A DNA stretch of 64,000 bases from Macrostomum lignano (lineage: Eukaryota): assembly GCA_002269645.1 (NCBI GenBank), contig NIVC01001079.1, forward strand, positions 1 to 64,000. Reading direction: 5' to 3'. A model generated the notes under the pieces. It did no database searches. It was given only the letters and a program-made list of their open reading frames with translations, and had not been told where the DNA came from. The first letter of the stretch is position 1; every line of letters begins with the position of its first letter. This document shows positions 1 through 64,000 of this stretch, piece by piece. A program made the translations under genes and the position numbers.

Positions 1-80
1 ATGTCTATGGCACTGGAGAATATGGAGAGTGATGTCTATGGTACCGGAGAATATAGAAAGAGTGTTGTCTATGGCAAGAC
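1..80. repeat. ~32-bp tandem repeat at the window edge
   Basis: tgtctatgg..ctggagaatat..agagtg, about 2.5 copies. Confidence 0.6.
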
Positions 81-1460
81 GAGTGAAACACTAGTAGGAT
101 AAACAATGGGTATAGGCTAAGTGGGATACACTTATATTTGCTCTATCTGCGCATACAATATAGAACAGTCAAAAGCAAACATCGTTTTTGTTAGCTATAT
201 AAGTTACAGGCAGAAAAAGAATAGAAAACCTTGCCAAGGAAAATAATAAGACGAATATGAGCAGTACTCATGAGTTCATAGAAGCTTTTCTTTCGCGTAT
301 ACCAATGTTGTTAATAGTGTTGGTATACATGTAAATCAGCCCAGTTGTTCCACAACACCCCTAGGAAACGTGGCTACACCTAAATCACAGTTTACTGAAC
401 TATATGCTTAAATTTGTTCGGCCAGAAACTGTCCGGAAGGGAGCGCTCACTGACCGCACAACAGCCTGCACCCCAGCCTAATACCGTTAGTATTTTGCTT
501 TTTTGCCCAAATTGTGATTTGCGGGTTAGTTTTACCGTTGGTATAGTTTAGCCCAGATAATATAATAATACTAATATTAATAATAAAGCGTGCGACACGT
601 GCTAAATATGACTGAATGATTCATTTTACATGTAGCTGTATTACGTGTAAATTTTAAAGTAATTAACGAATGCAAGTGTGTGGAGGGGTAGCTGAGAAGT
701 TTAAAGTGAAGTTTAGCAAGGTAGCTTATTTGTTTAACTATCTTTTTTCAACATACTACTTACACGTCTGTCTATCGATTTTACTCGTAGATCTATATAA
801 TCACTTGTGTAAAGTGTGGGTAACGGTAGACCTCAAAGTGTTATCACAATATTTTCAATATTAATTCGCTCTATATTAACCGTGTCTGAACTGCATAAGT
901 TGATGGAATCATATTTTTCCAAACCGCCCTCTATTTTATAGGGCTATGCTATTGGGGTGCCAGCGCCCAAGCAAACAGAAAGGTGACGATAAAGTTTCAT
1001 ATTTAGTAAACGAAACGCATATTTATGCTACTATCAGTAGAAGCAATTGCGTTTTTCATTCTTAAAGTTTAATTTTGCATTTTTTTAAGAACTTGTCAGC
1101 TGAGAATACTGGAATTCTCCGCGAAAAAAACTTTGCAAATTTTTTGTTCACAAAACCCAAACGAGTGCACCGCGTATATTGTTTATTTTGTTAGGAATAT
1201 CACACACTATTTTCGTTTACAAAGGGAGCTCATACTAAAGAATTATGAGCTCATTTGTCAGCACAGCACCTTAGCATTGAAGTCGCCGCTTTCAGCACAA
1301 TAGAAAGTTAATTTTTGACTATATGATTTTGATCTTGAAAATATCATAGTAAATTATCATACAACTGCAACCATTTGCATGGCTGGAACAGACAGCATTT
1401 TTAGCGTATCATTTGTTTATTTTAACATTTCTAAAAAATTCCACCCGCTTTGAGCTGTTT

Positions 1461-2066
1461 GTTGTTGTTGTTAAACGAGGGTGGTAGCCAAAGGCTCCGC
1501 GGATCAGCCCAGGGAAGGGCTCTGCCGCTGAGTATAGGGGGCACATCTACCAGGGGCATATAGCCCGAGCAGCCCAGATTGAGACCTGACGTCATGGCCA
1601 GGGAGATAATACTAATTGGGGCTACTAACCCAAGCCTATGGACTAAGACACCGCCAACCCAAAAGTGGAATCAGGGACGGTGCTAGGACCGAGTCCACCC
1701 AGGCCACCACCCAGCAGACAAGTCGGGAGTGCGCGAAAAAGGAATTGGAATGAAAGAATGTTTGGGTTACTACTGAAAGCGGTCCGAGAGCAGGGAATAT
1801 CCTGAAGTCTACGGAAATGGCTTGATAATTGGAGTGAGTCTGGAAGGCTTGTTTCGAGGGCGAGTCTCCTGTCAGACAGGAAGACCGGCTACCTACAGGG
1901 CTGCGAGCCCAAGGGTATCACCTATTCAGCTCTATATTGGAGGCCAGGCCAAGGGGGCGGAGAGGGGCAACAAGGGGCAAGAGGAACCCGGACTCAGCCG
2001 GTTTTCCCCGATTCGGGACGAACATCCAACCCAGGACTCCAATCCACTGTCAGAGATGAGAGCCAA
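1461..2066 (-). mobile_element. Non-LTR retroposon/SINE-like insertion with (AAC)n tail
   Basis: Perfect 14-bp direct repeats GCTTTGAGCTGTTT at 1447-1460 and 2067-2080; (GTT)4 at the left end; GC-rich body in an AT-rich intron. Confidence 0.75.
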
Positions 2067-2272
2067 GCTTTGAGCTGTTTAGTTATACAAGAAAATGGTC
2101 GTAATTTTTGTTTTGAACTATTTCGCATATATTCATCGTAAAAAAACTATTTTTCATAATGTGCAAGTTGTCGCATGGAGGCACAAATTTCATTTGAATT
2201 ATTTTGTTTAAATCCTTCTTACCAATCAATAACAAGTAATTTCCTTTAGTACTGTTCTTATAAAACTTCCAG

Positions 2273-2429
2273 AACAGCAAAAAGGTGAAGCTTAGAGAGG
2301 TCGGCAAAGTTATCAAAGTTCTCGTCGGCGACTTTTATCAGCCTTTGTATGCGAAAAAAGATTTCGAGAAAAATTATACAAAGACAGTCGTGACTGCACA
2401 GAGTCCTGTTGACCAGTCCACTACCAAAG
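2273..2429 (+). CDS. TRPM2: TRPM exon (MHR region, KLREVGKVIKVLVGDFYQPLY)
   Basis: ttccag acceptor, gtgag donor; resembles TRPM2 LRELLGDFTQPLY. Confidence 0.85.
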
Positions 2430-5400
2430 GTGAGCTGAGAAATCGTATTGCTGCAGGAGTAGATTTGATTTAAGTGACCTAGAGTAGTGACTGCAGAAAA
2501 GGAGAAGAGGAGGGAAAAGGAGAGGAGAGGAGAGGAGAGGAAAGAGAGAGGAGAGAAGAGGAGAGGAGAGGAGAGGAGAGGAGAGGAGAGGAGAGGAGAG
2601 GAGAGGAGAGGAGAGCAGAGGAGAGGAGAGGAGAGGAGAGGAGAGGAGAGGAGAGCAGAGGAGAGGAGAGGAGAGGAGAGGAGAGGAGAGGAGAGGAGAG
2701 GAGAGGAGAGGAGAGGAGAGGAGAGGAGAGGAGAGGAGAGGAGAGGAAGGAGAGGAGAGGAGAGGAGAGAGGAGAGGAGAGGAGAGGAGAGGAGAGGAGA
2801 GGAGAATAAAAGATCACAGGAGACAGTTGCAGACCCAAACAACAGCTAATCCCGAAACCTAAACTCGAACGCCATCTCAGCCCTCGTCCAGACTGCTCAA
2901 ACGGGCTACCTGCCCGCCTACTTCTTCACCAAGAGCGGCCCGGGTCAAAACTCCGGCTCAGATGCTGCCGGGGTCGGCGGGGACAACATGCCGCAGGCGG
3001 TGCCAAAGCGTCGCAGATTGCAGGCGGGCGACGGCAGTCAGGAGACTCAGTTGGAGATCTGCGAGTACGAACGGTCGCCCATTAATTTTAGCGGTCGAGG
3101 TAAGCGAAACTAGCTGCTCTGCGTGACGTAGCAACGTAAGCTGAAAGCTTAGCTACGGGCATTAATTGGCAAGGAACACAAGCAGAAGTTACAACGTTAC
3201 TTCTAGTGGTGCTTCATTAGAGAATTGGCGATGCTGATAGTTAGGTCAAGATGTCATGTAGACAGAGGAGGGGTCATACAGACACAGAAGGATCATACAG
3301 ACACATTAGGGGTCATAAAGACACAGGAGGGGTCATACAACGGAAGTAGAAGTGGTCCTTGATAGCAGTGATAATTTTCCGCATAGCAAAAAAGGCTAAT
3401 GGGAGATTGCTGAGATGCTAAAATCAAATAGGAATCGCTAGGCCAAGCATCAAGTTGAGGGTTAGGGTTTGGCCATGGTCTAAGGCTCTTAGTGGATGCT
3501 GACATCGTCTTTCAGGTTTGATGCTTTTTTAAGCTGTACAAGGCTTACTAAATGTATTCTGTTTTCGAAAATGTTATTCCCTTCTTTGTTGCCTTCCCAA
3601 TGGGGGGCGAAGATTGATAATCCCTGCCTAAGTCAGTGCATTTACCTCTGGAAATTTTGTTTAAATGCAGCCTTTTCCAGGAAACCAGCGCACTTAAATC
3701 ATTCAACACGTGAGCTTATTTGTCAATTTTTATTAGACAACGTACGTTTTCCCGTTTTTCTTTTTGATGTGCCCCTAGCTGTAAATTCTTGCTTTTACCC
3801 ACAAATAAGTACATGTAAGAGCTGCCTCTTTCAGGGATATGCAGGGACTCCACTTTTAGTGTCAAAAACGATACTTTTAGGGTCTAGAGCGTCACTTTTT
3901 GGGTCAGAATTATCCAAATTTGGGGGAGTGACTTCTTCATACCAAAATCCCTCGTATCATCCGCAAAGTGCACACGATGAAGCGGGACGCCATCGCCGCT
4001 CATCACATCAGCTCGGAGTCCAGCGTCACGTTTTCCGATGGAATTCGATTTATCGATGAAGGTATTGAATTGTAGTTAAGCTACGATTATCAGCTAGAAA
4101 GTAGAAACAGTTCACATACCCAAAAAAAAAATTTTATTGTGAATTTTCACTACCAAATCCTATCTGGGTTTTTTTAGTTAAAAGCGAACTTAAATTTTTG
4201 TTTAAATAGATTTATTTTCACCCTGCACACTATCTTTTATCAATATCAGACGTAGTGCTGTGTATTTATTATATTCATAGCATTACAATTATAGTGTGAC
4301 AAATATCAGTTGTGATATGTAGCTTAATTCCAACTATTCAGCACACATTTTACACGCTTTTTCTAAGAAATAACACAATTACTCTTAGAAAGCCGTTTCT
4401 AGTACGCCATTATAGAAATTTGGCTGTGCCAATTCAAATTACTCTAATTATATATAGTAGCAAACTATTTGCATAGAGATATTACTGCAGCATTTTCTGG
4501 CCCGAAATTCGTTCATTTTTGTTTTACTTTTTATACATATGTAACCTATAAACTACTTATAGTAGACAAAATATGCATTTTTAAGCTTCCGCGCGTTTGT
4601 TCAATTGATATACGAAGTACTAGGCAATCGCTACACTATAATGAAGTGCATTTTGCTGTTAATCAAAATTTTAATTATTTGTATTCTTGAACAATTACTT
4701 TTAAGCATTATTTCTGAGGAACAGCGCTTTCGGTAGGATTGACATTCAAACTATCAACTTAATATTTCATTTAAAATAGACTATCGCCATTAAGCATATT
4801 GGTATTTTTGAATAAAAAATGATGGCACTATTTAAATTCTGTCGCAACACACAAGCATGAACTGGACATGTGGTTAATTTGAATTTGAAGAATGAATTTA
4901 TGCATATTATTTGCATATGGTTCTATTAGTTTTACGCACAATAAACTATTTATTTTAGAAACTATAGTTATTGCATTTCCAGATGGTATTGCAAAAAAGT
5001 TACTTTAATAGACTATAGGCAAATACAGAGAATTAGTTGAAAATTAGAGTCTGTAAACCTTTTACAACGAGATTAGATTGAAAGATTTAAACAAAATTTA
5101 AAATTTTTTTTAAATTTTCGGCTAGTAAATTTAACGGCCTCTAGGTGTTGAATGACAAAGATTTAAATTTATTTTAATTTAGCTAACTGTACACGTTATT
5201 AATCAACTTCCTAGGAATTCTTTAATCTCTATCTTGAGGTTTTGTCTTCCAATTGCGTATCTACGAGCTTTAATAAACTAAACTTGAAATTATTTTAACA
5301 AACATTTGGATGTCTCAGAACTTTCTCATCTCGCACTCGATATCCACAGACGATGACACTTCGGATAGCAACGCTCGAGGCTACGAGAATCCCATCATGG

Positions 5401-8400
5401 AGAGCTCATCAGATTCGCCAGCCAACGCAAGTGGAAGTCGAGCAACGCAGAGAGGTGAACATTTTTATGAATTGCAACTGGCATTACCTACTTACATGTA
5501 CCTAACTTCAACTGGATTAGGGTTGATAGAGTATTTTTTGCTAAACAGAAATGCAACTTGATAGACACGAGATGGTGCATGTCACCTGTTAGACAGGAGA
5601 TAGTGTCACCTGTTAGATAGGAGATAGTGTCACCTGTTAGACAGGAGATATAGTGTCACCTGTTAGATAGGAGATAGTGTCACCTTTTAGACAGGAGATA
5701 TAGTGTCACCTGTTAGATAGGAGATAGTGTCACCTGTTAGACAGGAGATAGTGTCACCTGTTAGATTGGAGATAGTGTCACCTGTTAGACAGGAGATATA
5801 GTGTCACCTGTTAGACAGGAGTTATAGTGTCACCTGTTAGATAGGGTTGTCGCCTGTTAGACAGGAGATAGTGTCACCTGTTGTTAGACAAGAGATAGTG
5901 TCACCTGTTGTTAGACAGGTAATAGTGTCACCTGTTGTTTGACAGGAGATAGTGTCGCCTGCTGTTAGACAGGAGATAGTGTCACCTGTTAGATTGGAGA
6001 TAGTGTCACCTGTTAGACAGGAGATACGTGTAGTATCGCCTGTTAGACAGGAGATAGTGTCACCTGCTGTTAGACAAGAGATATAGTGTCGCCTGTTAGA
6101 CAGCAGATAGTGTCACCTGTTAGATAGGGTTGTCGCCTGTTAGACAGCAGATAGTGTCACCTGCTGTTAGACAAGAGATATAGTGTCGCCTGTTAGACAG
6201 CAGATAGTGTCGCCTGTTAGATAGGGTTGTCGCCTGTTAGACAGGAGATAGTGTCACCTGTTAGATAGGGTTGTCGCCTGTTAGACAGGAGATATAGTGT
6301 CACCTGTTAGACAGGAGATAGTGTCACCTGTTAGATAGGAGATAGTGTAACCTGTTAGACAGGAGATAGTGTCACCTGTTAGACAGGAGATAAAGTGTCA
6401 CCTGTTAGACAGGAGATAGTGTCACCTGTTAGATAGGGTTGTCGCCTGTTAGACAGGAGATAGTGTCACCTATTAGACAGGAGATAGTGTCACCTGTTAG
6501 ACAGCTGAGATATAGTGTCGCCTGTTAGACAGGAGATAGTGTCACCTGTTAGATAGGGTTGTCGCCTGTTAGACAGGAGATAAAGTGTCGCCTGTTAGAC
6601 AGGAGATAGTGTCACCTGTTAGATAGGGTTGTCGCCTGTTAGACAGGAGATAAAGTGTCGCCTGTTAGACAGGAGATATAGTGTCGCCTGTTAGACAGGA
6701 GATAGTGTCACCTGTTAGATAGGGTTGTCGCCTGTTAGACAGGAGATAGTGTCACCTGTTAGACAGGAGATAAAGTGTCGCCTGTTAGACAGTAGATAGT
6801 GTCACCTGTTAGATAGGGTTGTCGCCTGTTAGACAGGAGATAAAGTGTCGCCTGTTAGACAGGAGATAGTGTCACCTGTTAGACAGGAGATATAGTGTCA
6901 CCTCTTAGATAGGAGATAGTGTCGCCTGTTAGATAGGGTTGTCGCCTGTTAGACAGGAGATAGTGTCACCTATTAGACAAGAGATAGTGTCACCTGTTAG
7001 ACAGGAGATATAGTGTCGCCTGTTAGACAGGAGATAGTGTCACCTATTAGACAGGAGATAGTGTCACCTGTTAGACAGGAGATATAGTGTCACCTGTTAG
7101 ACAGGAGATAGTGTCACCTGTTAGACAGGAGATAGTGTCACCTGTTAGACAGGAGATATAGTGTCACCTGGTAGATAGGGTTGTCGCCTGTTAGGCAGGA
7201 GATAGTGTCACCTGTTAGACAGGAGATAGTGTCACCTGTTAGACAGGAGATAGTGTCCCCTGTTAGACAGGAGATATAGTGTCACCTGGTAGATAGGGTT
7301 GTCGCCTGTTAGGCAGGAGATAGTGTCACCTGTTAGACAGGAGATATAGTGTCACCTGTTAGACAGGAGATATAGTGTCACCTGTTAGACAGGAGATATA
7401 GTGTCACCTGGTAGATAGGATTGTCGCCTGTTAGACAGGAAATAGTGTCACCTGTTAGATAGGGTTGTCGCCCGTTAGATAGGAGTGTGACACCTTTTAG
7501 ACTCGAGTGTCAAAAGTTACTCGGTGGTAATGCGCCTGGTTCGTACTAATAAAAAATGCATTTTATCCATTAATTTTGTGTAGTTTAAAACTAGAAGAAT
7601 GGAACGAGTGTTAAAGATAAATGCAAGTGCAGATACATACTGCCAGGAAATAATGAGTTTAAAAAGTTCTTTAACTTTTTGCTTCTTAACGTTCATCGCA
7701 AGACATCCTCGATGGATTAGTTACAAGGATGATTCGACCAGCACACTTGGGTAATGCAGTTGGAATTATGAATACCATGGATATTGTTGTATTTGCCTGA
7801 TTTCCCATGTTTACGTTCAGAAAGAGATTGTAAAAGTTTTTTATACTTACTAGGCTTACTGTTTGCGCAAATGCCATTTTTGTTACAAATATTTTGCATC
7901 TTTTTTTGCTTTTCACGCACAGAAATTAAGTAAATTTATCTAAAAAGCATATTTAAGCAGAAAATGTCAGCATAAGTCGGAAAAAAGGGGTCCTGTGAGG
8001 TTGATGAAGCGATGTACGAGTATGGAGAGTCTGTATGGATGTTCGAATACAAATACAAGCATTGAATGTACTTACTTTGATAAGAATAAATAATAGTTAT
8101 CTGCCCGTGAACGATCTTCGCAAAGTGTTTGTGCCAGCTCAATGGATTTATAGGAAAACTGCAAATCCTGTTTTGCTTGATCTTGCAATTCGCATGCGAT
8201 CTTAAATTTAGTGAAAAAACGCGCTTAAGCAAGGTTAACGTGTATTTAGCTCGGAATTCCATATTTATTCCGTTGTCATTTTGTCCATTCATTCCAACGT
8301 TGAAAGCTTAATTTGTCGCATCAATCGTTTTGCCTCTTAACTGTGTTGTGCCAGACTTTCTTAAACCGGTAAATTGAAAAGGAGCCAATAAATTGTTGCC

Positions 8401-11400
8401 AAATTCAAGCTGGCCATCGGTGGCGCGGCGCCGCCAAGCGTCAGGGAGGAAAAACGAAACCGCGCTTTGCTGAGCTGACCTCGATGCTAAGCGAGGCGCG
8501 ACCCTTGATTGGGATTGGCCCGAGCCCCGCTCAGGCCGAGGGTAAGAAATTAAGAATCAGTCTCGTAGTTGGCGTAGCTGGCGGTGGGGTTGGTGTTTAG
8601 GCCACTTTGATTTCAGGCCTTCTGACCCCTGCCAATGCCCCAGCTTAGAGAATTCTATACAACTCTCAACTAATTGGCGGAGTGGTTGAACTTTCAAGTT
8701 ATTTTGATTAGGGGTTTTTAATTAGTCCTCCAAGGCAATTTGTGTGGGGTGAGAAAATTCCACACCAGTCCTATCCTTTTTAGCGGTGGGGTTTGAACGT
8801 TCAAGCTATTTTTATCGGGGGTTTTAAATTAGTCCTTCTAGGCCATTTGTGTGGGGTGAGAAAATTCCACACCAATCCTCCCCTTTTTCTATTTGGCGGA
8901 GGGGTTGAACGTTCAAGCTATTTTTGTTTTAGGTTTTTAATTAGTCCTCCAAGACCATTGTGTGGGGTGAGAAAATTCCACACCAGTCCTATCCTTTTTA
9001 GCGGTGGGGTTTGAACGTTCAAGCTATTTTTATCAGGGGGTTTTTAATTAGTCTTTCAAGGCCATTTGTGTGGGGTGAGAAAATTCCACACCAATCCTCT
9101 CCTTTTTCTATTTGGCGGAGGGGTTGAACGTTCAAGCTATTTTTGTTAGGGGTTTTTAATTTGTCCTCCAAGGCCATTTTGCGTAGGGTTGTTTGGACGG
9201 CGGAGAGGGGTTGAACGTCCAGAATATTTTTATATAGGCCTGTAATTGTTCCACCATTGGTGGGAAAATTTTACACAGACTCTCCTCAAGGACTACTCAA
9301 GGTCTCCAATCTGCCATGATTGACAAAGGGATGTTTGGGCGCTTAGGCTAAATTGATTGTGGACCTAATTGCAATTGGTTTGAACAACCCAATAGACTTT
9401 CCCAATTCTGCTTTGGTCGAGAGATTAGCTAAACAGCAGACAGTCGGAATCTACTAATTTATCTGCGACCTAAACTGATTTGCACGCATAAAATATAACG
9501 CAGAAATGGCACAAGAGTTTAGTAGTAGCGACAGGTTTCTCTGACTCTTTCTTGAATTGTTAATCAAGCGATCTAAACATGCATTATGCGAATAGAACTC
9601 AGAGTCAGCTTTAGCATGCTCAGTAGTTAATCATTTTTGTCGAGAATGAGATTAATAGTTTTAGATTCATTAAAGCGTTATATTCCTAAATTTTTATTCC
9701 CAGCAGATTAGTCACAATCATAATGATGCTTTTAATGCTTACTTGCTTGATTGTAGTTGTTCAAACAAAGTGCATGCTGCATCTTAACAACTTTTTATCA
9801 TGAAAGCTATTGATTTATTGATTTATAGTCTCTAGTTCTGTGCGAAATAATCTAATTAATGAAGCAAAATGCGCTGATTGCTACTTACAGTTGAGTAATT
9901 AGTTCAATTAAATCCCACAAAAACGTGACAATCCGAACACAATGCGCCACACATTAAATAAGGCGGTGCCGGCCGGTCGCTGACAGACGATTCCATTGTC
10001 AGAATTCCCGCCGCCCCTCTGAGACGCCGCCGTTCCTCCCTGGAGTTCATGGAGATTCTCAACATTTCCCCGTCCATGTTCGACGCCCAGATGCCCTCCA
10101 TGCCGTCTGTCGCCTCCGCCGGGGATCTCAGCCTTGGCGGCGGCGGCGGCGGCGGCGGAGGCGGCGGTGGCAGGGGCGGCGGCAAGGCGGGCGGCAAGAA
10201 TGGTATCCCAGCATTCAGCTCAAACTGGTTAATGGAAGAAGGTATACTTTGTGTAGTCTGATCGGCCTTTCCTTAAACCATGATGTTTGGCCCGGCGATC
10301 CTCTTTGATGGACTATATAATTTTGCGAATGCCTTGCATTCATCTCCTGTATTTATATTGACTTTTATAAATACGCTCGTAGTATTACCTTCCCATTGCC
10401 TATCTATCACCTTAACGCGTGCATCTTTATTTACGCCAATTTATAAGTCACAATCAGATTGAATGACGTGTGCACTATTATTATCAGTTTGACAATTGAG
10501 TTTGTCGGTTCTGTTCAAGTTTTGAGTTTATTAAGTATTTATCTTGCACCGGTGAATGTATGAGGCATAATTGCTGAGGAAATCGGGGAATAAGTCTGGA
10601 ATTTCAAAGTACGAGAAGACCAAACACCCAGCTAGTTCTTCGGCCCATCACGTATCATTCACACACCCCTTCGGTCATTCACCCTCCATTCAGCAACGAT
10701 TCCCTTCACTTACCCTTCACCCACCTTTCACTCATCACTCACCCACCGTTTACCAACCCTTCCTAACGGGGGCGCTGATTGCTAGTAATGGAGCTTGTCT
10801 TTCAGTCAAAGATAAAAAACGACTTCAAGTGTTTTTAAGTAATCTTTGCCAAGATCACAGATCTCAATAAAAGCAGCCCATTTTCCCGGGATCTCAAAGG
10901 CCAACCAAGAATCAAAAGCAACCCAGAGGGTTTTTCACAAAAAAATTGTATCGTTTGGATTTTCCTTTAATTATGATTTTGTTTCAGTTTATAATTAAAA
11001 TTTATTTAAACTGTATCCTCTTGGATTACATGTAAAATAATGCAGGAAAGAGCAAAATGTCCCAAAACGTAGCGTAAGATACTACTAACCAAATTCAGTA
11101 GCTATCGACTCTATATATTTGTTATACCGGACAAAATTTAATTTTATCACCTGCTCGTCAAGTCATGGCATATATTTTATTGCATTCCGCTCGATTGCCT
11201 CTCGCCCCCATCCCGTGTGTAGCCGACCTGCAAAGACAGCTGGTTGAAGCGGAAGGTACAGCTATTATCGCCATTCTTGTGACGTCAAGTTTCTCGAACT
11301 AGTGCTCCTTACTGACTTAACTGTTATTTTGCACTTCTGTTTCGTATACTGCTTACTCACTGAACTAGCAAGACGTTGATTAGCAAAAAATCAGGAACCA

Positions 11401-14400
11401 ATTTAAAATCCATCTGCTTCTAAACTGATCATGATGAAATATGCTCATTATTAATGCATATACGCTTGCACTCTGAGTGAGTAGTGCTGTCGCTGTGGTC
11501 CTAAACTCTCGCTTAGAGCTTTGCGGTGTCCGACTGTCTTTGGCCTTAGTAAAGCGAATACTCTTATAGAAGCTCTTTCTAGATAATGTAATTTTATTGG
11601 TGAACTTCAAACTGGCCATTTATAGCAGCAGCAGGGAGGGGCACATTGTTGCCTTTATGTTGTTCGTTTTCATATTGGTATGCGGTATCCATATAGCTAT
11701 TTAAATATTTAATACGTTTTTCCTGCATCTGTATGGTCGGCGGCTCTAATCTTGCAGAGACGCGAGCGAAATCGCTTACTCTGGAGAGACCGGCCAGGGA
11801 GTTGCTAATCTGGTCACTGCTTGTCGGCAAGCTGCAGATGGCGGAGCTGTTCTGGACAATGGAGAAGGTGGGTTTGCCAAGCATAAAGAAAGACTCTTTT
11901 GTCAGTGTCAGTCCTCACTTTGAACCAGCGTCTGATGATGATGCCTGAGTACCAGTGGAGTACAGACGGAGTACAGAGTACTTGTGTACATGTAGGAGCA
12001 TGCAAACAAATTCACAGTGTGTTAATAATCAATCCAAGAAAATATTAAAAGTTTACGCGCAAACGCGTACCCGTATAAAGACAAAGGGCCTGTCAACTTA
12101 AGCTCATAAAGTGGAACCCGAGTAATCTACGCTCGTATTCATATGTACACAAATGATACGTCATTCTGCTCACAGTGACGAAAGTTGGACTTGGGATAAG
12201 TGAGAATAAGCAAGGGAATAATTGGAAATATATAAACTTGAGCTATGCTCATAAAGTGGAGTCCCTAATTATCCCCTCGCTTATTCTCACTTATCCCAAG
12301 TCTAACTTTCGTCGCTTTTTTGCCAAACTCAGCTTCCTGGTGTCACTGTGAGCAGAATGATGTATCATTTGTGTACATAGATTACTCGGGCTCCACTTTA
12401 TGAGCTTGAGTTGACAGGCCCATTTTCCAATCGTCCACTCATCCAGGAGCCAATCGCCGCAGCCCTGCTCTCCTCAATGATTCTCAAAGCCATGGGCGGT
12501 CGAACAGACGATTTCACCGACAAAGAAGACTTCCAACGCGGAGCTTCCCAGTTTGAGGACTACGCTTTAGGCGTCCTCGACCAGTGCTATCGGAGGACGA
12601 GCGTCGGGCGCAGTTCCTCATCAATCGAGAGCTGGCATTCTACGGAGACAGCTCCTGCATCTACCTGGCCGCCGAAGGTGAGAGCATCAAATTCATGGCG
12701 CACCCGTGCTGCCAAGACTTCCTGACCAGCACCTGGATGGGTCGGCTGAGTCCGAAGAACGCCATGGCTCGATTCTCGTTCGGCATCCTATGCGGCATGT
12801 GCTGCCCCCTGCTCATACCTAAGGTGATGCTGTTCAAGCTCACTGAGGAGGAGGCTCAGAAGCAGCAGGCCATCACTCAGCAGCAGCAACAGCAGGAGGA
12901 GCAACAGCAGCAGCAGCAGCAGCAACTGCAACTGCAACAACAGCAGAGGCAGCAACAGCTGGTCAAGACGCCCAGTCCAGAAGGCGTAGTTGTGGACATG
13001 AACGAGGACGGCGAGGAAGCTCAGTATTATCCGGGCCAGGAAAAGTAAGTCGGTTTTAAAATTTATCGATTATTTAACGATTCGCTAACTTTTTAAAGTT
13101 AAGGGAGATTCTCGTGGCGATTAGGGCGATTCTCGTGATGGATTAGGGCGATTCTAGTGATGGTTTAAGGCGATTCTCAGGATGGATTAGAGCGATTCTC
13201 GTGATGGTTAAGGGCGATTCTCAGGATGGATTAGGGCGATTCTCAAAATGTATTGAGAATCGTGCTGTCACGAGATTAATAATTTTGAGTGATGCCTCTA
13301 TTTAAAATTTATATTTACATGAACTATAAACTATTTTAGGCCTATTCATTTATTTATTTTTTTATTTATTTATTTTTATTTATTTATTTATTTACGTGTT
13401 TGCAGCTCCCATGCTTAATACACGGGGATTATTTCTGCATGTTTTGTTTAGAAGTTTTTTCTTCTGATTATGGAATTTTAAATGGTTTGTCGCCTTTAAT
13501 AAATATAGTTTGTATTGATTTGCTTGCTATCAATATTTACATTTAATACGGGATGGGTGGTTGGAAGGACACGAGAGGCGTATGTTGGTTGCTTGCCATC
13601 AAGATTATGAATCACTTTGAACAGTTTTTGCTGCTTTTATTTGTAAACAAAAATCATTGGCATTTCATTTCTCACCGAATGCAAATCCTGCTTATAATAT
13701 GTATATAGGCCGCCCAAGTTCATTACGAAAAATTCGTAAGTATCGGAGTTTGCAACAGCAGAGTACTATAGCTTACAGTTCCTACTAATATTCAAACTAA
13801 GGTTCACCATGCCTAATAGACTGAGTCGGAATAGACTGTGTCAGAATAAACTGTGTCAGAATAGACTGTGTCAGAATAAACTGTGTCAGAATAGACTGTG
13901 TCAGAATATACTGTGTCAGAGTAGACTGTGTCAGAATAGACTGTGTCAGAATAGACTGTGTCAGAATAGACTGTGTCAGAATAGACTGTGTTAGAATAGA
14001 CTGTGTCAGAATAGACTGTGTCAGAATAGACTGTGTCAGAATAGATTGTGTCAGAATAGACTGTGTCAGATTAGACTGTGTCAGAATACACTGTGTCAGA
14101 ATACACTGTGTCAGAATAGACTGTGTCAGAGTAGACTGTGGGAGAATAGACTGTGTCAGAATAGACTGTGTCAGAATAGACTGTGTCAGATTAGACTGTG
14201 TCAGAATAGACTGTGTCAGAATAGACTGTGTCAGAATAGACTGTGTCAGAGTAGACTGTGGGAGAATAGACTGTGTCAGAATAGACTGTGTCAGAATAGA
14301 CTGTGTCAGATTAGACTGTGTCAGAATAGACTGTGTCAGAATAGACTGTGTCAGAATAGACTGTGTCAGAATAGACTGTGTCAGAGTAGACTGTGTCAGA

Positions 14401-17400
14401 ATAGACTGTGTCAGAATAGACTGTGTCAGAATAGACTGTGTCAGAATAGACTGTGTCAGAATAGACTGTGTCAGAATAGACTGTGTCAGAATAGACTGTG
14501 TCAGAATAGACTGTGTCAGAATAGACTGTGTCAGAGTAGACTGTGTCAGAATAGACTGTGTCAGAATAGACTGTGTCAGAATAGACTGTGTCAGAATAGA
14601 CTGTGTCAGAGTAGACTGTGTCAGAATAGACTGTGTCAGAATAGACTGTGTCAGAATAGACTGTGTCAGAATAGACTGTGTCAGAATAGACTGTGTCAGA
14701 ATAGACTGTGTCAGAATAGACTGTGTCAGAATAGACTGTGTCAGAATAGACTGTGTCAGAATAGACTGTGTCAGAATAGACTGTGTCAGAATAGACTGTG
14801 TCAGAATAGACTGTGTCAGAATAGACTGTGTCAGAATAGACTGTGTCAGAATAGACTGTGTCAGAATAGACTGTGTCAGAATAGACTGTGTCAGAGTAGA
14901 CTGTGTCAGAATAGACTGTGTCAGAATAGACTGTGTCAGAATAGACTGTGTCAGAATAGACTGTGTCAGAATAGACTGTGTCAGAATAGACTGTGTCAGA
15001 ATAGACTGTGTTAGAATAGACTGTGTCAGAATAGACTGTGTCAGAATAGACTGTGTCAGAATAGATTGTGTCAGAATAGACTGTGTCAGAATAGACTGTC
15101 AGAATAGACTGTGTCAGAGTAGACTGTGTCAGAATAGACTGTGTCAGAATAGATTGTGTCAGAATAGATTGTGTCAGAATAGACTGTGTCAGAATAGACT
15201 GAGTCGGAATACACTGTGTCAGAATAGACTGTGTCAGAATAGATTGTGTCAGAATAGACTGTGTCAGAATAGACTGTGTCAGAGTAGACTGTGTCAGAAT
15301 AGACTGTGTCAGAGTAGACTGTGTCAGAATAGACTGTGTCAGAATAGATTGTGTCAGAATAGACTGTGTCAGAATAGACTGTGTCAGAGTAGACTGTGTC
15401 AGAATAGACTGTGTCAGAATAGACTGTGTCAGAATAGACTGTGTCAGAATAGACTGTGTCAGAATAGACTGTGTCAGAATAGACTGTGTCAGAATAGATT
15501 GTGTCAGAATAGACTGTGTCAGAATAGACTGTGTCAGAGTAGACTGTGTCAGAATAGACTGTGTCAGAATAGACTGTGTCAGAATAGAGAAATAGAGAAC
15601 ACTAATCCCTCAGATAATAATAATATAGCAGTAATGACTTAGTCACCAAACCCTCACAGACACAAGAATATTTAATATTCCCAGCATGCATTCTACTCGT
15701 TCTACAAAACCAATTTCACCCAAGAAAACGTTGCACTTTAACCTTTGTTAATGTTTTAAATTTTTGTTTATTTTGACAAAAATGTGTTTTAGGATGCGTC
15801 ATAACAGACTATCATTGCATGCCTGCATCTTAAACAATATTTTGTTGCTCAAGTCGTCTGCCAATAGTATAACTTAAAAGCCCATAGTAAACTAACAGCG
15901 TTTAATGTTTATTTGTTTAAATGCATGCCTATTTTTTTTAAATGTTCGTAAACATTTAAACAAATATGCTGAGCAATCAAATTTCTCAGTCAGTCAGACA
16001 ACCAGCTGGGAGCGCAATTCGATGGCGCCAGCCTTCAGAGCTCGGAGGATGAGTGGGTTGCCAGAATCTAGCTAAGCTCGAAATAATATCGATTGCCGTG
16101 TCATCGGAACTAACTCTACCAACCTAACTGTTTATGCCTTAGAACTGTTTTCAAGTTCTCTTGATAACTCAAACAGACGCGAGAATGAATGAAAAGAACT
16201 TTTATCCATTAACTAGTAATAATTTGTTGATTCTTTAAAGCCGGAATGTGTACTTTTGTTAGAGAATAATTAATAGGCTTTTTTTCTCTTCATAAGAATC
16301 ATAAGAATTTAAGCTTTGAGAATTTCGAAATGGGAGTTTTCGGAATCTCTGACACTTTCTCATTCTCATCTTTGGGGTGAGATTGTGGAATCTCATTCTC
16401 ATCATTGGGTGCGATTGTGAAATCTCTCACAGTTTCCATTCTAATCATTGTGGTACCGGGTTCGATTCCTGCAAAGAGCGAGCGGCTTTGCCTTCGGTTG
16501 CTTCAATTCGTATAGTTTCTATTTTTAGCCCACAGGGGCAGCAAGTGCGTCAGCTGGCCCGCGGGCTGCAGCAACTCACGCTGAAATGCATAGAAAGTCA
16601 CGTTGAGTCTGTTGCGAGCTGTTGTGAGCCACAGCCTGACTAATATTGACCCTTCCAGCCCCTCCATTATTAGACTCTGTCGATACAAATAGGGGTCCAA
16701 TAGCCCTCCTCCTCTGGCAGCCCGTGTGGCCTAATGGATAAGGCGTCTGCCTCCTAAGTAGAAGATTGCGGGTTCGAGTCCCGTCACGGGTAGCGTTTGA
16801 ATAATTTTTTGTCAGCTGACTGAGCCATTCCAGTTCGGTGTCGGTCTGTTGGATGATGCCGGTCTTAGAATCATTACCAAATTTAGTTGAAGGTGTGCCA
16901 GCGGCCCAGGCTCGATTCCAAGTGCAGTCACATTAATATTGGGGCTAAATCGGAATCTCGGCTTGGCTCTGCTCATGCAATTAACGCCCGGCCCAGATTG
17001 AGGGCCAACCCCCAATGCACAGTGAAGTGTACATGCCTTACGATAATTAATAAAGTTAGGGCCGCTGTACATTCCTGAGTGAGTGTGTGCCTGTGCGTAT
17101 GACTGCGTACGTATCCGCGCGCCGCCGGTTGTGTGACAATGTCGCTTTAAGTGCGCCAGGTGGGTTGCTTTCACAAACGCAAAATTTCACAACCGCTAAA
17201 TCACCTACTTTCACAACCGCGAAACTTCATAACCACGAAACTTCACAACCGCTAAAAAGACTGCAGTACGAGCTATACGAAAGTAAATGCAAAATTTTTC
17301 GCGGTTATGAAGTTTCGCGTTTATGAAACCCACCCCGGCAGGTGCCCGCGCAACCCCCAGTCTCCTGATAAAAGCTAGGCTTTTCAGTTTCGGCCATAGA

Positions 17401-20400
17401 CACTATAGGCAGCAATTTCTAAGAACCAAATAAAACTCGGATTAAATTCAAGTACATTAATTCAGATATCTCGCATTTTATTTGTTAGAATGATTAGCCC
17501 GCTAATACCAAAACTTGCGCCTGGCGCGCCTATATACATAAATTTTTTTGGCTAGACTAATAGACTAATGCTATATGCTACTAAAATGTGTTATTCGAAA
17601 GTTTTACCGACGTACTTTCATATTTCTATCTATTCGGCTACCCCCCCCCCAGCGTGCAAAGCTCGGAAAGCCTGAACTGTCGGCAGGTGATCGCACGAAT
17701 TCGCGACTTCTACATGGCTCCCGTAATTCGATTCGTGTACAATACGGTGAGGACCGAGAAATTGCTTGCCATGCTACTCACTAGCACAGTTGTTAGTAGT
17801 GTAGCTCAGATAGGAAACATGTAAATTTCAGAGATTATTTTTAAGGTAACGCTTTGAGTGTTTAAATATTGTCATAAGCTCATTCATGGCTTCACAGTTT
17901 CGAGTTTAGAATGTTAAAGTTAATTGAGCTTAAAGCTTTTGAAGATTGGAGCTTAGATTTTGAGGCTTGGAGCTTAGATTTTGAGGCTTGGAGCTTAGAT
18001 TTTGAGGCTTGGAGCTTAGATTTTGAGGCTTGGAGCTTAGATTTTGAGGCTTGGAGCTTAGATTTTGATGCTTAGAGCTTAGCTTTTGAGGCTTGGAGCT
18101 TAGATTTTGAGGCTTGGAGCTTAGCTTTTGAGGCTTGGAGCTTAGCTTTTGAGGCTTGGAGCTTAGATTTAGAGGCTTGGAGCTTAGATTTTGAGGCTTG
18201 GAGCTTAGATTTAGAGGCTTGGAGCTTAGATTTTGAGGCTTGGAGCTTAGATTTTGAAGATTCGAGCTTAGATTTTGATGATTCGAGCTTAGATTTTAAA
18301 GATTCGAGCTTAGATTTGGATTATTCGAGCTTAGATTTGATGATTCGAGCTTAGATTTTGAAGATTCGAGCTTAGATTTCGATTATTCAAGCTTAGATTT
18401 TGAAGATTCGAGCTTAGATTTCGATTATTCGAGCTTAGATTTTGAAGATTCGAGCTTAGATTTTGAAGATTCGAGCTTATATTTTGAAGATTCGAGCTTA
18501 TATTTTGAAGATTCGAGCTTAGATTTTGAAGATTCGAGCTTAGATTTTGAAGATTCGAGATTGCATTTTGATGATTCGAGCTTCCACCCCCTTGCAGATC
18601 TCCTACGTGGCATTTCTAGTCATCTTCAGCTACATGCTGCTGTACGAGCTCACTCACGCTATTAAACCTCTGGAGTACGTGGTGATCGGCTGGATGGTCA
18701 CCCTGCTTCTAGAGGAAATCAAGCAGGTGAGGCATTGCTTGATTATAATTTCTTGAAAAAAAATTGATCACATCCATGAGAAAACAAAGAAGAATTAAAT
18801 CGTTAATTTTTGTCACACCTTCATTTTTCGCCTCTTTTTCAGATATTAACAGTACGTCAGAACCCTTCCAACAGCGCTGTGTCCCGCCTTTTATAGCACC
18901 CCTCCCAGCGACTCTATATTACGCACACTACTATTATTAGTATGATGCAAGAATAATCATTTTTAGTTTTCTCTTTTTTTCCGTTTTCGTTGAATTGAGT
19001 TTCTGATCTGGTTAAAGCAGTTTTCCTATTCGGTGATAGAGATTCGCACTCATGCTACTTATTAGTAACTATAGTACGCGCACAGTTTTGACTCTTGAAA
19101 CAGCTAGGCGTGCTTCTTTTAGAGGCAATTAGAAGTTACAATTATTCGTCTAACTATTAGTCTCTGGAATTTAGTTTAATGCGACTATATCGCTTCCCGT
19201 ATTCGTCACACAGTTAGAGACTTAGCAATCTAAAGTTGTCGTTGCATCGCTTCCATCATATGATATTGTAATGTTGAGTTTATCAGCAATTATATAAATG
19301 TTACTTGTTTACAGAAATGTACTAATATGTCTGAACATGGATCATACGGATATCAAAGTTGAGGGTACGAATGGGGGGAGAGTTCAGATAAGAAATGATC
19401 GATAATAGGGTGTATGGGAACGCGTGGAAGGATTGGGTGTCGAGATTTGGGTAGGAATTGAGGAAGAGAGAAAGAATTAAGAAACGAACGATAATAGGGG
19501 GTGTGGAAAGGCGTGGAAGGGGTGGGTGTCGAGAATGGGGTAGGAATTGAGAAAGAGAGAGAATGAACGAGCGATCATAGAGTGTGTGGAAAGGCGTGGA
19601 AGGGGTGGGTGTCGAGATTGGGGTAGGAATTGAGAAAGAGAGAGAATGAACGAGCGATAATAGGGGGTGTGGAAAGGCGTGGTAGGGGTGGGTGTCGAGA
19701 CTGGGGTAGGAATTGAGAAAGAGAGAGAATGAACGAGCGATAATAGGGGGGTGTGGAAACGCGTGGTAGGGGTGGGTGTCGAGATTGGGGTAGGAATTGA
19801 GAAAGAGAGAGAATGAACGAGCGATAATAAGGGGGTGTGGAAAGGCGTGGAAGGGGTGGGTGTCGAGAATGGGGTAGGAATTGAGAAAGAGAGAGAATGA
19901 ACGAGCGATAATAGGGGGTGTGGAAAGGTGTGGAAAGGGTGGGTGTCGAAGGAATGGAGACTGAGATCAGATAAGGAACGATTGTCATCGGGTGTATAAT
20001 ACACTGTAGCGCCCAAATTTTGAAAATATAATTATGACGGAACTTGCTTAACCACACATACACAAGTTAGCTAATCCCAACAACCAATTATTCAAAAAGA
20101 CGCGATGTACTTCCCTTGGTTAGCTTCATAGTTTTCCAAAAGTGCGTTTGCATGCAAGTATCAAAGATTAATCATAAACTGGGTGTTGTATCCTGTCTGT
20201 TTATTTCGATTATTACGCCTAGATGTTGCTAAATGAGTCTGTATCTCCAGATTAGAAATGCCTGCTCGTTATCATTGCGCAAAGGAAATTGTATGCAAAA
20301 ACATGTTGTTGCTGATGTTTATGAAAGTCCCAGCTGGATTATACGGGCTTATTAGTGAAAGCCCACTTCGCATTGTTATGATACAACTAGTATCCAGGAA

Positions 20401-23400
20401 ATTTCGTTGCTATCACCAATTTTTTTAAGATTGCTGGAGTTTCCCGTTGCTGTAAATGCATATAGAGAGATTTCTGTTGCTATAGAAACATTTCAAAAAA
20501 TCTTCGTGGTAATGAAAATAGTTATAGAGATTGCCTCTCTAATATATATAAAAGTATCTAGAAGATACCCATTGCTAGGGCAATTATTTTTTTAAATATG
20601 AGCGTATAAATTGCTATGGAAGTATCTAGGGAAATCCCTAGTTGCTATGAAAGTATCTAGGGAAATCCTGGTTGCTATGGAAGTATCTAGGGAAATCCTG
20701 GTTGCTATGGAAGTATCTAGGGAAATCCTAGTTGCTATGGAAGTATCTAGGGAAATCCCTAGTTGCTATGGAAGTATCTGGGAAAATCCTAGTTGCTATG
20801 GAAGTATCTAGGGAAATCCTAGTTGCTATGGAAGTATCTAGGAAAATCCTAGTTGCTATGGCCAACCACAGTTGCTAGGGGAGATACTTAAAGCAGAAAT
20901 ACTTCACTCCCAAAGTAAACCACCCCCAATCAAAAACGCAGGCCACAATGTCCGGCATCAGCTTCTCAACGTACATCTCGGACAGCTGGAACAAGCTGGA
21001 CTGCATAGCTGTCGGCCTGTTCACTCTGGGCTTCATCTTGCGCATGATCTCCCTGATAAGCGACGTCCAATCAGACGAGCCCGGCTATGACGTCATTCTG
21101 ACTAGCGAGTTCTTCATCATAGCGAGAATCTGCTACGCTTTCAGCTTGTTCGCTTACTACATCAGGCTGATGTACATCTTCAGCTTCCACATCGCCCTGG
21201 GGCCCAAGCTGATCATGATTGGCAAGATGGTCATCAACGATCTGGTGCCGTTCATGGTCATCCTGTTGGTCTTTGTCCTGGGCTACGGCGTGGCGGCCCA
21301 GTCCATCGCCTACCCAACGGGTCTCTACACCCCGGAGATCGATTACAACAAAACTTTTCCGCCAAGGATGAGCCAAATGGAAGTGTTGGTCAACTTTTTG
21401 ACCAAATCCTATTTTCAAATGTTTGGCGAATTTTCGTTGGAGACGGTCCAGGCTAGGGGTGAGTTCCTTTGAAACTTTGAATTCTATAATCAAAATCAGC
21501 CAATCATTAAGCAGTCAGAGTCAACCAATCAGCTTCAACCGATCAGAATCAGCCAATCAAAACCAGCTAATTATAATTAACCAATAGGAATTTACCAATC
21601 AGAATGTACCAATCGCAATGGACCACTTAGAAACAATAGATTGGAACCAACCAATCAGAATCGATTGATCGGAACCAACCAATCAGAACTAATAGATCGT
21701 AACCAACCAATCAGAATCAATAGATGGGAACAACCAGTCAGAATCGATTAATCGGAACCAACCAATCAGAATCAATAATGGATCGGAACCAACCAATCAG
21801 AATCGATCGAGTTGAACCAACCAATCAAAATCCATCGATCGGAAGCAACCAATCAGAATCGGTCAATTAGCATTGACTAATAGGAGTTCCAAATGTACTT
21901 ATACAGAACCGACCAATCAGAGCTGACTAATTAAACCACTGCCTTATAATCTGAGATTAAACCAAATTCCAGATGACGGATGCAAGAATGACGGCCAGTG
22001 CCCTCACTGGACGGCCACCTGGCTGGTTCCCGTGATGCTGGGAGTGTATGTCCTGCTAACCAACATCCTCATGTTCAACCTGCTGATTGCCATGTTCTCC
22101 AGCACCTATGAGCTCATCAACCAGTTCTCGGCGTTGCACTGGAACTACCAGCGGTACAGCATGATCAAGGAGTACATCGAACGGTCGCCATTGGCGCCAC
22201 CTTTGATCTTCATCTGGCACGCGTACCAGCTGGGTTTCTACATCCAGCTGCGCTACAACGGCCTCAGGCGGTCGGACCTGTACGACCCGCTGAAAATCAA
22301 GTACATCGACAACGTGAAGAAAGAGCGCGAGCTCATCAAGTGGGAGCACATGAAGGCCATGGACTACTTGAGAAATGGCCAGGAGGCTCAACAGAAAAGT
22401 CGGGGCGGTCGAGGCGATTCAAAGTCGATCATCGTCAGAACCTCGGGACCGCAGCCGGCCGCTGGAGGCGGTCAGTCGATGTTTCCCAGTGCTGCGATGG
22501 ACATGGCCAAGCAGATGACGGATGCCACCAGTGGCATCGGCATGGAGCTGGAGAAGAAGTTCAAGGTGCAATTTCCGTGTCTGACAGAATGGGATTTCCC
22601 TGTCTGACAGGCGGGATTTCCGTGTCTGAAAGGCGGAATTTCGGTGTCTGACAGGCGGGATTACCGTGTCTGACAGGCGGGATTTCCGTGTCTGACAGAA
22701 TGGGATTTCCCTGTCTGACAGGAGGGATTTCGGTGTCTGACAGGCGGGATTTCCGTGTCTGACAGGAGGAATTTCGGTGTCTGACAGGCGGGATTTTCGT
22801 GTCTGACAGGCGGGATTGCCTTGTCTGAAAGGCGGAATTTCGGTGTCTGACAGGCGGGATTACCGTGTCTGACAGGCGGTATTTCCGTGTCTGACAGAAT
22901 GGGATTTCCCTGTCTGACAGGAGGGATTTCCGTGTCTGTATCTAACAGCTCAGTTGTGTATCTAACAGCCCAGTTGTGTATCTAACAGCTTAGCTGTGTA
23001 TCTAACAGCTCAGTTGTGTATCTAACAGCCCAGTTGTGTATTTAACAGCCCAGTTGTGTAACCAACAGTCGTGTTCCTTGTCTCCCCCAGGGTGTCGACA
23101 CTCAGTTAAACAAACTCGGTGCGGATTTGGACGGTCGGGTCGGCGAGCTGTCTACAGCAGTGCAGGGCGTCTCCCAGCTGCTGGCGTCAGTGCAGGAGAC
23201 TCAGCGACAGATTCTCGAAAAGTTGGGTGAGCGGCCCACGGAGCCCATTCCTGCTGTGGACCCGCAGCTCGAGTCGCGAGTACGCAGTGTGGTGCTGGAG
23301 ATGTACCAGGCGCCGCCGGCCTGGTTTGAGGAGGCGGCCAGACAGGCTGCATCAGCGGCTCTGCAGGTGAGAGGAGCGGCGAAGATTTTTCACATCTTTC

Positions 23401-26400
23401 CACATCTTTCCATGTAATTCCACATTTTTCCAAATATTTCCACATCTTTCCACGTCTTTCCATATCTTTCTACATCTTTCCATAGCTTTCCACATATTTC
23501 CACATCTTTCCACGTCTTTCCACATCTTTCCACATATTTCTATGTTTTTCCACTTTTTTACCACATTTTCCACATCTTTCCATATCGTTCTACATCTTTT
23601 CATATCTTTCCACGTCTTTCCACATCTTTCCACATCATCTTTCCACGTCTTTCCACATATTTCCACATATTTCCCACATCTTTCCACGTCTTTCCATATC
23701 TTTCCACATCTTTCCACATCTTTCCATCTATTTCCACGTATTTCAACGTCATTAAACGAATTCCCACACACTTTCACCGTCAAGACCACGCCGGTGTCGG
23801 TGCGGGAGCTCGGATCCCCGGTGCTGGAGCGGCTTCGCCCGGTTCAAGCGCCGCCGCCGAAGCCGCCGACGCCACCGCCTCCCCCGCCGGAGGAGCCGCC
23901 GAGCCCGGAGGAGGAGAGCAGCAGCTCCGAAAGCGACGACGACGACCGGACGACGGTGCGGCCGCAGGTGGACGATCCGACAACCGGCCGGATCATCCAG
24001 TACTTGACTTCTGATCACCGTCTGTGGCGCTACGCTCCCTTCAACTTTGAGCAGTACCCCGGCATGCGGATGAACGTGCCGCCCGACCGCATTCCCTGGG
24101 AGGTGGGTGGCGCTGGCTGGGTGGCTTCAATTTTGGTAGCGCCAATGGGGATGGCGCCGTTTCAGGTGGCGCCGGTGGGGGTGGCGCCGATGGGGTGGCG
24201 CCGATAGAGATGGCGCCGATGGGGATGGCGCCGATGAGGATGGCGCCGATGGGGTGGCGCCGATGGGATTGCGCCGATGGGGATGGCGCTGATGGGGATG
24301 GCGCCGATGGGGATGGCGCCGATGGGGATGGCGCCGATGGGGATGGCGCCGATGGGGATGGCGCCGATGGGGATGGCGCCGATGGGGATGGCGCCGATGG
24401 GGATGGCGCCGATGGGGATGGCGCCGATGGGGATGGCGCCGATGGGGATGGCGCCGATGGGGATGGCGCCGATGGGGATGGCGCCGATGGGGTTGGCGCC
24501 GATGGGGATGGCGCCGATGGGGATGGCGCCGATGGGGATGGCGCCGATGGGGATGGCTCCGATTCTGGTGGCGCCGACGGGGTGGCGTTGATGGGGTGAT
24601 GTTTGATGGAGGTGGCGCCGATGGGGTGGCGCCGATGGGGACGGCGCCGATGGAATGTCGCCGATAGGGTGGCGTTTTATGGAGGTGGCGCCGATGAGGT
24701 GGCGTTTTATGGAGGTGGCGCCGATCGGTGTGGGGCCGGTGGGGGTGGCGCCGATGGAGATGGTGGCGCCGATGGAGATGGCGCTGGTGGGGTGGCGTCA
24801 ATGGGGTGGGGCCGATTGGGGTGGCGCCGATGGGGGTGGCGCTGATGGGGGTGGCGCCAACAGTGGCGCCAATGAGGCTGGCGCCAATAGAATTTACACG
24901 GCCAACGATCATCTCCGCTCCGCTCCAACCGCAGATCGAATATCGGGAATATTTTGCATTCGACGCATCAGACGAAGTGCTGGTCTACCCGGGACCGGAC
25001 GCTCACGACAACTCGTCTGTGTGAGTTCGTCTGCAGATTCTTGTAGCGAGATATTGTTCTTAAAATTTTTCACACAATATTCTATTATAAATACTTGATA
25101 GTTTCAATCACGACTAATGATAGTACACCGGCGCATAATTATCGATCACACAAGCCCTTAATTATTGATAACACCAATCCTTAATTATCGATAATACCAG
25201 CCCTTAAATATCGATAACGGCAAACCCTTAATTATTGATAACACCAATCCTTAATTATCGATAACACCAGCCCTTAATTATCGATGACACCAGCCCATAA
25301 TTATCGATAACACCAGCCCTTAATTATCGATAACACTAGCCCTTAATTATCGATAACACTAGCCCTTAATTATCGATAACACCAGCCCTTAATTATCGAT
25401 AACACTAGCCCTTAATTATCGATGACACCAGCCCTTAATTATCGATGACACCAGCCCTTTATTATCGATAACACCAATCCTTAATCATCGATTTCGGCAA
25501 ACCCTTAACTATTGATGACACCAGCCCTTAACAGTAGGAATACCAAGCCATTTTTCCGCCCGTCGAACTACCAAGGGGGGGGGAAAAATTTCCCCCCCCC
25601 CTGACAAATTTTTTTGCTGCGCCGGAACGGAGCAACGCAGACACACAAAATTCAAGAACACGGGCTAACTTTTTGTTGCGCACCTTCTCAAACAAGAATC
25701 AAGTCGCCAGCCCTCCGGACCGTCGAGATATTCGACGATTCTGCCAGAAGGTCGGATTTTTCCCATAAGCGCTAGTGTATTCAGTACACCCCTGTGCGCC
25801 AATCAGCACTGCGCCTCAGTGCAGCCTTGCCAAGTCTCCAAATTTCATCAGCACGTCGACCAAATGTGTCTGCATCAGCTCTGACTTCGTTGGTTACTGG
25901 CCTTCACCGAGACGGAGCTTCTAGACCTTCAACAGGTGGCACCAGGTGACTATGAACACCTTGATGCGAATTTCTCCAGTTTCACCGATCAAGCCTCGAC
26001 AGTAGGCAAGCCTCAACTGCCAGACACCCTCAGCTAGTCTCCTGAGCATTCCGTCATCATCCCGACACCGTCGGCTCCTTCAACAGGTGGCATCAGGTGA
26101 CTATGGACGTCCTTTTGCAACTATGTCAGGTCTTTCTTATCAAGCTTCAATAATGGGCAAACCTCAACCGACGGACATTGTCAGCTAGTCTCTCGAGCAT
26201 TCCGTCATCATCCCGACGCCGTCGGCTCCTTCAACAGATTACACCAGCTGACTATGGACATCCTGATAAGAATTTCTCTAGTTTTGCCGATCAAGCCTCG
26301 ATAGTGGGCAAAAATCAACTGCTGGACATCCTCAGCTAGTCAGTCAAGCATTCAGCCATCACCCCGACGCCGTCGGCACCTTCAACAGGTGGCACCAGGG

Positions 26401-29400
26401 GAGTAAGGACACCTGAGCGTGATTTTTCATCATGCTCTTAACATTTCTGAATCATTATAAAATGAAAAAACGGATTGAATTTACTAGCTTCTTATAAGCA
26501 AAACCCTTTCTGCATAAAAATTGGGTTCAATATTATAGTTGAATAAACTAAACAGCTTTTCGAATAAAATATGTATGTAGCTCGTATGCATAAAAGTATG
26601 CGTAATAATAATATAATATACAGCAACATGAGTTCAAGCTTAACTATAGCAATGTCCGTGCTTTAAAAATTTTGAGAGCTTCAGAAATGTTAAGAGCATG
26701 ATGAAAAATCACGCTCAGGTGTCCTTACTCCCCTGGTGCCACCTGTTGAAGGAGCCGACGGCGTCGGGATGATGACGGAAGGCTTGAGAGACTAGCTGAG
26801 AATGTCCAGCAGTTGATTTTTGCCCATTGTCGAGGCTTGATCGGCGAAACTAGAGAAATCCGCATCAGGGTGTCCTTACTCCCCTGGTGCCACCTGTTGA
26901 AGATGCCGACGGCGTCGGGGTGATGGCTAAATGCTTAGGAGACTAGCTGAGGGTGTCTGGCAGTTGAGGCTTGCCTACTGTCGAGGCTTGATCGGCGAAA
27001 CTAGAGAAATTCGCATCAAGGTGTTCATAGTCACCTGGTGCCACCTGTTGAAGGTCTAGAAGCTCCGTCTCGGTGAAGGCCAGTAACCAACGAAGTCAGA
27101 GCTGATGCAGACACATTTGGTCGACGTGCTGATGAAATTTGGAGACTTGGCAAGGCTGCACTGAGGCGCAGTGCTGATTGGCGCACAGGGGTGTACTGAA
27201 TACACTAGCGCTTATGGGAAAAATCCGACCTTCTGGCAGAATCGTCGAATATCTCGACGGTCCGGAGGGCTGGCGACTTGATTCTTGTTTGAGAAGGTGC
27301 GCAACAAAAAGTTAGCCCGTGTTCTTGAATTTTGTGTGTCTGCGTTGCTCCGTTCCGGCGCAGCAAAAAAATTTGTCAGGGGGGGGGAAATTTTCCCCCC
27401 CCCCCTTGGTAGTTCTACTGTTAATTATCTACAAAATCAACCCAAGAATCGACTATTTACACTTCACTCCAACTTATCCAATACAATAGACTCAAAATAC
27501 CAACAACTCAAGCTAAAAGATTGTTCCAAATTTTTATACCTATTAAATGACAGCACAGATTCCATTATCGATGCTACAGACATTAGCCTCTTTTAGTTGG
27601 AGAAAAACTTTGAAAATTAGTTATCGCTCAATTACGCAATTTTCTCGCATCACACTACTATCAGCGGCACAAATTGAATCTGCAATCCGCAGGTCGGTCC
27701 ACTCGCTGCCATTCAACCAATACGACAGCGCGCACAAGCTCCGTCGCCAGAGCATGATGGGTCGCTACCGGCTAGACTCGAACTCCGGAGCACCGCTCAA
27801 CCCGATGGGCCGGACAGGGCTGAAAGGCAAAGGCCTGCTGCCCAGGTGGGGCCCCAACAACGCTGCCGTGGTGGTCATGACCCGCTGGAACCGGGCGCCA
27901 TCTGGGGCTGTCATCCACCGGCTGGGCAAGCCGATCCTGCAGGTGGTGTCGCTGTTCCGCCACAAACAGTTCTGCCTGCCCTGGGTGAGTGGACTGGGAC
28001 GGGGACGGTGGGGGTGTCTAGGAAGGTCCTTGTACCCTCACATCCATGAGCAATGCTGGGGCACGCACTCATACAAGGTGTACAGCAGCACCTTTTTTAC
28101 TTTCTAATCGTCAGGCATTGTACACACAGTCAGTCAGGAATTATACTTTTAGCCCTGGAGCACAGATACTAGAATAACTAAATAGGCCACTCAGCACATT
28201 TGCGTGTAATCTACTTTCAATTCAGTAGTAAGTTTAACACTACTGAATTGGGTTTGTATTTTTAAAGCCAAGGCTCATTTATTGCCTCTTACCTAATTAA
28301 ACCCTCCAACCGCGCCTTTCCACCCAAACCTCTACCCCCGCCCGCCCCAATTTTATTGCCTTTCTCGGAATTCCAGCCTAAAGTGGCCATGTACATTTCA
28401 GTGGACTGGCTAGATGTACATTATTGCTGAACCAATTAGCAAGTTGTTTATGCGCCTGCAAGCTTGGGCTTCTAAACTTATCAAAGTCATTTTTGCTGTT
28501 TTTTTTATAAAATAGCTTATGTATTCTTCTTTGCTACTGAACTGAAAGTAGAAAGCTGTTTTACTAAGTATATATGCCTGTTTTACTAAGTTATTTTAGT
28601 ATCTGTGGTCGTGGAGCAGGGTCAGATGGGTAACATTAAAGGTCACCTTGAAGGTCACCAAATTTTAGTCGGCCTTGGCAATCAATCAGCCAATCATAAT
28701 TTAACCTGCCAATCAAACTCCGCACCCGCAGTACCTCACGGATCACCAGTCGCACTGCGACTACGACCAGTGCGTGGCCCAGTTTCTCAAAGTCTTCGTC
28801 AGTCGGCGATTGAAGCAGCTGATGCAGCATAGGGGCGCTCGCCAGGAGATCACGGCAGTTCAGAAGGGAAGAGCGGAACAGGTACGAATTCGTTGTTGGT
28901 TCCTTGGGGCCACAGGCTGCGGACAAAAAATAAACATTTTCGAGTTATAACAAAACGGATAAATTTGACCGCGCTTTTGTAGGCAATTCGGCATTCGGAA
29001 ACTGATTTGGTATGAATGAAGAATTCATAAATCGCGAATAAAACTTTTTAGTTGGAAATGATAGTACTTTTAAAATAAGTTTTTACTATTCCTTAAATTT
29101 TATTCCGTTGAATACGTTCTGCCACCCTATCAAGTGGTTCTTATGTTTCTGTTTACCTGAATTTTAGTTTTTTTTGTACAAAAATAATATAAATAATAAT
29201 CCTAAATAGGGAATCCAGAATCCGATATGGGGAATCCCGAATCCAAATAGGGAATCCCAAATCCTAAATGGGGAATCCCGAATACGAACTTGGAAATACC
29301 GAACCAGAGATTGGGAATCCTGAACCCGAAATGAGGAATTCAGAATCCGATATGCGGAATCCCGAATCCGACATGGGGAATCCCGAATCCGACATGGGGA

Positions 29401-31732
29401 ATCCCGAATCCGATATGCGGAATCCCGAATCCGATATGTGAAATCCCGAATCCGATATGCGAAATCCCGAATCCGATATGCGACATCCCGAATCCGATAT
29501 GCGGAATCCCGAATCCGATACGGAGAATCGCGAATCCGATATGCGGAATCCCGAATCCGATACGGAGAATCGCGAATCCGATATGGGGAATCCTGAATCC
29601 GAAATGGGGAATCCCGAATCCGAAATGGGGAATCCCGAATCCAAACGAGGGAATCCCGAATCCAAACCAGGGAATCAACATCCCAGGTTAAAGTATTATT
29701 TTTTGGAATCCCTGTTGCTTTCTTAGAAATGCCAATACCTCACCTTAACCCTCTTTTCTTTGCATCATTTTTCTGTTTTTAAAATAATTCCTGTCCTAGT
29801 ATTCGCTGCTAATTTTTTCTATCAATGTGTCGGCGATAAAAATTTGTTATTATCTCGGGCATTTGACACGACTTGGTGCATAAACAAATTTCAGATATTC
29901 AAAGGCTACCTGGATGACCATCTAAATTCGGACAATGCCTGGATTGAGGCGGTGGTCATCAATATTCACGAATCTGAGGGCTGGAAATTCTCTGACGCTA
30001 TGCTCAAGGTGAGCTCTGGGGCGCTACCGATTAAGCTACGATAATAGTTACTGGTGATTGGATGGCTTGCCATCCCACATCCAGGTGTAGGGTGTAATAA
30101 AATGGGTTGCCAGGCCTCACACCAGCAAGTCGACGGCCTTTTATGGAGTGCCATCCCCCACCAAAAGAAGTGTCATCCCACACTAATGGGTCATCCCACA
30201 CTAATGGGTCATCCCACACTAGAAAGTGCCATCCCACACACCAAGAAGTGTCATCCCACACTAGAAAGTGTCATCCCACACACCAAGAAGTGTCATCCCA
30301 CACTAGAAAGTGTCATCCCACACTAATGGGTCATCCCACACTAATGGGTCATCCCACACTAGAAAGTGCCATCCCACACACCAAGAAGTGTCATCCCACA
30401 CTAGAAAGTGTCATCCCACACACCAAGAAGTGTCATCCCACACTAGAAAGTGCCATCCCACACTAGGAAGTGCCATCCCACACTACGAAGTGCCATCCCA
30501 CACTAGGAAGTGCCATCCCACACTACGAAGTGCCATCCCACACTAGGAAGTGCCATCACACACACCAAAAAGTGTCATCCTATACACCAAGAAGTGTCAC
30601 CCCCACACCAAGAAGTGTCATCCCACACACCAAGAAGTGTCATCCCCCACACCAAGAAGTGCCATCCCACACACCAAGAATTGTCATCCCACACACCAAG
30701 AAGTGCCATCCCACACACCAAGAAGTGTCATCCCACACACCAAGAAGTGTCATCCCACACACCAGGAAGTGCCATCTCACACACCAGGAAGTGCCATCTC
30801 ACACACCAAGAAGTGCCATCCCACACACCAAGAAGTGTCATCCCACACACCAGGAAGTGTCATCCCACACACCAAGAAGTGTCATCCCACACACCAAGAA
30901 GTGTCATCCCACACACCAGGAAGTGCCATCTCACACACCAGGAAGTGCCATCTCACACACCAAGAAGTGCCATCCCACACACCAAGAAGTGTCATCCAAC
31001 ACTACGAAGTGCCATCCCACACTAGGAAGTGCCATCCCACACTACGAAGTGCCATCCCACACTAGGAAGTGCCATCACACACACCAAAAAGTGTCATCCT
31101 ATACACCAAGAAGTGTCACCCCCACACCAAGAAGTGTCATCCCACACACCAAGAAGTGTCATCCCACACACCAAGAAGTGTCATCCCCCACACCAAGAAG
31201 TGCCATCCCACACACCAAGAATTGTCATCCCACACACCAGGAAGTGTCATCCCACACACCAAGAAGTGCCATCCCACACTAGGAAGTGCCATCACACACA
31301 CCAAAAAGTGTCATCCTATACACCAAGAAGTGTCACCCCCACACCAAGAAGTGTCATCCCACACACCAAGAAGTGTCATCCCACACACCAAGAAGTGTCA
31401 TCCCCCACACCAAGAAGTGCCATCCCACACACCAAGAATTGTCATCCCACACACCAGGAAGTGTCATCCCACACACCAAGAAGTGTCATCCCACACACCA
31501 AGAAGTGTCATCCCCCACACCAAGAAGTGTCATCCCACACACCAAGAATTGTCATCCCCCACACCAAGAAGTGCCATAAGTGTCAAAATACCCACCCAAC
31601 GACCAGGTATTCGCGGAGGCGGACTGCGACGAGCAGGTGAAGTGGATGGAGGTGGCCTACAGCACGGCACTTCGGTCCAGCCACTGCGAACTCTTGAAAA
31701 CCGTGGCAGGCAATCACAATGCCTATTTTTGA
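2273..31732 (+). CDS. TRPM2: TRPM2-like cation channel with C-terminal NUDT9-H domain (5'-partial, ~21 exons, ~1487 codons in window)
   Basis: Exons 2273-2429, 2881-3099, 3969-4061, 5350-5454, 8410-8541, 9987-10241, 11223-11255, 11758-11867, 12447-13044, 15990-16052, 17653-17746, 18598-18726, 20942-21458, 21973-22565, 23091-23366, 23785-24102, 24935-25020, 27693-27984, 28732-28881, 29895-30008, 31607-31732. All have AG/GT borders and compatible phases, apart from a 1-nt gap at ~12591. TRPM motifs: LVGDFYQPLY, ELLIWSLL, FYMAPVIRF, EEIKQ, SWNKLD, YFQMFGEF, NLLIAMFS, TRP box WNYQRY. NUDT9-H motifs: PLNPMGRTGLKGKGLLPRWGPN, GYLDDHLNSDNAWIE. Confidence 0.9.
2500..2806. repeat. (GAGAG)n pentamer microsatellite
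   Basis: Directly visible. Confidence 0.95.
2881..3099 (+). CDS. Putative TRPM insert exon, phase 1-1 (219 nt)
   Basis: ctcag/gtaag borders, open frame LVQTAQTGYLPAYFFTKSG..., GC-rich. Confidence 0.7.
3969..4061 (+). CDS. Putative TRPM insert exon, phase 1-1 (93 nt)
   Basis: aag/gtattg borders, open frame VHTMKRDAIAAHHISSESSVTFSDGIRFIDE. Confidence 0.55.
5350..5454 (+). CDS. Putative TRPM insert exon, phase 1-1 (105 nt)
   Basis: cacag/gtgaac borders, DDDTSDSNARGYENPIMES... Confidence 0.6.
5577..7490. repeat. ~21-25-bp minisatellite (TAGTGTCACCTGTTAGACAGGAGA), 1.9 kb
   Basis: About 80 units with recurring variant units. Confidence 0.95.
8410..8541 (+). CDS. Putative TRPM insert exon, phase 1-1 (132 nt)
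   Basis: Weak aag acceptor, strong gtaag donor, GC-rich open frame. Confidence 0.5.
8670..9230. repeat. ~110-bp tandem repeat arranged as an alternating ~219-bp dimer
   Basis: Palindrome TTGAACGTTCAA or variants at 8686, 8793, 8905, 9011, 9124, 9211. Confidence 0.85.
9987..10241 (+). CDS. Putative TRPM insert exon, phase 1-1 (255 nt, poly-Gly)
   Basis: gacag/gtatac borders, open frame with LRRRRSSLEFMEILN and a Gly run. Confidence 0.7.
11223..11255 (+). CDS. Putative TRPM microexon, phase 1-1 (33 nt)
   Basis: Pyrimidine tract then tag, gtacag donor, ADLQRQLVEAE. Confidence 0.45.
11758..11867 (+). CDS. TRPM2: TRPM exon (MHR4, ELLIWSLLVGKLQMAELFW)
   Basis: ctaat branch site, ttgcag/gtggg borders; TRPM motif. 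Confidence 0.88.
12086..12421. mobile_element. Palindromic MITE, ~336 bp
   Basis: GGGCCTGTCAACTTAAGCTCATAAAGTGG... pairs with ...CCACTTTATGAGCTTGAGTTGACAGGCCC; arms pair almost to the centre. Confidence 0.8.
12447..13044 (+). CDS. TRPM2: TRPM exon (MHR4/pre-S1) with 1-nt frameshift and polyQ
   Basis: EPIAAALL...LDQCY in one frame, EDERRAQFLINREL...HPCCQDFL in the next; gtaagt donor. Confidence 0.85.
13100..13250. repeat. ~22-bp minisatellite (GATTAGGGCGATTCTCGTGATG)
   Basis: About 6 units. Confidence 0.8.
13814..15588. repeat. Highly homogeneous 15-bp minisatellite (ATAGACTGTGTCAGA), 1.8 kb
   Basis: More than 110 near-identical units. Confidence 0.97.
15990..16052 (+). CDS. Putative small TRPM exon, phase 2-2
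   Basis: ttctcag/gtggg borders; bridges the phase-2 ends of the flanking exons (QSDNQLGAQFDGASLQSSED). Confidence 0.5.
   Translation, partial: SVRQPAGSAIRWRQPSELGG
16720..16792 (+). tRNA. tRNA-Arg(CCT): tRNA-Arg(CCT), inside a TRPM intron
   Basis: 73-nt cloverleaf: GCCCGTG/CACGGGT acceptor stem, A box TGGCCTAATGG, anticodon loop CTCCTAA, T loop GGTTCGAGTCC, T-run terminator at ~16805. Confidence 0.95.
16899..16944 (+). repeat. Dispersed ~45-bp SINE-like fragment, copy A
   Basis: cagcggcccaggctcgattccaagtgcagtcacattaat, with a near-identical inverted copy at 44688-44732; B-box-like core. Confidence 0.6.
17159..17334. mobile_element. Small MITE-like element with imperfect TIRs
   Basis: ggtgggttgctttcacaaacgcaaaatttcacaaccgc versus the reverse complement of gcggttatgaagtttcgcgtttatgaaacccacc. 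Confidence 0.45.
17653..17746 (+). CDS. TRPM2: TRPM exon (pre-S1, RIRDFYMAPVIRFVYNT)
   Basis: poly-C ag acceptor, gtgag donor; TRPM FY.AP..F motif. Confidence 0.88.
17945..18582. repeat. ~21-bp minisatellite (GAGCTTAGATTTTGA core) with a 5'-3' variant gradient
   Basis: ggcttggag units are replaced by agattcgag units. Confidence 0.92.
18598..18726 (+). CDS. TRPM2: TRPM exon (S1-S2)
   Basis: ISYVAFLVIFSYMLL...WMVTLLLEEIKQ; ttgcag/gtgag borders. Confidence 0.9.
19400..19950. repeat. ~87-bp purine/G-rich tandem repeat
   Basis: About 6 units cgataataggggtgtggaaaggcg...gaatgaacgag. Confidence 0.9.
20600..20862. repeat. 30-bp minisatellite (GTTGCTATGGAAGTATCTAGGGAAATCCTA)
   Basis: About 8 units. 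Confidence 0.9.
20942..21458 (+). CDS. TRPM2: TRPM exon (S3-S5 and pore helix)
   Basis: SWNKLD, LGPKLIMIGKM, YFQMFGEF. Confidence 0.92.
21490..21940. repeat. Degenerate CCAATCAG-rich minisatellite
   Basis: Many AACCAATCAGAATC units. Confidence 0.8.
21973..22565 (+). CDS. TRPM2: TRPM exon (S6, TRP box)
   Basis: CP..WLVP, NILMFNLLIAMFSSTY, WNYQRY, PPL motif. Confidence 0.92.
22570..22935. repeat. 21-bp minisatellite (GTGTCTGACAGGCGGGATTTC)
   Basis: Starts just after the 22566 donor. Confidence 0.9.
22936..23068. repeat. 20-bp minisatellite (TGTATCTAACAGCTCAGTTG)
   Basis: About 6 units just upstream of the 23090 acceptor. Confidence 0.85.
23091..23366 (+). CDS. TRPM2: TRPM exon (coiled coil)
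   Basis: cccccag/gtgag borders; heptad pattern LDGRVGELSTAVQGVSQLL. Confidence 0.8.
23385..23745. repeat. ~11-bp repeat (CACATCTTTC)
   Basis: Fills the intron. Confidence 0.9.
23785..24102 (+). CDS. TRPM2: TRPM exon (Pro-rich linker, start of NUDT9-H)
   Basis: PPPKPPTPPPPPPEE...YPGMRMNVPPDRIPWE, resembling NUDT9 VP..KV.W. Confidence 0.82.
24140..24890. repeat. 15-bp G-rich minisatellite (GATGGGGATGGCGCC)
   Basis: Homogeneous core at ~24280-24560 with degenerate flanks. Confidence 0.92.
24935..25020 (+). CDS. TRPM2: TRPM exon (NUDT9-H cap)
   Basis: ccgcag/gtgagt borders; phase 2 end matches the next exon. Confidence 0.75.
25135..25530. repeat. ~24-bp minisatellite (CCCTTAATTATCGATAACACCAG)
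   Basis: About 15 units. Confidence 0.9.
25565..27415. mobile_element. Foldback-type non-autonomous DNA transposon (1.85-kb palindrome)
   Basis: Arms ~25565-26450 and ~26680-27415 are inverted copies; ends TA|CCAAGGGG...CCCCTTGG|TA; ~150-bp internal subrepeats (4 left, 3 right); no ORF. Confidence 0.88.
27693..27984 (+). CDS. TRPM2: TRPM exon (NUDT9-H: FNQYD...PLNPMGRTGLKGKGLLPRWGPN)
   Basis: Close match to the NUDT9/TRPM2 P-loop-like motif; gtgagt donor. Confidence 0.92.
28732..28881 (+). CDS. TRPM2: TRPM exon (degenerate Nudix-box region)
   Basis: ccgcag/gtacga borders, phase 0-0, YLTDHQSHCDYDQCVAQFLKVFVSRRLKQLM. Confidence 0.75.
29205..29675. repeat. 21-bp minisatellite (GAATCCCGAATCCGATATGCG)
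   Basis: About 22 units. Confidence 0.9.
29895..30008 (+). CDS. TRPM2: TRPM exon (NUDT9-H: IFKGYLDDHLNSDNAWIE)
   Basis: Matches NUDT9 YKGYVDDPRNTDNAWME. Confidence 0.9.
30135..31578. repeat. ~20-22-bp minisatellite (AAGAAGTGTCATCCCACACACC) with higher-order blocks
   Basis: The block starting gtgccatcacacacaccaaaaagtg recurs at ~30550, ~31070 and ~31285. Confidence 0.93.
31607..31732 (+). CDS. TRPM2: TRPM terminal exon
   Basis: VKWMEV...LRSSHCELLKTVAGNHNAYF*, resembling the NUDT9-H C-terminus (LYASH..L..VA). Confidence 0.88.
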   Translation, partial: VFAEADCDEQVKWMEVAYSTALRSSHCELLKTVAGNHNAYF

Positions 31733-32064
31733 GGCCTCAAAATCCAGCTGTATGAGTAGATAATCCTATACGGATATCTGATATCTGATTTTATATCCTA
31801 TTGTTAGTAGTATATGTGCTGATGCAGAGGTTAAATTTGCCTGAAAATATTCAACTTTGCACATCTACATGTGATTCCTGCCGTAAAGCCTCGTGTTACA
31901 TGCAGACTTGGTTGTTACTGCTGCTGTTGCTGCTGCGAGGGACACTTCGTGTTCTTGTATTCTGTTGCCATTAAGCAAGTGGATTTTAAGTTTACATTGT
32001 CACTTCAGCTCTAATTGGTCATCTATAGCTAGACTCTCTAGTGCCACTTTCCTGTGCTTGACAC

Positions 32065-34255
32065 GTCTAAGTGTCTGTCTTAGTGTCTGTCTTAGTGTCT
32101 GCCTTAGTGTCTGTCTTAGTGTCTGTCTTAGTGCCTGTCTTGGTGTCTACCTTAGTGTCTGTCTTAGTGTCTGTCTTAGTGTCTGTCTTAGTGTCTGCCT
32201 TAGTGTCTGTCTCAGTGTCTGCCCAGTGTCTGCCTTAGTGTCTGCCTTAGTGTCTGTCTTAGTGTCTGTCTTAGTGCCTGTCTTGGTGTCTACCTTAGTG
32301 TCTGTCTTAGTGTCTGCCTTAGTGTCTGTCTCAGTGTCTGTCTTAGTGTCTGTCTTAGTGCCTGTCTTGGTGTCTACCTTAGTGTCTGCCTTAGTGTCTG
32401 TCTGTCTCTTTTAGTGTCTGTCTCAGTGTCTGTCTCAGTGTCTGCCCAGTGTCTGTCCTAGTGTCTGCCTTAGTGTCTGTCTCAGTGTCTGTCTTAGTGT
32501 CTGTCTTAGTGTCTGCCTTAGTGTCTGTCTTAGTGTCTGTCTTAGTGCCTGTCTTGGTGTCTACCTTAGTGCCTGTCTGTCTCTTTTAGTGTCTGTCTCT
32601 TTTAGTGTCTGTCTCAGTGTCTGTCTCAGTGTCTGCCCAGTGTCTGCCTTAGTGTCTGGCTTAGTGTCTGTCTCAGTGTCTGTCTTAGTGTCTGTCTTAG
32701 TGTCTGTCTTAGTGTCTGTCTTAGTGTCTGTCTTAGTGCCTGTCTTGGTGTCTACCTTAGTGTCTGCCTTAGTGTCTGTCTGTCTCTTTTAGTGTCTGTC
32801 TCAGTGTCTGTCTCAGTGTCTGCCCAGTGTCTGTCCTAGTGTCTGCCTTAGTGTCTGTCTCAGTGTCTGTCTTAGTGTCTGTCTTAGTGTCTGTCTTAGT
32901 GTCTGTCTTAGTGTCTGTCTTAGTGCCTGTCTTGGTGTCTACCTTAGTGCCTGTCTGTCTCTTTTAGTGTCTGTCTCTTTTAGTGTCTGTCTCAGTGTCT
33001 GTCTCAGTGTCTGCCCAGTGTCTGCCTTAGTGTCTGGCTTAGTGTCTGTCTCAGTGTCTGTCTTAGTGTCTGTCTTAGTGTCTGTCTTAGTGTCTGTCTT
33101 AGTGTCTGTCTTAGTGTCTGCCTTAGTGTCTGTCTCAGTGTCTGTCTTAGTGTCTGTCTTAGTGCCTGTCTTGGTGTCTACCTTAGTGTCTTAGTGTCTG
33201 TCTGTCTCTTTTAGTGTCTGTCTCAGTGTCTGTCTCAGTGTCTGCCCAGTGTCTGTCCTAGTGTCTGCCTTAGTGTCTGTCTCAGTGTCTGTCTTAGTGT
33301 CTGTCTTAGTGTCTGCCTTAGTGTCTGTCTTAGTGTCTGTCTTAGTGCCTGTCTTGGTGTCTACCTTAGTGTCTGTCTGTCTCTTTTAGTGTCTGTCTCT
33401 TTTAGTGTCTGTCTCTTTTAGTGTCTGTCTCAGTGTCTGTCTCAGTGTCTGCCCAGTGTCTGCCTTAGTGTCTGCCTTAGTGTCTGTCTTAGTGTCTGTC
33501 TTAGTGTCTGTCTTAGTGTCTGTCTTAGTGTCTGTCTTAGTGTCTGTCTTAGTGCCTGTCTTGGTGTCTACCTTAGTGTCTGTCTGTCTCTTTTAGTGTC
33601 TGTCTCTTTTAGTGTCTGTCTCTTTTAGTGTCTGTCTCAGTGTCTGTCTCAGTGTCTGCCCAGTGTCTGCCTTAGTGTCTGCCTTAGTGTCTGTCTTAGT
33701 GTCTGTCTTAGTGTCTGTCTTAGTGTCTGTCTTAGTGTCTGTCTTAGTGTCTGTCTTAGTGTCTGTCTTAGTGCCTGTCTTGGTGTCTACCTTAGTGTCT
33801 GTCTGTCTCTTTTAGTGTCTGTCTCTTTTAGTGTCTGTCTCTTTTAGTGTCTGTCTCAGTGTCTGTCTCAGTGTCTGCCCAGTGTCTGCCTTAGTGTCTG
33901 CCTTAGTGTCTGTCTTAGTGTCTGTCTTAGTGTCTGTCTTAGTGTCTGTCTTAGTGTCTGTCTTAGTGTCTGTCTTAGTGCCTGTCTTGGTGTCTACCTT
34001 AGTGTCTGTCTGTCTCTTTTAGTGTCTGTCTCTTTTAGTGTCTGTCTCTTTTAGTGTCTGTCTCTTTTAGTGTCTGTCTCAGTGTCTGTCTTAGTGTCTG
34101 TCTTAGTGTCTGTCTTAGTGTCTGTCTTAGTGGCTGTCTTAGTGTCTGTCTTAGTGTCTGTCTTAGTGGCTGTCTTAGTGTCTGTCTTAGTGTCTGTCTT
34201 AGTGGCTGTCTTAGTGTCTGTCTCGGTGTGTGCCTTAGATAATGTCTTCCTCGTA

Positions 34256-34294
<39 letters not shown>

Positions 34295-34330
34295 GCCTCA
34301 GTGTCTGTCTGTCTGTCTGTCTGTCTTTCC
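32065..34330. repeat. 12-bp satellite (TAGTGTCTGTCT) grading into (TCTG)n
   Basis: 2.2 kb with higher-order blocks. Confidence 0.95.
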
Positions 34331-35069
34331 GTCTGTCAAATGAGCACACCAGGCCCGTCAGCGCGGTACACGGCGGTCACAGCAGCAACCCGAACTCCTG
34401 TACACTCACGTGCATGCCCAACAAAATTGTCTGTGACAAAACCTACGAACTCTTCTTCCTTATTAAAAAAGCAACGCTGCTTTTCTTTTTATAAAAAATT
34501 GACTTGCTCCGAGGCTGTTCGACTGCAACTCGTCACAGCCCTGAGCACCGGCCCATCGCTCATCTCTGTGTGATTATTGCTTTATCGACATCACCCCCCC
34601 CCCGTCATCCACTTACTGCTGGTCATCAGTAGTGTAGCAGTAGTAAGTAGTATATATTATGCAAAATGGCGATTTTCACTGTTGCCATTTCTGAGAAATG
34701 CAAATTATTAATAAATATACTAAAATTTATATTTCTTATTTACTCATTTCGCAGGCCAGTATTTTGCTTAATTATCTGTCATCAATATGAAACCCATTGC
34801 AATGACACTAATTGCCATTGATGTCACAAATAAATAAATAAAATGCTTACTTTTATGATTGCAAATTTCTTCAAATCTAAATGTTTTTTGCTGAACTAGA
34901 AAACTTGTATCTTTTTCTTGATGAATACGAAGCATTTATTTATACCTTTTAATTTTCTGTCTGGCGTCTTGACTAATCTAAGGTGAGTTGTCTTGGCTAA
35001 TTATCTGGTAGCTTCATCAGGAAAACTTTTAATAGATTAATCCAACTTGAGGATTAAAAGGTATTTGGA

Positions 35070-35850
35070 GGGTAAATTGAAGAATCACGGAGGGTAAATT
35101 GAAGAATCACGGAGGGTAAATTGAAGAATCATAGATGGTAAACTAAGAATCACGGAGGGTAAATTGAAGAATCATGGAGGGTAAATTGAAGAATCATGGA
35201 GGGTAAATTGAAGAATCATGGAGGGTAAATTGAAGAATCACGGAGGGTAAGTCAAAGAGTCACGGAGGGTCAACTGAAGAATCACGGAGGGTAAATTGAA
35301 GAATCACGGAGGGTAAACTGAAGAATCATAGATGGTAAACTAAGAATTACGGAGGGTAAATTGAAGAATCATGGAGGGTAAATTGAAGAGTCACAGAGGG
35401 TCAACTGAAGAATCACTGAGAGTGAATTGAGAATCATAGATGGTTCAACTAAGAATCACGGAGGTTAAATTGAAGAATCATAGAGGGTAAACTGAAGAAT
35501 CACGGAGGTTAAATTGAAGAATCACACGGAGGGTAAGTCAAAGAGTCACGGAGGGTCAACTGAAGAATCACGGAGGGTAAATTGAGAATCATAGATGGTT
35601 CAACTAAGAATCATGGAGGGTAAATTGAAGAATCATAGAGGGTAAACTGAAGAATCACGGAGGTTAAATTGAAGAATCACACGGAGGGTAAGTCAAAGAG
35701 TCACGGAGGGTCAACTGAAGAATCACGGAGGGTAAATTGAGAATCATAGATGGTTCAACTAAGAATCACGGAAGGTAAATTGAAGGATCACGGAGGATAA
35801 ATCGAAGAATCACGGAGGGTACATTTAGAATCACGGAGGGTAATTTGAAG
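35070..35850. repeat. 22-bp minisatellite (GAGGGTAAATTGAAGAATCACG)
   Basis: About 35 units. Confidence 0.92.
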
Positions 35851-35981
35851 AACGGAGCGACTGAGGGTAGGCCCTAAGATTACAGCACGGGGGTTAGACA
35901 AAAGTTACAAGACAGCAACTCTGAGTCACTTATAAGTTTTCCTAGCAGGCCCAAGACCATTGTTCACAAGTTCGCAAGCGG

Positions 35982-37487
35982 TCAGCAGATGGTCTCGCAC
36001 ACGTTGCTGTCAACCAGATCTTGGTGCACCAGAACGGAGACCATCCTGTTCAAGTCAGCATCTTCGCCGACCCCGCCGCTGCCGCTCGGCTCTACAATGG
36101 TGTGTTTGCCACGGCCGCAGATGGCGCTGTTGTTCCTGAAACGGACCATCTCGTCGGCGGTTCCGACCGCGCCAGCTTGAAGTTGTCGGCGAAGACGCCG
36201 CAGGCGCATTCGCTGCTGGCGACGCTGAATCGGGCCGCCGTAGGAGAGCGACGGACTGGCGCCGGCGGTCTCGTCAGCCGAGCCGCCGTCGTTGTTGGCT
36301 GCGACGGCGGCAGCAGCGTCGGCAGCGTTGGCTGCGGCGCTGATGCGGGCGGCAACTGCGGGACAAAAAGTTTTCAAGAAACAGCGTCGAAAAGCGCGAT
36401 TAAAGCCGACGTAGAGAAAGAAGTTGAGCGCAGAGTTCAGGCTGAGCATCAAGTCGCTGATCTCGCGGACGCCCCGGCGAAAATTGCTGGCCGTCTCGAC
36501 GTAGCCCCAGCCAAGCAGGGACAGCAGGGCGTCGGGCAGGCTGAACACGATGGCGCAGAGGATCACCACGGCCAGCATGAGGGTCACGCGGTTGCGGGTG
36601 GCCAGCCGCTTGTTGGCCCGAGTGGCTCTGACGGCCATGGTGATTCGCACGTTCAGGCAGAACAAAATCAGTAGCGGCAGAGGCGACCGCACGAGGCTCT
36701 GGGCTTTGGCATAGATATTGGAATACGGAAAATTGGTCCAAAGTTTGCTTGGCATCGGCCACGGTGTGCAGTTAGTGCTAGTAGAATTGCTTTCGGGCCA
36801 TGTATAATTGTCACGCAGAGAGCGCGTGATTTTGCTGCTAAAAATAGCATCTTCTGTAGGGATCGATGAACTGACGTCACTGTTAGGTCGCGCGGAGCTA
36901 TAAATAGCAACATCCGAAGTGACATCATGGCTAGTGATGTTTTTAAAAATAGCATCATCGGGTGCCGTTGCCGGCTGTTTGCAAACGGTCTCGTAGCGCA
37001 GCAAGTAGGGCCAGGTGATGATCAGCACCAGCAGGAAGGTGACCAGAGACGCTTTCCGGGCTTTGGCTACGGTGAGCGAGTAGCGACTCCAGCCCGGTTG
37101 AGTCACCATCAGGCAGCGTTCGACGGCCACGGCCACGGTGAGCCAGGCAGCGCAGCCTGAGGCGTACTGCGACAAGAAGAATGAGTAGGGATACAGCCAG
37201 GCAAATAGACGGTGGCCGGGCATCAGGCTGGCCGGGAAGTAGAGAAAATCGTTGCCAAGTTTGAGCAGGTCCGCCCCGGCTAGGCCGGTCAGGTAGGCGT
37301 TGGTGCTGCTGCAGCGGAGGGCCCGGCGGCTGAACACCGCGACGCACAGGACGCTGCCAACGCAGCCGAGAATGGACACAAAGGGACAGAGCAGGACGCC
37401 GGTGACAAACTGGGCTCGCTGGAAGAATTCCTCGGCAGAGGCGTCAGAGGCGTCGGCCTCGGAATCACTCAGACTCTGCAGGGACAT
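35982..37487 (-). CDS. Intronless class A (rhodopsin-type) peptide GPCR, FMRFamide-receptor-like
   Basis: Seven hydrophobic helices; STNAYLTGLAGADLL (TM2), AVERC (DRY variant), FSLP (TM6), LNSALNFFLY (TM7), FRRCF (helix 8); first in-frame ATG at 37487. Confidence 0.9.
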   Translation of the reverse strand: MSLQSLSDSEADASDASAEEFFQRAQFVTGVLLCPFVSILGCVGSVLCVAVFSRRALRCSSTNAYLTGLAGADLLKLGNDFLYFPASLMPGHRLFAWLYPYSFFLSQYASGCAAWLTVAVAVERCLMVTQPGWSRYSLTVAKARKASLVTFLLVLIITWPYLLRYETVCKQPATAPDDAIFKNITSHDVTSDVAIYSSARPNSDVSSSIPTEDAIFSSKITRSLRDNYTWPESNSTSTNCTPWPMPSKLWTNFPYSNIYAKAQSLVRSPLPLLILFCLNVRITMAVRATRANKRLATRNRVTLMLAVVILCAIVFSLPDALLSLLGWGYVETASNFRRGVREISDLMLSLNSALNFFLYVGFNRAFRRCFLKTFCPAVAARISAAANAADAAAAVAANNDGGSADETAGASPSLSYGGPIQRRQQRMRLRRLRRQLQAGAVGTADEMVRFRNNSAICGRGKHTIVEPSGSGGVGEDADLNRMVSVLVHQDLVDSNVCETIC

Positions 37488-37774
37488 GCCGCAGTTTGGG
37501 GACAATCGAGATGAACAAGGTGTAGCAAATTTGGCTTATTATTAGCACCTGAGGCGGGCTGCTCGAGGACTCAAAGCGGAACCTCATTCGACTGAGGAAG
37601 AATTAATTTCCTTACCCAATGGGAGCAATGCAGTTGAAAATCTTTCAAAAATGCATGAAGCCATGCGTGAATTAATAACAGAAACTCGAAAGTGGCACTC
37701 AGACTTTCCTAGCGGTTTTTTATAGCTTTTCCATCGAGTATTCGGTTAGTGTTGCATGGACATACCCTCAGGGT

Positions 37775-38205
37775 TCAGGAAAGCCGTAATTATCCCTCAG
37801 GGTCCTTCAGGAAGCCGTACTCATCCCTTCAGGGTCCTTCAGATAGCTGTACTTATCCCCTCATCCCCTCAGGGTCCTTCATGTGACCGAACTTATCCCT
37901 CAGGGTACCTCATGTGGCCGAACTTATCCCGTCAGGGTCCATCAGGAAGCCGTACTTATTCCCTAAGGGTTCTTCTGGAAAGCCGTAATTATCTCCTCAG
38001 GGTCCTACAGGAAAGCCGTAATTATCCCCTCAGGGTCCTGGAAAGCCGTAATTATCCCCTCAGGGTCTTACAGAAAAGCCATAATTATCCCCTCAGGTCC
38101 TTCATGTGGTCGAACTTATCCCCTCAGGGTCCTTCAGGAAAGCCGTAATTATCCCCTCAGGGTCCTTCAGGAAAGCCGTAATTATCCACTCAGGGTCCTT
38201 CAGGT
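37775..38205. repeat. ~32-bp minisatellite (GGAAAGCCGTAATTATCCCCTCAGGGTCCTTCA)
   Basis: About 13 units upstream of the GPCR. Confidence 0.88.
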
Positions 38206-38854
38206 GGCCGCTGAGCTGATTGAGGGCTAAGTCAATATTTTCGAAAATCACGCGACTCCTTCGAAGTTCGAATCCGGTTCTCGAGGCCTTTTGTAAATAT
38301 TTTGCCACACTGAGCTGTACAACTGAGGTCATCACAGCCGCTGACGGCGCAGAGGTTCGCTTCCCGTTTAAAATGGGAAACGCATCCTGTCACACTGATG
38401 GAAAAAATGTGAATTCTAGGGAAAAAACTGTTTCCTGTAAAAATTGAGGAAATCGAAACACTCTTGGACAGGGAAAATTTAATTAAAAAATTATAGCGAA
38501 TTTGGCTTTAACGACGGAACATTCGGCCCACGCGGACCAACCCAGGGCAGTTCGTTCGCAAAAAATGCTTGGCAAATGGCAAGATTATTGATAATTGACA
38601 AACTTCGGTGTCCACACCGGATACGAGTGTGATTGAAATAGAAGCCAAGTTCATAATTTATGCTCCCGGAAAGTTGGAATAAAAACCCGATCCCCCAGTA
38701 GCACGCTGTGAAAATCGAACTATGTTTTTTTTGTACTGAAAAGAACTCTGGTTAAATCAGTTCCATTTGAATCTGTCAGTCCCGCTTCTTCCGTAGTAAC
38801 AGCGTTTCTTTACTGCTTTGCTTGTTTCGTTACAAACCTTTTATCTCAAGTTGC

Positions 38855-39454
38855 CGGCTGTCTGTCTGTCTTTCTGCCTTTGTCTGTCTGTCCGTCTATC
38901 TGTCTGTCTGTCTGTCTTTCTGCCTTTGTGTCTGTCTGTCTGGCCTTCTGCCTTTGTCTGTCTGTCCGTCTATCTGTCTGTCTTTCTGCCTTTGTGTCTG
39001 TCTGTCTGGCCTTCTGCCTTTGTCTGTCTGTCCGTCTATCTGTCTGTCTTTCTGCCTTTGTGTCTGTCTGTCTGGCCTTCTGCCTTTGTCTGTCTGTCCG
39101 TCTATCTGTCTGTCTGTCTGTCTTTCTGCCTTTGTGTCTGTCTGTCTGGCCTTCTGCCTTTGTGTCTGTCTGTCTGTCTGTCCTTCTGCCTTTGTGTCTG
39201 TCTGTGTGTCTGTCTGTCTATCTGTCTGCCCTTCTGCCTTTGTGTCTGTCTGTCTGTGTGTCCTTCTGCCTTTGTGTCTGTCTGTCTGTCTGTCTATCTG
39301 TCTGCCCTTCTGCCTTTGTGTCTGTCTGTCTGTGTGTCCTTCTGCCTTTGTGTCTGTCTGTCTGTCTGTCTATCTGTCTGCCCTTCTGCCTTTGTGTCTG
39401 TCTGTCTGTCTGTCCTTCTGCCTTTGTGTCTGTCTGTCTGTCGGTCTGACTTAG

Positions 39455-39497
<43 letters not shown>

Positions 39498-39500
39498 TTT
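38855..39500. repeat. (TCTG)n-based compound satellite
   Basis: Directly visible. Confidence 0.93.
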
Positions 39501-40020
39501 AGTTTCTGTCTTTCTGTCATCTACCTACATGTATCCATCACCATTTGCACCATCTAGCATCTATGGCCCAATTTTTTTCCCAAGATATTTTAGGCAGCGC
39601 ACACTTCCACAAAGTAACAAATTGAAACACAAGACATCACATATTTTAGCGACATGATAATTTATAATTTTAATGCTACAAATGAAAGCAAATTGAGACT
39701 GACAGTGTATTTATATTATAATGAAACGGCGAACAGCACCAACAGTTTAATAAATAATTATTACGGGACAAAAGTACGAGTACACGCTAAACAGAACTGC
39801 AATTTACAAATATGAATTAGCAACATGTTACAGGAAATATTTGCAGAAGAAATTTCAAATCCAATGAAATGCTTACTTACAAGAAATTGCCGTTAAGAGA
39901 ATTAACTAAGGAGCCGTCAAGGGCCGCTCCAACGGCTCTGAACAGCGAATGAAAAAAATTGTCAGCAAATTTTTGTCCAAACAAAAACAACAGCAACAAA
40001 CACGCACAGGGAGCAACTTG

Positions 40021-42552
40021 TCAGAGGCGCCGTTTCTTAGAAACCGGCTGACCGCCAGCTGCACCCGAGGACGTCCTGCTGCCTGACGCTGAAGGCCCCG
40101 GTCCTGGCTGATCATCCGTGGTGACGGCCGAACTGCTGCTGTGGCTGGCGGTTCTGCGGCGTTGAAACTGCGACAGGTCGTCAGCTGTGGGGGCGACATC
40201 GCCAGCGGAGCCGTGAGACTGCGAATGCTGCAGCTGTACGACATGGTGATGTTGCTGCTGCAGCTGGTGAAGCTGCTGATGCTGCAGCTGCTCGCTGCGT
40301 CTGGCGTGGTGATGGCGCAACGCTTTGGCCAGATGCGACTGGCTGGCTGAGTCGCCCGCCTCGCTGCCGCCTTCGCCTGGTAGGTAGGTAGGTAGGAATG
40401 CAAGTAGGTAAGTAGGTAGGAAGGTAGGAAGGCAGGTAAGTAGGAAGGTAAGTAGGTAGGTAGGTAGGTAATTAGGTAGTAGATAGGTAAGTAAGTAGGT
40501 ACGTAAGTAGACAGGTAGTTAGGTAGGTAGACAGGTAATTAGGTAGGTACGCAAGTAGATGGGTAGGTAGTTAGGTAGGAAGTAGACAGGTAAGTAGGCA
40601 CGTTAGTAGATAGGTAGGCAGTTAGGTAGGGAACTCCAACAAACCCAGTCCCAGGTCGCCGCCTCCGTCGCTGCCGCCGGCGCCGCCGCCGATGCCGACG
40701 CCTCCGCCAGCCGACAGGCCGCCATCGATCCGGCCGAGCATCTCGTCAACGCTGACGCAGGTGTCCGCCCAGATCTCCAGCGCCATGGAGTGCACAGGCT
40801 GATCGGCATTGTTGTACATCACCGCATTGAAAAATATCAAGTACAGCCGGCTGAGGAACTGCCTGGTGCTGGTCACCTCGCCGGCATCGACTTGGCGCTT
40901 CAACGTGGTCAGGTCCATCGGGCGGAGCACCACCTTGTTGTAGCCAGGCGCGATGTCGTCGGTGACTGGGTGAAGAAACACGGATCCGTGCTTGTGGCTC
41001 ATGGCGGTGCGAAGGACGGAGAGAATCTGATAGGATTTAGGCGGATTAGTAGGCAATTATTATCCGACATCCAGCGCTGACGGCAACTCAGACCATACCT
41101 TTGACTCCTGAGCACATACTGGGGCCCTAATTACTCTAGAATCCCCATAATCCACTCTAAAATCCCCATAATCCACTCTAAAATCCCCATAATCCACTCT
41201 AAAATCCCCATAATCCACTCTAAAATCCCCATAATCCACTCTAAAATCCCCATAATCCACTCTAGAATCCCCCTAATCACCCTAAAATCGTCCTAATCCA
41301 CTCTAGAACCCCCCCAATCACTCCAGAATCCCCCTAATCACTCTAGACTACCCCTCATGACTCTAGAATCCCCTAATCACTTTAGAATCCCCCCAATCAC
41401 TCTAGAATCTCCCTAATACACCCCAGAACCCCCCTAATCACTCTAGACTCCCCCTTATCACTCTAGAATCCCGCTAATCACTCCAGAATCCCCCTAATCC
41501 ACTCTACAATCCCCTAATCACTTTAGAATCCTCTCATCCACTCTCTAGAACCCCCTAATCCGTATGAAACTCCAACAGACCTGCTTTCGCCAGTGTTTGA
41601 CAGCCTTAGCATCGCTGGGTTCCGGCGAGTCAACAAACTCTTTGCCAACAGCAGCAGCAGGAACAGCGGGAGGAGCCGCAGAGGGTGCAGCAGTACCGGA
41701 GGCTGCACTAACGGCTGGAGTTGTCGAAGCTTTCGTTTCAACCGCCTGCAACGCCGCCGCTCCACCGGAGCTGTCAGCAATCGCAGCAGCAGCAGCGGCG
41801 GCAGCGGGCACCAGCGTCGACATCATCGACACCGACGAAGCGTTCAACGATGCCGACAGCGAATCGGGCGCCGATTCGTCCATACCGATGTCGGATTTTC
41901 GACTCGACAGTTCGTGGAAACCGCTGCCGGCCAATGGCGAGATTGGCTGATCTTCTTCTTGCTGCTGCTGCTGCGGCGGCGGCGGCTCGACCGACTTCCT
42001 CGGCCGGCCCCGACGACCACCGCTTGCGGTTGATGTCGCCGACGGGGTGGCGGCCAGATCAGCCAGTTCGGCGTCGCTGACAACAAAAAGTCCGCCGCTG
42101 ACGCGCCTCTGAACCGGGGCGGCGGCGGCGGCGGCTGCCTCGGACGCGGCGGCCAGTCTGTACCGCTCGGCTACTGAGTCGATGAGCTGTCGCAGCTGAA
42201 CAACTCGCTCCCGGCTGAGTCGCTGCACCAATGACTTGGCGGCGGCGTCGTCATCGTCCTCGGTCACGTGACTCAGCTCGTCAACGAGCTCGGCGTAGCG
42301 CTTGGCGCAGGCTCTGGCGCTGGGCTGGCCGCCCTGGCACTCAGCCAGCGGAGCCACCAGACGGGCCACGGAGGTCCAGGCTCGATCCCCGACCCGATCG
42401 ACCGCGCTGGCCAAGGCGAGGTCTTCTCGGCGAGTCCAGCGCCGATCTTGGTCATTGTCGGTATCGTTGTCTTGCTCGACAACTGTGTCGGGAGTTTTCA
42501 AAGACGGCGCAGAGGCGACTTCGGCGGCAGCGCTGATTGCTTCTGTTGCCAT
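40021..42552 (-). CDS. BRD8: Bromodomain-containing protein 8 (NuA4/TIP60 subunit), 3 coding exons, ~569 aa
   Basis: Exons 42552-41581, 41026-40645, 40376-40021 with compatible phases; N-terminal WTRREDLALASAV..GDRAWTSVAR (BRD8 SANT-like); bromodomain VFLHPVTDDIAPGY...PMDL...NAVMYN. Confidence 0.9.
40380..40630. repeat. (GGTA)n microsatellite filling BRD8 intron 2
   Basis: Directly visible. Confidence 0.9.
41130..41560. repeat. ~21-bp minisatellite in BRD8 intron 1 (TAGAATCCCCCTAATCACTC)
   Basis: About 20 units. Confidence 0.9.
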
Positions 42553-42629
42553 GGCAATGCTGTCGATAAACAATCGCAGAATAATGTATGGAGCAGTTTT
42601 ATTTCAGGTTGAAATGTATTAAAACAGAA

Positions 42630-42990
42630 TTTCTACCATGGCAACCGCTTTTAAAACCAACTATAACAAATGGGTTGCTATGGCAACCGCTTTTAAAACC
42701 AACTATAACAAATGGGTTGCTATGGCAACCGCTTTTAAAACCGACTATAACAAATGGGTTGCTATGGCAACCGCTTTTAAAACCAACTATAACAAATGGG
42801 TTGCAATGACAACCGCCTTTAAAACCAACTCTAACAAATGGGTTGCTATGGCAACCGCTTTTAAAACCAACTATAACAAATGGGTTGCAATGACAACCGC
42901 TTTTAATTTTAAAGCCAACTATAACAAATGGGTTGCCATGACAACCGCCTTTAAAACCAACTCTAATAAATGGGTTACTATGGTAACGGA
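42630..42990. repeat. 42-bp tandem repeat, each unit containing an RFX X-box
   Basis: GTTGCTATGGCAAC at 42674, 42716, 42758, 42842, plus variants. Confidence 0.9.
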
Positions 42991-43579
42991 TTAAATAGTA
43001 AAATTAAAAATAGTTTTTTTTCACTCACTGTAACTAATAGTTGTTGCTATAGCAACAAAAATAACAACAAAAAGTTAAGATATCGACTCAATTCGGCTTT
43101 TAGTCTACAAAATGGTTACCATAACAACCATATTTTTCAAATAGAAAGCTTTCTATTCTATTCTGATAGACTAGTCTATCACACCCAGCTACAAAATAAA
43201 TTATAAGGCAAGACAGTCATTAAAGCAACCAACAAAAGCGTTTTTATTAATCAGAAAACTTCCCAAAGTCCGCCTGTCGAACAGCACAAAATATTATATC
43301 GTTCTGGAACAGCTCGTCAAATTAATTATTAACACGCAGAGCAAAGACCCCCCCCCCCAGCAACAACAAGTCAATATTTTATATGGAGACAAAAATGCCT
43401 ATTTCAGTTCACAATGGTCACAGCGTTGCGGTACACACAGAAATCTAAGGAATAGAGCAATTGACTGATTCGAGCTCCTATCATAATATTAGTGCTCACA
43501 TATCGAATGGAAACTCAAATTGATATCACCAGTTTATTAACTTTTTGCTAAGTACAAGGACAGAAAATAGGAGGGGGAT

Positions 43580-43790
43580 GGAAGTAGGGAAGAAAGAAAA
43601 GGGATCAGAAGTAGGGAGGGAAGAAAAGGGATAAGAAGTAGGTAGGGAAGAAGAGATGAGAAGTAGGGAGGGAAGAGGAGATGAGAAGTAGGGAGGGAAG
43701 AAGAGATGAGAAGTAGGGAGGGAAGAAGAGATGAGAAGTAGGGAGGGAATAAGAGATGAGAAGTAGGGATGGAAGATAGGAGATGGGAAT
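43580..43790. repeat. ~25-bp purine-rich repeat
   Basis: agaagagatgagaagtagggaggga units. Confidence 0.85.
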
Positions 43791-43945
43791 AAGAGACAAG
43801 AATTAGGGGGAAAATGGGAAAATTATTAAACGTAGCCCAAACCCACAACAAACAGAAAGTATTTCGCAGAAATACCCTGTCGATATTACTTTCAACACCG
43901 TCATTCATACTACTTATCGAGACAGACTCAAAAATAAACAACAAT

Positions 43946-44008
43946 CGGGTAAACGGCGCGAGTAACTATCACTTTTGTAAGCCTAGTCCGGTGCCTCGCC
44001 AGCTAATT
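43946..44008 (+). repeat. Degenerate 28S rRNA helix-69/70 fragment, copy 1 (antisense in the ABCF1 3'UTR)
   Basis: cgggtaaacggcgcgagtaactatcact...gtgcctcgccagctaatt versus eukaryotic LSU CGGGTAAACGGCGGGAGTAACTATGACTCTCTTAAGGTAGCCAAATGCCTCGTCATCTAATT. Confidence 0.75.
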
Positions 44009-44023
44009 TACTGCATACAAGTC

Positions 44024-47000
44024 TCAGTTTGCGGCGAAATCCGGCCTAGCAACCACAGTCTCGCCCAGAGAGTCCAGAATCTCCTGCCTGTAGTCATCGA
44101 ATCCGCCGTCAATCTCTTCAACGGACTGGTTCTCCACGACCCACAGCCGGCAGTCAGTGTCGCGGATCAGCCGCTCATCGTGGCTGACAATAACAACGCC
44201 GCCTTCGAATTCGTTGATGGCCTCGGCTAGAGCGTCGATACTCTCAATGTCGAGATTGTTAGTCGGCTCGTCCAGAATGAGGATGTCGGGCGCTCGACAG
44301 GACAACAGGGCGAAGGCTACGCGAGACCGCTGGCCTCCGCTCAACAATTTCATTTTGATTTCGTGAGCATGCGATTCCAGACCGAATCGGCCAAGTGTTT
44401 TCCTGGCGTCCTGGTACTGCAGGTTGAACAGGGAGCGCAGGAATTCCACCGGGGTGGCCTCCATGTCCAGCTGGTCGCCGCTGTGCTGATCGTATTTGCC
44501 AATGCGAGCCCGATGGTTCAGTCGGCGCTCGCCTCTGGTGGGCTCCAGCTCGCCAGACAGCATCTTCAACAGGGTGGACTTGCCGACACCGTTGGGGCCG
44601 ACTATGGAGATGCGCGACTGCATGTCCACACCGAAGTTCAGGTCCACGAATAGCGGCGTCTGCGGGGGCGGTAGGGGAGGCGGTCGGCCCCAAATTAATG
44701 TGACTGCACTCGGAATCGAGCCTGGGCCGCTGTCACATCATCACAGCATCTTTATCCTATTTACAGACTGCTCCGGAGGCCGCAAACCCCGAGAAAGGAA
44801 AGGAAATTTTAGTTACCACATTAAATTTAAGTGGCATGCGCAAAAAAACTACTGATAAATGAGTAGACGCTCTACTTTTTCACACCTTTAAATGGCGAGT
44901 GACATATTAGTTATTCTAGCAGCCTCTAGTTAGCATGTGTCTTATTTACACTGGTCCACCAAGTTAGATAGTGGGCGCTTTCTGATTTTTTTAACTTCAT
45001 TCGCATCGTCTGCCTTCTCTTCCCGATTTTCTGTCTACATGTACTCAAACCCAATCTTCTCCCTACCCTTCAGTCTTCTCTACATCTCTCCCTTCTCTTC
45101 CCTACAGCTCTCCCTTCTCTTCCCTACAGCTCTCCCTTCTCTTCCCTACATCTCTCCCTTCTCTTCCCTACAATTCTCTCTTTTCTTCCCTACATTTCTC
45201 TCTTCTCTTCCCTACAATTCTCTCTTTTCTTCCCTACATTTCTCCCTTCTCTTCCCTACAGCTCTCCCTTCTCTTCCCTACAGCTCTCCCTTCTCTTCCC
45301 TACATCTCTCCCTTCTCTTCCCTACAATTCTCTCTTTTCTTCCCTACATTTCTCCCTTCTCTTCCCTACAGCTATCCCTTCTCTTCCCTACACCTCTCCC
45401 TTCTCTTCCCTACAGCTATCCCTTCTCTTCCCTACACCTCTCCCTTCTCTTCCCTACATCTCTCTCTACTCTTCCGTACACCTCTCACTTCTATTCTCTA
45501 CACCTCTCGACTCTCTTCTCTACATCTCTCCCTTCTCTTCCCTACAGCTCTCCCTTCTCTTCCCTACAGCTCTCCCTTCTCTTCCCTACAATTCTCCTTT
45601 CTCAATCCTACACATCTCTCTTCTTTTCCCTACACCTTTTCTCTCTTCCCTACACCTCTCCCTTCTCTTTCTTACTTCTCTCTGTTCTCTTCCCTACAGC
45701 TCTCCCTTCTCTTCCCTACAGCTCTCCCTTCTCTTCCCTACAATTCTCCTTTCTCATCCCTACACATCTCTCTTCTTTTCCCTACACCTTTTCTCTCTTC
45801 CCTACACCTCTCCCTTCTCTTTCTTACCTCTCTCTGTTCTCTTCCCTACAGCTCTCCCTTCTCTTCCCTACACCTCTTCCCTTTTCCTTCCTCGATCTTT
45901 TTCTTTTGACTATCTATCCACTTTTTCACTAGTAAACTAGAACTGACTACAAAACATATCGGCAGAATGGCTCTCAGCCTAATGCAAAAGAAATTCCCAG
46001 CAAAAAAGACCAACCTGATTAGGGTAGCTGAAAAACACGTCGTGCAAGCCGAGAATTGGCGGACTGAGCTCAGGCGGCTGAGGAAAGGTGAACTTGACCA
46101 CGTACTCCTTGGGCCGTTCAAGCAGCTGTTGAACTCCGGTCGCTTCACCAGCCGCGGACGAGCCGGCTTTCTGCTGCTTGCTGGCCGATTTCGCCTGCTT
46201 TCGCGTTAGCAACTCTTTCTGCTTTTTCTCCGCCTGTTTATTAGACTTTCCGGCTGCTTTCAATTCTTTCAGCTTCTTCTCCTGCTTCTCGTACTCCTTG
46301 ATCTGCTCGCGGCGCTTTTGCACAGACATTTTCTTGAAGGTGGCATAGTTGCCGCGGTAATAGAACAGCTTCTTCTGGTCCAGATGGACGATATCGGTGC
46401 ACACGTTGTCAAGGAAGCTCTGATCGTGCGACACAATCAGCAAGGTTTTCCGCCACTGTTGCAGGTAATTGTCCAGCCAGATGACCGCATTCAGGTCCAG
46501 GTGATTAGTGGGCTCGTCAAGGATTAACAGCGTAGGCTCGAGAAACAGGGCTCGAGCCAGGGACACGCGCATACGCCAGCCACCTGCGATTGCGGACGAG
46601 GATTTTCAGTGTAATTGTTAGATAAAAATTGACAGGAGCTAGCGAAATCAGAAATCAGGGAGGCTAGCGGACCAATCAGAGAATCTGAGAGGCTAGCGGA
46701 CCAATCAGAGAATCTGAGAGGCTAGCGGACCAATCAGAAAATCTGAGAGGCTAGCGGACCAATCAGAGAATCTGAGAGACTAGCGGACCAATCAGGGAGG
46801 CTAGCGGACCAATCAGAGAATCTGAGAGGCTAGCGGACCAATCAGAGAATCTGAGAGGCTAGCGGACCAATCAGAGAATCAGAGAGGCTAGCGGACCAAT
46901 CAGAGAATCTGAGAGGCTAGCGGACCAATCAGAGAATCTGAGAGGCTAGCGGACCAATCAGAGAATCTGAGAGGCTAGCGGACCAATCAGAAAATCTGAG

Positions 47001-49881
47001 AGGCTAGCGGACCAATCAGAGAATCTGAGAGACTAGCGGACCAATCAGAGAGGCTAGCGAGACCAATCAGAGAATCTGAGAGGCTAGCGGACCAATCAAA
47101 GAATCTGAGAGGCTAGCGGACCAATCAGAGAATCAGAGAGGCTAGCGGGACCAATCAGAGAGGCTAGCGAGACCAATCAGAGAATCTGAGAAGCTATCGG
47201 ACCAATCAGAGAAGATATCTAAAAACGAAACTGAGGATGGAGCAGATTCAACATCCAGAATCTGGCAGCCAGATCTCACCAGACAGAGCCCTAGTCGGGC
47301 GCTCCATCATTTCTTTAGTAAACTGCAGACCGGCTAAGATTCTCCGCGCTCGGCCCTCGGCCGAATAGGCGCCAATCGCTTGCAGCTCAGCCGACACCTC
47401 CTGCAGCCGGTGAACCTCAGTCTCGGTGCATTTTCCCCGCTCCATTGTCTTCTTCAGCTGAGCCTCCTCCTCAAGCAGGGCCAGTCGCTTCTTGTCCGAC
47501 TCGATGACCACAGTCAGGGCCGGGGTCTCGTCAGCCTGGACGTCCTGCTCGCACAACAGCACATCGATGCCGCGTGGGATTCGCAGCGCCCTGGAGGCGA
47601 TGTGGCGCAATAGGGTGGTCTTGCCGTGACCATTGGGCCCGACAAGGCCGTAGCGCCGGCCGGCGGTGATGTGGAGGTTGGCGTTGACAAACAGCGGCTT
47701 GCCGCCGGCCGAGATGGAGAAATCTTCAACCTTGATGTCCGTCTGGGAGTCCAGGATTTCGTCCTTGATGTTGCGCTCCGCCTGGGACAGGGCAAACTGA
47801 CCGATGCCGCCTTTGGAGGTCTCTGCTTGGTTCAGCTCGGCCTGGAGGGCGATTGGGATCTCTGAGTAGTGATTGGGATCTCTGAGTAGTGATTGGGATC
47901 TCTGAGTAGTGATTGGGATCTCTGAGTAGTGATTGGGATCTCTGAGTAGTGATGGGGATCTCTGAGTAGTGATGGGGATCTCTGAGTAGTGATGGGGATC
48001 TCTGAGTAGTGATGGGGATCTCTGAGTAGTGATGGGGATCTCTGAGTAGTGATGGGGATCTCTGAGTAGTGATGGGGATCTCTGAGTAGTGATGGGGATC
48101 TCTGAGTAGTGATGGGGATCTCTGAGTAGTGATGGGATCTCTATGTACTTATCGGGATCTCTGAGTAGTGATGGGGATCCCTGAGTAGTGATGGGATCTC
48201 TATGTACTTATCGGGATCTCTGAGTAGTGATGGGGATCTCTGAGCAGTGATGGGATCTTTGCGTAGTGATGGGATCTTTGCGTAGTGATGGGGATCTCCG
48301 AGTAATTATGTAGATTTCTTGAGTAGTGATGGGATCTTTGCGTAGTGATGGGGATCTCCGAGTAATTATGTAGATTTCTTGAGTAGTGATGGGATCTTTG
48401 CGTAGTGATGGGGATCTCCGAGTAATTATGTAGATTTCTTGAGTAGTGATAGGATCTCTGGGTAATTATGGGGATCTCTTAAGTAATGATGGGATCGCTG
48501 TGTACTTATGGGGATTTCTGAGTAGTGGGGAATTGAAATTCTTAAGCACTGTGTGATCAGTAATCTTGACACGTTGAGGATTTGACTTTTTTAGCAGCAC
48601 TATAGATTTGTTCTGGTGGTAGAAACCCACCTGCATTTTCTCCAGCTCCAGCTTCTTTAAATATTTGGCCAGGTCTTTCTTAGTCATACGCGATCGTTTC
48701 TCCTGCTCCAGTCGCTCCTCTTCAGCAAGGCGCTTCTGCCGCTCTTCATCCGAGTCGTACATGGCCTCCTCTTCTTCTGCGGCCTTCTGCTCAGCCAGCT
48801 CCTTGGCTTTAGCGGCCGCCGCCGCTGCAGTGGCTGCCGCTACAGCTTTCTCAGCGGCAGCGGCCAGCTTCTCAGCTTCATCGCTACCTTCCGCAGCGGA
48901 TTGCTGCTTCTGCTCTTGACCAGCTCCAGCTGGCATCAATTTCGACGCTTTGGGATCGTCTTCCTCATCTAGCCAGGCCATCGACTTGGAAAATTTGCCG
49001 CCTTGCTTTTTACCTTTTTTAGCTTCCGGTTCAGCTTCCGGTTTAGCTTCCGGTTTAGCTTCCGGTTTGGCTTCCGGTTTGGCTTCCGGTGGTTTAGATT
49101 CTGATTTCGAATTTTTATTATTCTTTACTTTCTTCACTTTCTGAGGCTCAGCTTCCTTGTCGCTCATGTCCTCATCGCTAGCTTCCTCATCATCATCAGC
49201 TCCATCCTCAACATCCAGCATAGCGAAAGCATTAACAGGCTTTTTAACTGGCTGGCTCTTCTTATTTTGCTTCTGTTGCAACTCGTCCTCTTCAGAATCT
49301 TGAGATTCTGGCGCAGCAGCTTTGCTATTTTTTGTTTTACCGCCGCCTTTCTTCTGCTTTGCTGACTTTTTGTTGCCAGCCAGATCTGCTTTGAACTCGT
49401 CGTCAGAATCTGCAACAGTCAGCGCTTTCAATTTTCCTGTTAGCTCAGCCTCGCGCCTATTAAAGAACTCTTCGTCATCGTCGATGGCACCTTTTTTACC
49501 GGCTCCTTTTCTCTGCTGCTGTTTCTTATTACTGGCAACTGGAACTGCAGACTCTTCGTCAGAGTCCTGGCCGCCACCTTTTTTCTTTCCGCCGCGTTTA
49601 GCCTCGCCATTATCGCTAGGCTGGGCCTTCTTCTGCTGCTTTTTCTTATTTCCGCTTTCAATGTCGGAGTCGTCGCCGGAATCTGGGCCACCTTTACCGG
49701 CTTTGCCGCCAGTCTTATTAGCCTTGGGTTTCCCTCCGCCGGATTTCTTCGACTTATTATTGGCGGCGTCGCCATCATCTGGCTCGGCGGACTTCAACTT
49801 GGCGCTGAGATTGGCTTCGCGCTTATCGAAATGATCATCATCGTCTGCGCCTTTCTTTTTCGCGTTACGTTTCGGCGGCAT
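44024..49881 (-). CDS. ABCF1: ATP-binding cassette subfamily F member 1 (ABC50), 4 coding exons, ~1005 aa
   Basis: Exons 49881-48631, 47841-47280, 46583-46015, 44659-44024; K/D/E-rich N-terminus; [34 protein letters not shown]; [27 protein letters not shown]; no TM helices. Confidence 0.95.
44688..44732 (-). repeat. Dispersed ~45-bp SINE-like fragment, copy B
   Basis: Reverse complement of 16899-16944. Confidence 0.6.
45060..45890. repeat. ~22-bp pyrimidine-rich minisatellite in ABCF1 intron 3
   Basis: cccttctcttccctacagctct units. Confidence 0.9.
46640..47215. repeat. 29-bp CCAAT-box minisatellite in ABCF1 intron 2
   Basis: GACCAATCAGAGAATCTGAGAGGCTAGCG, about 20 units. Confidence 0.93.
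47850..48530. repeat. 20-bp minisatellite in ABCF1 intron 1 (GATGGGGATCTCTGAGTAGT)
   Basis: Homogeneous 5' part, then a ~60-bp higher-order unit. Confidence 0.92.
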
Positions 49882-50155
49882 GCTGGAAGCAGCGTGCGAG
49901 TAAACAGGGGACATCTGGTTAGCTCTAGTTAGCTTGGTTTGATTACTAAGGGGGCTGTGGATGTACATTGAGTGCACATGCCTAAAAATTAGAAATTCAG
50001 GGCCGCTTAGGCTCAGGGCCCTGCGTGAGCCGCGTGTGTAGTCAGCGGAGTAGGCTATGGGCAGAATTGCTTCACCACTGGCTATGGGACGATGTCGCCG
50101 AAGACGTTGAGCCAAAGTGCCCTCAACCCTCCTTTCCTATATACTTACTAATATG

Positions 50156-50402
50156 CAATAATAATAATAATTATTATTGATTACATCTGCCCCACTTGGA
50201 GCAATTGGGGCAGATGTGCAACCGACAGCTCAGCCGCAGCTAATGCTGGCACCCATTTTACAGCTGGGTGAAACCAAAGCAATGTAGTCTATGTAGAGTA
50301 AAGTGTCTTGCTTAAGGACACAAATTATTCCAGTGGAATTGGGAACGAACCCCCGACCTTCAAGTCGTGAGTCCGACGCTCTGACCACTAGGCTACAACC
50401 CC
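50156..50402 (-). mobile_element. tRNA-derived SINE with CORE-like body
   Basis: Minus strand: A box TAGCCTAGTGG, B-box-like GGTTCGTTCCC, body TGTGTCCTTAAGCAAGACACTTTAC...CTGTAAAATGGG, 3' hairpin, (ATT)n tail. Confidence 0.8.
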
Positions 50403-53336
50403 ATGCGGAATTTTTTTAATATACAAAGAGCAATCATAGTAATTAGAAAACAAAAGTTAAAAATTATGACTAAACGGTTCAAAAATTCTTGTAAGAATTG
50501 CGGAAGAGAAAATTGCTAAGCAAACTGTACTCTGCACAAACAATTATGCAAATTATTTTACCCCATATTAGAAGGGCATGCAAATACATTACATCAAATA
50601 GCAATTTAGCTTAATTCAATCTAAGCATTACCCTGATTAATAACAGAAGTCAGCTGAAATTTCACTACTTAAACCAATTATACGGAGACTTGATGCGAAG
50701 ATTCCGCAATGGTGAAGCCATATAATTGTTAGCCCAAAGAAATACATGCAGTTCTACAATGTCACAAAGTCAGGCGCAGTCAGGGTAGGTAAATTATTTA
50801 ACCCTGAATTAGTAATTACAGCTCTAGAGAAAAGCCGATCTATCGTATTAGTGAAGGGATTGCATTACCCTAACTTATCAGAATCGGTACATAAGGCACA
50901 GAGTAAGCAGTTATTGGCTACACCAATACACATTTTCCATGCGATGTATTAATTCTAAAAAAAGACTAGCTAAAGTTACATGGCGCCAAGTCGGCTTAGT
51001 GGCTGGTGCACTGCCCGGTAACTTAAATAAACACAACTGTGCCTTGATTGACTGACTGTCGGACCATTTTGCACTGTTCAAACGCTTAAAGCTTTCCAAC
51101 ACGAAATTTCCAAGTGGAAATTTTGGTTTCGTGGTCTGACTTGGATTATTCTAAAAGTACATTAGCTACGGGTCATGCGTACCTAAACGCTAATACATAA
51201 GACAGCACGCACTCTACTCTTGTCCCAACTCTGATGCTCGAGATAATAAAGTAGCTTTAAGCTACAGTGCGGATCGATAGGAAAGAAAAAATGAGATGGG
51301 ATAGACACGCTATACAGCTGTTGGACTCATACAGTAAAGCAGAGAGACGCTAAGCCGCGCATATATTTTATAAATTTAATTTATGCTTTAGATAGCAGTT
51401 AGCAGGCCTAAAGCTTGAGCAAATACAAACTACTCAAGTACAAGCAACGTTAAACTGATTTCGCCAAATTTTACTGTGCCAATGCTAATAAAAATCGCAT
51501 TACTCATCTGCTCTTAGTCCTAGTGTTGACACGCCTAATCCAATTTACTATATATTTTTTGCAATGTCGCATTCGTCCGATTTCGACGCAGCAAAAAAGC
51601 CATTCATATTTCCTTCCGCCTTTCCAAGCCTAAAAGTAAAACATATACACTGTGGAGCCATGCAGTGCTGCGCGCGGCCTCTGGCCAACATCGAATTGTT
51701 GACAAAGGCAAGCAACAAAAAATGCCTACACGCCCAATATAAGATAAGGCCAAGATTCGAAGTTCTAAAGACAGCGAGGAACTCGCGGGAACTCGAATCG
51801 CAGATTGGCACGAAGTTAAGGCTCGACCCAAAGTTAGCAGTCAAAGCAAACTGTCGCAGAGTTAGGGGGAAAGCGCTGCACACTGGGTACACTGGGTCCG
51901 GGGAGCAAGCAATCCAGCAAGCAGCAAATGATCAACGCTTCAGCCGCTGGCCTCAGACTGGGACAGTTAATCTTAAACTGCCCTTCTCTCGGGATATATG
52001 CGACACAAATGCAAGTTATTTATACTCGGCAGAGGACGTTTTGCTCGCTTTCTCTTTCGCTCCCTCGGGAAAAGAGGAGAGTCAGGACTCAGGAGCTTCA
52101 TTGGAGTTGGGAGCTAAACCGCTATATAGGCCAGTAAGACAGGACTGCTTGCGCATTACTGAAGAGAACAAGGGCATAGAAAGGCTGAGAACACTAGAAC
52201 TAGAAAGCAAGCAGACGGGAAGTTAAGAGAGAAGAAGGGGGAGAGAGACCAAGGCATGCGCTTTGGATTTCTCCGCCCAAAAGCCGCCGCTACTGCCTTC
52301 CCAATGCCGTTTCCACTAAAATAGGAAGAGAATCCGTGCCCGACCACGGTCACGGAAAGAGAGAAAAAGGAGAGCACTGGGGTAGAAAAAGAGAAATACC
52401 TACGAATAGACTTGGCTAGACAGGTTAGAAGGGGAAGCTGCGGCAAGCGGCGCCAAAAACTTGGCGGGAAATATCGAGAACGGATGGATAGGACTAAAGG
52501 AAATTAGATGGCAAAACGAGCCAGTCTGAGGGGACTCCCCACACAAGCATGCAGCACTGGAGAAGGAAACAGAGAACTGTTGAAGGAAGGCTGCATAGGG
52601 TGGGATCAGCGACTGCGCACACGCACATCGTGGGTCCATGTGGGTGGGCGGTCTGGGGTGGAGAGATGAGAGAGAGGGACTTGTACGTTTGAACCAACCA
52701 ACCCCTACGGCCTAAGCACAGCCAAGCCTTGCAGCCATTCCCCAACTAGGCCAGAATTTGCATGCAAGCAAGCGACGAAAAGCGGTAGGCAACCCATTGC
52801 ACAGGGGCAGCCACTGTTGGGCTTAGCAATAGCATTATACACATACACAAAAAGCTATATATAAAAGATATATAAAAGCATGCGCAAAAGCCTATTATAA
52901 TCAAGTGTGCGCAGTGGGACGTGTGCGCAAGATTCAGAGTAAATAAAAGACGGGGTGCGGCTCGCAGCGCGTGACCTCGAGAGTCCACCTCAACTTAGTG
53001 AGTATCCTAAGTATTACACTTATGAGAGAGAAAAAAGCAGCAAGGCGCATCAGTTGTCTCCGCCCTGACCCCTATGCTGTCCAGCCCGTCACGCCATTTG
53101 TCTAACAGAAACAGGACGGGGCAGAACAGACTATCCAATACGCGCAGCGACTCTCAGGCTTGAAGCATATAATACATTACCAAGAGGCAACCAGAGCAGA
53201 AAAGATATCAGACAATTAAATAATAATCGTTGCAGACTACGAACACAGCAGCAAGACACATGAACGCCTAAACAGCCAAGAGCCAAGTGAGACCATATCG
53301 AAGGGTTTCTACTGTCTTCATGTGTGGCTGGTTGTC

Positions 53337-55085
53337 ATGACAACAGCCAGGTCACAGACGCAGCAACAACGCGTTAAGCTGCGCAATGGTGCAACAACCT
53401 ACGACCTTGGTCAGTGCCTCGGTCGCGGTGGCTTCGGCATCTGCTACGAGGCCATCGAGCGAAGGTATGCAAGTTGCTGCCGTCGTGGTGGCGACGCAAC
53501 TGATGGCCAAGAAGCGGAAGAAAGCGATGTAGTAGTATCTGAGAGAACAGTCGCCATTAAACGAGTCTGCATGCAACAGGTGCGACAGGCATCAAAGGAG
53601 CCGCATCTATGGTACGAGATAGGGCTGCACAGTCAGTTAAGGCACCGCAACGTGGTGGAGCTAATCGACCACTTTGTATTTGAGGAAAATGTTTACTTTG
53701 TGCTGGAGTACTGCAACAATCGATCTCTGGCGGATATTGTTCATAACGTTAAAAGCCTGCCGCTGGAACTTGCTGCCTATTATTTTAAACAGCTAATAGA
53801 TGGCCTGCAATATCTTCACGATAACAGCGTCTTTCATAGGGATCTGAAGCTGAGCAACATTCTGGTTGGTGCAGATGACACTGTTAAGATTACAGACTTT
53901 GGGCTGGCGTGCACATTTACAAGGGCTTATTTGGAACGCCACATTGCCTGCGGCACGCCCAACTATCTTAGCCCAGAGGTTCTACTAAGACAGGGTCACA
54001 CAACCAAAAGCGACATCTGGTCATGCGGCGTAATACTCTATGCCATGTTCGGCGGTGTGCCACCATTTCAGACAGAAACTATAACTGCAATCTACAATAA
54101 TATTGTTAACTGCAGCTACACTTTCTCAAGCCGCTATCATACTGACGAAAATCAAAAAGATCTTATAGCTCAAATTCTACAGTTGGACAGCAACGAAAGA
54201 CCTAGTCTAGGACAGATCGCTGGACACCCATTCTGTCAGTATGCCACGACTTACAAGGCCCTATTGAGCAAGGAGAGCAACAGAGCAGCCAGTTGCATTG
54301 GTCTTCGTCGCTCTAAAAGTATGCGAAACTTATCAAAAAGCCTTTCGAACCTGTTCTCCAAGCAATCAAGAACCGACCTGCGAAAGTCCACTGAAAAGCT
54401 ATTCAATCGGCATGTTGCGTTGCCGCTATCGAAAAGTCTGACAGTGGTAGATCTGAGAATAGTGCGCACTACACAGTTAATTGACTACTTTCGCGGAGAG
54501 CTAGCCTGGCAGAAGCGAGTGACAGAATTTAGCAGCGAGTGGATAACTTGGTGGCGAGACTGTTCAAACGTATGCGGTCTGTACTACCAGCTCTCCAATG
54601 GTTTCAACTGCGCGCTGTACAATGATCAGACTGGTTGCTTAAGATCAACGCGAACTGGGCGCTATTACTTTGTCAATTTAAAAGCGCAGCGTCAACTTTT
54701 CCACGAAACGCAAGCAGAGTCGGCAGAGAGATTCTTCCAACCGCTAGTGAAAGACATTGATGAGGCCTTTAAAAATGTAAAAACTAATAGCAAATTGCAG
54801 GAGCAGCTGAGCTGGGTTAGTCAAAGCCGAAGCACCGGGACGCCAAACTACCTAGTGAACTGGAGGAATTTCTCCAACGGCTACTATCACGTGTTTCACA
54901 TGCGCGATCAATCGGTACAAGTGAACTTTGCCGACTGGTTCATACTACGCATTTGCGGCCAGCTTTGCTATTTTTATCAGCCAGCAAAAAAAGGCTTTGT
55001 AGTCGAAACGGCCGACTTTCAGGCTTGGTGTTCGCAAGATCACAATGCGGAACTAGTTGAAGTGTTGTGCAGCATTTTCCTGTGA
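53337..55085 (+). CDS. PLK: Intronless divergent Polo-like kinase (kinase domain plus two polo boxes)
   Basis: LGRGGFGICYE, VAIK, HRDLKLSNILV, DFGLA, CGTPNYLSPE; PB1-like WITWWRDCSNVCGLYYQLSNG..ALYND; PB2-like HMRDQSVQVNF; AATAAA at ~55576. Confidence 0.88.
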   Translation: MTTARSQTQQQRVKLRNGATTYDLGQCLGRGGFGICYEAIERRYASCCRRGGDATDGQEAEESDVVVSERTVAIKRVCMQQVRQASKEPHLWYEIGLHSQLRHRNVVELIDHFVFEENVYFVLEYCNNRSLADIVHNVKSLPLELAAYYFKQLIDGLQYLHDNSVFHRDLKLSNILVGADDTVKITDFGLACTFTRAYLERHIACGTPNYLSPEVLLRQGHTTKSDIWSCGVILYAMFGGVPPFQTETITAIYNNIVNCSYTFSSRYHTDENQKDLIAQILQLDSNERPSLGQIAGHPFCQYATTYKALLSKESNRAASCIGLRRSKSMRNLSKSLSNLFSKQSRTDLRKSTEKLFNRHVALPLSKSLTVVDLRIVRTTQLIDYFRGELAWQKRVTEFSSEWITWWRDCSNVCGLYYQLSNGFNCALYNDQTGCLRSTRTGRYYFVNLKAQRQLFHETQAESAERFFQPLVKDIDEAFKNVKTNSKLQEQLSWVSQSRSTGTPNYLVNWRNFSNGYYHVFHMRDQSVQVNFADWFILRICGQLCYFYQPAKKGFVVETADFQAWCSQDHNAELVEVLCSIFL

Positions 55086-55951
55086 CACCTGCTATCTATA
55101 TGCTGACTAAAATTAGATAAAGCCGACATTATACCAATGCAATTTGGTTGATAATGTCTTCTCTAGTTAATCAGTCATATTGATTTATAATTTCTTGATT
55201 TCCCTAGATATCATCTTGATGGTGCCCATAAAGCTACTACTTTGTACTCAAAGAAACTCAAATTAACTACTTTGTACTCAATATAATCAATGCACGAGTT
55301 TGCCTTGAAGGCACAAACTTTTTACAATAATAACTTAGAGCACAGTATGCTCATCCCTATTATCCTTCGTGATGTCACTACAGCCCAAAAACATTGTAGG
55401 ATTGTAGGCCTGCAACAACCTGCAGCAGCTGCTGTACAATACAGCTTGTATTACACAATGTCACTGACTACTTCCCGACTACTAAATAGAAGTGCTTATT
55501 CAATCAATTCTTACAGTTCTACTCCTGTAATTTATTAAACCTAATGCTTTCATTTTTGTAATTACTTGAACTGAAATAAATGCAAAGCGCACAACAAATA
55601 CACTATTTTAGATTTCCAATAGGAATAAACGAATAACAGTAAATACAATCAGACATGTGGAGCCATTTTTTCAAAAGAGCAAAATTATACCTGCTAATGA
55701 AAATATGCATCTACTACTACTAATTCCAGTAAGTAGCAAGCTAAAGCCTTAACCAAGCTGTAAGTGTCTAAGTGAAATTATATTTATGGTTCTTATTTAT
55801 TTTCTTATTGGGGGCAAGAGGATTCATACATGCGCAACCTCCAAAATTCGGTCGGCCGTGCGACTTAGTTTTAACAAAAATGCGACGTAGTTTTTGGCCA
55901 AAAATGCGACTTACATGTAAAAAAACTCGAAAGCAAAATTAACGCAACTTT

Positions 55952-56007
55952 GGGTAAACGGCAGGAGTAACTATGACTGTATTATAAAGCCTCGTCAGCT
56001 ACTTAGT
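55952..56007 (+). repeat. Degenerate 28S rRNA helix-69/70 fragment, copy 2
   Basis: gggtaaacggcaggagtaactatgact (26/27 to the LSU consensus), then gcctcgtcagctacttagt. Confidence 0.8.
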
Positions 56008-57824
56008 ACTACTACTCTGTTTTTTCGGGTCGGCATTTTTGCGACTTCCTTGGTTGGCCGCCAAATCGGTCGGCCGGATCGGCCGACTCGGCCGACTGTT
56101 GCGCATGTATGAGAGGATTGAATGCACCTTGGCACTTGCACTTAAATTAACACTGTCACACAACTTGGCAAGTGACACTATTGCCCAATCTGCTAACTTT
56201 CTTGAGCAGACACAATTGCATAGATATGTAGGCATTCCTATACATATATACATGTGCAACACCTTAAATTTTACCTAGACAGTGCAATAAAGGTTTCAAG
56301 AAAAATTACATTGTTTCCAGAAAACCTTATGAGAACCTTAAACCTCTATATAAAATTTAAATATTTCATTGCCCTTTCTTTTTGAGTTGCTTGTTTTTTT
56401 TAAAAAAATGTTTTTTCGTTTCTTATATCTTTCTCTTGTTTTATTCATTTAGTTTTCAATAGTTCACCCTATAAACCACTTTTTAAATTTTTGGTACTTG
56501 GTTAATCAGTCTTGCAATATGCCTACTTAGGCTATCCTATTTGGCTAGGTGTTGCACATGTATATATGCACAGTCAACAAAATGTATGACTGAACTTGAA
56601 ATTAAGCCTGGGCTACTAACTTATAAGAGAACTATGCTAGACTACTAGGCTATGGCCTTTTGTATCTATAGTTAAGATTAGCTAATAGAAAATTAGAACT
56701 CATAATCTTGGGAATGCCTAAAGACTAAACAATTGAATGCTTAGGTAATTGCTAAATGATACAAGAATTATTCTAAAAAACACAAGAAATAGTAGACTGC
56801 TTGGTACATTCTAAAAATATTATCAAAAGTAAATACTAAAAATTCTCCTTAGATTTATACTTAGACTTACATTTAGAATCATACATAGACCTATAATATT
56901 CAGGCCTTATTCTACGCTCAAGCATTGTACGCTCAAGCAGCCTAGTCCGAATGGACACCGGGTTGTAGGCATATGAGGACCATAGCCAGGGTCAGTGCAC
57001 GAACTTGGGTCTGGGAAAGGGGCACGAAAGGACCGAGCCTTGAGCCCCATCACAACAATACCAATTAGCTAAACAATGTCTAGCCTCTTGGACATTGTGT
57101 GCTACTAAGACAATCTATGTTTATGGGAAAGTCTAGAGTAACTAATATAAAATAAGAAAAAAGGGACCTTAGGACAACTTAGTATCTATGGTGAGATTTT
57201 AGAATAGAGGAATTAGAACTGCATCAACTTGGGGTTAGTAGTAGGATAAATACTAAAATAAGCCTCCTTTTTTGCAATGATTTTTTAGCAATTTAGTAGG
57301 ATTTGATTAGATAGGAGTACAACAGCTATAACAACTTGGTGGCATTGCTAAGATTAGACAAATACCCTCTAACAACTTAGTCACCATGGTGAGATATACT
57401 TTGTGAAAAGAGTCAGCCTGTTACAACTTGGTGGCATCATTAGGATCAGGGTGATTTAGAAATAGAAACCTGAGATAGTGCATTGATAATACTGAATATA
57501 TGTTACGTGTTTCTTTTTATGTTTCTTAGAAAGCCTTATTTTAAATCCATGCTAAAAACATTTTTCTTTGTTTAAATGTTGTGAATTACAAAAAAAAATT
57601 TGCAATCAATCTTTGTTATAAACAGTAAAGAATTTTTGTATAAAAAGAAGCCTAGAGCAGGTCAAGAAAGCAACTATCTGCGAGCTAGCAAATTTGCTTA
57701 GCAAACTAATATAATTGTTCTATATTAAAATTGCTATTTGCAGTATTTAAAAGACTCATTCATTTCTTAAAGTTTCAAATTTAAAGCCCCATATTGGGAA
57801 TATCAGAAATCCGCTGAAAGCAAG

Positions 57825-57980
57825 AATCGCCTCAGGGTAGTAATCACTAAAGAGTGGCAGAATTGCCTCAGGGAGTTATCACTATAGTGGCAGAATCTCC
57901 TTGGGGAGTAATCACTATAGAGTGGTAGAATCGCCTTAGAGTAGTAATCACTATAGAGTGGCAGAATTGCCTCAGGGCAG
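57825..57980. repeat. ~38-bp tandem repeat (GTAATCACTATAGAGTGGCAGAATTGCCTC)
   Basis: About 4 units. Confidence 0.75.
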
Positions 57981-59487
57981 TAAAATTGCTTTGAAGCTAT
58001 GATCCCGGGAATGCCCAAGACTGAGAGAGAAATCCCTATAAGGAGTCAATAGTGAAAGTAAAATAGACAGTGCCATTAGACCAATTAGGCCAGAAGTACA
58101 ATACATGTACAAATGCTACCAATAGATAGATATCTGCTACTTATACAAAAGTAGATAGAGAAGTAGATAATCTACCAGTAGACATAAGCATTAAGTACAT
58201 TCATGCGCTACTAGTAAAAGTACATTAATAATTGTCAATAGTTGAACAAATGAATTACCCCCCAGCACAGCTTTTGGTGGCAGCAAATAAGATTATCCCA
58301 GAATAAAGAAGAGAGAAAGCCCTGAGACAGCTTTTGGTGACAGTGAAAAGATTGTTTCAAAGGAAAGAAGTACCTCTGCATCAACTTGGTGGCAGCAGTA
58401 GGATCTTTTATTATATAGGAATCAGCCCTATGTCAAAACCTATAACAAATTGGTAGCAACAATGGAATTATTTAAAAATAGAAACACCCTTGCAATAAAG
58501 ACTTAAAGCCATTAAGGCAATGATTTGATAGGTAGAAAAGATACAATTAATTTTTTTTAGATATGAATGAATACTGCCAATTTTAAGCCTTTGAGAGATA
58601 AGCTTGAAAGTTCCTAGAGAAGTTGAGGACTCAAGCAATTAAGATAGTTATAAACATTTTTTATCTTGTATAAGCTTAATACTTGATTAAAAACTGCCAT
58701 AATTGGCTTTAGCCTTGTATTTATTATAAGACATGATTAATAAGTGGATAGAATGATTCAAAAGGGATATAGAGCTAAACATAATGTTATAATATATATT
58801 AGATTCTATTAGGCCTATATGGTAAGGTTCAGAGTGCTTTTGATTATAAAAGCTCATTAATCCTATTTAAAGGCTTATTATACCTAATATTTAGCCAATA
58901 TACTAGGATAACATTTTTGTACAAAATCGTAGATTCATTCTATGCACACTAAAAGAAACTTGCACACTTGTTTCTACATTGTTAACAAACTTATGCAGCT
59001 ATGCAGACTTTTTATAAAACATCTTATACAATAAGAAAACTGGAAATAAGTATGAACTATTTGAAAAAGTTTGTATTCCACTTATGACACAAACTTTTAG
59101 CATGTAAGAGGCAATTTTAACTTCATAAGAAGGTCATTTATTGTTGAAATCACAAAAAGGTTTTTATTATTAAAACTATAGTAAGTTTTGTTGTCAGATG
59201 TAGAAAAAACTTGCACAAAAAAGTCATTGATTAATTTATTTATAAAGGTAGTGTTCTGCCATAGCCATAGCTATGGCTACAGGATCCTACAGCAAATACA
59301 GTAAAATAGGTGCCTATAGCAGCTGCGGATATGCCTATGGTAGCTAGCTGCCAGAACACTAATAAAAGGACAAGAATAGAATAACAATATCTGTGGTCTA
59401 AAGATTAACATTCCATTTATAATACTCTTTTATAAGAAAAAATAAAAGTTGTATAATTATTGTATCTTGCCACTATTGGAATAGCCT

Positions 59488-60064
59488 CCAGGTTGCGGAT
59501 GGTATGCATGTACGCCGGAACTTTTCCGGCGTACAAAACGGCCACCCTCAGTCCTTGGCGTACACAATCGGCGTACACAACCCCTGGCGCACTTTGTTGG
59601 CGTACACTATTGGTGTACACAAGTAACACAGCCACGCATACTTTTTTGGCGTACAAATTTTGGTGAATCAATTCACGCCGTGCATGAAAATTGTAATGTA
59701 AATTAATGTTTTTACGTAAAGTAAAGGAAAATATATATCGTCAGTGATAAACTTTTTGCTTATTTTAAGTTAAAAAAAATAAAATTAGTGTAAAATTTTG
59801 CTGAAAGTATTAACTTTGCATGATATTTTTGTAGGTGTTGTTTAAGTTTGTTTAAACTGACAATATTCGTAATATTTTAAAGACACTTTTCATACGAAAG
59901 CCTTTCCTAGAAAACTCTACTCGTGAAAACCAAATGACCCTTTTTTTAGGAATTTTTGGTGTACATTTTAGTGCAACTTTTTGTTTTTGGCGTACACTGG
60001 CGTACAAAGTCCTTGACGCCCGAATTTTTTTCCGGCGTACACGGGTACATGGTCCGCACACTGG
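59488..60064. mobile_element. hAT-like MITE (577 bp)
   Basis: Perfect 8-bp TSD AATAGCCT (59480-59487, 60065-60072); imperfect TIRs CCAG..GCGGA..TGTACGCCGG; many CGTACA subterminal motifs. Confidence 0.8.
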
Positions 60065-60208
60065 AATAGCCTAGAATCACCAAAACCTGCAAACACCATG
60101 CAAGGGTACTTCAAAGGGCCACACCTATATAGCCCTATTTGAATAAGTGACTTTGACACTCTTGTGCAGGACTAAGAAAAGTTAAGTTATTTATGTGCAT
60201 ATGCAACT

Positions 60209-60316
60209 GGGTAAATGGCGGGAGACTGAAGGGCAGCACACGCGCAGGTCCACAGTTTTACAACTTTTTCATAGGGGCAAGAGTAACTATGACTATCTTA
60301 TAAAAGATAAATGCCT
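60209..60316 (+). repeat. Degenerate, interrupted 28S rRNA fragment, copy 3
   Basis: gggtaaatggcgggag, ~55-nt spacer, gagtaactatgactatctta...aaatgcc. Confidence 0.65.
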
Positions 60317-61204
60317 TGTTCTGTTGTTTAATTAAAACTACTTTTATATTCTTTTAGTTAGGCATTTTTGTGACTCATCCCTAGTCTACATACTCTACCA
60401 CAATTTATAAACCTAGTTACTGGATCAGTCAGGTTGGCCAGCACTGCCCAGCAGTTAAACATTTATGATATTTCCTTTTCCTATGAAATTTATGCATAGA
60501 AAAAGATTGTAAGATGAAATTATAAATAGTAAAACAGTCTTAGGCTTAAAATGTTACTAATCTAGGCTAGGCCTATCATTGGCAATTAGCATTGTATCTG
60601 GGTGAATAGGCCCAAATATAGGCCTAGGCCAGTAGGCCTTATCCTACCCTAAGCTAAGGCTGGCTAAGCCTATACTATACTAGGCCTACACAATGTCACA
60701 ATGACAATGATCTCTACTACACCCTCCACCCAACAATTTTGAGGTCTTAAATTTAAACTGAATAGGCCTATGCTCTATGCCTATGGGCTATGGCTAAGCA
60801 ATCACAAAAATAATTTCCTAAGCTAATAATAGGCCCCTAATAAAGTAAATATTTTATAATAAAAAGGCCCTAACAATTATACAAAACACAATACACAATT
60901 GTTTAGGCCTAGGCCTATCTATACAATTAACAACTATACAATACACATCACATCCATGCTGCTTTAGTTGAGTGAGTGGCATCTGCTGCCTTTTCATCTG
61001 CCGGCAGAAAAATGACTTTCTAAAAATAAAACCTAAAGAAAAGTTAAATAGATTGTTACATTTTAATAATATATTACGAGACATGTCAAGATTTATCATG
61101 ATTAGATGATCCTTTAGGTGTAATTTTGTTTCTCAAAATATGTCAGAGAAATATGATAACTCTCTATATAATAATTAAAACATCTGGTAAGAAGAGATTG
61201 TCAC

Positions 61205-62637
61205 TGTGACGAATTTAGATCGATTAGTAATGGACGATATCGATGTTGCGTCGGATGTCGAGAGTTTATTTTAATCAATTCACAATTGATTAACAACCTC
61301 GTATGTCTGATACTATAGATAGCAGCAAGCGTAGCGTAGTACTAGTAGTATTGTAATAAGACGGTACAGCATGGAGCTGGAGGAAGGCATGAGCATGAGC
61401 GATCGAGCAAGAAAAAGATTTGATATGTAATATCAATGTAATATGTTTTATATTGAGGTGGGGTGGAGAAAGAAAAAGAAAATAAGATAAGTGGGCCGTC
61501 GGGTTTTGAAGTTGGGTTTCTTAGAAAAACCGATCGGCGTCGCGTTCGCACGAATAAATCCGGAAAATCGTGCAGACGAATCGCAACAAAATCTTTCTCC
61601 TGTTATACTCCGGCAGCCGGGTTCTCAAGTCCAGGGGAGGGTAGTCGTAATCGTAGCGGAGCGGTCGTTAGCGGCACGGTCGTTCAAATGGTAGACACCG
61701 AAGGTTCTGGCGTCGTACTGAGAGCTTATTACTTTCAGTAGGGTAGTTGCTGCCACCACCGTAATTTCGTATTACGGAACGAATGAAGTCTCAGAGCTTT
61801 CGTTGAGATGAGAACTTTGGTTGTTTTACGCCCCACGGGCAAATAACTTAAGATAAGCTATATAGGCTTCTTATTAGTTAATGAAAAAGTACTATTGCTG
61901 AATATTAATTATTATTAACTGAGTGTTGGAAAATAAATAATTAGCAGGCAGGTAATAAATATTACGGTGCGACCAAAATGATTCGACGAGCAGAGCCGGA
62001 AAATAGGAAGAAGCAGACGAGGAGAACAACAACACCAATTCCTCTCTCTCTCTTTTCCTCTCTCTTCAAAAACTGATTAGCAGCGCTTGAAGCATGCAAT
62101 ATAAATTTTAGTTAACATAAATTCCAACAACAGGGGCGAAACTTGGACGGGCAGCTGGGCAGCTGGTTTGGCAAAGGAGTGGGCACAAGGTTGAGCAATA
62201 GCAGTTTACGCAGAAATTAACGAGGAAAAATAACAAAACAGGAGTGGGGAAACATTGATTCAATAGGTGGGACATATATTGGAGGAACAAAAATTGGGAC
62301 AAAGGACAACATCGGGAAAGTGACGAAATAAACAACTATTGAAAAGAAAAATACGCAACATTTCCGGGAGTTGGGGCACGTAATTAATTCTCAGGAACTT
62401 AGTAAATTGAACGCGAAAAAAATATTAAAGGAATTGCAAAATCGAAGTGGCAACCCGACTGCCACAATATACTGCAAGATATTTCTATGAACTATACGGT
62501 ATAGTATAACAAAAAATACGTTAACGCTAAATAAGAAAGTAAATTTAGGTGTAATGATGTAAAAAGAGATAAAAATGCTGCACATGTACGACGCAGAATA
62601 AGAGTTTAGAAGCATAAAAGAAAGTGACATCGTCACA
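61205..62637. mobile_element. Probable solo LTR (~1.43 kb)
   Basis: Ends TGTGACGA...TCGTCACA; flanks gtcac/ctcac form a 4/5 TSD; no coding capacity. Confidence 0.55.
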
Positions 62638-62889
62638 CTCACCATGAACTTGCGACCGAGAGAATGCTTGTATTTGTCAAAGTATCAAGTATATATAGAA
62701 ATAGAAAGTATGCATCCGTGCGAGGGGCGCTGAGCAATTTGATCGCTGAGCAACATGCTGAGCAACATGCTGATCGCTGAGCAACATACAACGTACATGT
62801 ACATGTACATGATTGTGGTTTGGGGATGATTGGGGGTGCGGGGGGAGCATACAATAAAATACAATTACGGCATCTCGATCTCTTTTAAT

Positions 62890-64000
62890 TGGTGAAGCGA
62901 TCGATATTCCATCAGCGCAATTTCTGGCTGATCGGCTTCCTCATGATGTTCTTCGCTACTTTCTTTGACTGCCTTCTCAGCCATCGATCCCGTTTGGATT
63001 GCGCGTATCCGGGTGTCGTCCACGAAACCAAACTGTGAAACTTAAACGAGAGAATGGGGGACCATTAGCACTGACCACTTCTTGGATGATCCCGAACCTG
63101 GCGAACATCGACTACTGATTAATGCGAGCAATTATCGACACCGATCAGCTCCAAACGCCATTGACCCACGTTCCCATTGAAGTCCAGCAGATGACAACCA
63201 ACCTTGTTCCATGGTGTATTCAGAATCTGGCTCCTTCGGGTTGGCCGGCTGAAACGTCTGATGCGTGCTGCAGTGCTTCGTGAAGTTCTTAATGTCCGTT
63301 GATATACCATAGCTGCAGCCAGTATAGAATTTGACGATCGAGCTCAGGCCTCCGTCTTGCCCACACCAAGCATGCAAATGACCTTGTGTAAAAGTTGGAT
63401 GCAGAATCTTCTGCCGCAAGGAGGCTGGAACAATAACTCGATCCAACTTCGTCGGTACGCCATCATATATATTGTAAGTCAAGTCCTCTTTGAATCTCCA
63501 ATGGACGGACAGATAACCAACCTGAACAAACCGCGCGAACAGCGCTGGCTACAACATTCAAGTCCGAATATTTGCGGGTCTCGTCTCGGCCGGATTTCCT
63601 GCAAGCGAATGGCAGAAATCGGGAGGCTCAATTGCTCATCTGATGCACCTCCACCTCGATTTCGTCGTCCAGGAGAGCAGCCTCGGCCTCCGAAAGGTAA
63701 GCTCTTGAAAAGCGTAACGGCAATTAGCATCTTAGATTCCGCTGCCAGAATTACACTCGAATTGTATCTTTTGAGCTGTTCAGTATTCGATCAGAGCAAC
63801 GCGTGGCGGAACATGCAGCAAGTCACGCTTAAAAATAACCTCCAAGGGTCTTGTGGTCTGTAGTCACTCGTACTACACTGGAAGGCCAAAAGTAGTCAGG
63901 AAATTTCTTGCAGGCAATATAACAGCAGCCAGCTAGCAGAGTCCTACTCAATTGCTGCTTCTCTTGACAGTCGAAAACACCTATGAGCAGTGCACGAAGA
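62890..64000 (-). mobile_element. Decayed Ty3/Gypsy pol (RNase H, integrase Zn finger, integrase core)
   Basis: Frameshifted minus-strand motifs: TTDHK, RVIVPASLRQKIL..GH, DIKNFTKHC..QP..PKEP, PWNKVG, FARFGI..VVS.NGP; RH-INT order. Confidence 0.8.

Follow-up and report, generated by a model that had tools for sequence, protein, structure and literature searches.

A putative TRPM_PZQ-family channel gene of Macrostomum lignano and the replaced Nudix box of its NUDT9-H domain

Gene structure and fold of the NUDT9-H domain

The window, a 64,000-nucleotide stretch of DNA from the free-living flatworm Macrostomum lignano, contains the 3' two-thirds of a TRPM channel gene. The TRPM body and a NUDT9-H domain belong to one gene, whose colinear exons run from 2270 to 31732 on the forward strand and encode, in this order, MHR3/4, S1-S6, the TRP helix, a coiled coil and NUDT9-H (Table 1). 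The channel-body exons cover residues 509-1423 of the M. lignano paralog P0166 (MHR3/4, pre-S1, S1-S6, the pore and the TRP helix), and the N-terminal MHR1/2 exons of the gene fall upstream of the window. From the equivalent of P0166 residue 509 to the stop codon, all exons are open and their GT-AG sites are intact.

Exons A to D are the last four coding exons. They are separated by three introns, all GT-AG and phase 0, and form a single open frame, in agreement with the coordinates and sequence that an earlier note had given for 27693-31732. Their product is 227 amino acids long and, together with the in-frame upstream exons ending at 24102 and spanning 24935-25020, makes up a C-terminal region of 307 amino acids. 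The small cap exon has a counterpart in a second M. lignano locus (the paralog locus L001). Two open reading frames (29268-29723 and 30048-31752) were rejected as exons, being translated 21- and 22-bp minisatellites.

Table 1 Features of the channel gene in the window.
Feature	Position	Strand	Basis
TRPM channel body	2270..22565	+	tblastn of M. lignano paralog P0166 against the window; ORF translations
Channel-body exons	2270-2458, 11757-11867, 12444-12853, 17654-17776, 18601-18726, 20939-21454, 21963-22565	+	tblastn of P0166
Coiled-coil (rib/pole helix) exon, between TRP helix and NUDT9-H	23088..23333	+	tblastn of P0166 residues 1423-1512; ORF 23046-23414
Start of NUDT9-H region, …HRLWRYAPFNFEQYPGMRMNVPPDRIPWE	23938..24102	+	Donor GTGGGT after 24102; 5' limit approximate
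Small NUDT9-H cap exon, IEYREYFAFDASDEVLVYPGPDAHDNSS + 2 nt	24935..25020	+	Acceptor AG, donor GTGAGT, phase 2 into exon A
Exon A, cap/core junction	27693..27984	+	GT-AG, open frame; alignment
Exon B, former Nudix box, 150 nt, phase 0/0	28732..28881	+	Alignment; paralog exon
Exon C, IFKGYLDDHLNSDNAWIEAVV…	29895..30008	+	GT-AG, open frame; alignment
Exon D and TGA stop	31607..31732	+	GT-AG, open frame; alignment
Intronic minisatellite, 21 bp x 22 copies, intron B-C, non-coding	29198..29663	.	Tandem 21-bp repeat
Intronic minisatellite, 22 bp x 63 copies, most of intron C-D	30224..31577	.	Tandem 22-bp repeat; long ORFs are artefacts of it

The homology of the domain to NUDT9-H is clear. In phmmer comparisons, the 227-aa product matched the NUDT9-H domain of Nematostella TRPM2 (6co7) with an E-value of 2.3e-34, human NUDT9 (1q33) with 1.1e-31 over query residues 6-226 covering both cap and core, Salpingoeca TRPM2 (8sr7) with 6.7e-29 and human TRPM2 with 6e-21; the matches to these four references span nearly the whole length of the product. 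In the AF2 model of the window domain, the core (residues 135-307) reaches pLDDT values of 78-94 and displays the Nudix α/β/α fold with its loop-helix-loop element, in which a strand (178-182) is followed by a loop and then by a helix (189-208), the equivalent of the Nudix helix. The cap half of the model is unreliable, with pLDDT below 50 for residues 31-134, and the confidence of residues 181-190 is modest (67). The top Foldseek matches were the NUDT9-H domain of srTRPM2 (E 8e-11) and NUDT9 (2e-10), with hTRPM2 also among the best and Bacteroides AraR among the weaker fold matches. The domain retains the two-lobed Nudix fold of NUDT9, whose scaffold the earlier note had recognized.

The Nudix box and the ADP-ribose contacts

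The PGGMVDPGE…REFGEE segment of NUDT9 corresponds to PWYLTDHQSHCDYDQCVAQFLKVFVSRR in the window. In the pairwise alignment to NUDT9, the Nudix segment reads CLPWYLTDHQSHCDYDQCVAQFLKVFVSRRL and the loop 'grgllgrwgpnhaad' becomes GKGLLPRWGPNNAAV; this conserved loop, encoded by exon A at 27826-27870, differs from its NUDT9 counterpart GRGLLGRWGPNHAAD. The 3' end of exon A encodes CLPW (27973-27984) at the position occupied by (A/G)IPG in canonical proteins, and exon B continues with YLTDHQSHCDYDQCVAQFLKVFVSRR (28732-28809). The multiple alignment places KVFVSR opposite REFGEE, W-Y opposite the two glycines and a serine opposite the glutamate of GX5E, and reveals an insertion of five residues. 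Measured against the Nudix box GX5EX7REUXEEXGU, the segment (Y-LTDHQ-S…K-V-F-V-S-R) keeps 0/4 of the acidic residues and 0/2 of the glycines. Further downstream, exon C encodes DDHLNSDNAW (29913-29942) in place of DDPRNTDNAW, and exon D encodes ALRSSH (31667-31684) in place of PLYA(S/N)H.

The Pfam NUDIX profile (PF00293) gave no match to the window protein at E-values up to 10. Two control domains scored above the gathering cut-off of 21.1 bits, a canonical brachiopod TRPM2 NUDT9-H at 25.4 bits and a NUDT9-like protein at 38.2 bits, and the profile found neither the schistosome TRPM_PZQ domain nor a vertebrate TRPM2 domain. A six-frame regular-expression search and tblastn with canonical Nudix-box segments found no canonical Nudix exon in the 64-kb window. 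A weak tblastn match at 17096-17308 (E 0.016) was dismissed, as it has no REFxEE, lies inside a repeat and is located upstream of the transmembrane exons. The NUDT9 mutants RILGEE and REFGKK are each inactive (PMC6461439), and both halves of the motif altered in these mutants are changed in the window protein. Judged from this loss of motif residues, the domain is almost certainly not an ADP-ribose hydrolase. The earlier note had reported an altered substrate loop and a box without Gly-Gly or catalytic Glu, and had named a missed REFxEE exon as one finding that would overturn its reading; the alignment and the searches bear these observations out, and no such exon emerged.

The residues that contact ADP-ribose were also replaced to a large extent. 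Pocket residues from PMC6759353 and PMC5299621 were mapped onto the multiple alignment, namely H1346, T1347, Y1349, L1379, G1389, S1391, E1409, D1431, R1433, L1484 and H1488 of hTRPM2, plus Y1485. Of the 11 pocket residues, D1431, L1484 and H1488 alone have an identical counterpart in the window domain. R1433 is exchanged for Leu (exon C), the adenine-stacking Y1485 for Arg (exon D), G1389 for Trp and S1391 for Leu; the position of Y1349, an Asp in invertebrates, is Val, and the equivalent of H1346 is Asn in the window and His in most other flatworm sequences. In all flatworm sequences aligned, the α-phosphate-binding R1433 is replaced by L/V/I and Y1485 by R. Canonical-mode ADP-ribose binding by the domain is therefore probably absent. 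For the second ADP-ribose site, in MHR1/2, the paralogs of flatworms were the sequences inspected: the TGGAKNF loop, which bears T174/G175, is shorter, T174 is replaced by F/H/Y, Y295 by K/V/Q and R358 by G/K, and R302 is kept. A Gly at the R358 position, however, also turns up in some invertebrate sequences that are canonical in other respects.

Conservation across flatworms and relation to TRPM_PZQ

Flatworm sequences were obtained through an exhaustive search of representative proteins; a word-indexed search yielded only fragmentary models and no full-length TRPM_PZQ. Three flatworm NUDT9H-TRPM clades, which include trematodes, cestodes, a monogenean and Macrostomum, have the 5-residue insertion and an invariant W…H-x3-C-x4-C. 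The replacement motif can be written as LPW[YF]L..H-x3-C-x4-C…[ST]RR. Eight residues (P177, W178, H183, C187, C192, R289, S291 and H292) are invariant in ten flatworm domains of the three clades, and the residues between H183, C187 and C192 vary freely. Hymenolepis, Trichobilharzia and S. mattheei are among the additional species in which this conserved motif was seen. In exon B, the codons of the invariant His, Cys and Cys lie at 28744-28746, 28756-28758 and 28771-28773. The GRTG..GKGLLPRWGPN loop is highly conserved, and D1431, H1488 and the AWIE Glu are conserved as well.

In the neighbor-joining (NJ) tree of NUDT9-H domains, the flatworms are monophyletic in 100/100 bootstraps. The tree places them beside vertebrate and holothurian sequences; this placement was rejected as a sign of shared loss, since the branches are long and degenerate and the substitution patterns differ. 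Lingula TRPM2, a spiralian relative, keeps the canonical RMEFAEE. The loss is common to the three flatworm clades and therefore predates the split of Macrostomum and Neodermata. Furthermore, the window gene and the paralog locus L001 have identical exon structure and splice sites, with dN/dS well below 1 in every exon. Exon B changes somewhat faster than its neighbors (pN 0.23 versus 0.07-0.17), with dN of 0.28, dS of about 2.2 and a dN/dS of about 0.13 that is only approximate because dS is saturated. These sequence comparisons point to a single ancient loss of the Nudix box in flatworms followed by purifying selection. Three parts of the earlier reading have to be revised: the loss is not particular to this gene or species but is shared by the three clades; the box, which had been described as erased, gave way to a motif whose W, H, C and C are invariant and which evolves under purifying selection; and the other invertebrate and choanoflagellate TRPM2s are not uniformly canonical. 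Similar degenerate boxes were seen in gastropods, a holothurian, Trichinella and a choanoflagellate paralog, so that the published wording 'canonical in all invertebrates' goes too far.

The gene, which had been called an invertebrate TRPM2, is placed by sequence in the TRPM_PZQ clade, the family of the praziquantel target. The Macrostomum sequences, including that of the window, group with S. rodhaini P0022, a TRPM_PZQ ortholog, in the NJ tree (81/100 bootstraps), apart from the two other flatworm NUDT9H-TRPM clades. P0022 bears all five numbered landmarks of Sm.TRPM_PZQ (N1388, R1514, T1518, D1677 and Y1678) with a constant offset of 766. The drug pocket of the window gene has the published 'N-I-E' configuration, formed by N in S1 (…RFVYNT, exon 17666-17776), I in S4-S5 (YIRLMYI) and E in the TRP helix (MIKEY). 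The paralog P0166 has the same N-I-E, so the configuration does not single out one paralog, and M. lignano has at least four. The TRP-helix Glu is E1495 in the published clone, compared with the equivalent position 1297 in full-length P0166, and the window lacks the 5' end of the gene. The cloned Ml.TRPM_PZQ is reported to respond to praziquantel with an EC50 of 18 µM (PMC9910428) and may be either the window gene or another paralog.

A NUDT9H domain in TRPM_PZQ is already known. Sm.TRPM_PZQ and Ml.TRPM_PZQ (Park 2019, Rohr 2022) have the same layout as the window gene, with a TRPM body, a coiled coil and a C-terminal NUDT9H, and schistosome TRPM_PZQ has the degenerate motif PWYLTDHTSKCDFDEC in common with it. 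Removal of NUDT9H leaves the praziquantel response of Sm.TRPM_PZQ unchanged, and a 2024 review lists the enzymatic capacity and the binding properties of the domain as unknown. In the literature searched, the domain of TRPM_PZQ is termed 'enzymatic' or its capacity is given as unknown, with no account of the condition of its Nudix box, and no report of ADP-ribose tests on TRPM_PZQ was found there.

Candidate explanations and known systems

The likely explanation is that the window encodes a TRPM_PZQ-family NUDT9-H that kept its fold, had its Nudix box replaced in an early flatworm ancestor and was retained as a non-catalytic pseudo-enzyme module. In the proposed course of events, the Mg2+-binding Nudix box would have been replaced before the three 'nudix-subclade' TRPM paralogs split, and the replacement would have brought the 5-residue insertion and the new conserved motif. 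Several ADP-ribose contacts would have been swapped concurrently, with L/V/I taking the place of R1433, R that of Y1485, a hydrophobic residue that of the P-loop Asp and W/L that of G1389/S1391, and purifying selection would then have preserved the module. With box and contacts both exchanged, ADP-ribose pyrophosphatase function would be impossible, and the most likely task of the module would be docking or regulation at the channel's cytosolic face, perhaps through another ligand. A regulatory or structural role for a catalytically dead domain appears most likely. Given the strong conservation of the GRTG..GKGLLPRWGPN loop and the invariance of His/Cys/Cys, the cleft probably still has a specific function, and the label 'structural' by itself may therefore be too weak.

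Two alternatives concern the gene itself. Exon B lies between phase-0 introns, where skipping or swapping would keep the frame, and one cestode model (Schistocephalus P0002) skips it; the replaced box could thus be an artefact of a gene model whose transcript skips exon B or uses a canonical Nudix exon instead. This is highly improbable, however, as no Nudix-box-like coding segment is present in any frame of the window, and the paralog locus has a matching 150-nt exon B with identical splice sites and phases. Models from Macrostomum, Schistosoma, Calicophoron, Echinostoma, Taenia and Hymenolepis show PW[YF]L.DH…C….C as a contiguous segment, with the schistosome proteins reading straight through, and skipping of exon B would remove the central helix of the fold. 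Exon 28732-28881, for which confirmation had been advised in the earlier note, is thus a real exon. It is equally hard to maintain that the domain is a decaying neutral relic, or the window copy a pseudogene among the paralogs. Such a view could draw on the number of paralogs, the faster change of exon B and the dispensability of NUDT9H for the praziquantel response, but it conflicts with the intact exons and splice sites up to the stop codon, with the low dN/dS of every exon and with a motif common to free-living and parasitic flatworms.

The other two alternatives give the domain a different activity. Hydrolysis or binding of ADP-ribose or a related nucleotide through non-canonical residues is quite unlikely: atypical boxes work in some Nudix-fold proteins, and conservation here extends to the fold, the GRTG…WGPN loop, D1431, H1488 and the AWIE Glu, but the four acidic box residues and both glycines have given way to others, no flatworm sequence retains the α-phosphate Arg or the adenine-stacking Tyr, changing half of the box suffices to kill NUDT9 activity (PMC6461439), and the Pfam NUDIX signal is absent. 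Somewhat less remote, though still unlikely, is the idea that His-x3-Cys-x4-Cys at the former Mg2+ site forms a new Zn2+ or redox site, perhaps with H292 or the upstream Cys of FCLPW, which would make the domain a Zn2+ or oxidation sensor for the channel, or that it contributes to a pocket that takes a non-nucleotide ligand. H183, C187 and C192 are invariant in the three clades amid freely varying residues, and they lie in the part of the fold that binds metal in Nudix enzymes, the loop together with the first turn of the helix. On the other hand, only three invariant candidate ligands are present, the model confidence is modest at residues 181-190, and packing alone can conserve Cys and His. 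If this idea were true, the NUDT9-H of the praziquantel target would be a sensor of the endogenous stimulus of the channel.

TRPM_PZQ is the target of praziquantel, the sole drug in use against schistosomiasis, and no natural activator of it is known. The sequence evidence speaks for a loss of ADP-ribose hydrolysis, and probably of canonical binding too, in the whole flatworm family before parasitism arose, with a different motif being conserved thereafter. Efforts to find endogenous ligands would accordingly turn from ADP-ribose towards the new His/Cys-containing site. Furthermore, the textbook picture of one loss of TRPM2 enzyme activity, in early vertebrates, needs correction, as the Nudix box was lost repeatedly in invertebrate lineages.

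The NUDT9-H of vertebrate TRPM2 is, like the window domain, derived from NUDT9, attached to a TRPM channel, devoid of catalysis and missed by PF00293. In contrast to the flatworm domains, it keeps GG, GE, R…E (RILRQE), R1433 and Y1485, binds ADP-ribose and is used for gating; the flatworm domains have none of these residues, carry the 5-residue insertion and the His/Cys/Cys, are not needed for drug activation and are of independent origin, which agrees with the earlier suggestion of a separate and more extreme loss. The TRPM2 chanzymes of Nematostella and Salpingoeca rosetta and human NUDT9 are the best matches in sequence and structure and have the cap and core fold, GRTG…WGPN and …TDNAW in common with the window domain, whereas their canonical (A/R)EFxEE and measured ADPRase activity (PMC6461439) set them apart from a protein without the catalytic residues. 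A precedent for the retention of a Nudix fold with a degenerate box as a non-enzymatic ligand-binding or regulatory module is provided by NrtR (PMC2330246) and Bacteroides AraR, unrelated bacterial transcription factors whose likeness to the window domain lies in the fold alone.

Architecture and identity of the TRPM gene

The four exons encoding the NUDT9-H domain (A–D, see the table) are joined by three phase 0 junctions, and two more exons on the 5' side (ending at 24102, and 24935-25020) are in frame with them, the six pieces giving a stop-free C-terminal region of 307 residues. Exons for TRPM homology regions 3/4, S1–S6, the pore, the TRP helix and the coiled coil lie 5' of the NUDT9-H exons on the + strand. 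The window exons are colinear with residues 509–1954 of a Macrostomum lignano protein that is 1,954 residues long, so a single TRPM channel gene is represented in the window by roughly its 3' two-thirds, the MHR1/2 exons falling past the window's left edge. Large ORFs in introns B–C and C–D were rejected as exons, as they are translated 21-bp and 22-bp minisatellites. Minisatellite arrays with a period of about 12–24 bp occupy introns and intergenic DNA (13800-15640; 24100-24900, highly GC-rich at about 70%; 32065-33000 and beyond; 38800-39660; 44900-45930) and give rise, on either strand, to numerous long ORFs that are spurious.

Features of the TRPM gene and its neighbourhood
Feature	Position	Strand	Remarks
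Exon A	27693-27984	+	Coding; AG/GT boundaries
Exon B	28732-28881	+	Coding; AG/GT boundaries
Exon C	29895-30008	+	Coding; AG/GT boundaries
Exon D	31607-31732	+	Coding; TGA at end
Rhodopsin-type GPCR	35982-37505	-	Single exon, 507 aa; Pfam 7tm_1 and Srw; downstream of TRPM gene
Bromodomain ORF	40622-41056	-	Adjoins Myb/SANT-like ORF (pair spans 40622-42573)
Myb/SANT-like ORF	41545-42573	-	Ala/Gln-rich
ABCF-type ATP-binding cassette gene	44024-50136	-	Two ABC_tran domains plus linker; Lys/Glu-rich N-terminus; repeat-filled introns
Protein kinase-domain ORF	53220-55082	+	621 aa, uninterrupted; kinase E 2e-61; weak POLO-box match

In two M. lignano protein models (P0019 and P0172) the NUDT9-H C-terminus of a paralog is joined to a GPCR resembling this one, so the TRPM–GPCR neighbourhood seems to have been duplicated together with the gene. 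The bromodomain and Myb/SANT-like ORFs are probably exons of a single chromatin-reader gene, and the kinase ORF probably encodes a polo-like kinase.

The only public protein identical to the locus is an 84-residue M. lignano UniRef entry (P0024, A0A1I8FX47; 100% identity to exons C and D); the matches ranking after it belong to M. lignano paralogs (79, 66 and 60% identity). P0024 corresponds to 29880-31729, starts with intron read-through (INKFQ) before exons C and D, and is labelled 'Terpene_synth_C domain-containing protein'; the window paralog thus appears essentially unannotated or misannotated. Three flatworm TRPM C-terminal fragments (P0002, P0003 and P0007) carry the NCBI/UniRef name 'ADP-ribose pyrophosphatase, mitochondrial', which is probably wrong because they bear the degenerate motif or skip it.

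Flatworm TRPMs with a NUDT9H domain fall into three clades, in agreement with the schistosome 'nudix subclade' of three genes described in a 2024 review. Clade A includes the Schistosoma rodhaini ortholog P0022, in which Sm.TRPM_PZQ residues N1388, R1514, T1518, D1677 and Y1678 all occur, each shifted by 766 positions; the set includes the TRP-helix Asp diagnostic of TRPM_PZQ. Neighbour-joining on the NUDT9-H domain only gives a tree in which the flatworm domains are monophyletic (100/100), clades A and B are joined (89/100), and the four Macrostomum sequences including the window are placed with the TRPM_PZQ clade (81/100). In its drug pocket the window gene carries N in S1, I in S4-S5 and E in the TRP helix. 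The cloned Ml.TRPM_PZQ, which responds to praziquantel, was published with this 'NIE' configuration; the M. lignano paralog P0166 is also NIE, so this feature does not single out one paralog.

Loss of the Nudix box from a recognisable NUDT9-H domain

The 227-residue product of exons A–D matches, over nearly the full length, the NUDT9-H domain of Nematostella TRPM2 (E 2.3e-34), human NUDT9 (1.1e-31), Salpingoeca rosetta TRPM2 (6.7e-29) and human TRPM2 (about 6e-21). Pairwise alignment sets a 27-letter NUDT9 segment and GRGLLGRWGPNHAAD against CLPWYLTDHQSHCDYDQCVAQFLKVFVSRRL and GKGLLPRWGPNNAAV of the window, reproducing the motif comparison of the earlier note. In a refined alignment of 36 sequences, both Nudix-box glycines lie opposite W-Y, the GX5E Glu opposite Ser and REFGEE opposite KVFVSR, and a 5-residue insertion precedes the helix. 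The Pfam NUDIX model scores a canonical brachiopod TRPM2 domain at 25.4 bits and a NUDT9-like protein at 38.2 bits; it gives no match in the window protein, in the schistosome TRPM_PZQ domain or in a vertebrate TRPM2 domain. The absence of the box from the domain at 27693-31732 is real and was correctly located.

A missed exon encoding REFxEE, named beforehand as a refuting finding, was searched for across the 64 kb by six-frame motif scan and low-stringency tblastn with canonical Nudix-box segments, and no alternative coding segment was found. A weak tblastn match at 17096-17308 (+) (E 0.016; …ALSAPGGLL…KIFRGY) lacks REFxEE and was judged to be chance; it sits within an inverted repeat 5' of the transmembrane exons. 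The M. lignano paralog locus L001 (NIVC01000175.1) has the identical six-exon structure, and its 150-nt exon, with the phases of exon B, encodes FLTDHFDNCDYDDCVPALLKNFISRR…. The PW|[YF]LTDH junction is read through in models from Schistosoma, Calicophoron, Echinostoma, Taenia, Hymenolepis and Trichobilharzia, the sole exception being the cestode model Schistocephalus P0002, which skips the exon. Two public models of the L001 paralog, P0166 and P0018, differ by nine residues at the exon B/C junction (AEQ-ALRNSMSDV-IFKGY versus AEQ-IFKGY), pointing to either alternative use of splice sites or an error in a model immediately after the degenerate box.

Between the window and L001, dN is 0.07–0.28 and dS about 1.2–2.2; with dS saturated, the dN/dS estimate for exon B is about 0.13 and the overall one about 0.12. 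As judged from sequence comparison, exon B, though the fastest-evolving of the five exons compared, is clearly under constraint, and the replacement segment is kept by selection. In an AlphaFold2 model from a shallow alignment, core residues 135–307 are confident (pLDDT mostly 78–94) and the cap half is unreliable; the strand-loop-helix element is kept, with helix 189–208 where the Nudix helix would be. The best Foldseek matches are the srTRPM2 NUDT9-H domain, NUDT9 and human TRPM2.

A replacement motif shared by flatworms

The 5-residue insertion and LPW[YF]L[TV]xH-x3-C-x4-C recur in each of the three flatworm clades, and clades A and B have [ST]RR at the former catalytic EE position. In a 10-domain alignment, the invariant positions include P177, W178, H183, C187 and C192, while the intervening residues vary freely. 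The loss is thus ancient and family-wide, not particular to the window gene. Three more parts of the pocket are altered across the flatworm lineage: DDPRNTDNAW becomes DD[HQ]LN[AS]D.AW or DDT[VI]NTD, removing the α-phosphate Arg (hTRPM2 R1433); PL[YF]ASH becomes [LM]R[ST]SH, replacing the adenine-stacking Tyr1485 with Arg; and LLGRWGPNHAAD becomes LLP[RH]WGPN…[VIL]. Of the experimentally defined hTRPM2 NUDT9-H pocket, the window keeps 3 of 11 residues (D1431, L1484 and H1488). Most other invertebrate matches have canonical boxes, and the brachiopod Lingula, also a spiralian, has RMEFAEE, unlike flatworms. The simplest history would be one replacement in an early flatworm, before the split of Macrostomorpha from the parasite lineage and before the three-fold gene duplication; in this history the loss is separate from the vertebrate EF-to-IL change, as the earlier note had proposed.

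The premise that other invertebrate TRPM2s are all canonical does not hold. Among the matches listed, channel-sized proteins of Lymnaea, Lottia, another gastropod, Holothuria, Trichinella and Salpingoeca macrocollata have degenerate boxes (TRPM2-like/NUDT9-H proteins P0098, P0129, P0094, P0062/P0192, P0113/P0183, P0141 and P0148), contradicting the published generalisation that invertebrate Nudix boxes are canonical without exception, made in a text that does not mention flatworms (PMC6461439). The …PRWGPN loop of Trichinella has Pro, as in flatworms. Repeated loss therefore seems common, which makes the flatworm case less surprising; what still sets that case apart is the conservation of its replacement motif and the status of its channel as a drug target.

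Activity and possible role of the domain

NUDT9 carrying RILGEE alone or REFGKK alone is inactive (cited in PMC6461439). As it retains neither half of the box, neither glycine and no Glu upstream, the window domain has almost certainly lost ADP-ribose pyrophosphatase activity, and canonical ADP-ribose binding is likely lost because R1433 and Y1485 are replaced. In flatworm paralogs, from which the N-terminal ADP-ribose site was judged (the corresponding exons lie outside the window), the TGGAKNF loop is shortened, T174 is F/H/Y and Y295 is K/V/Q; R358 varies even in canonical invertebrates, so the change at this site is only suggestive. Published work found praziquantel activation unchanged on removal of the NUDT9H domain, whose binding and enzymatic properties in TRPM_PZQ were called unknown in a 2024 review. 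The motif loss, the altered ADP-ribose sites and this dispensability favour a non-catalytic pseudo-enzyme module, maintained by selection, that would act in docking or regulation and might have acquired a new ligand. With low probability, the invariant His/Cys/Cys found where the metal site used to be would form a Zn or redox site.

That the TRPM_PZQ family exists and carries a NUDT9H domain was already known; no description of its Nudix-box state was found in the literature that could be searched. The window domain resembles the known inactive NUDT9-H on a TRPM channel, as a variant of it that is ancient and family-wide.
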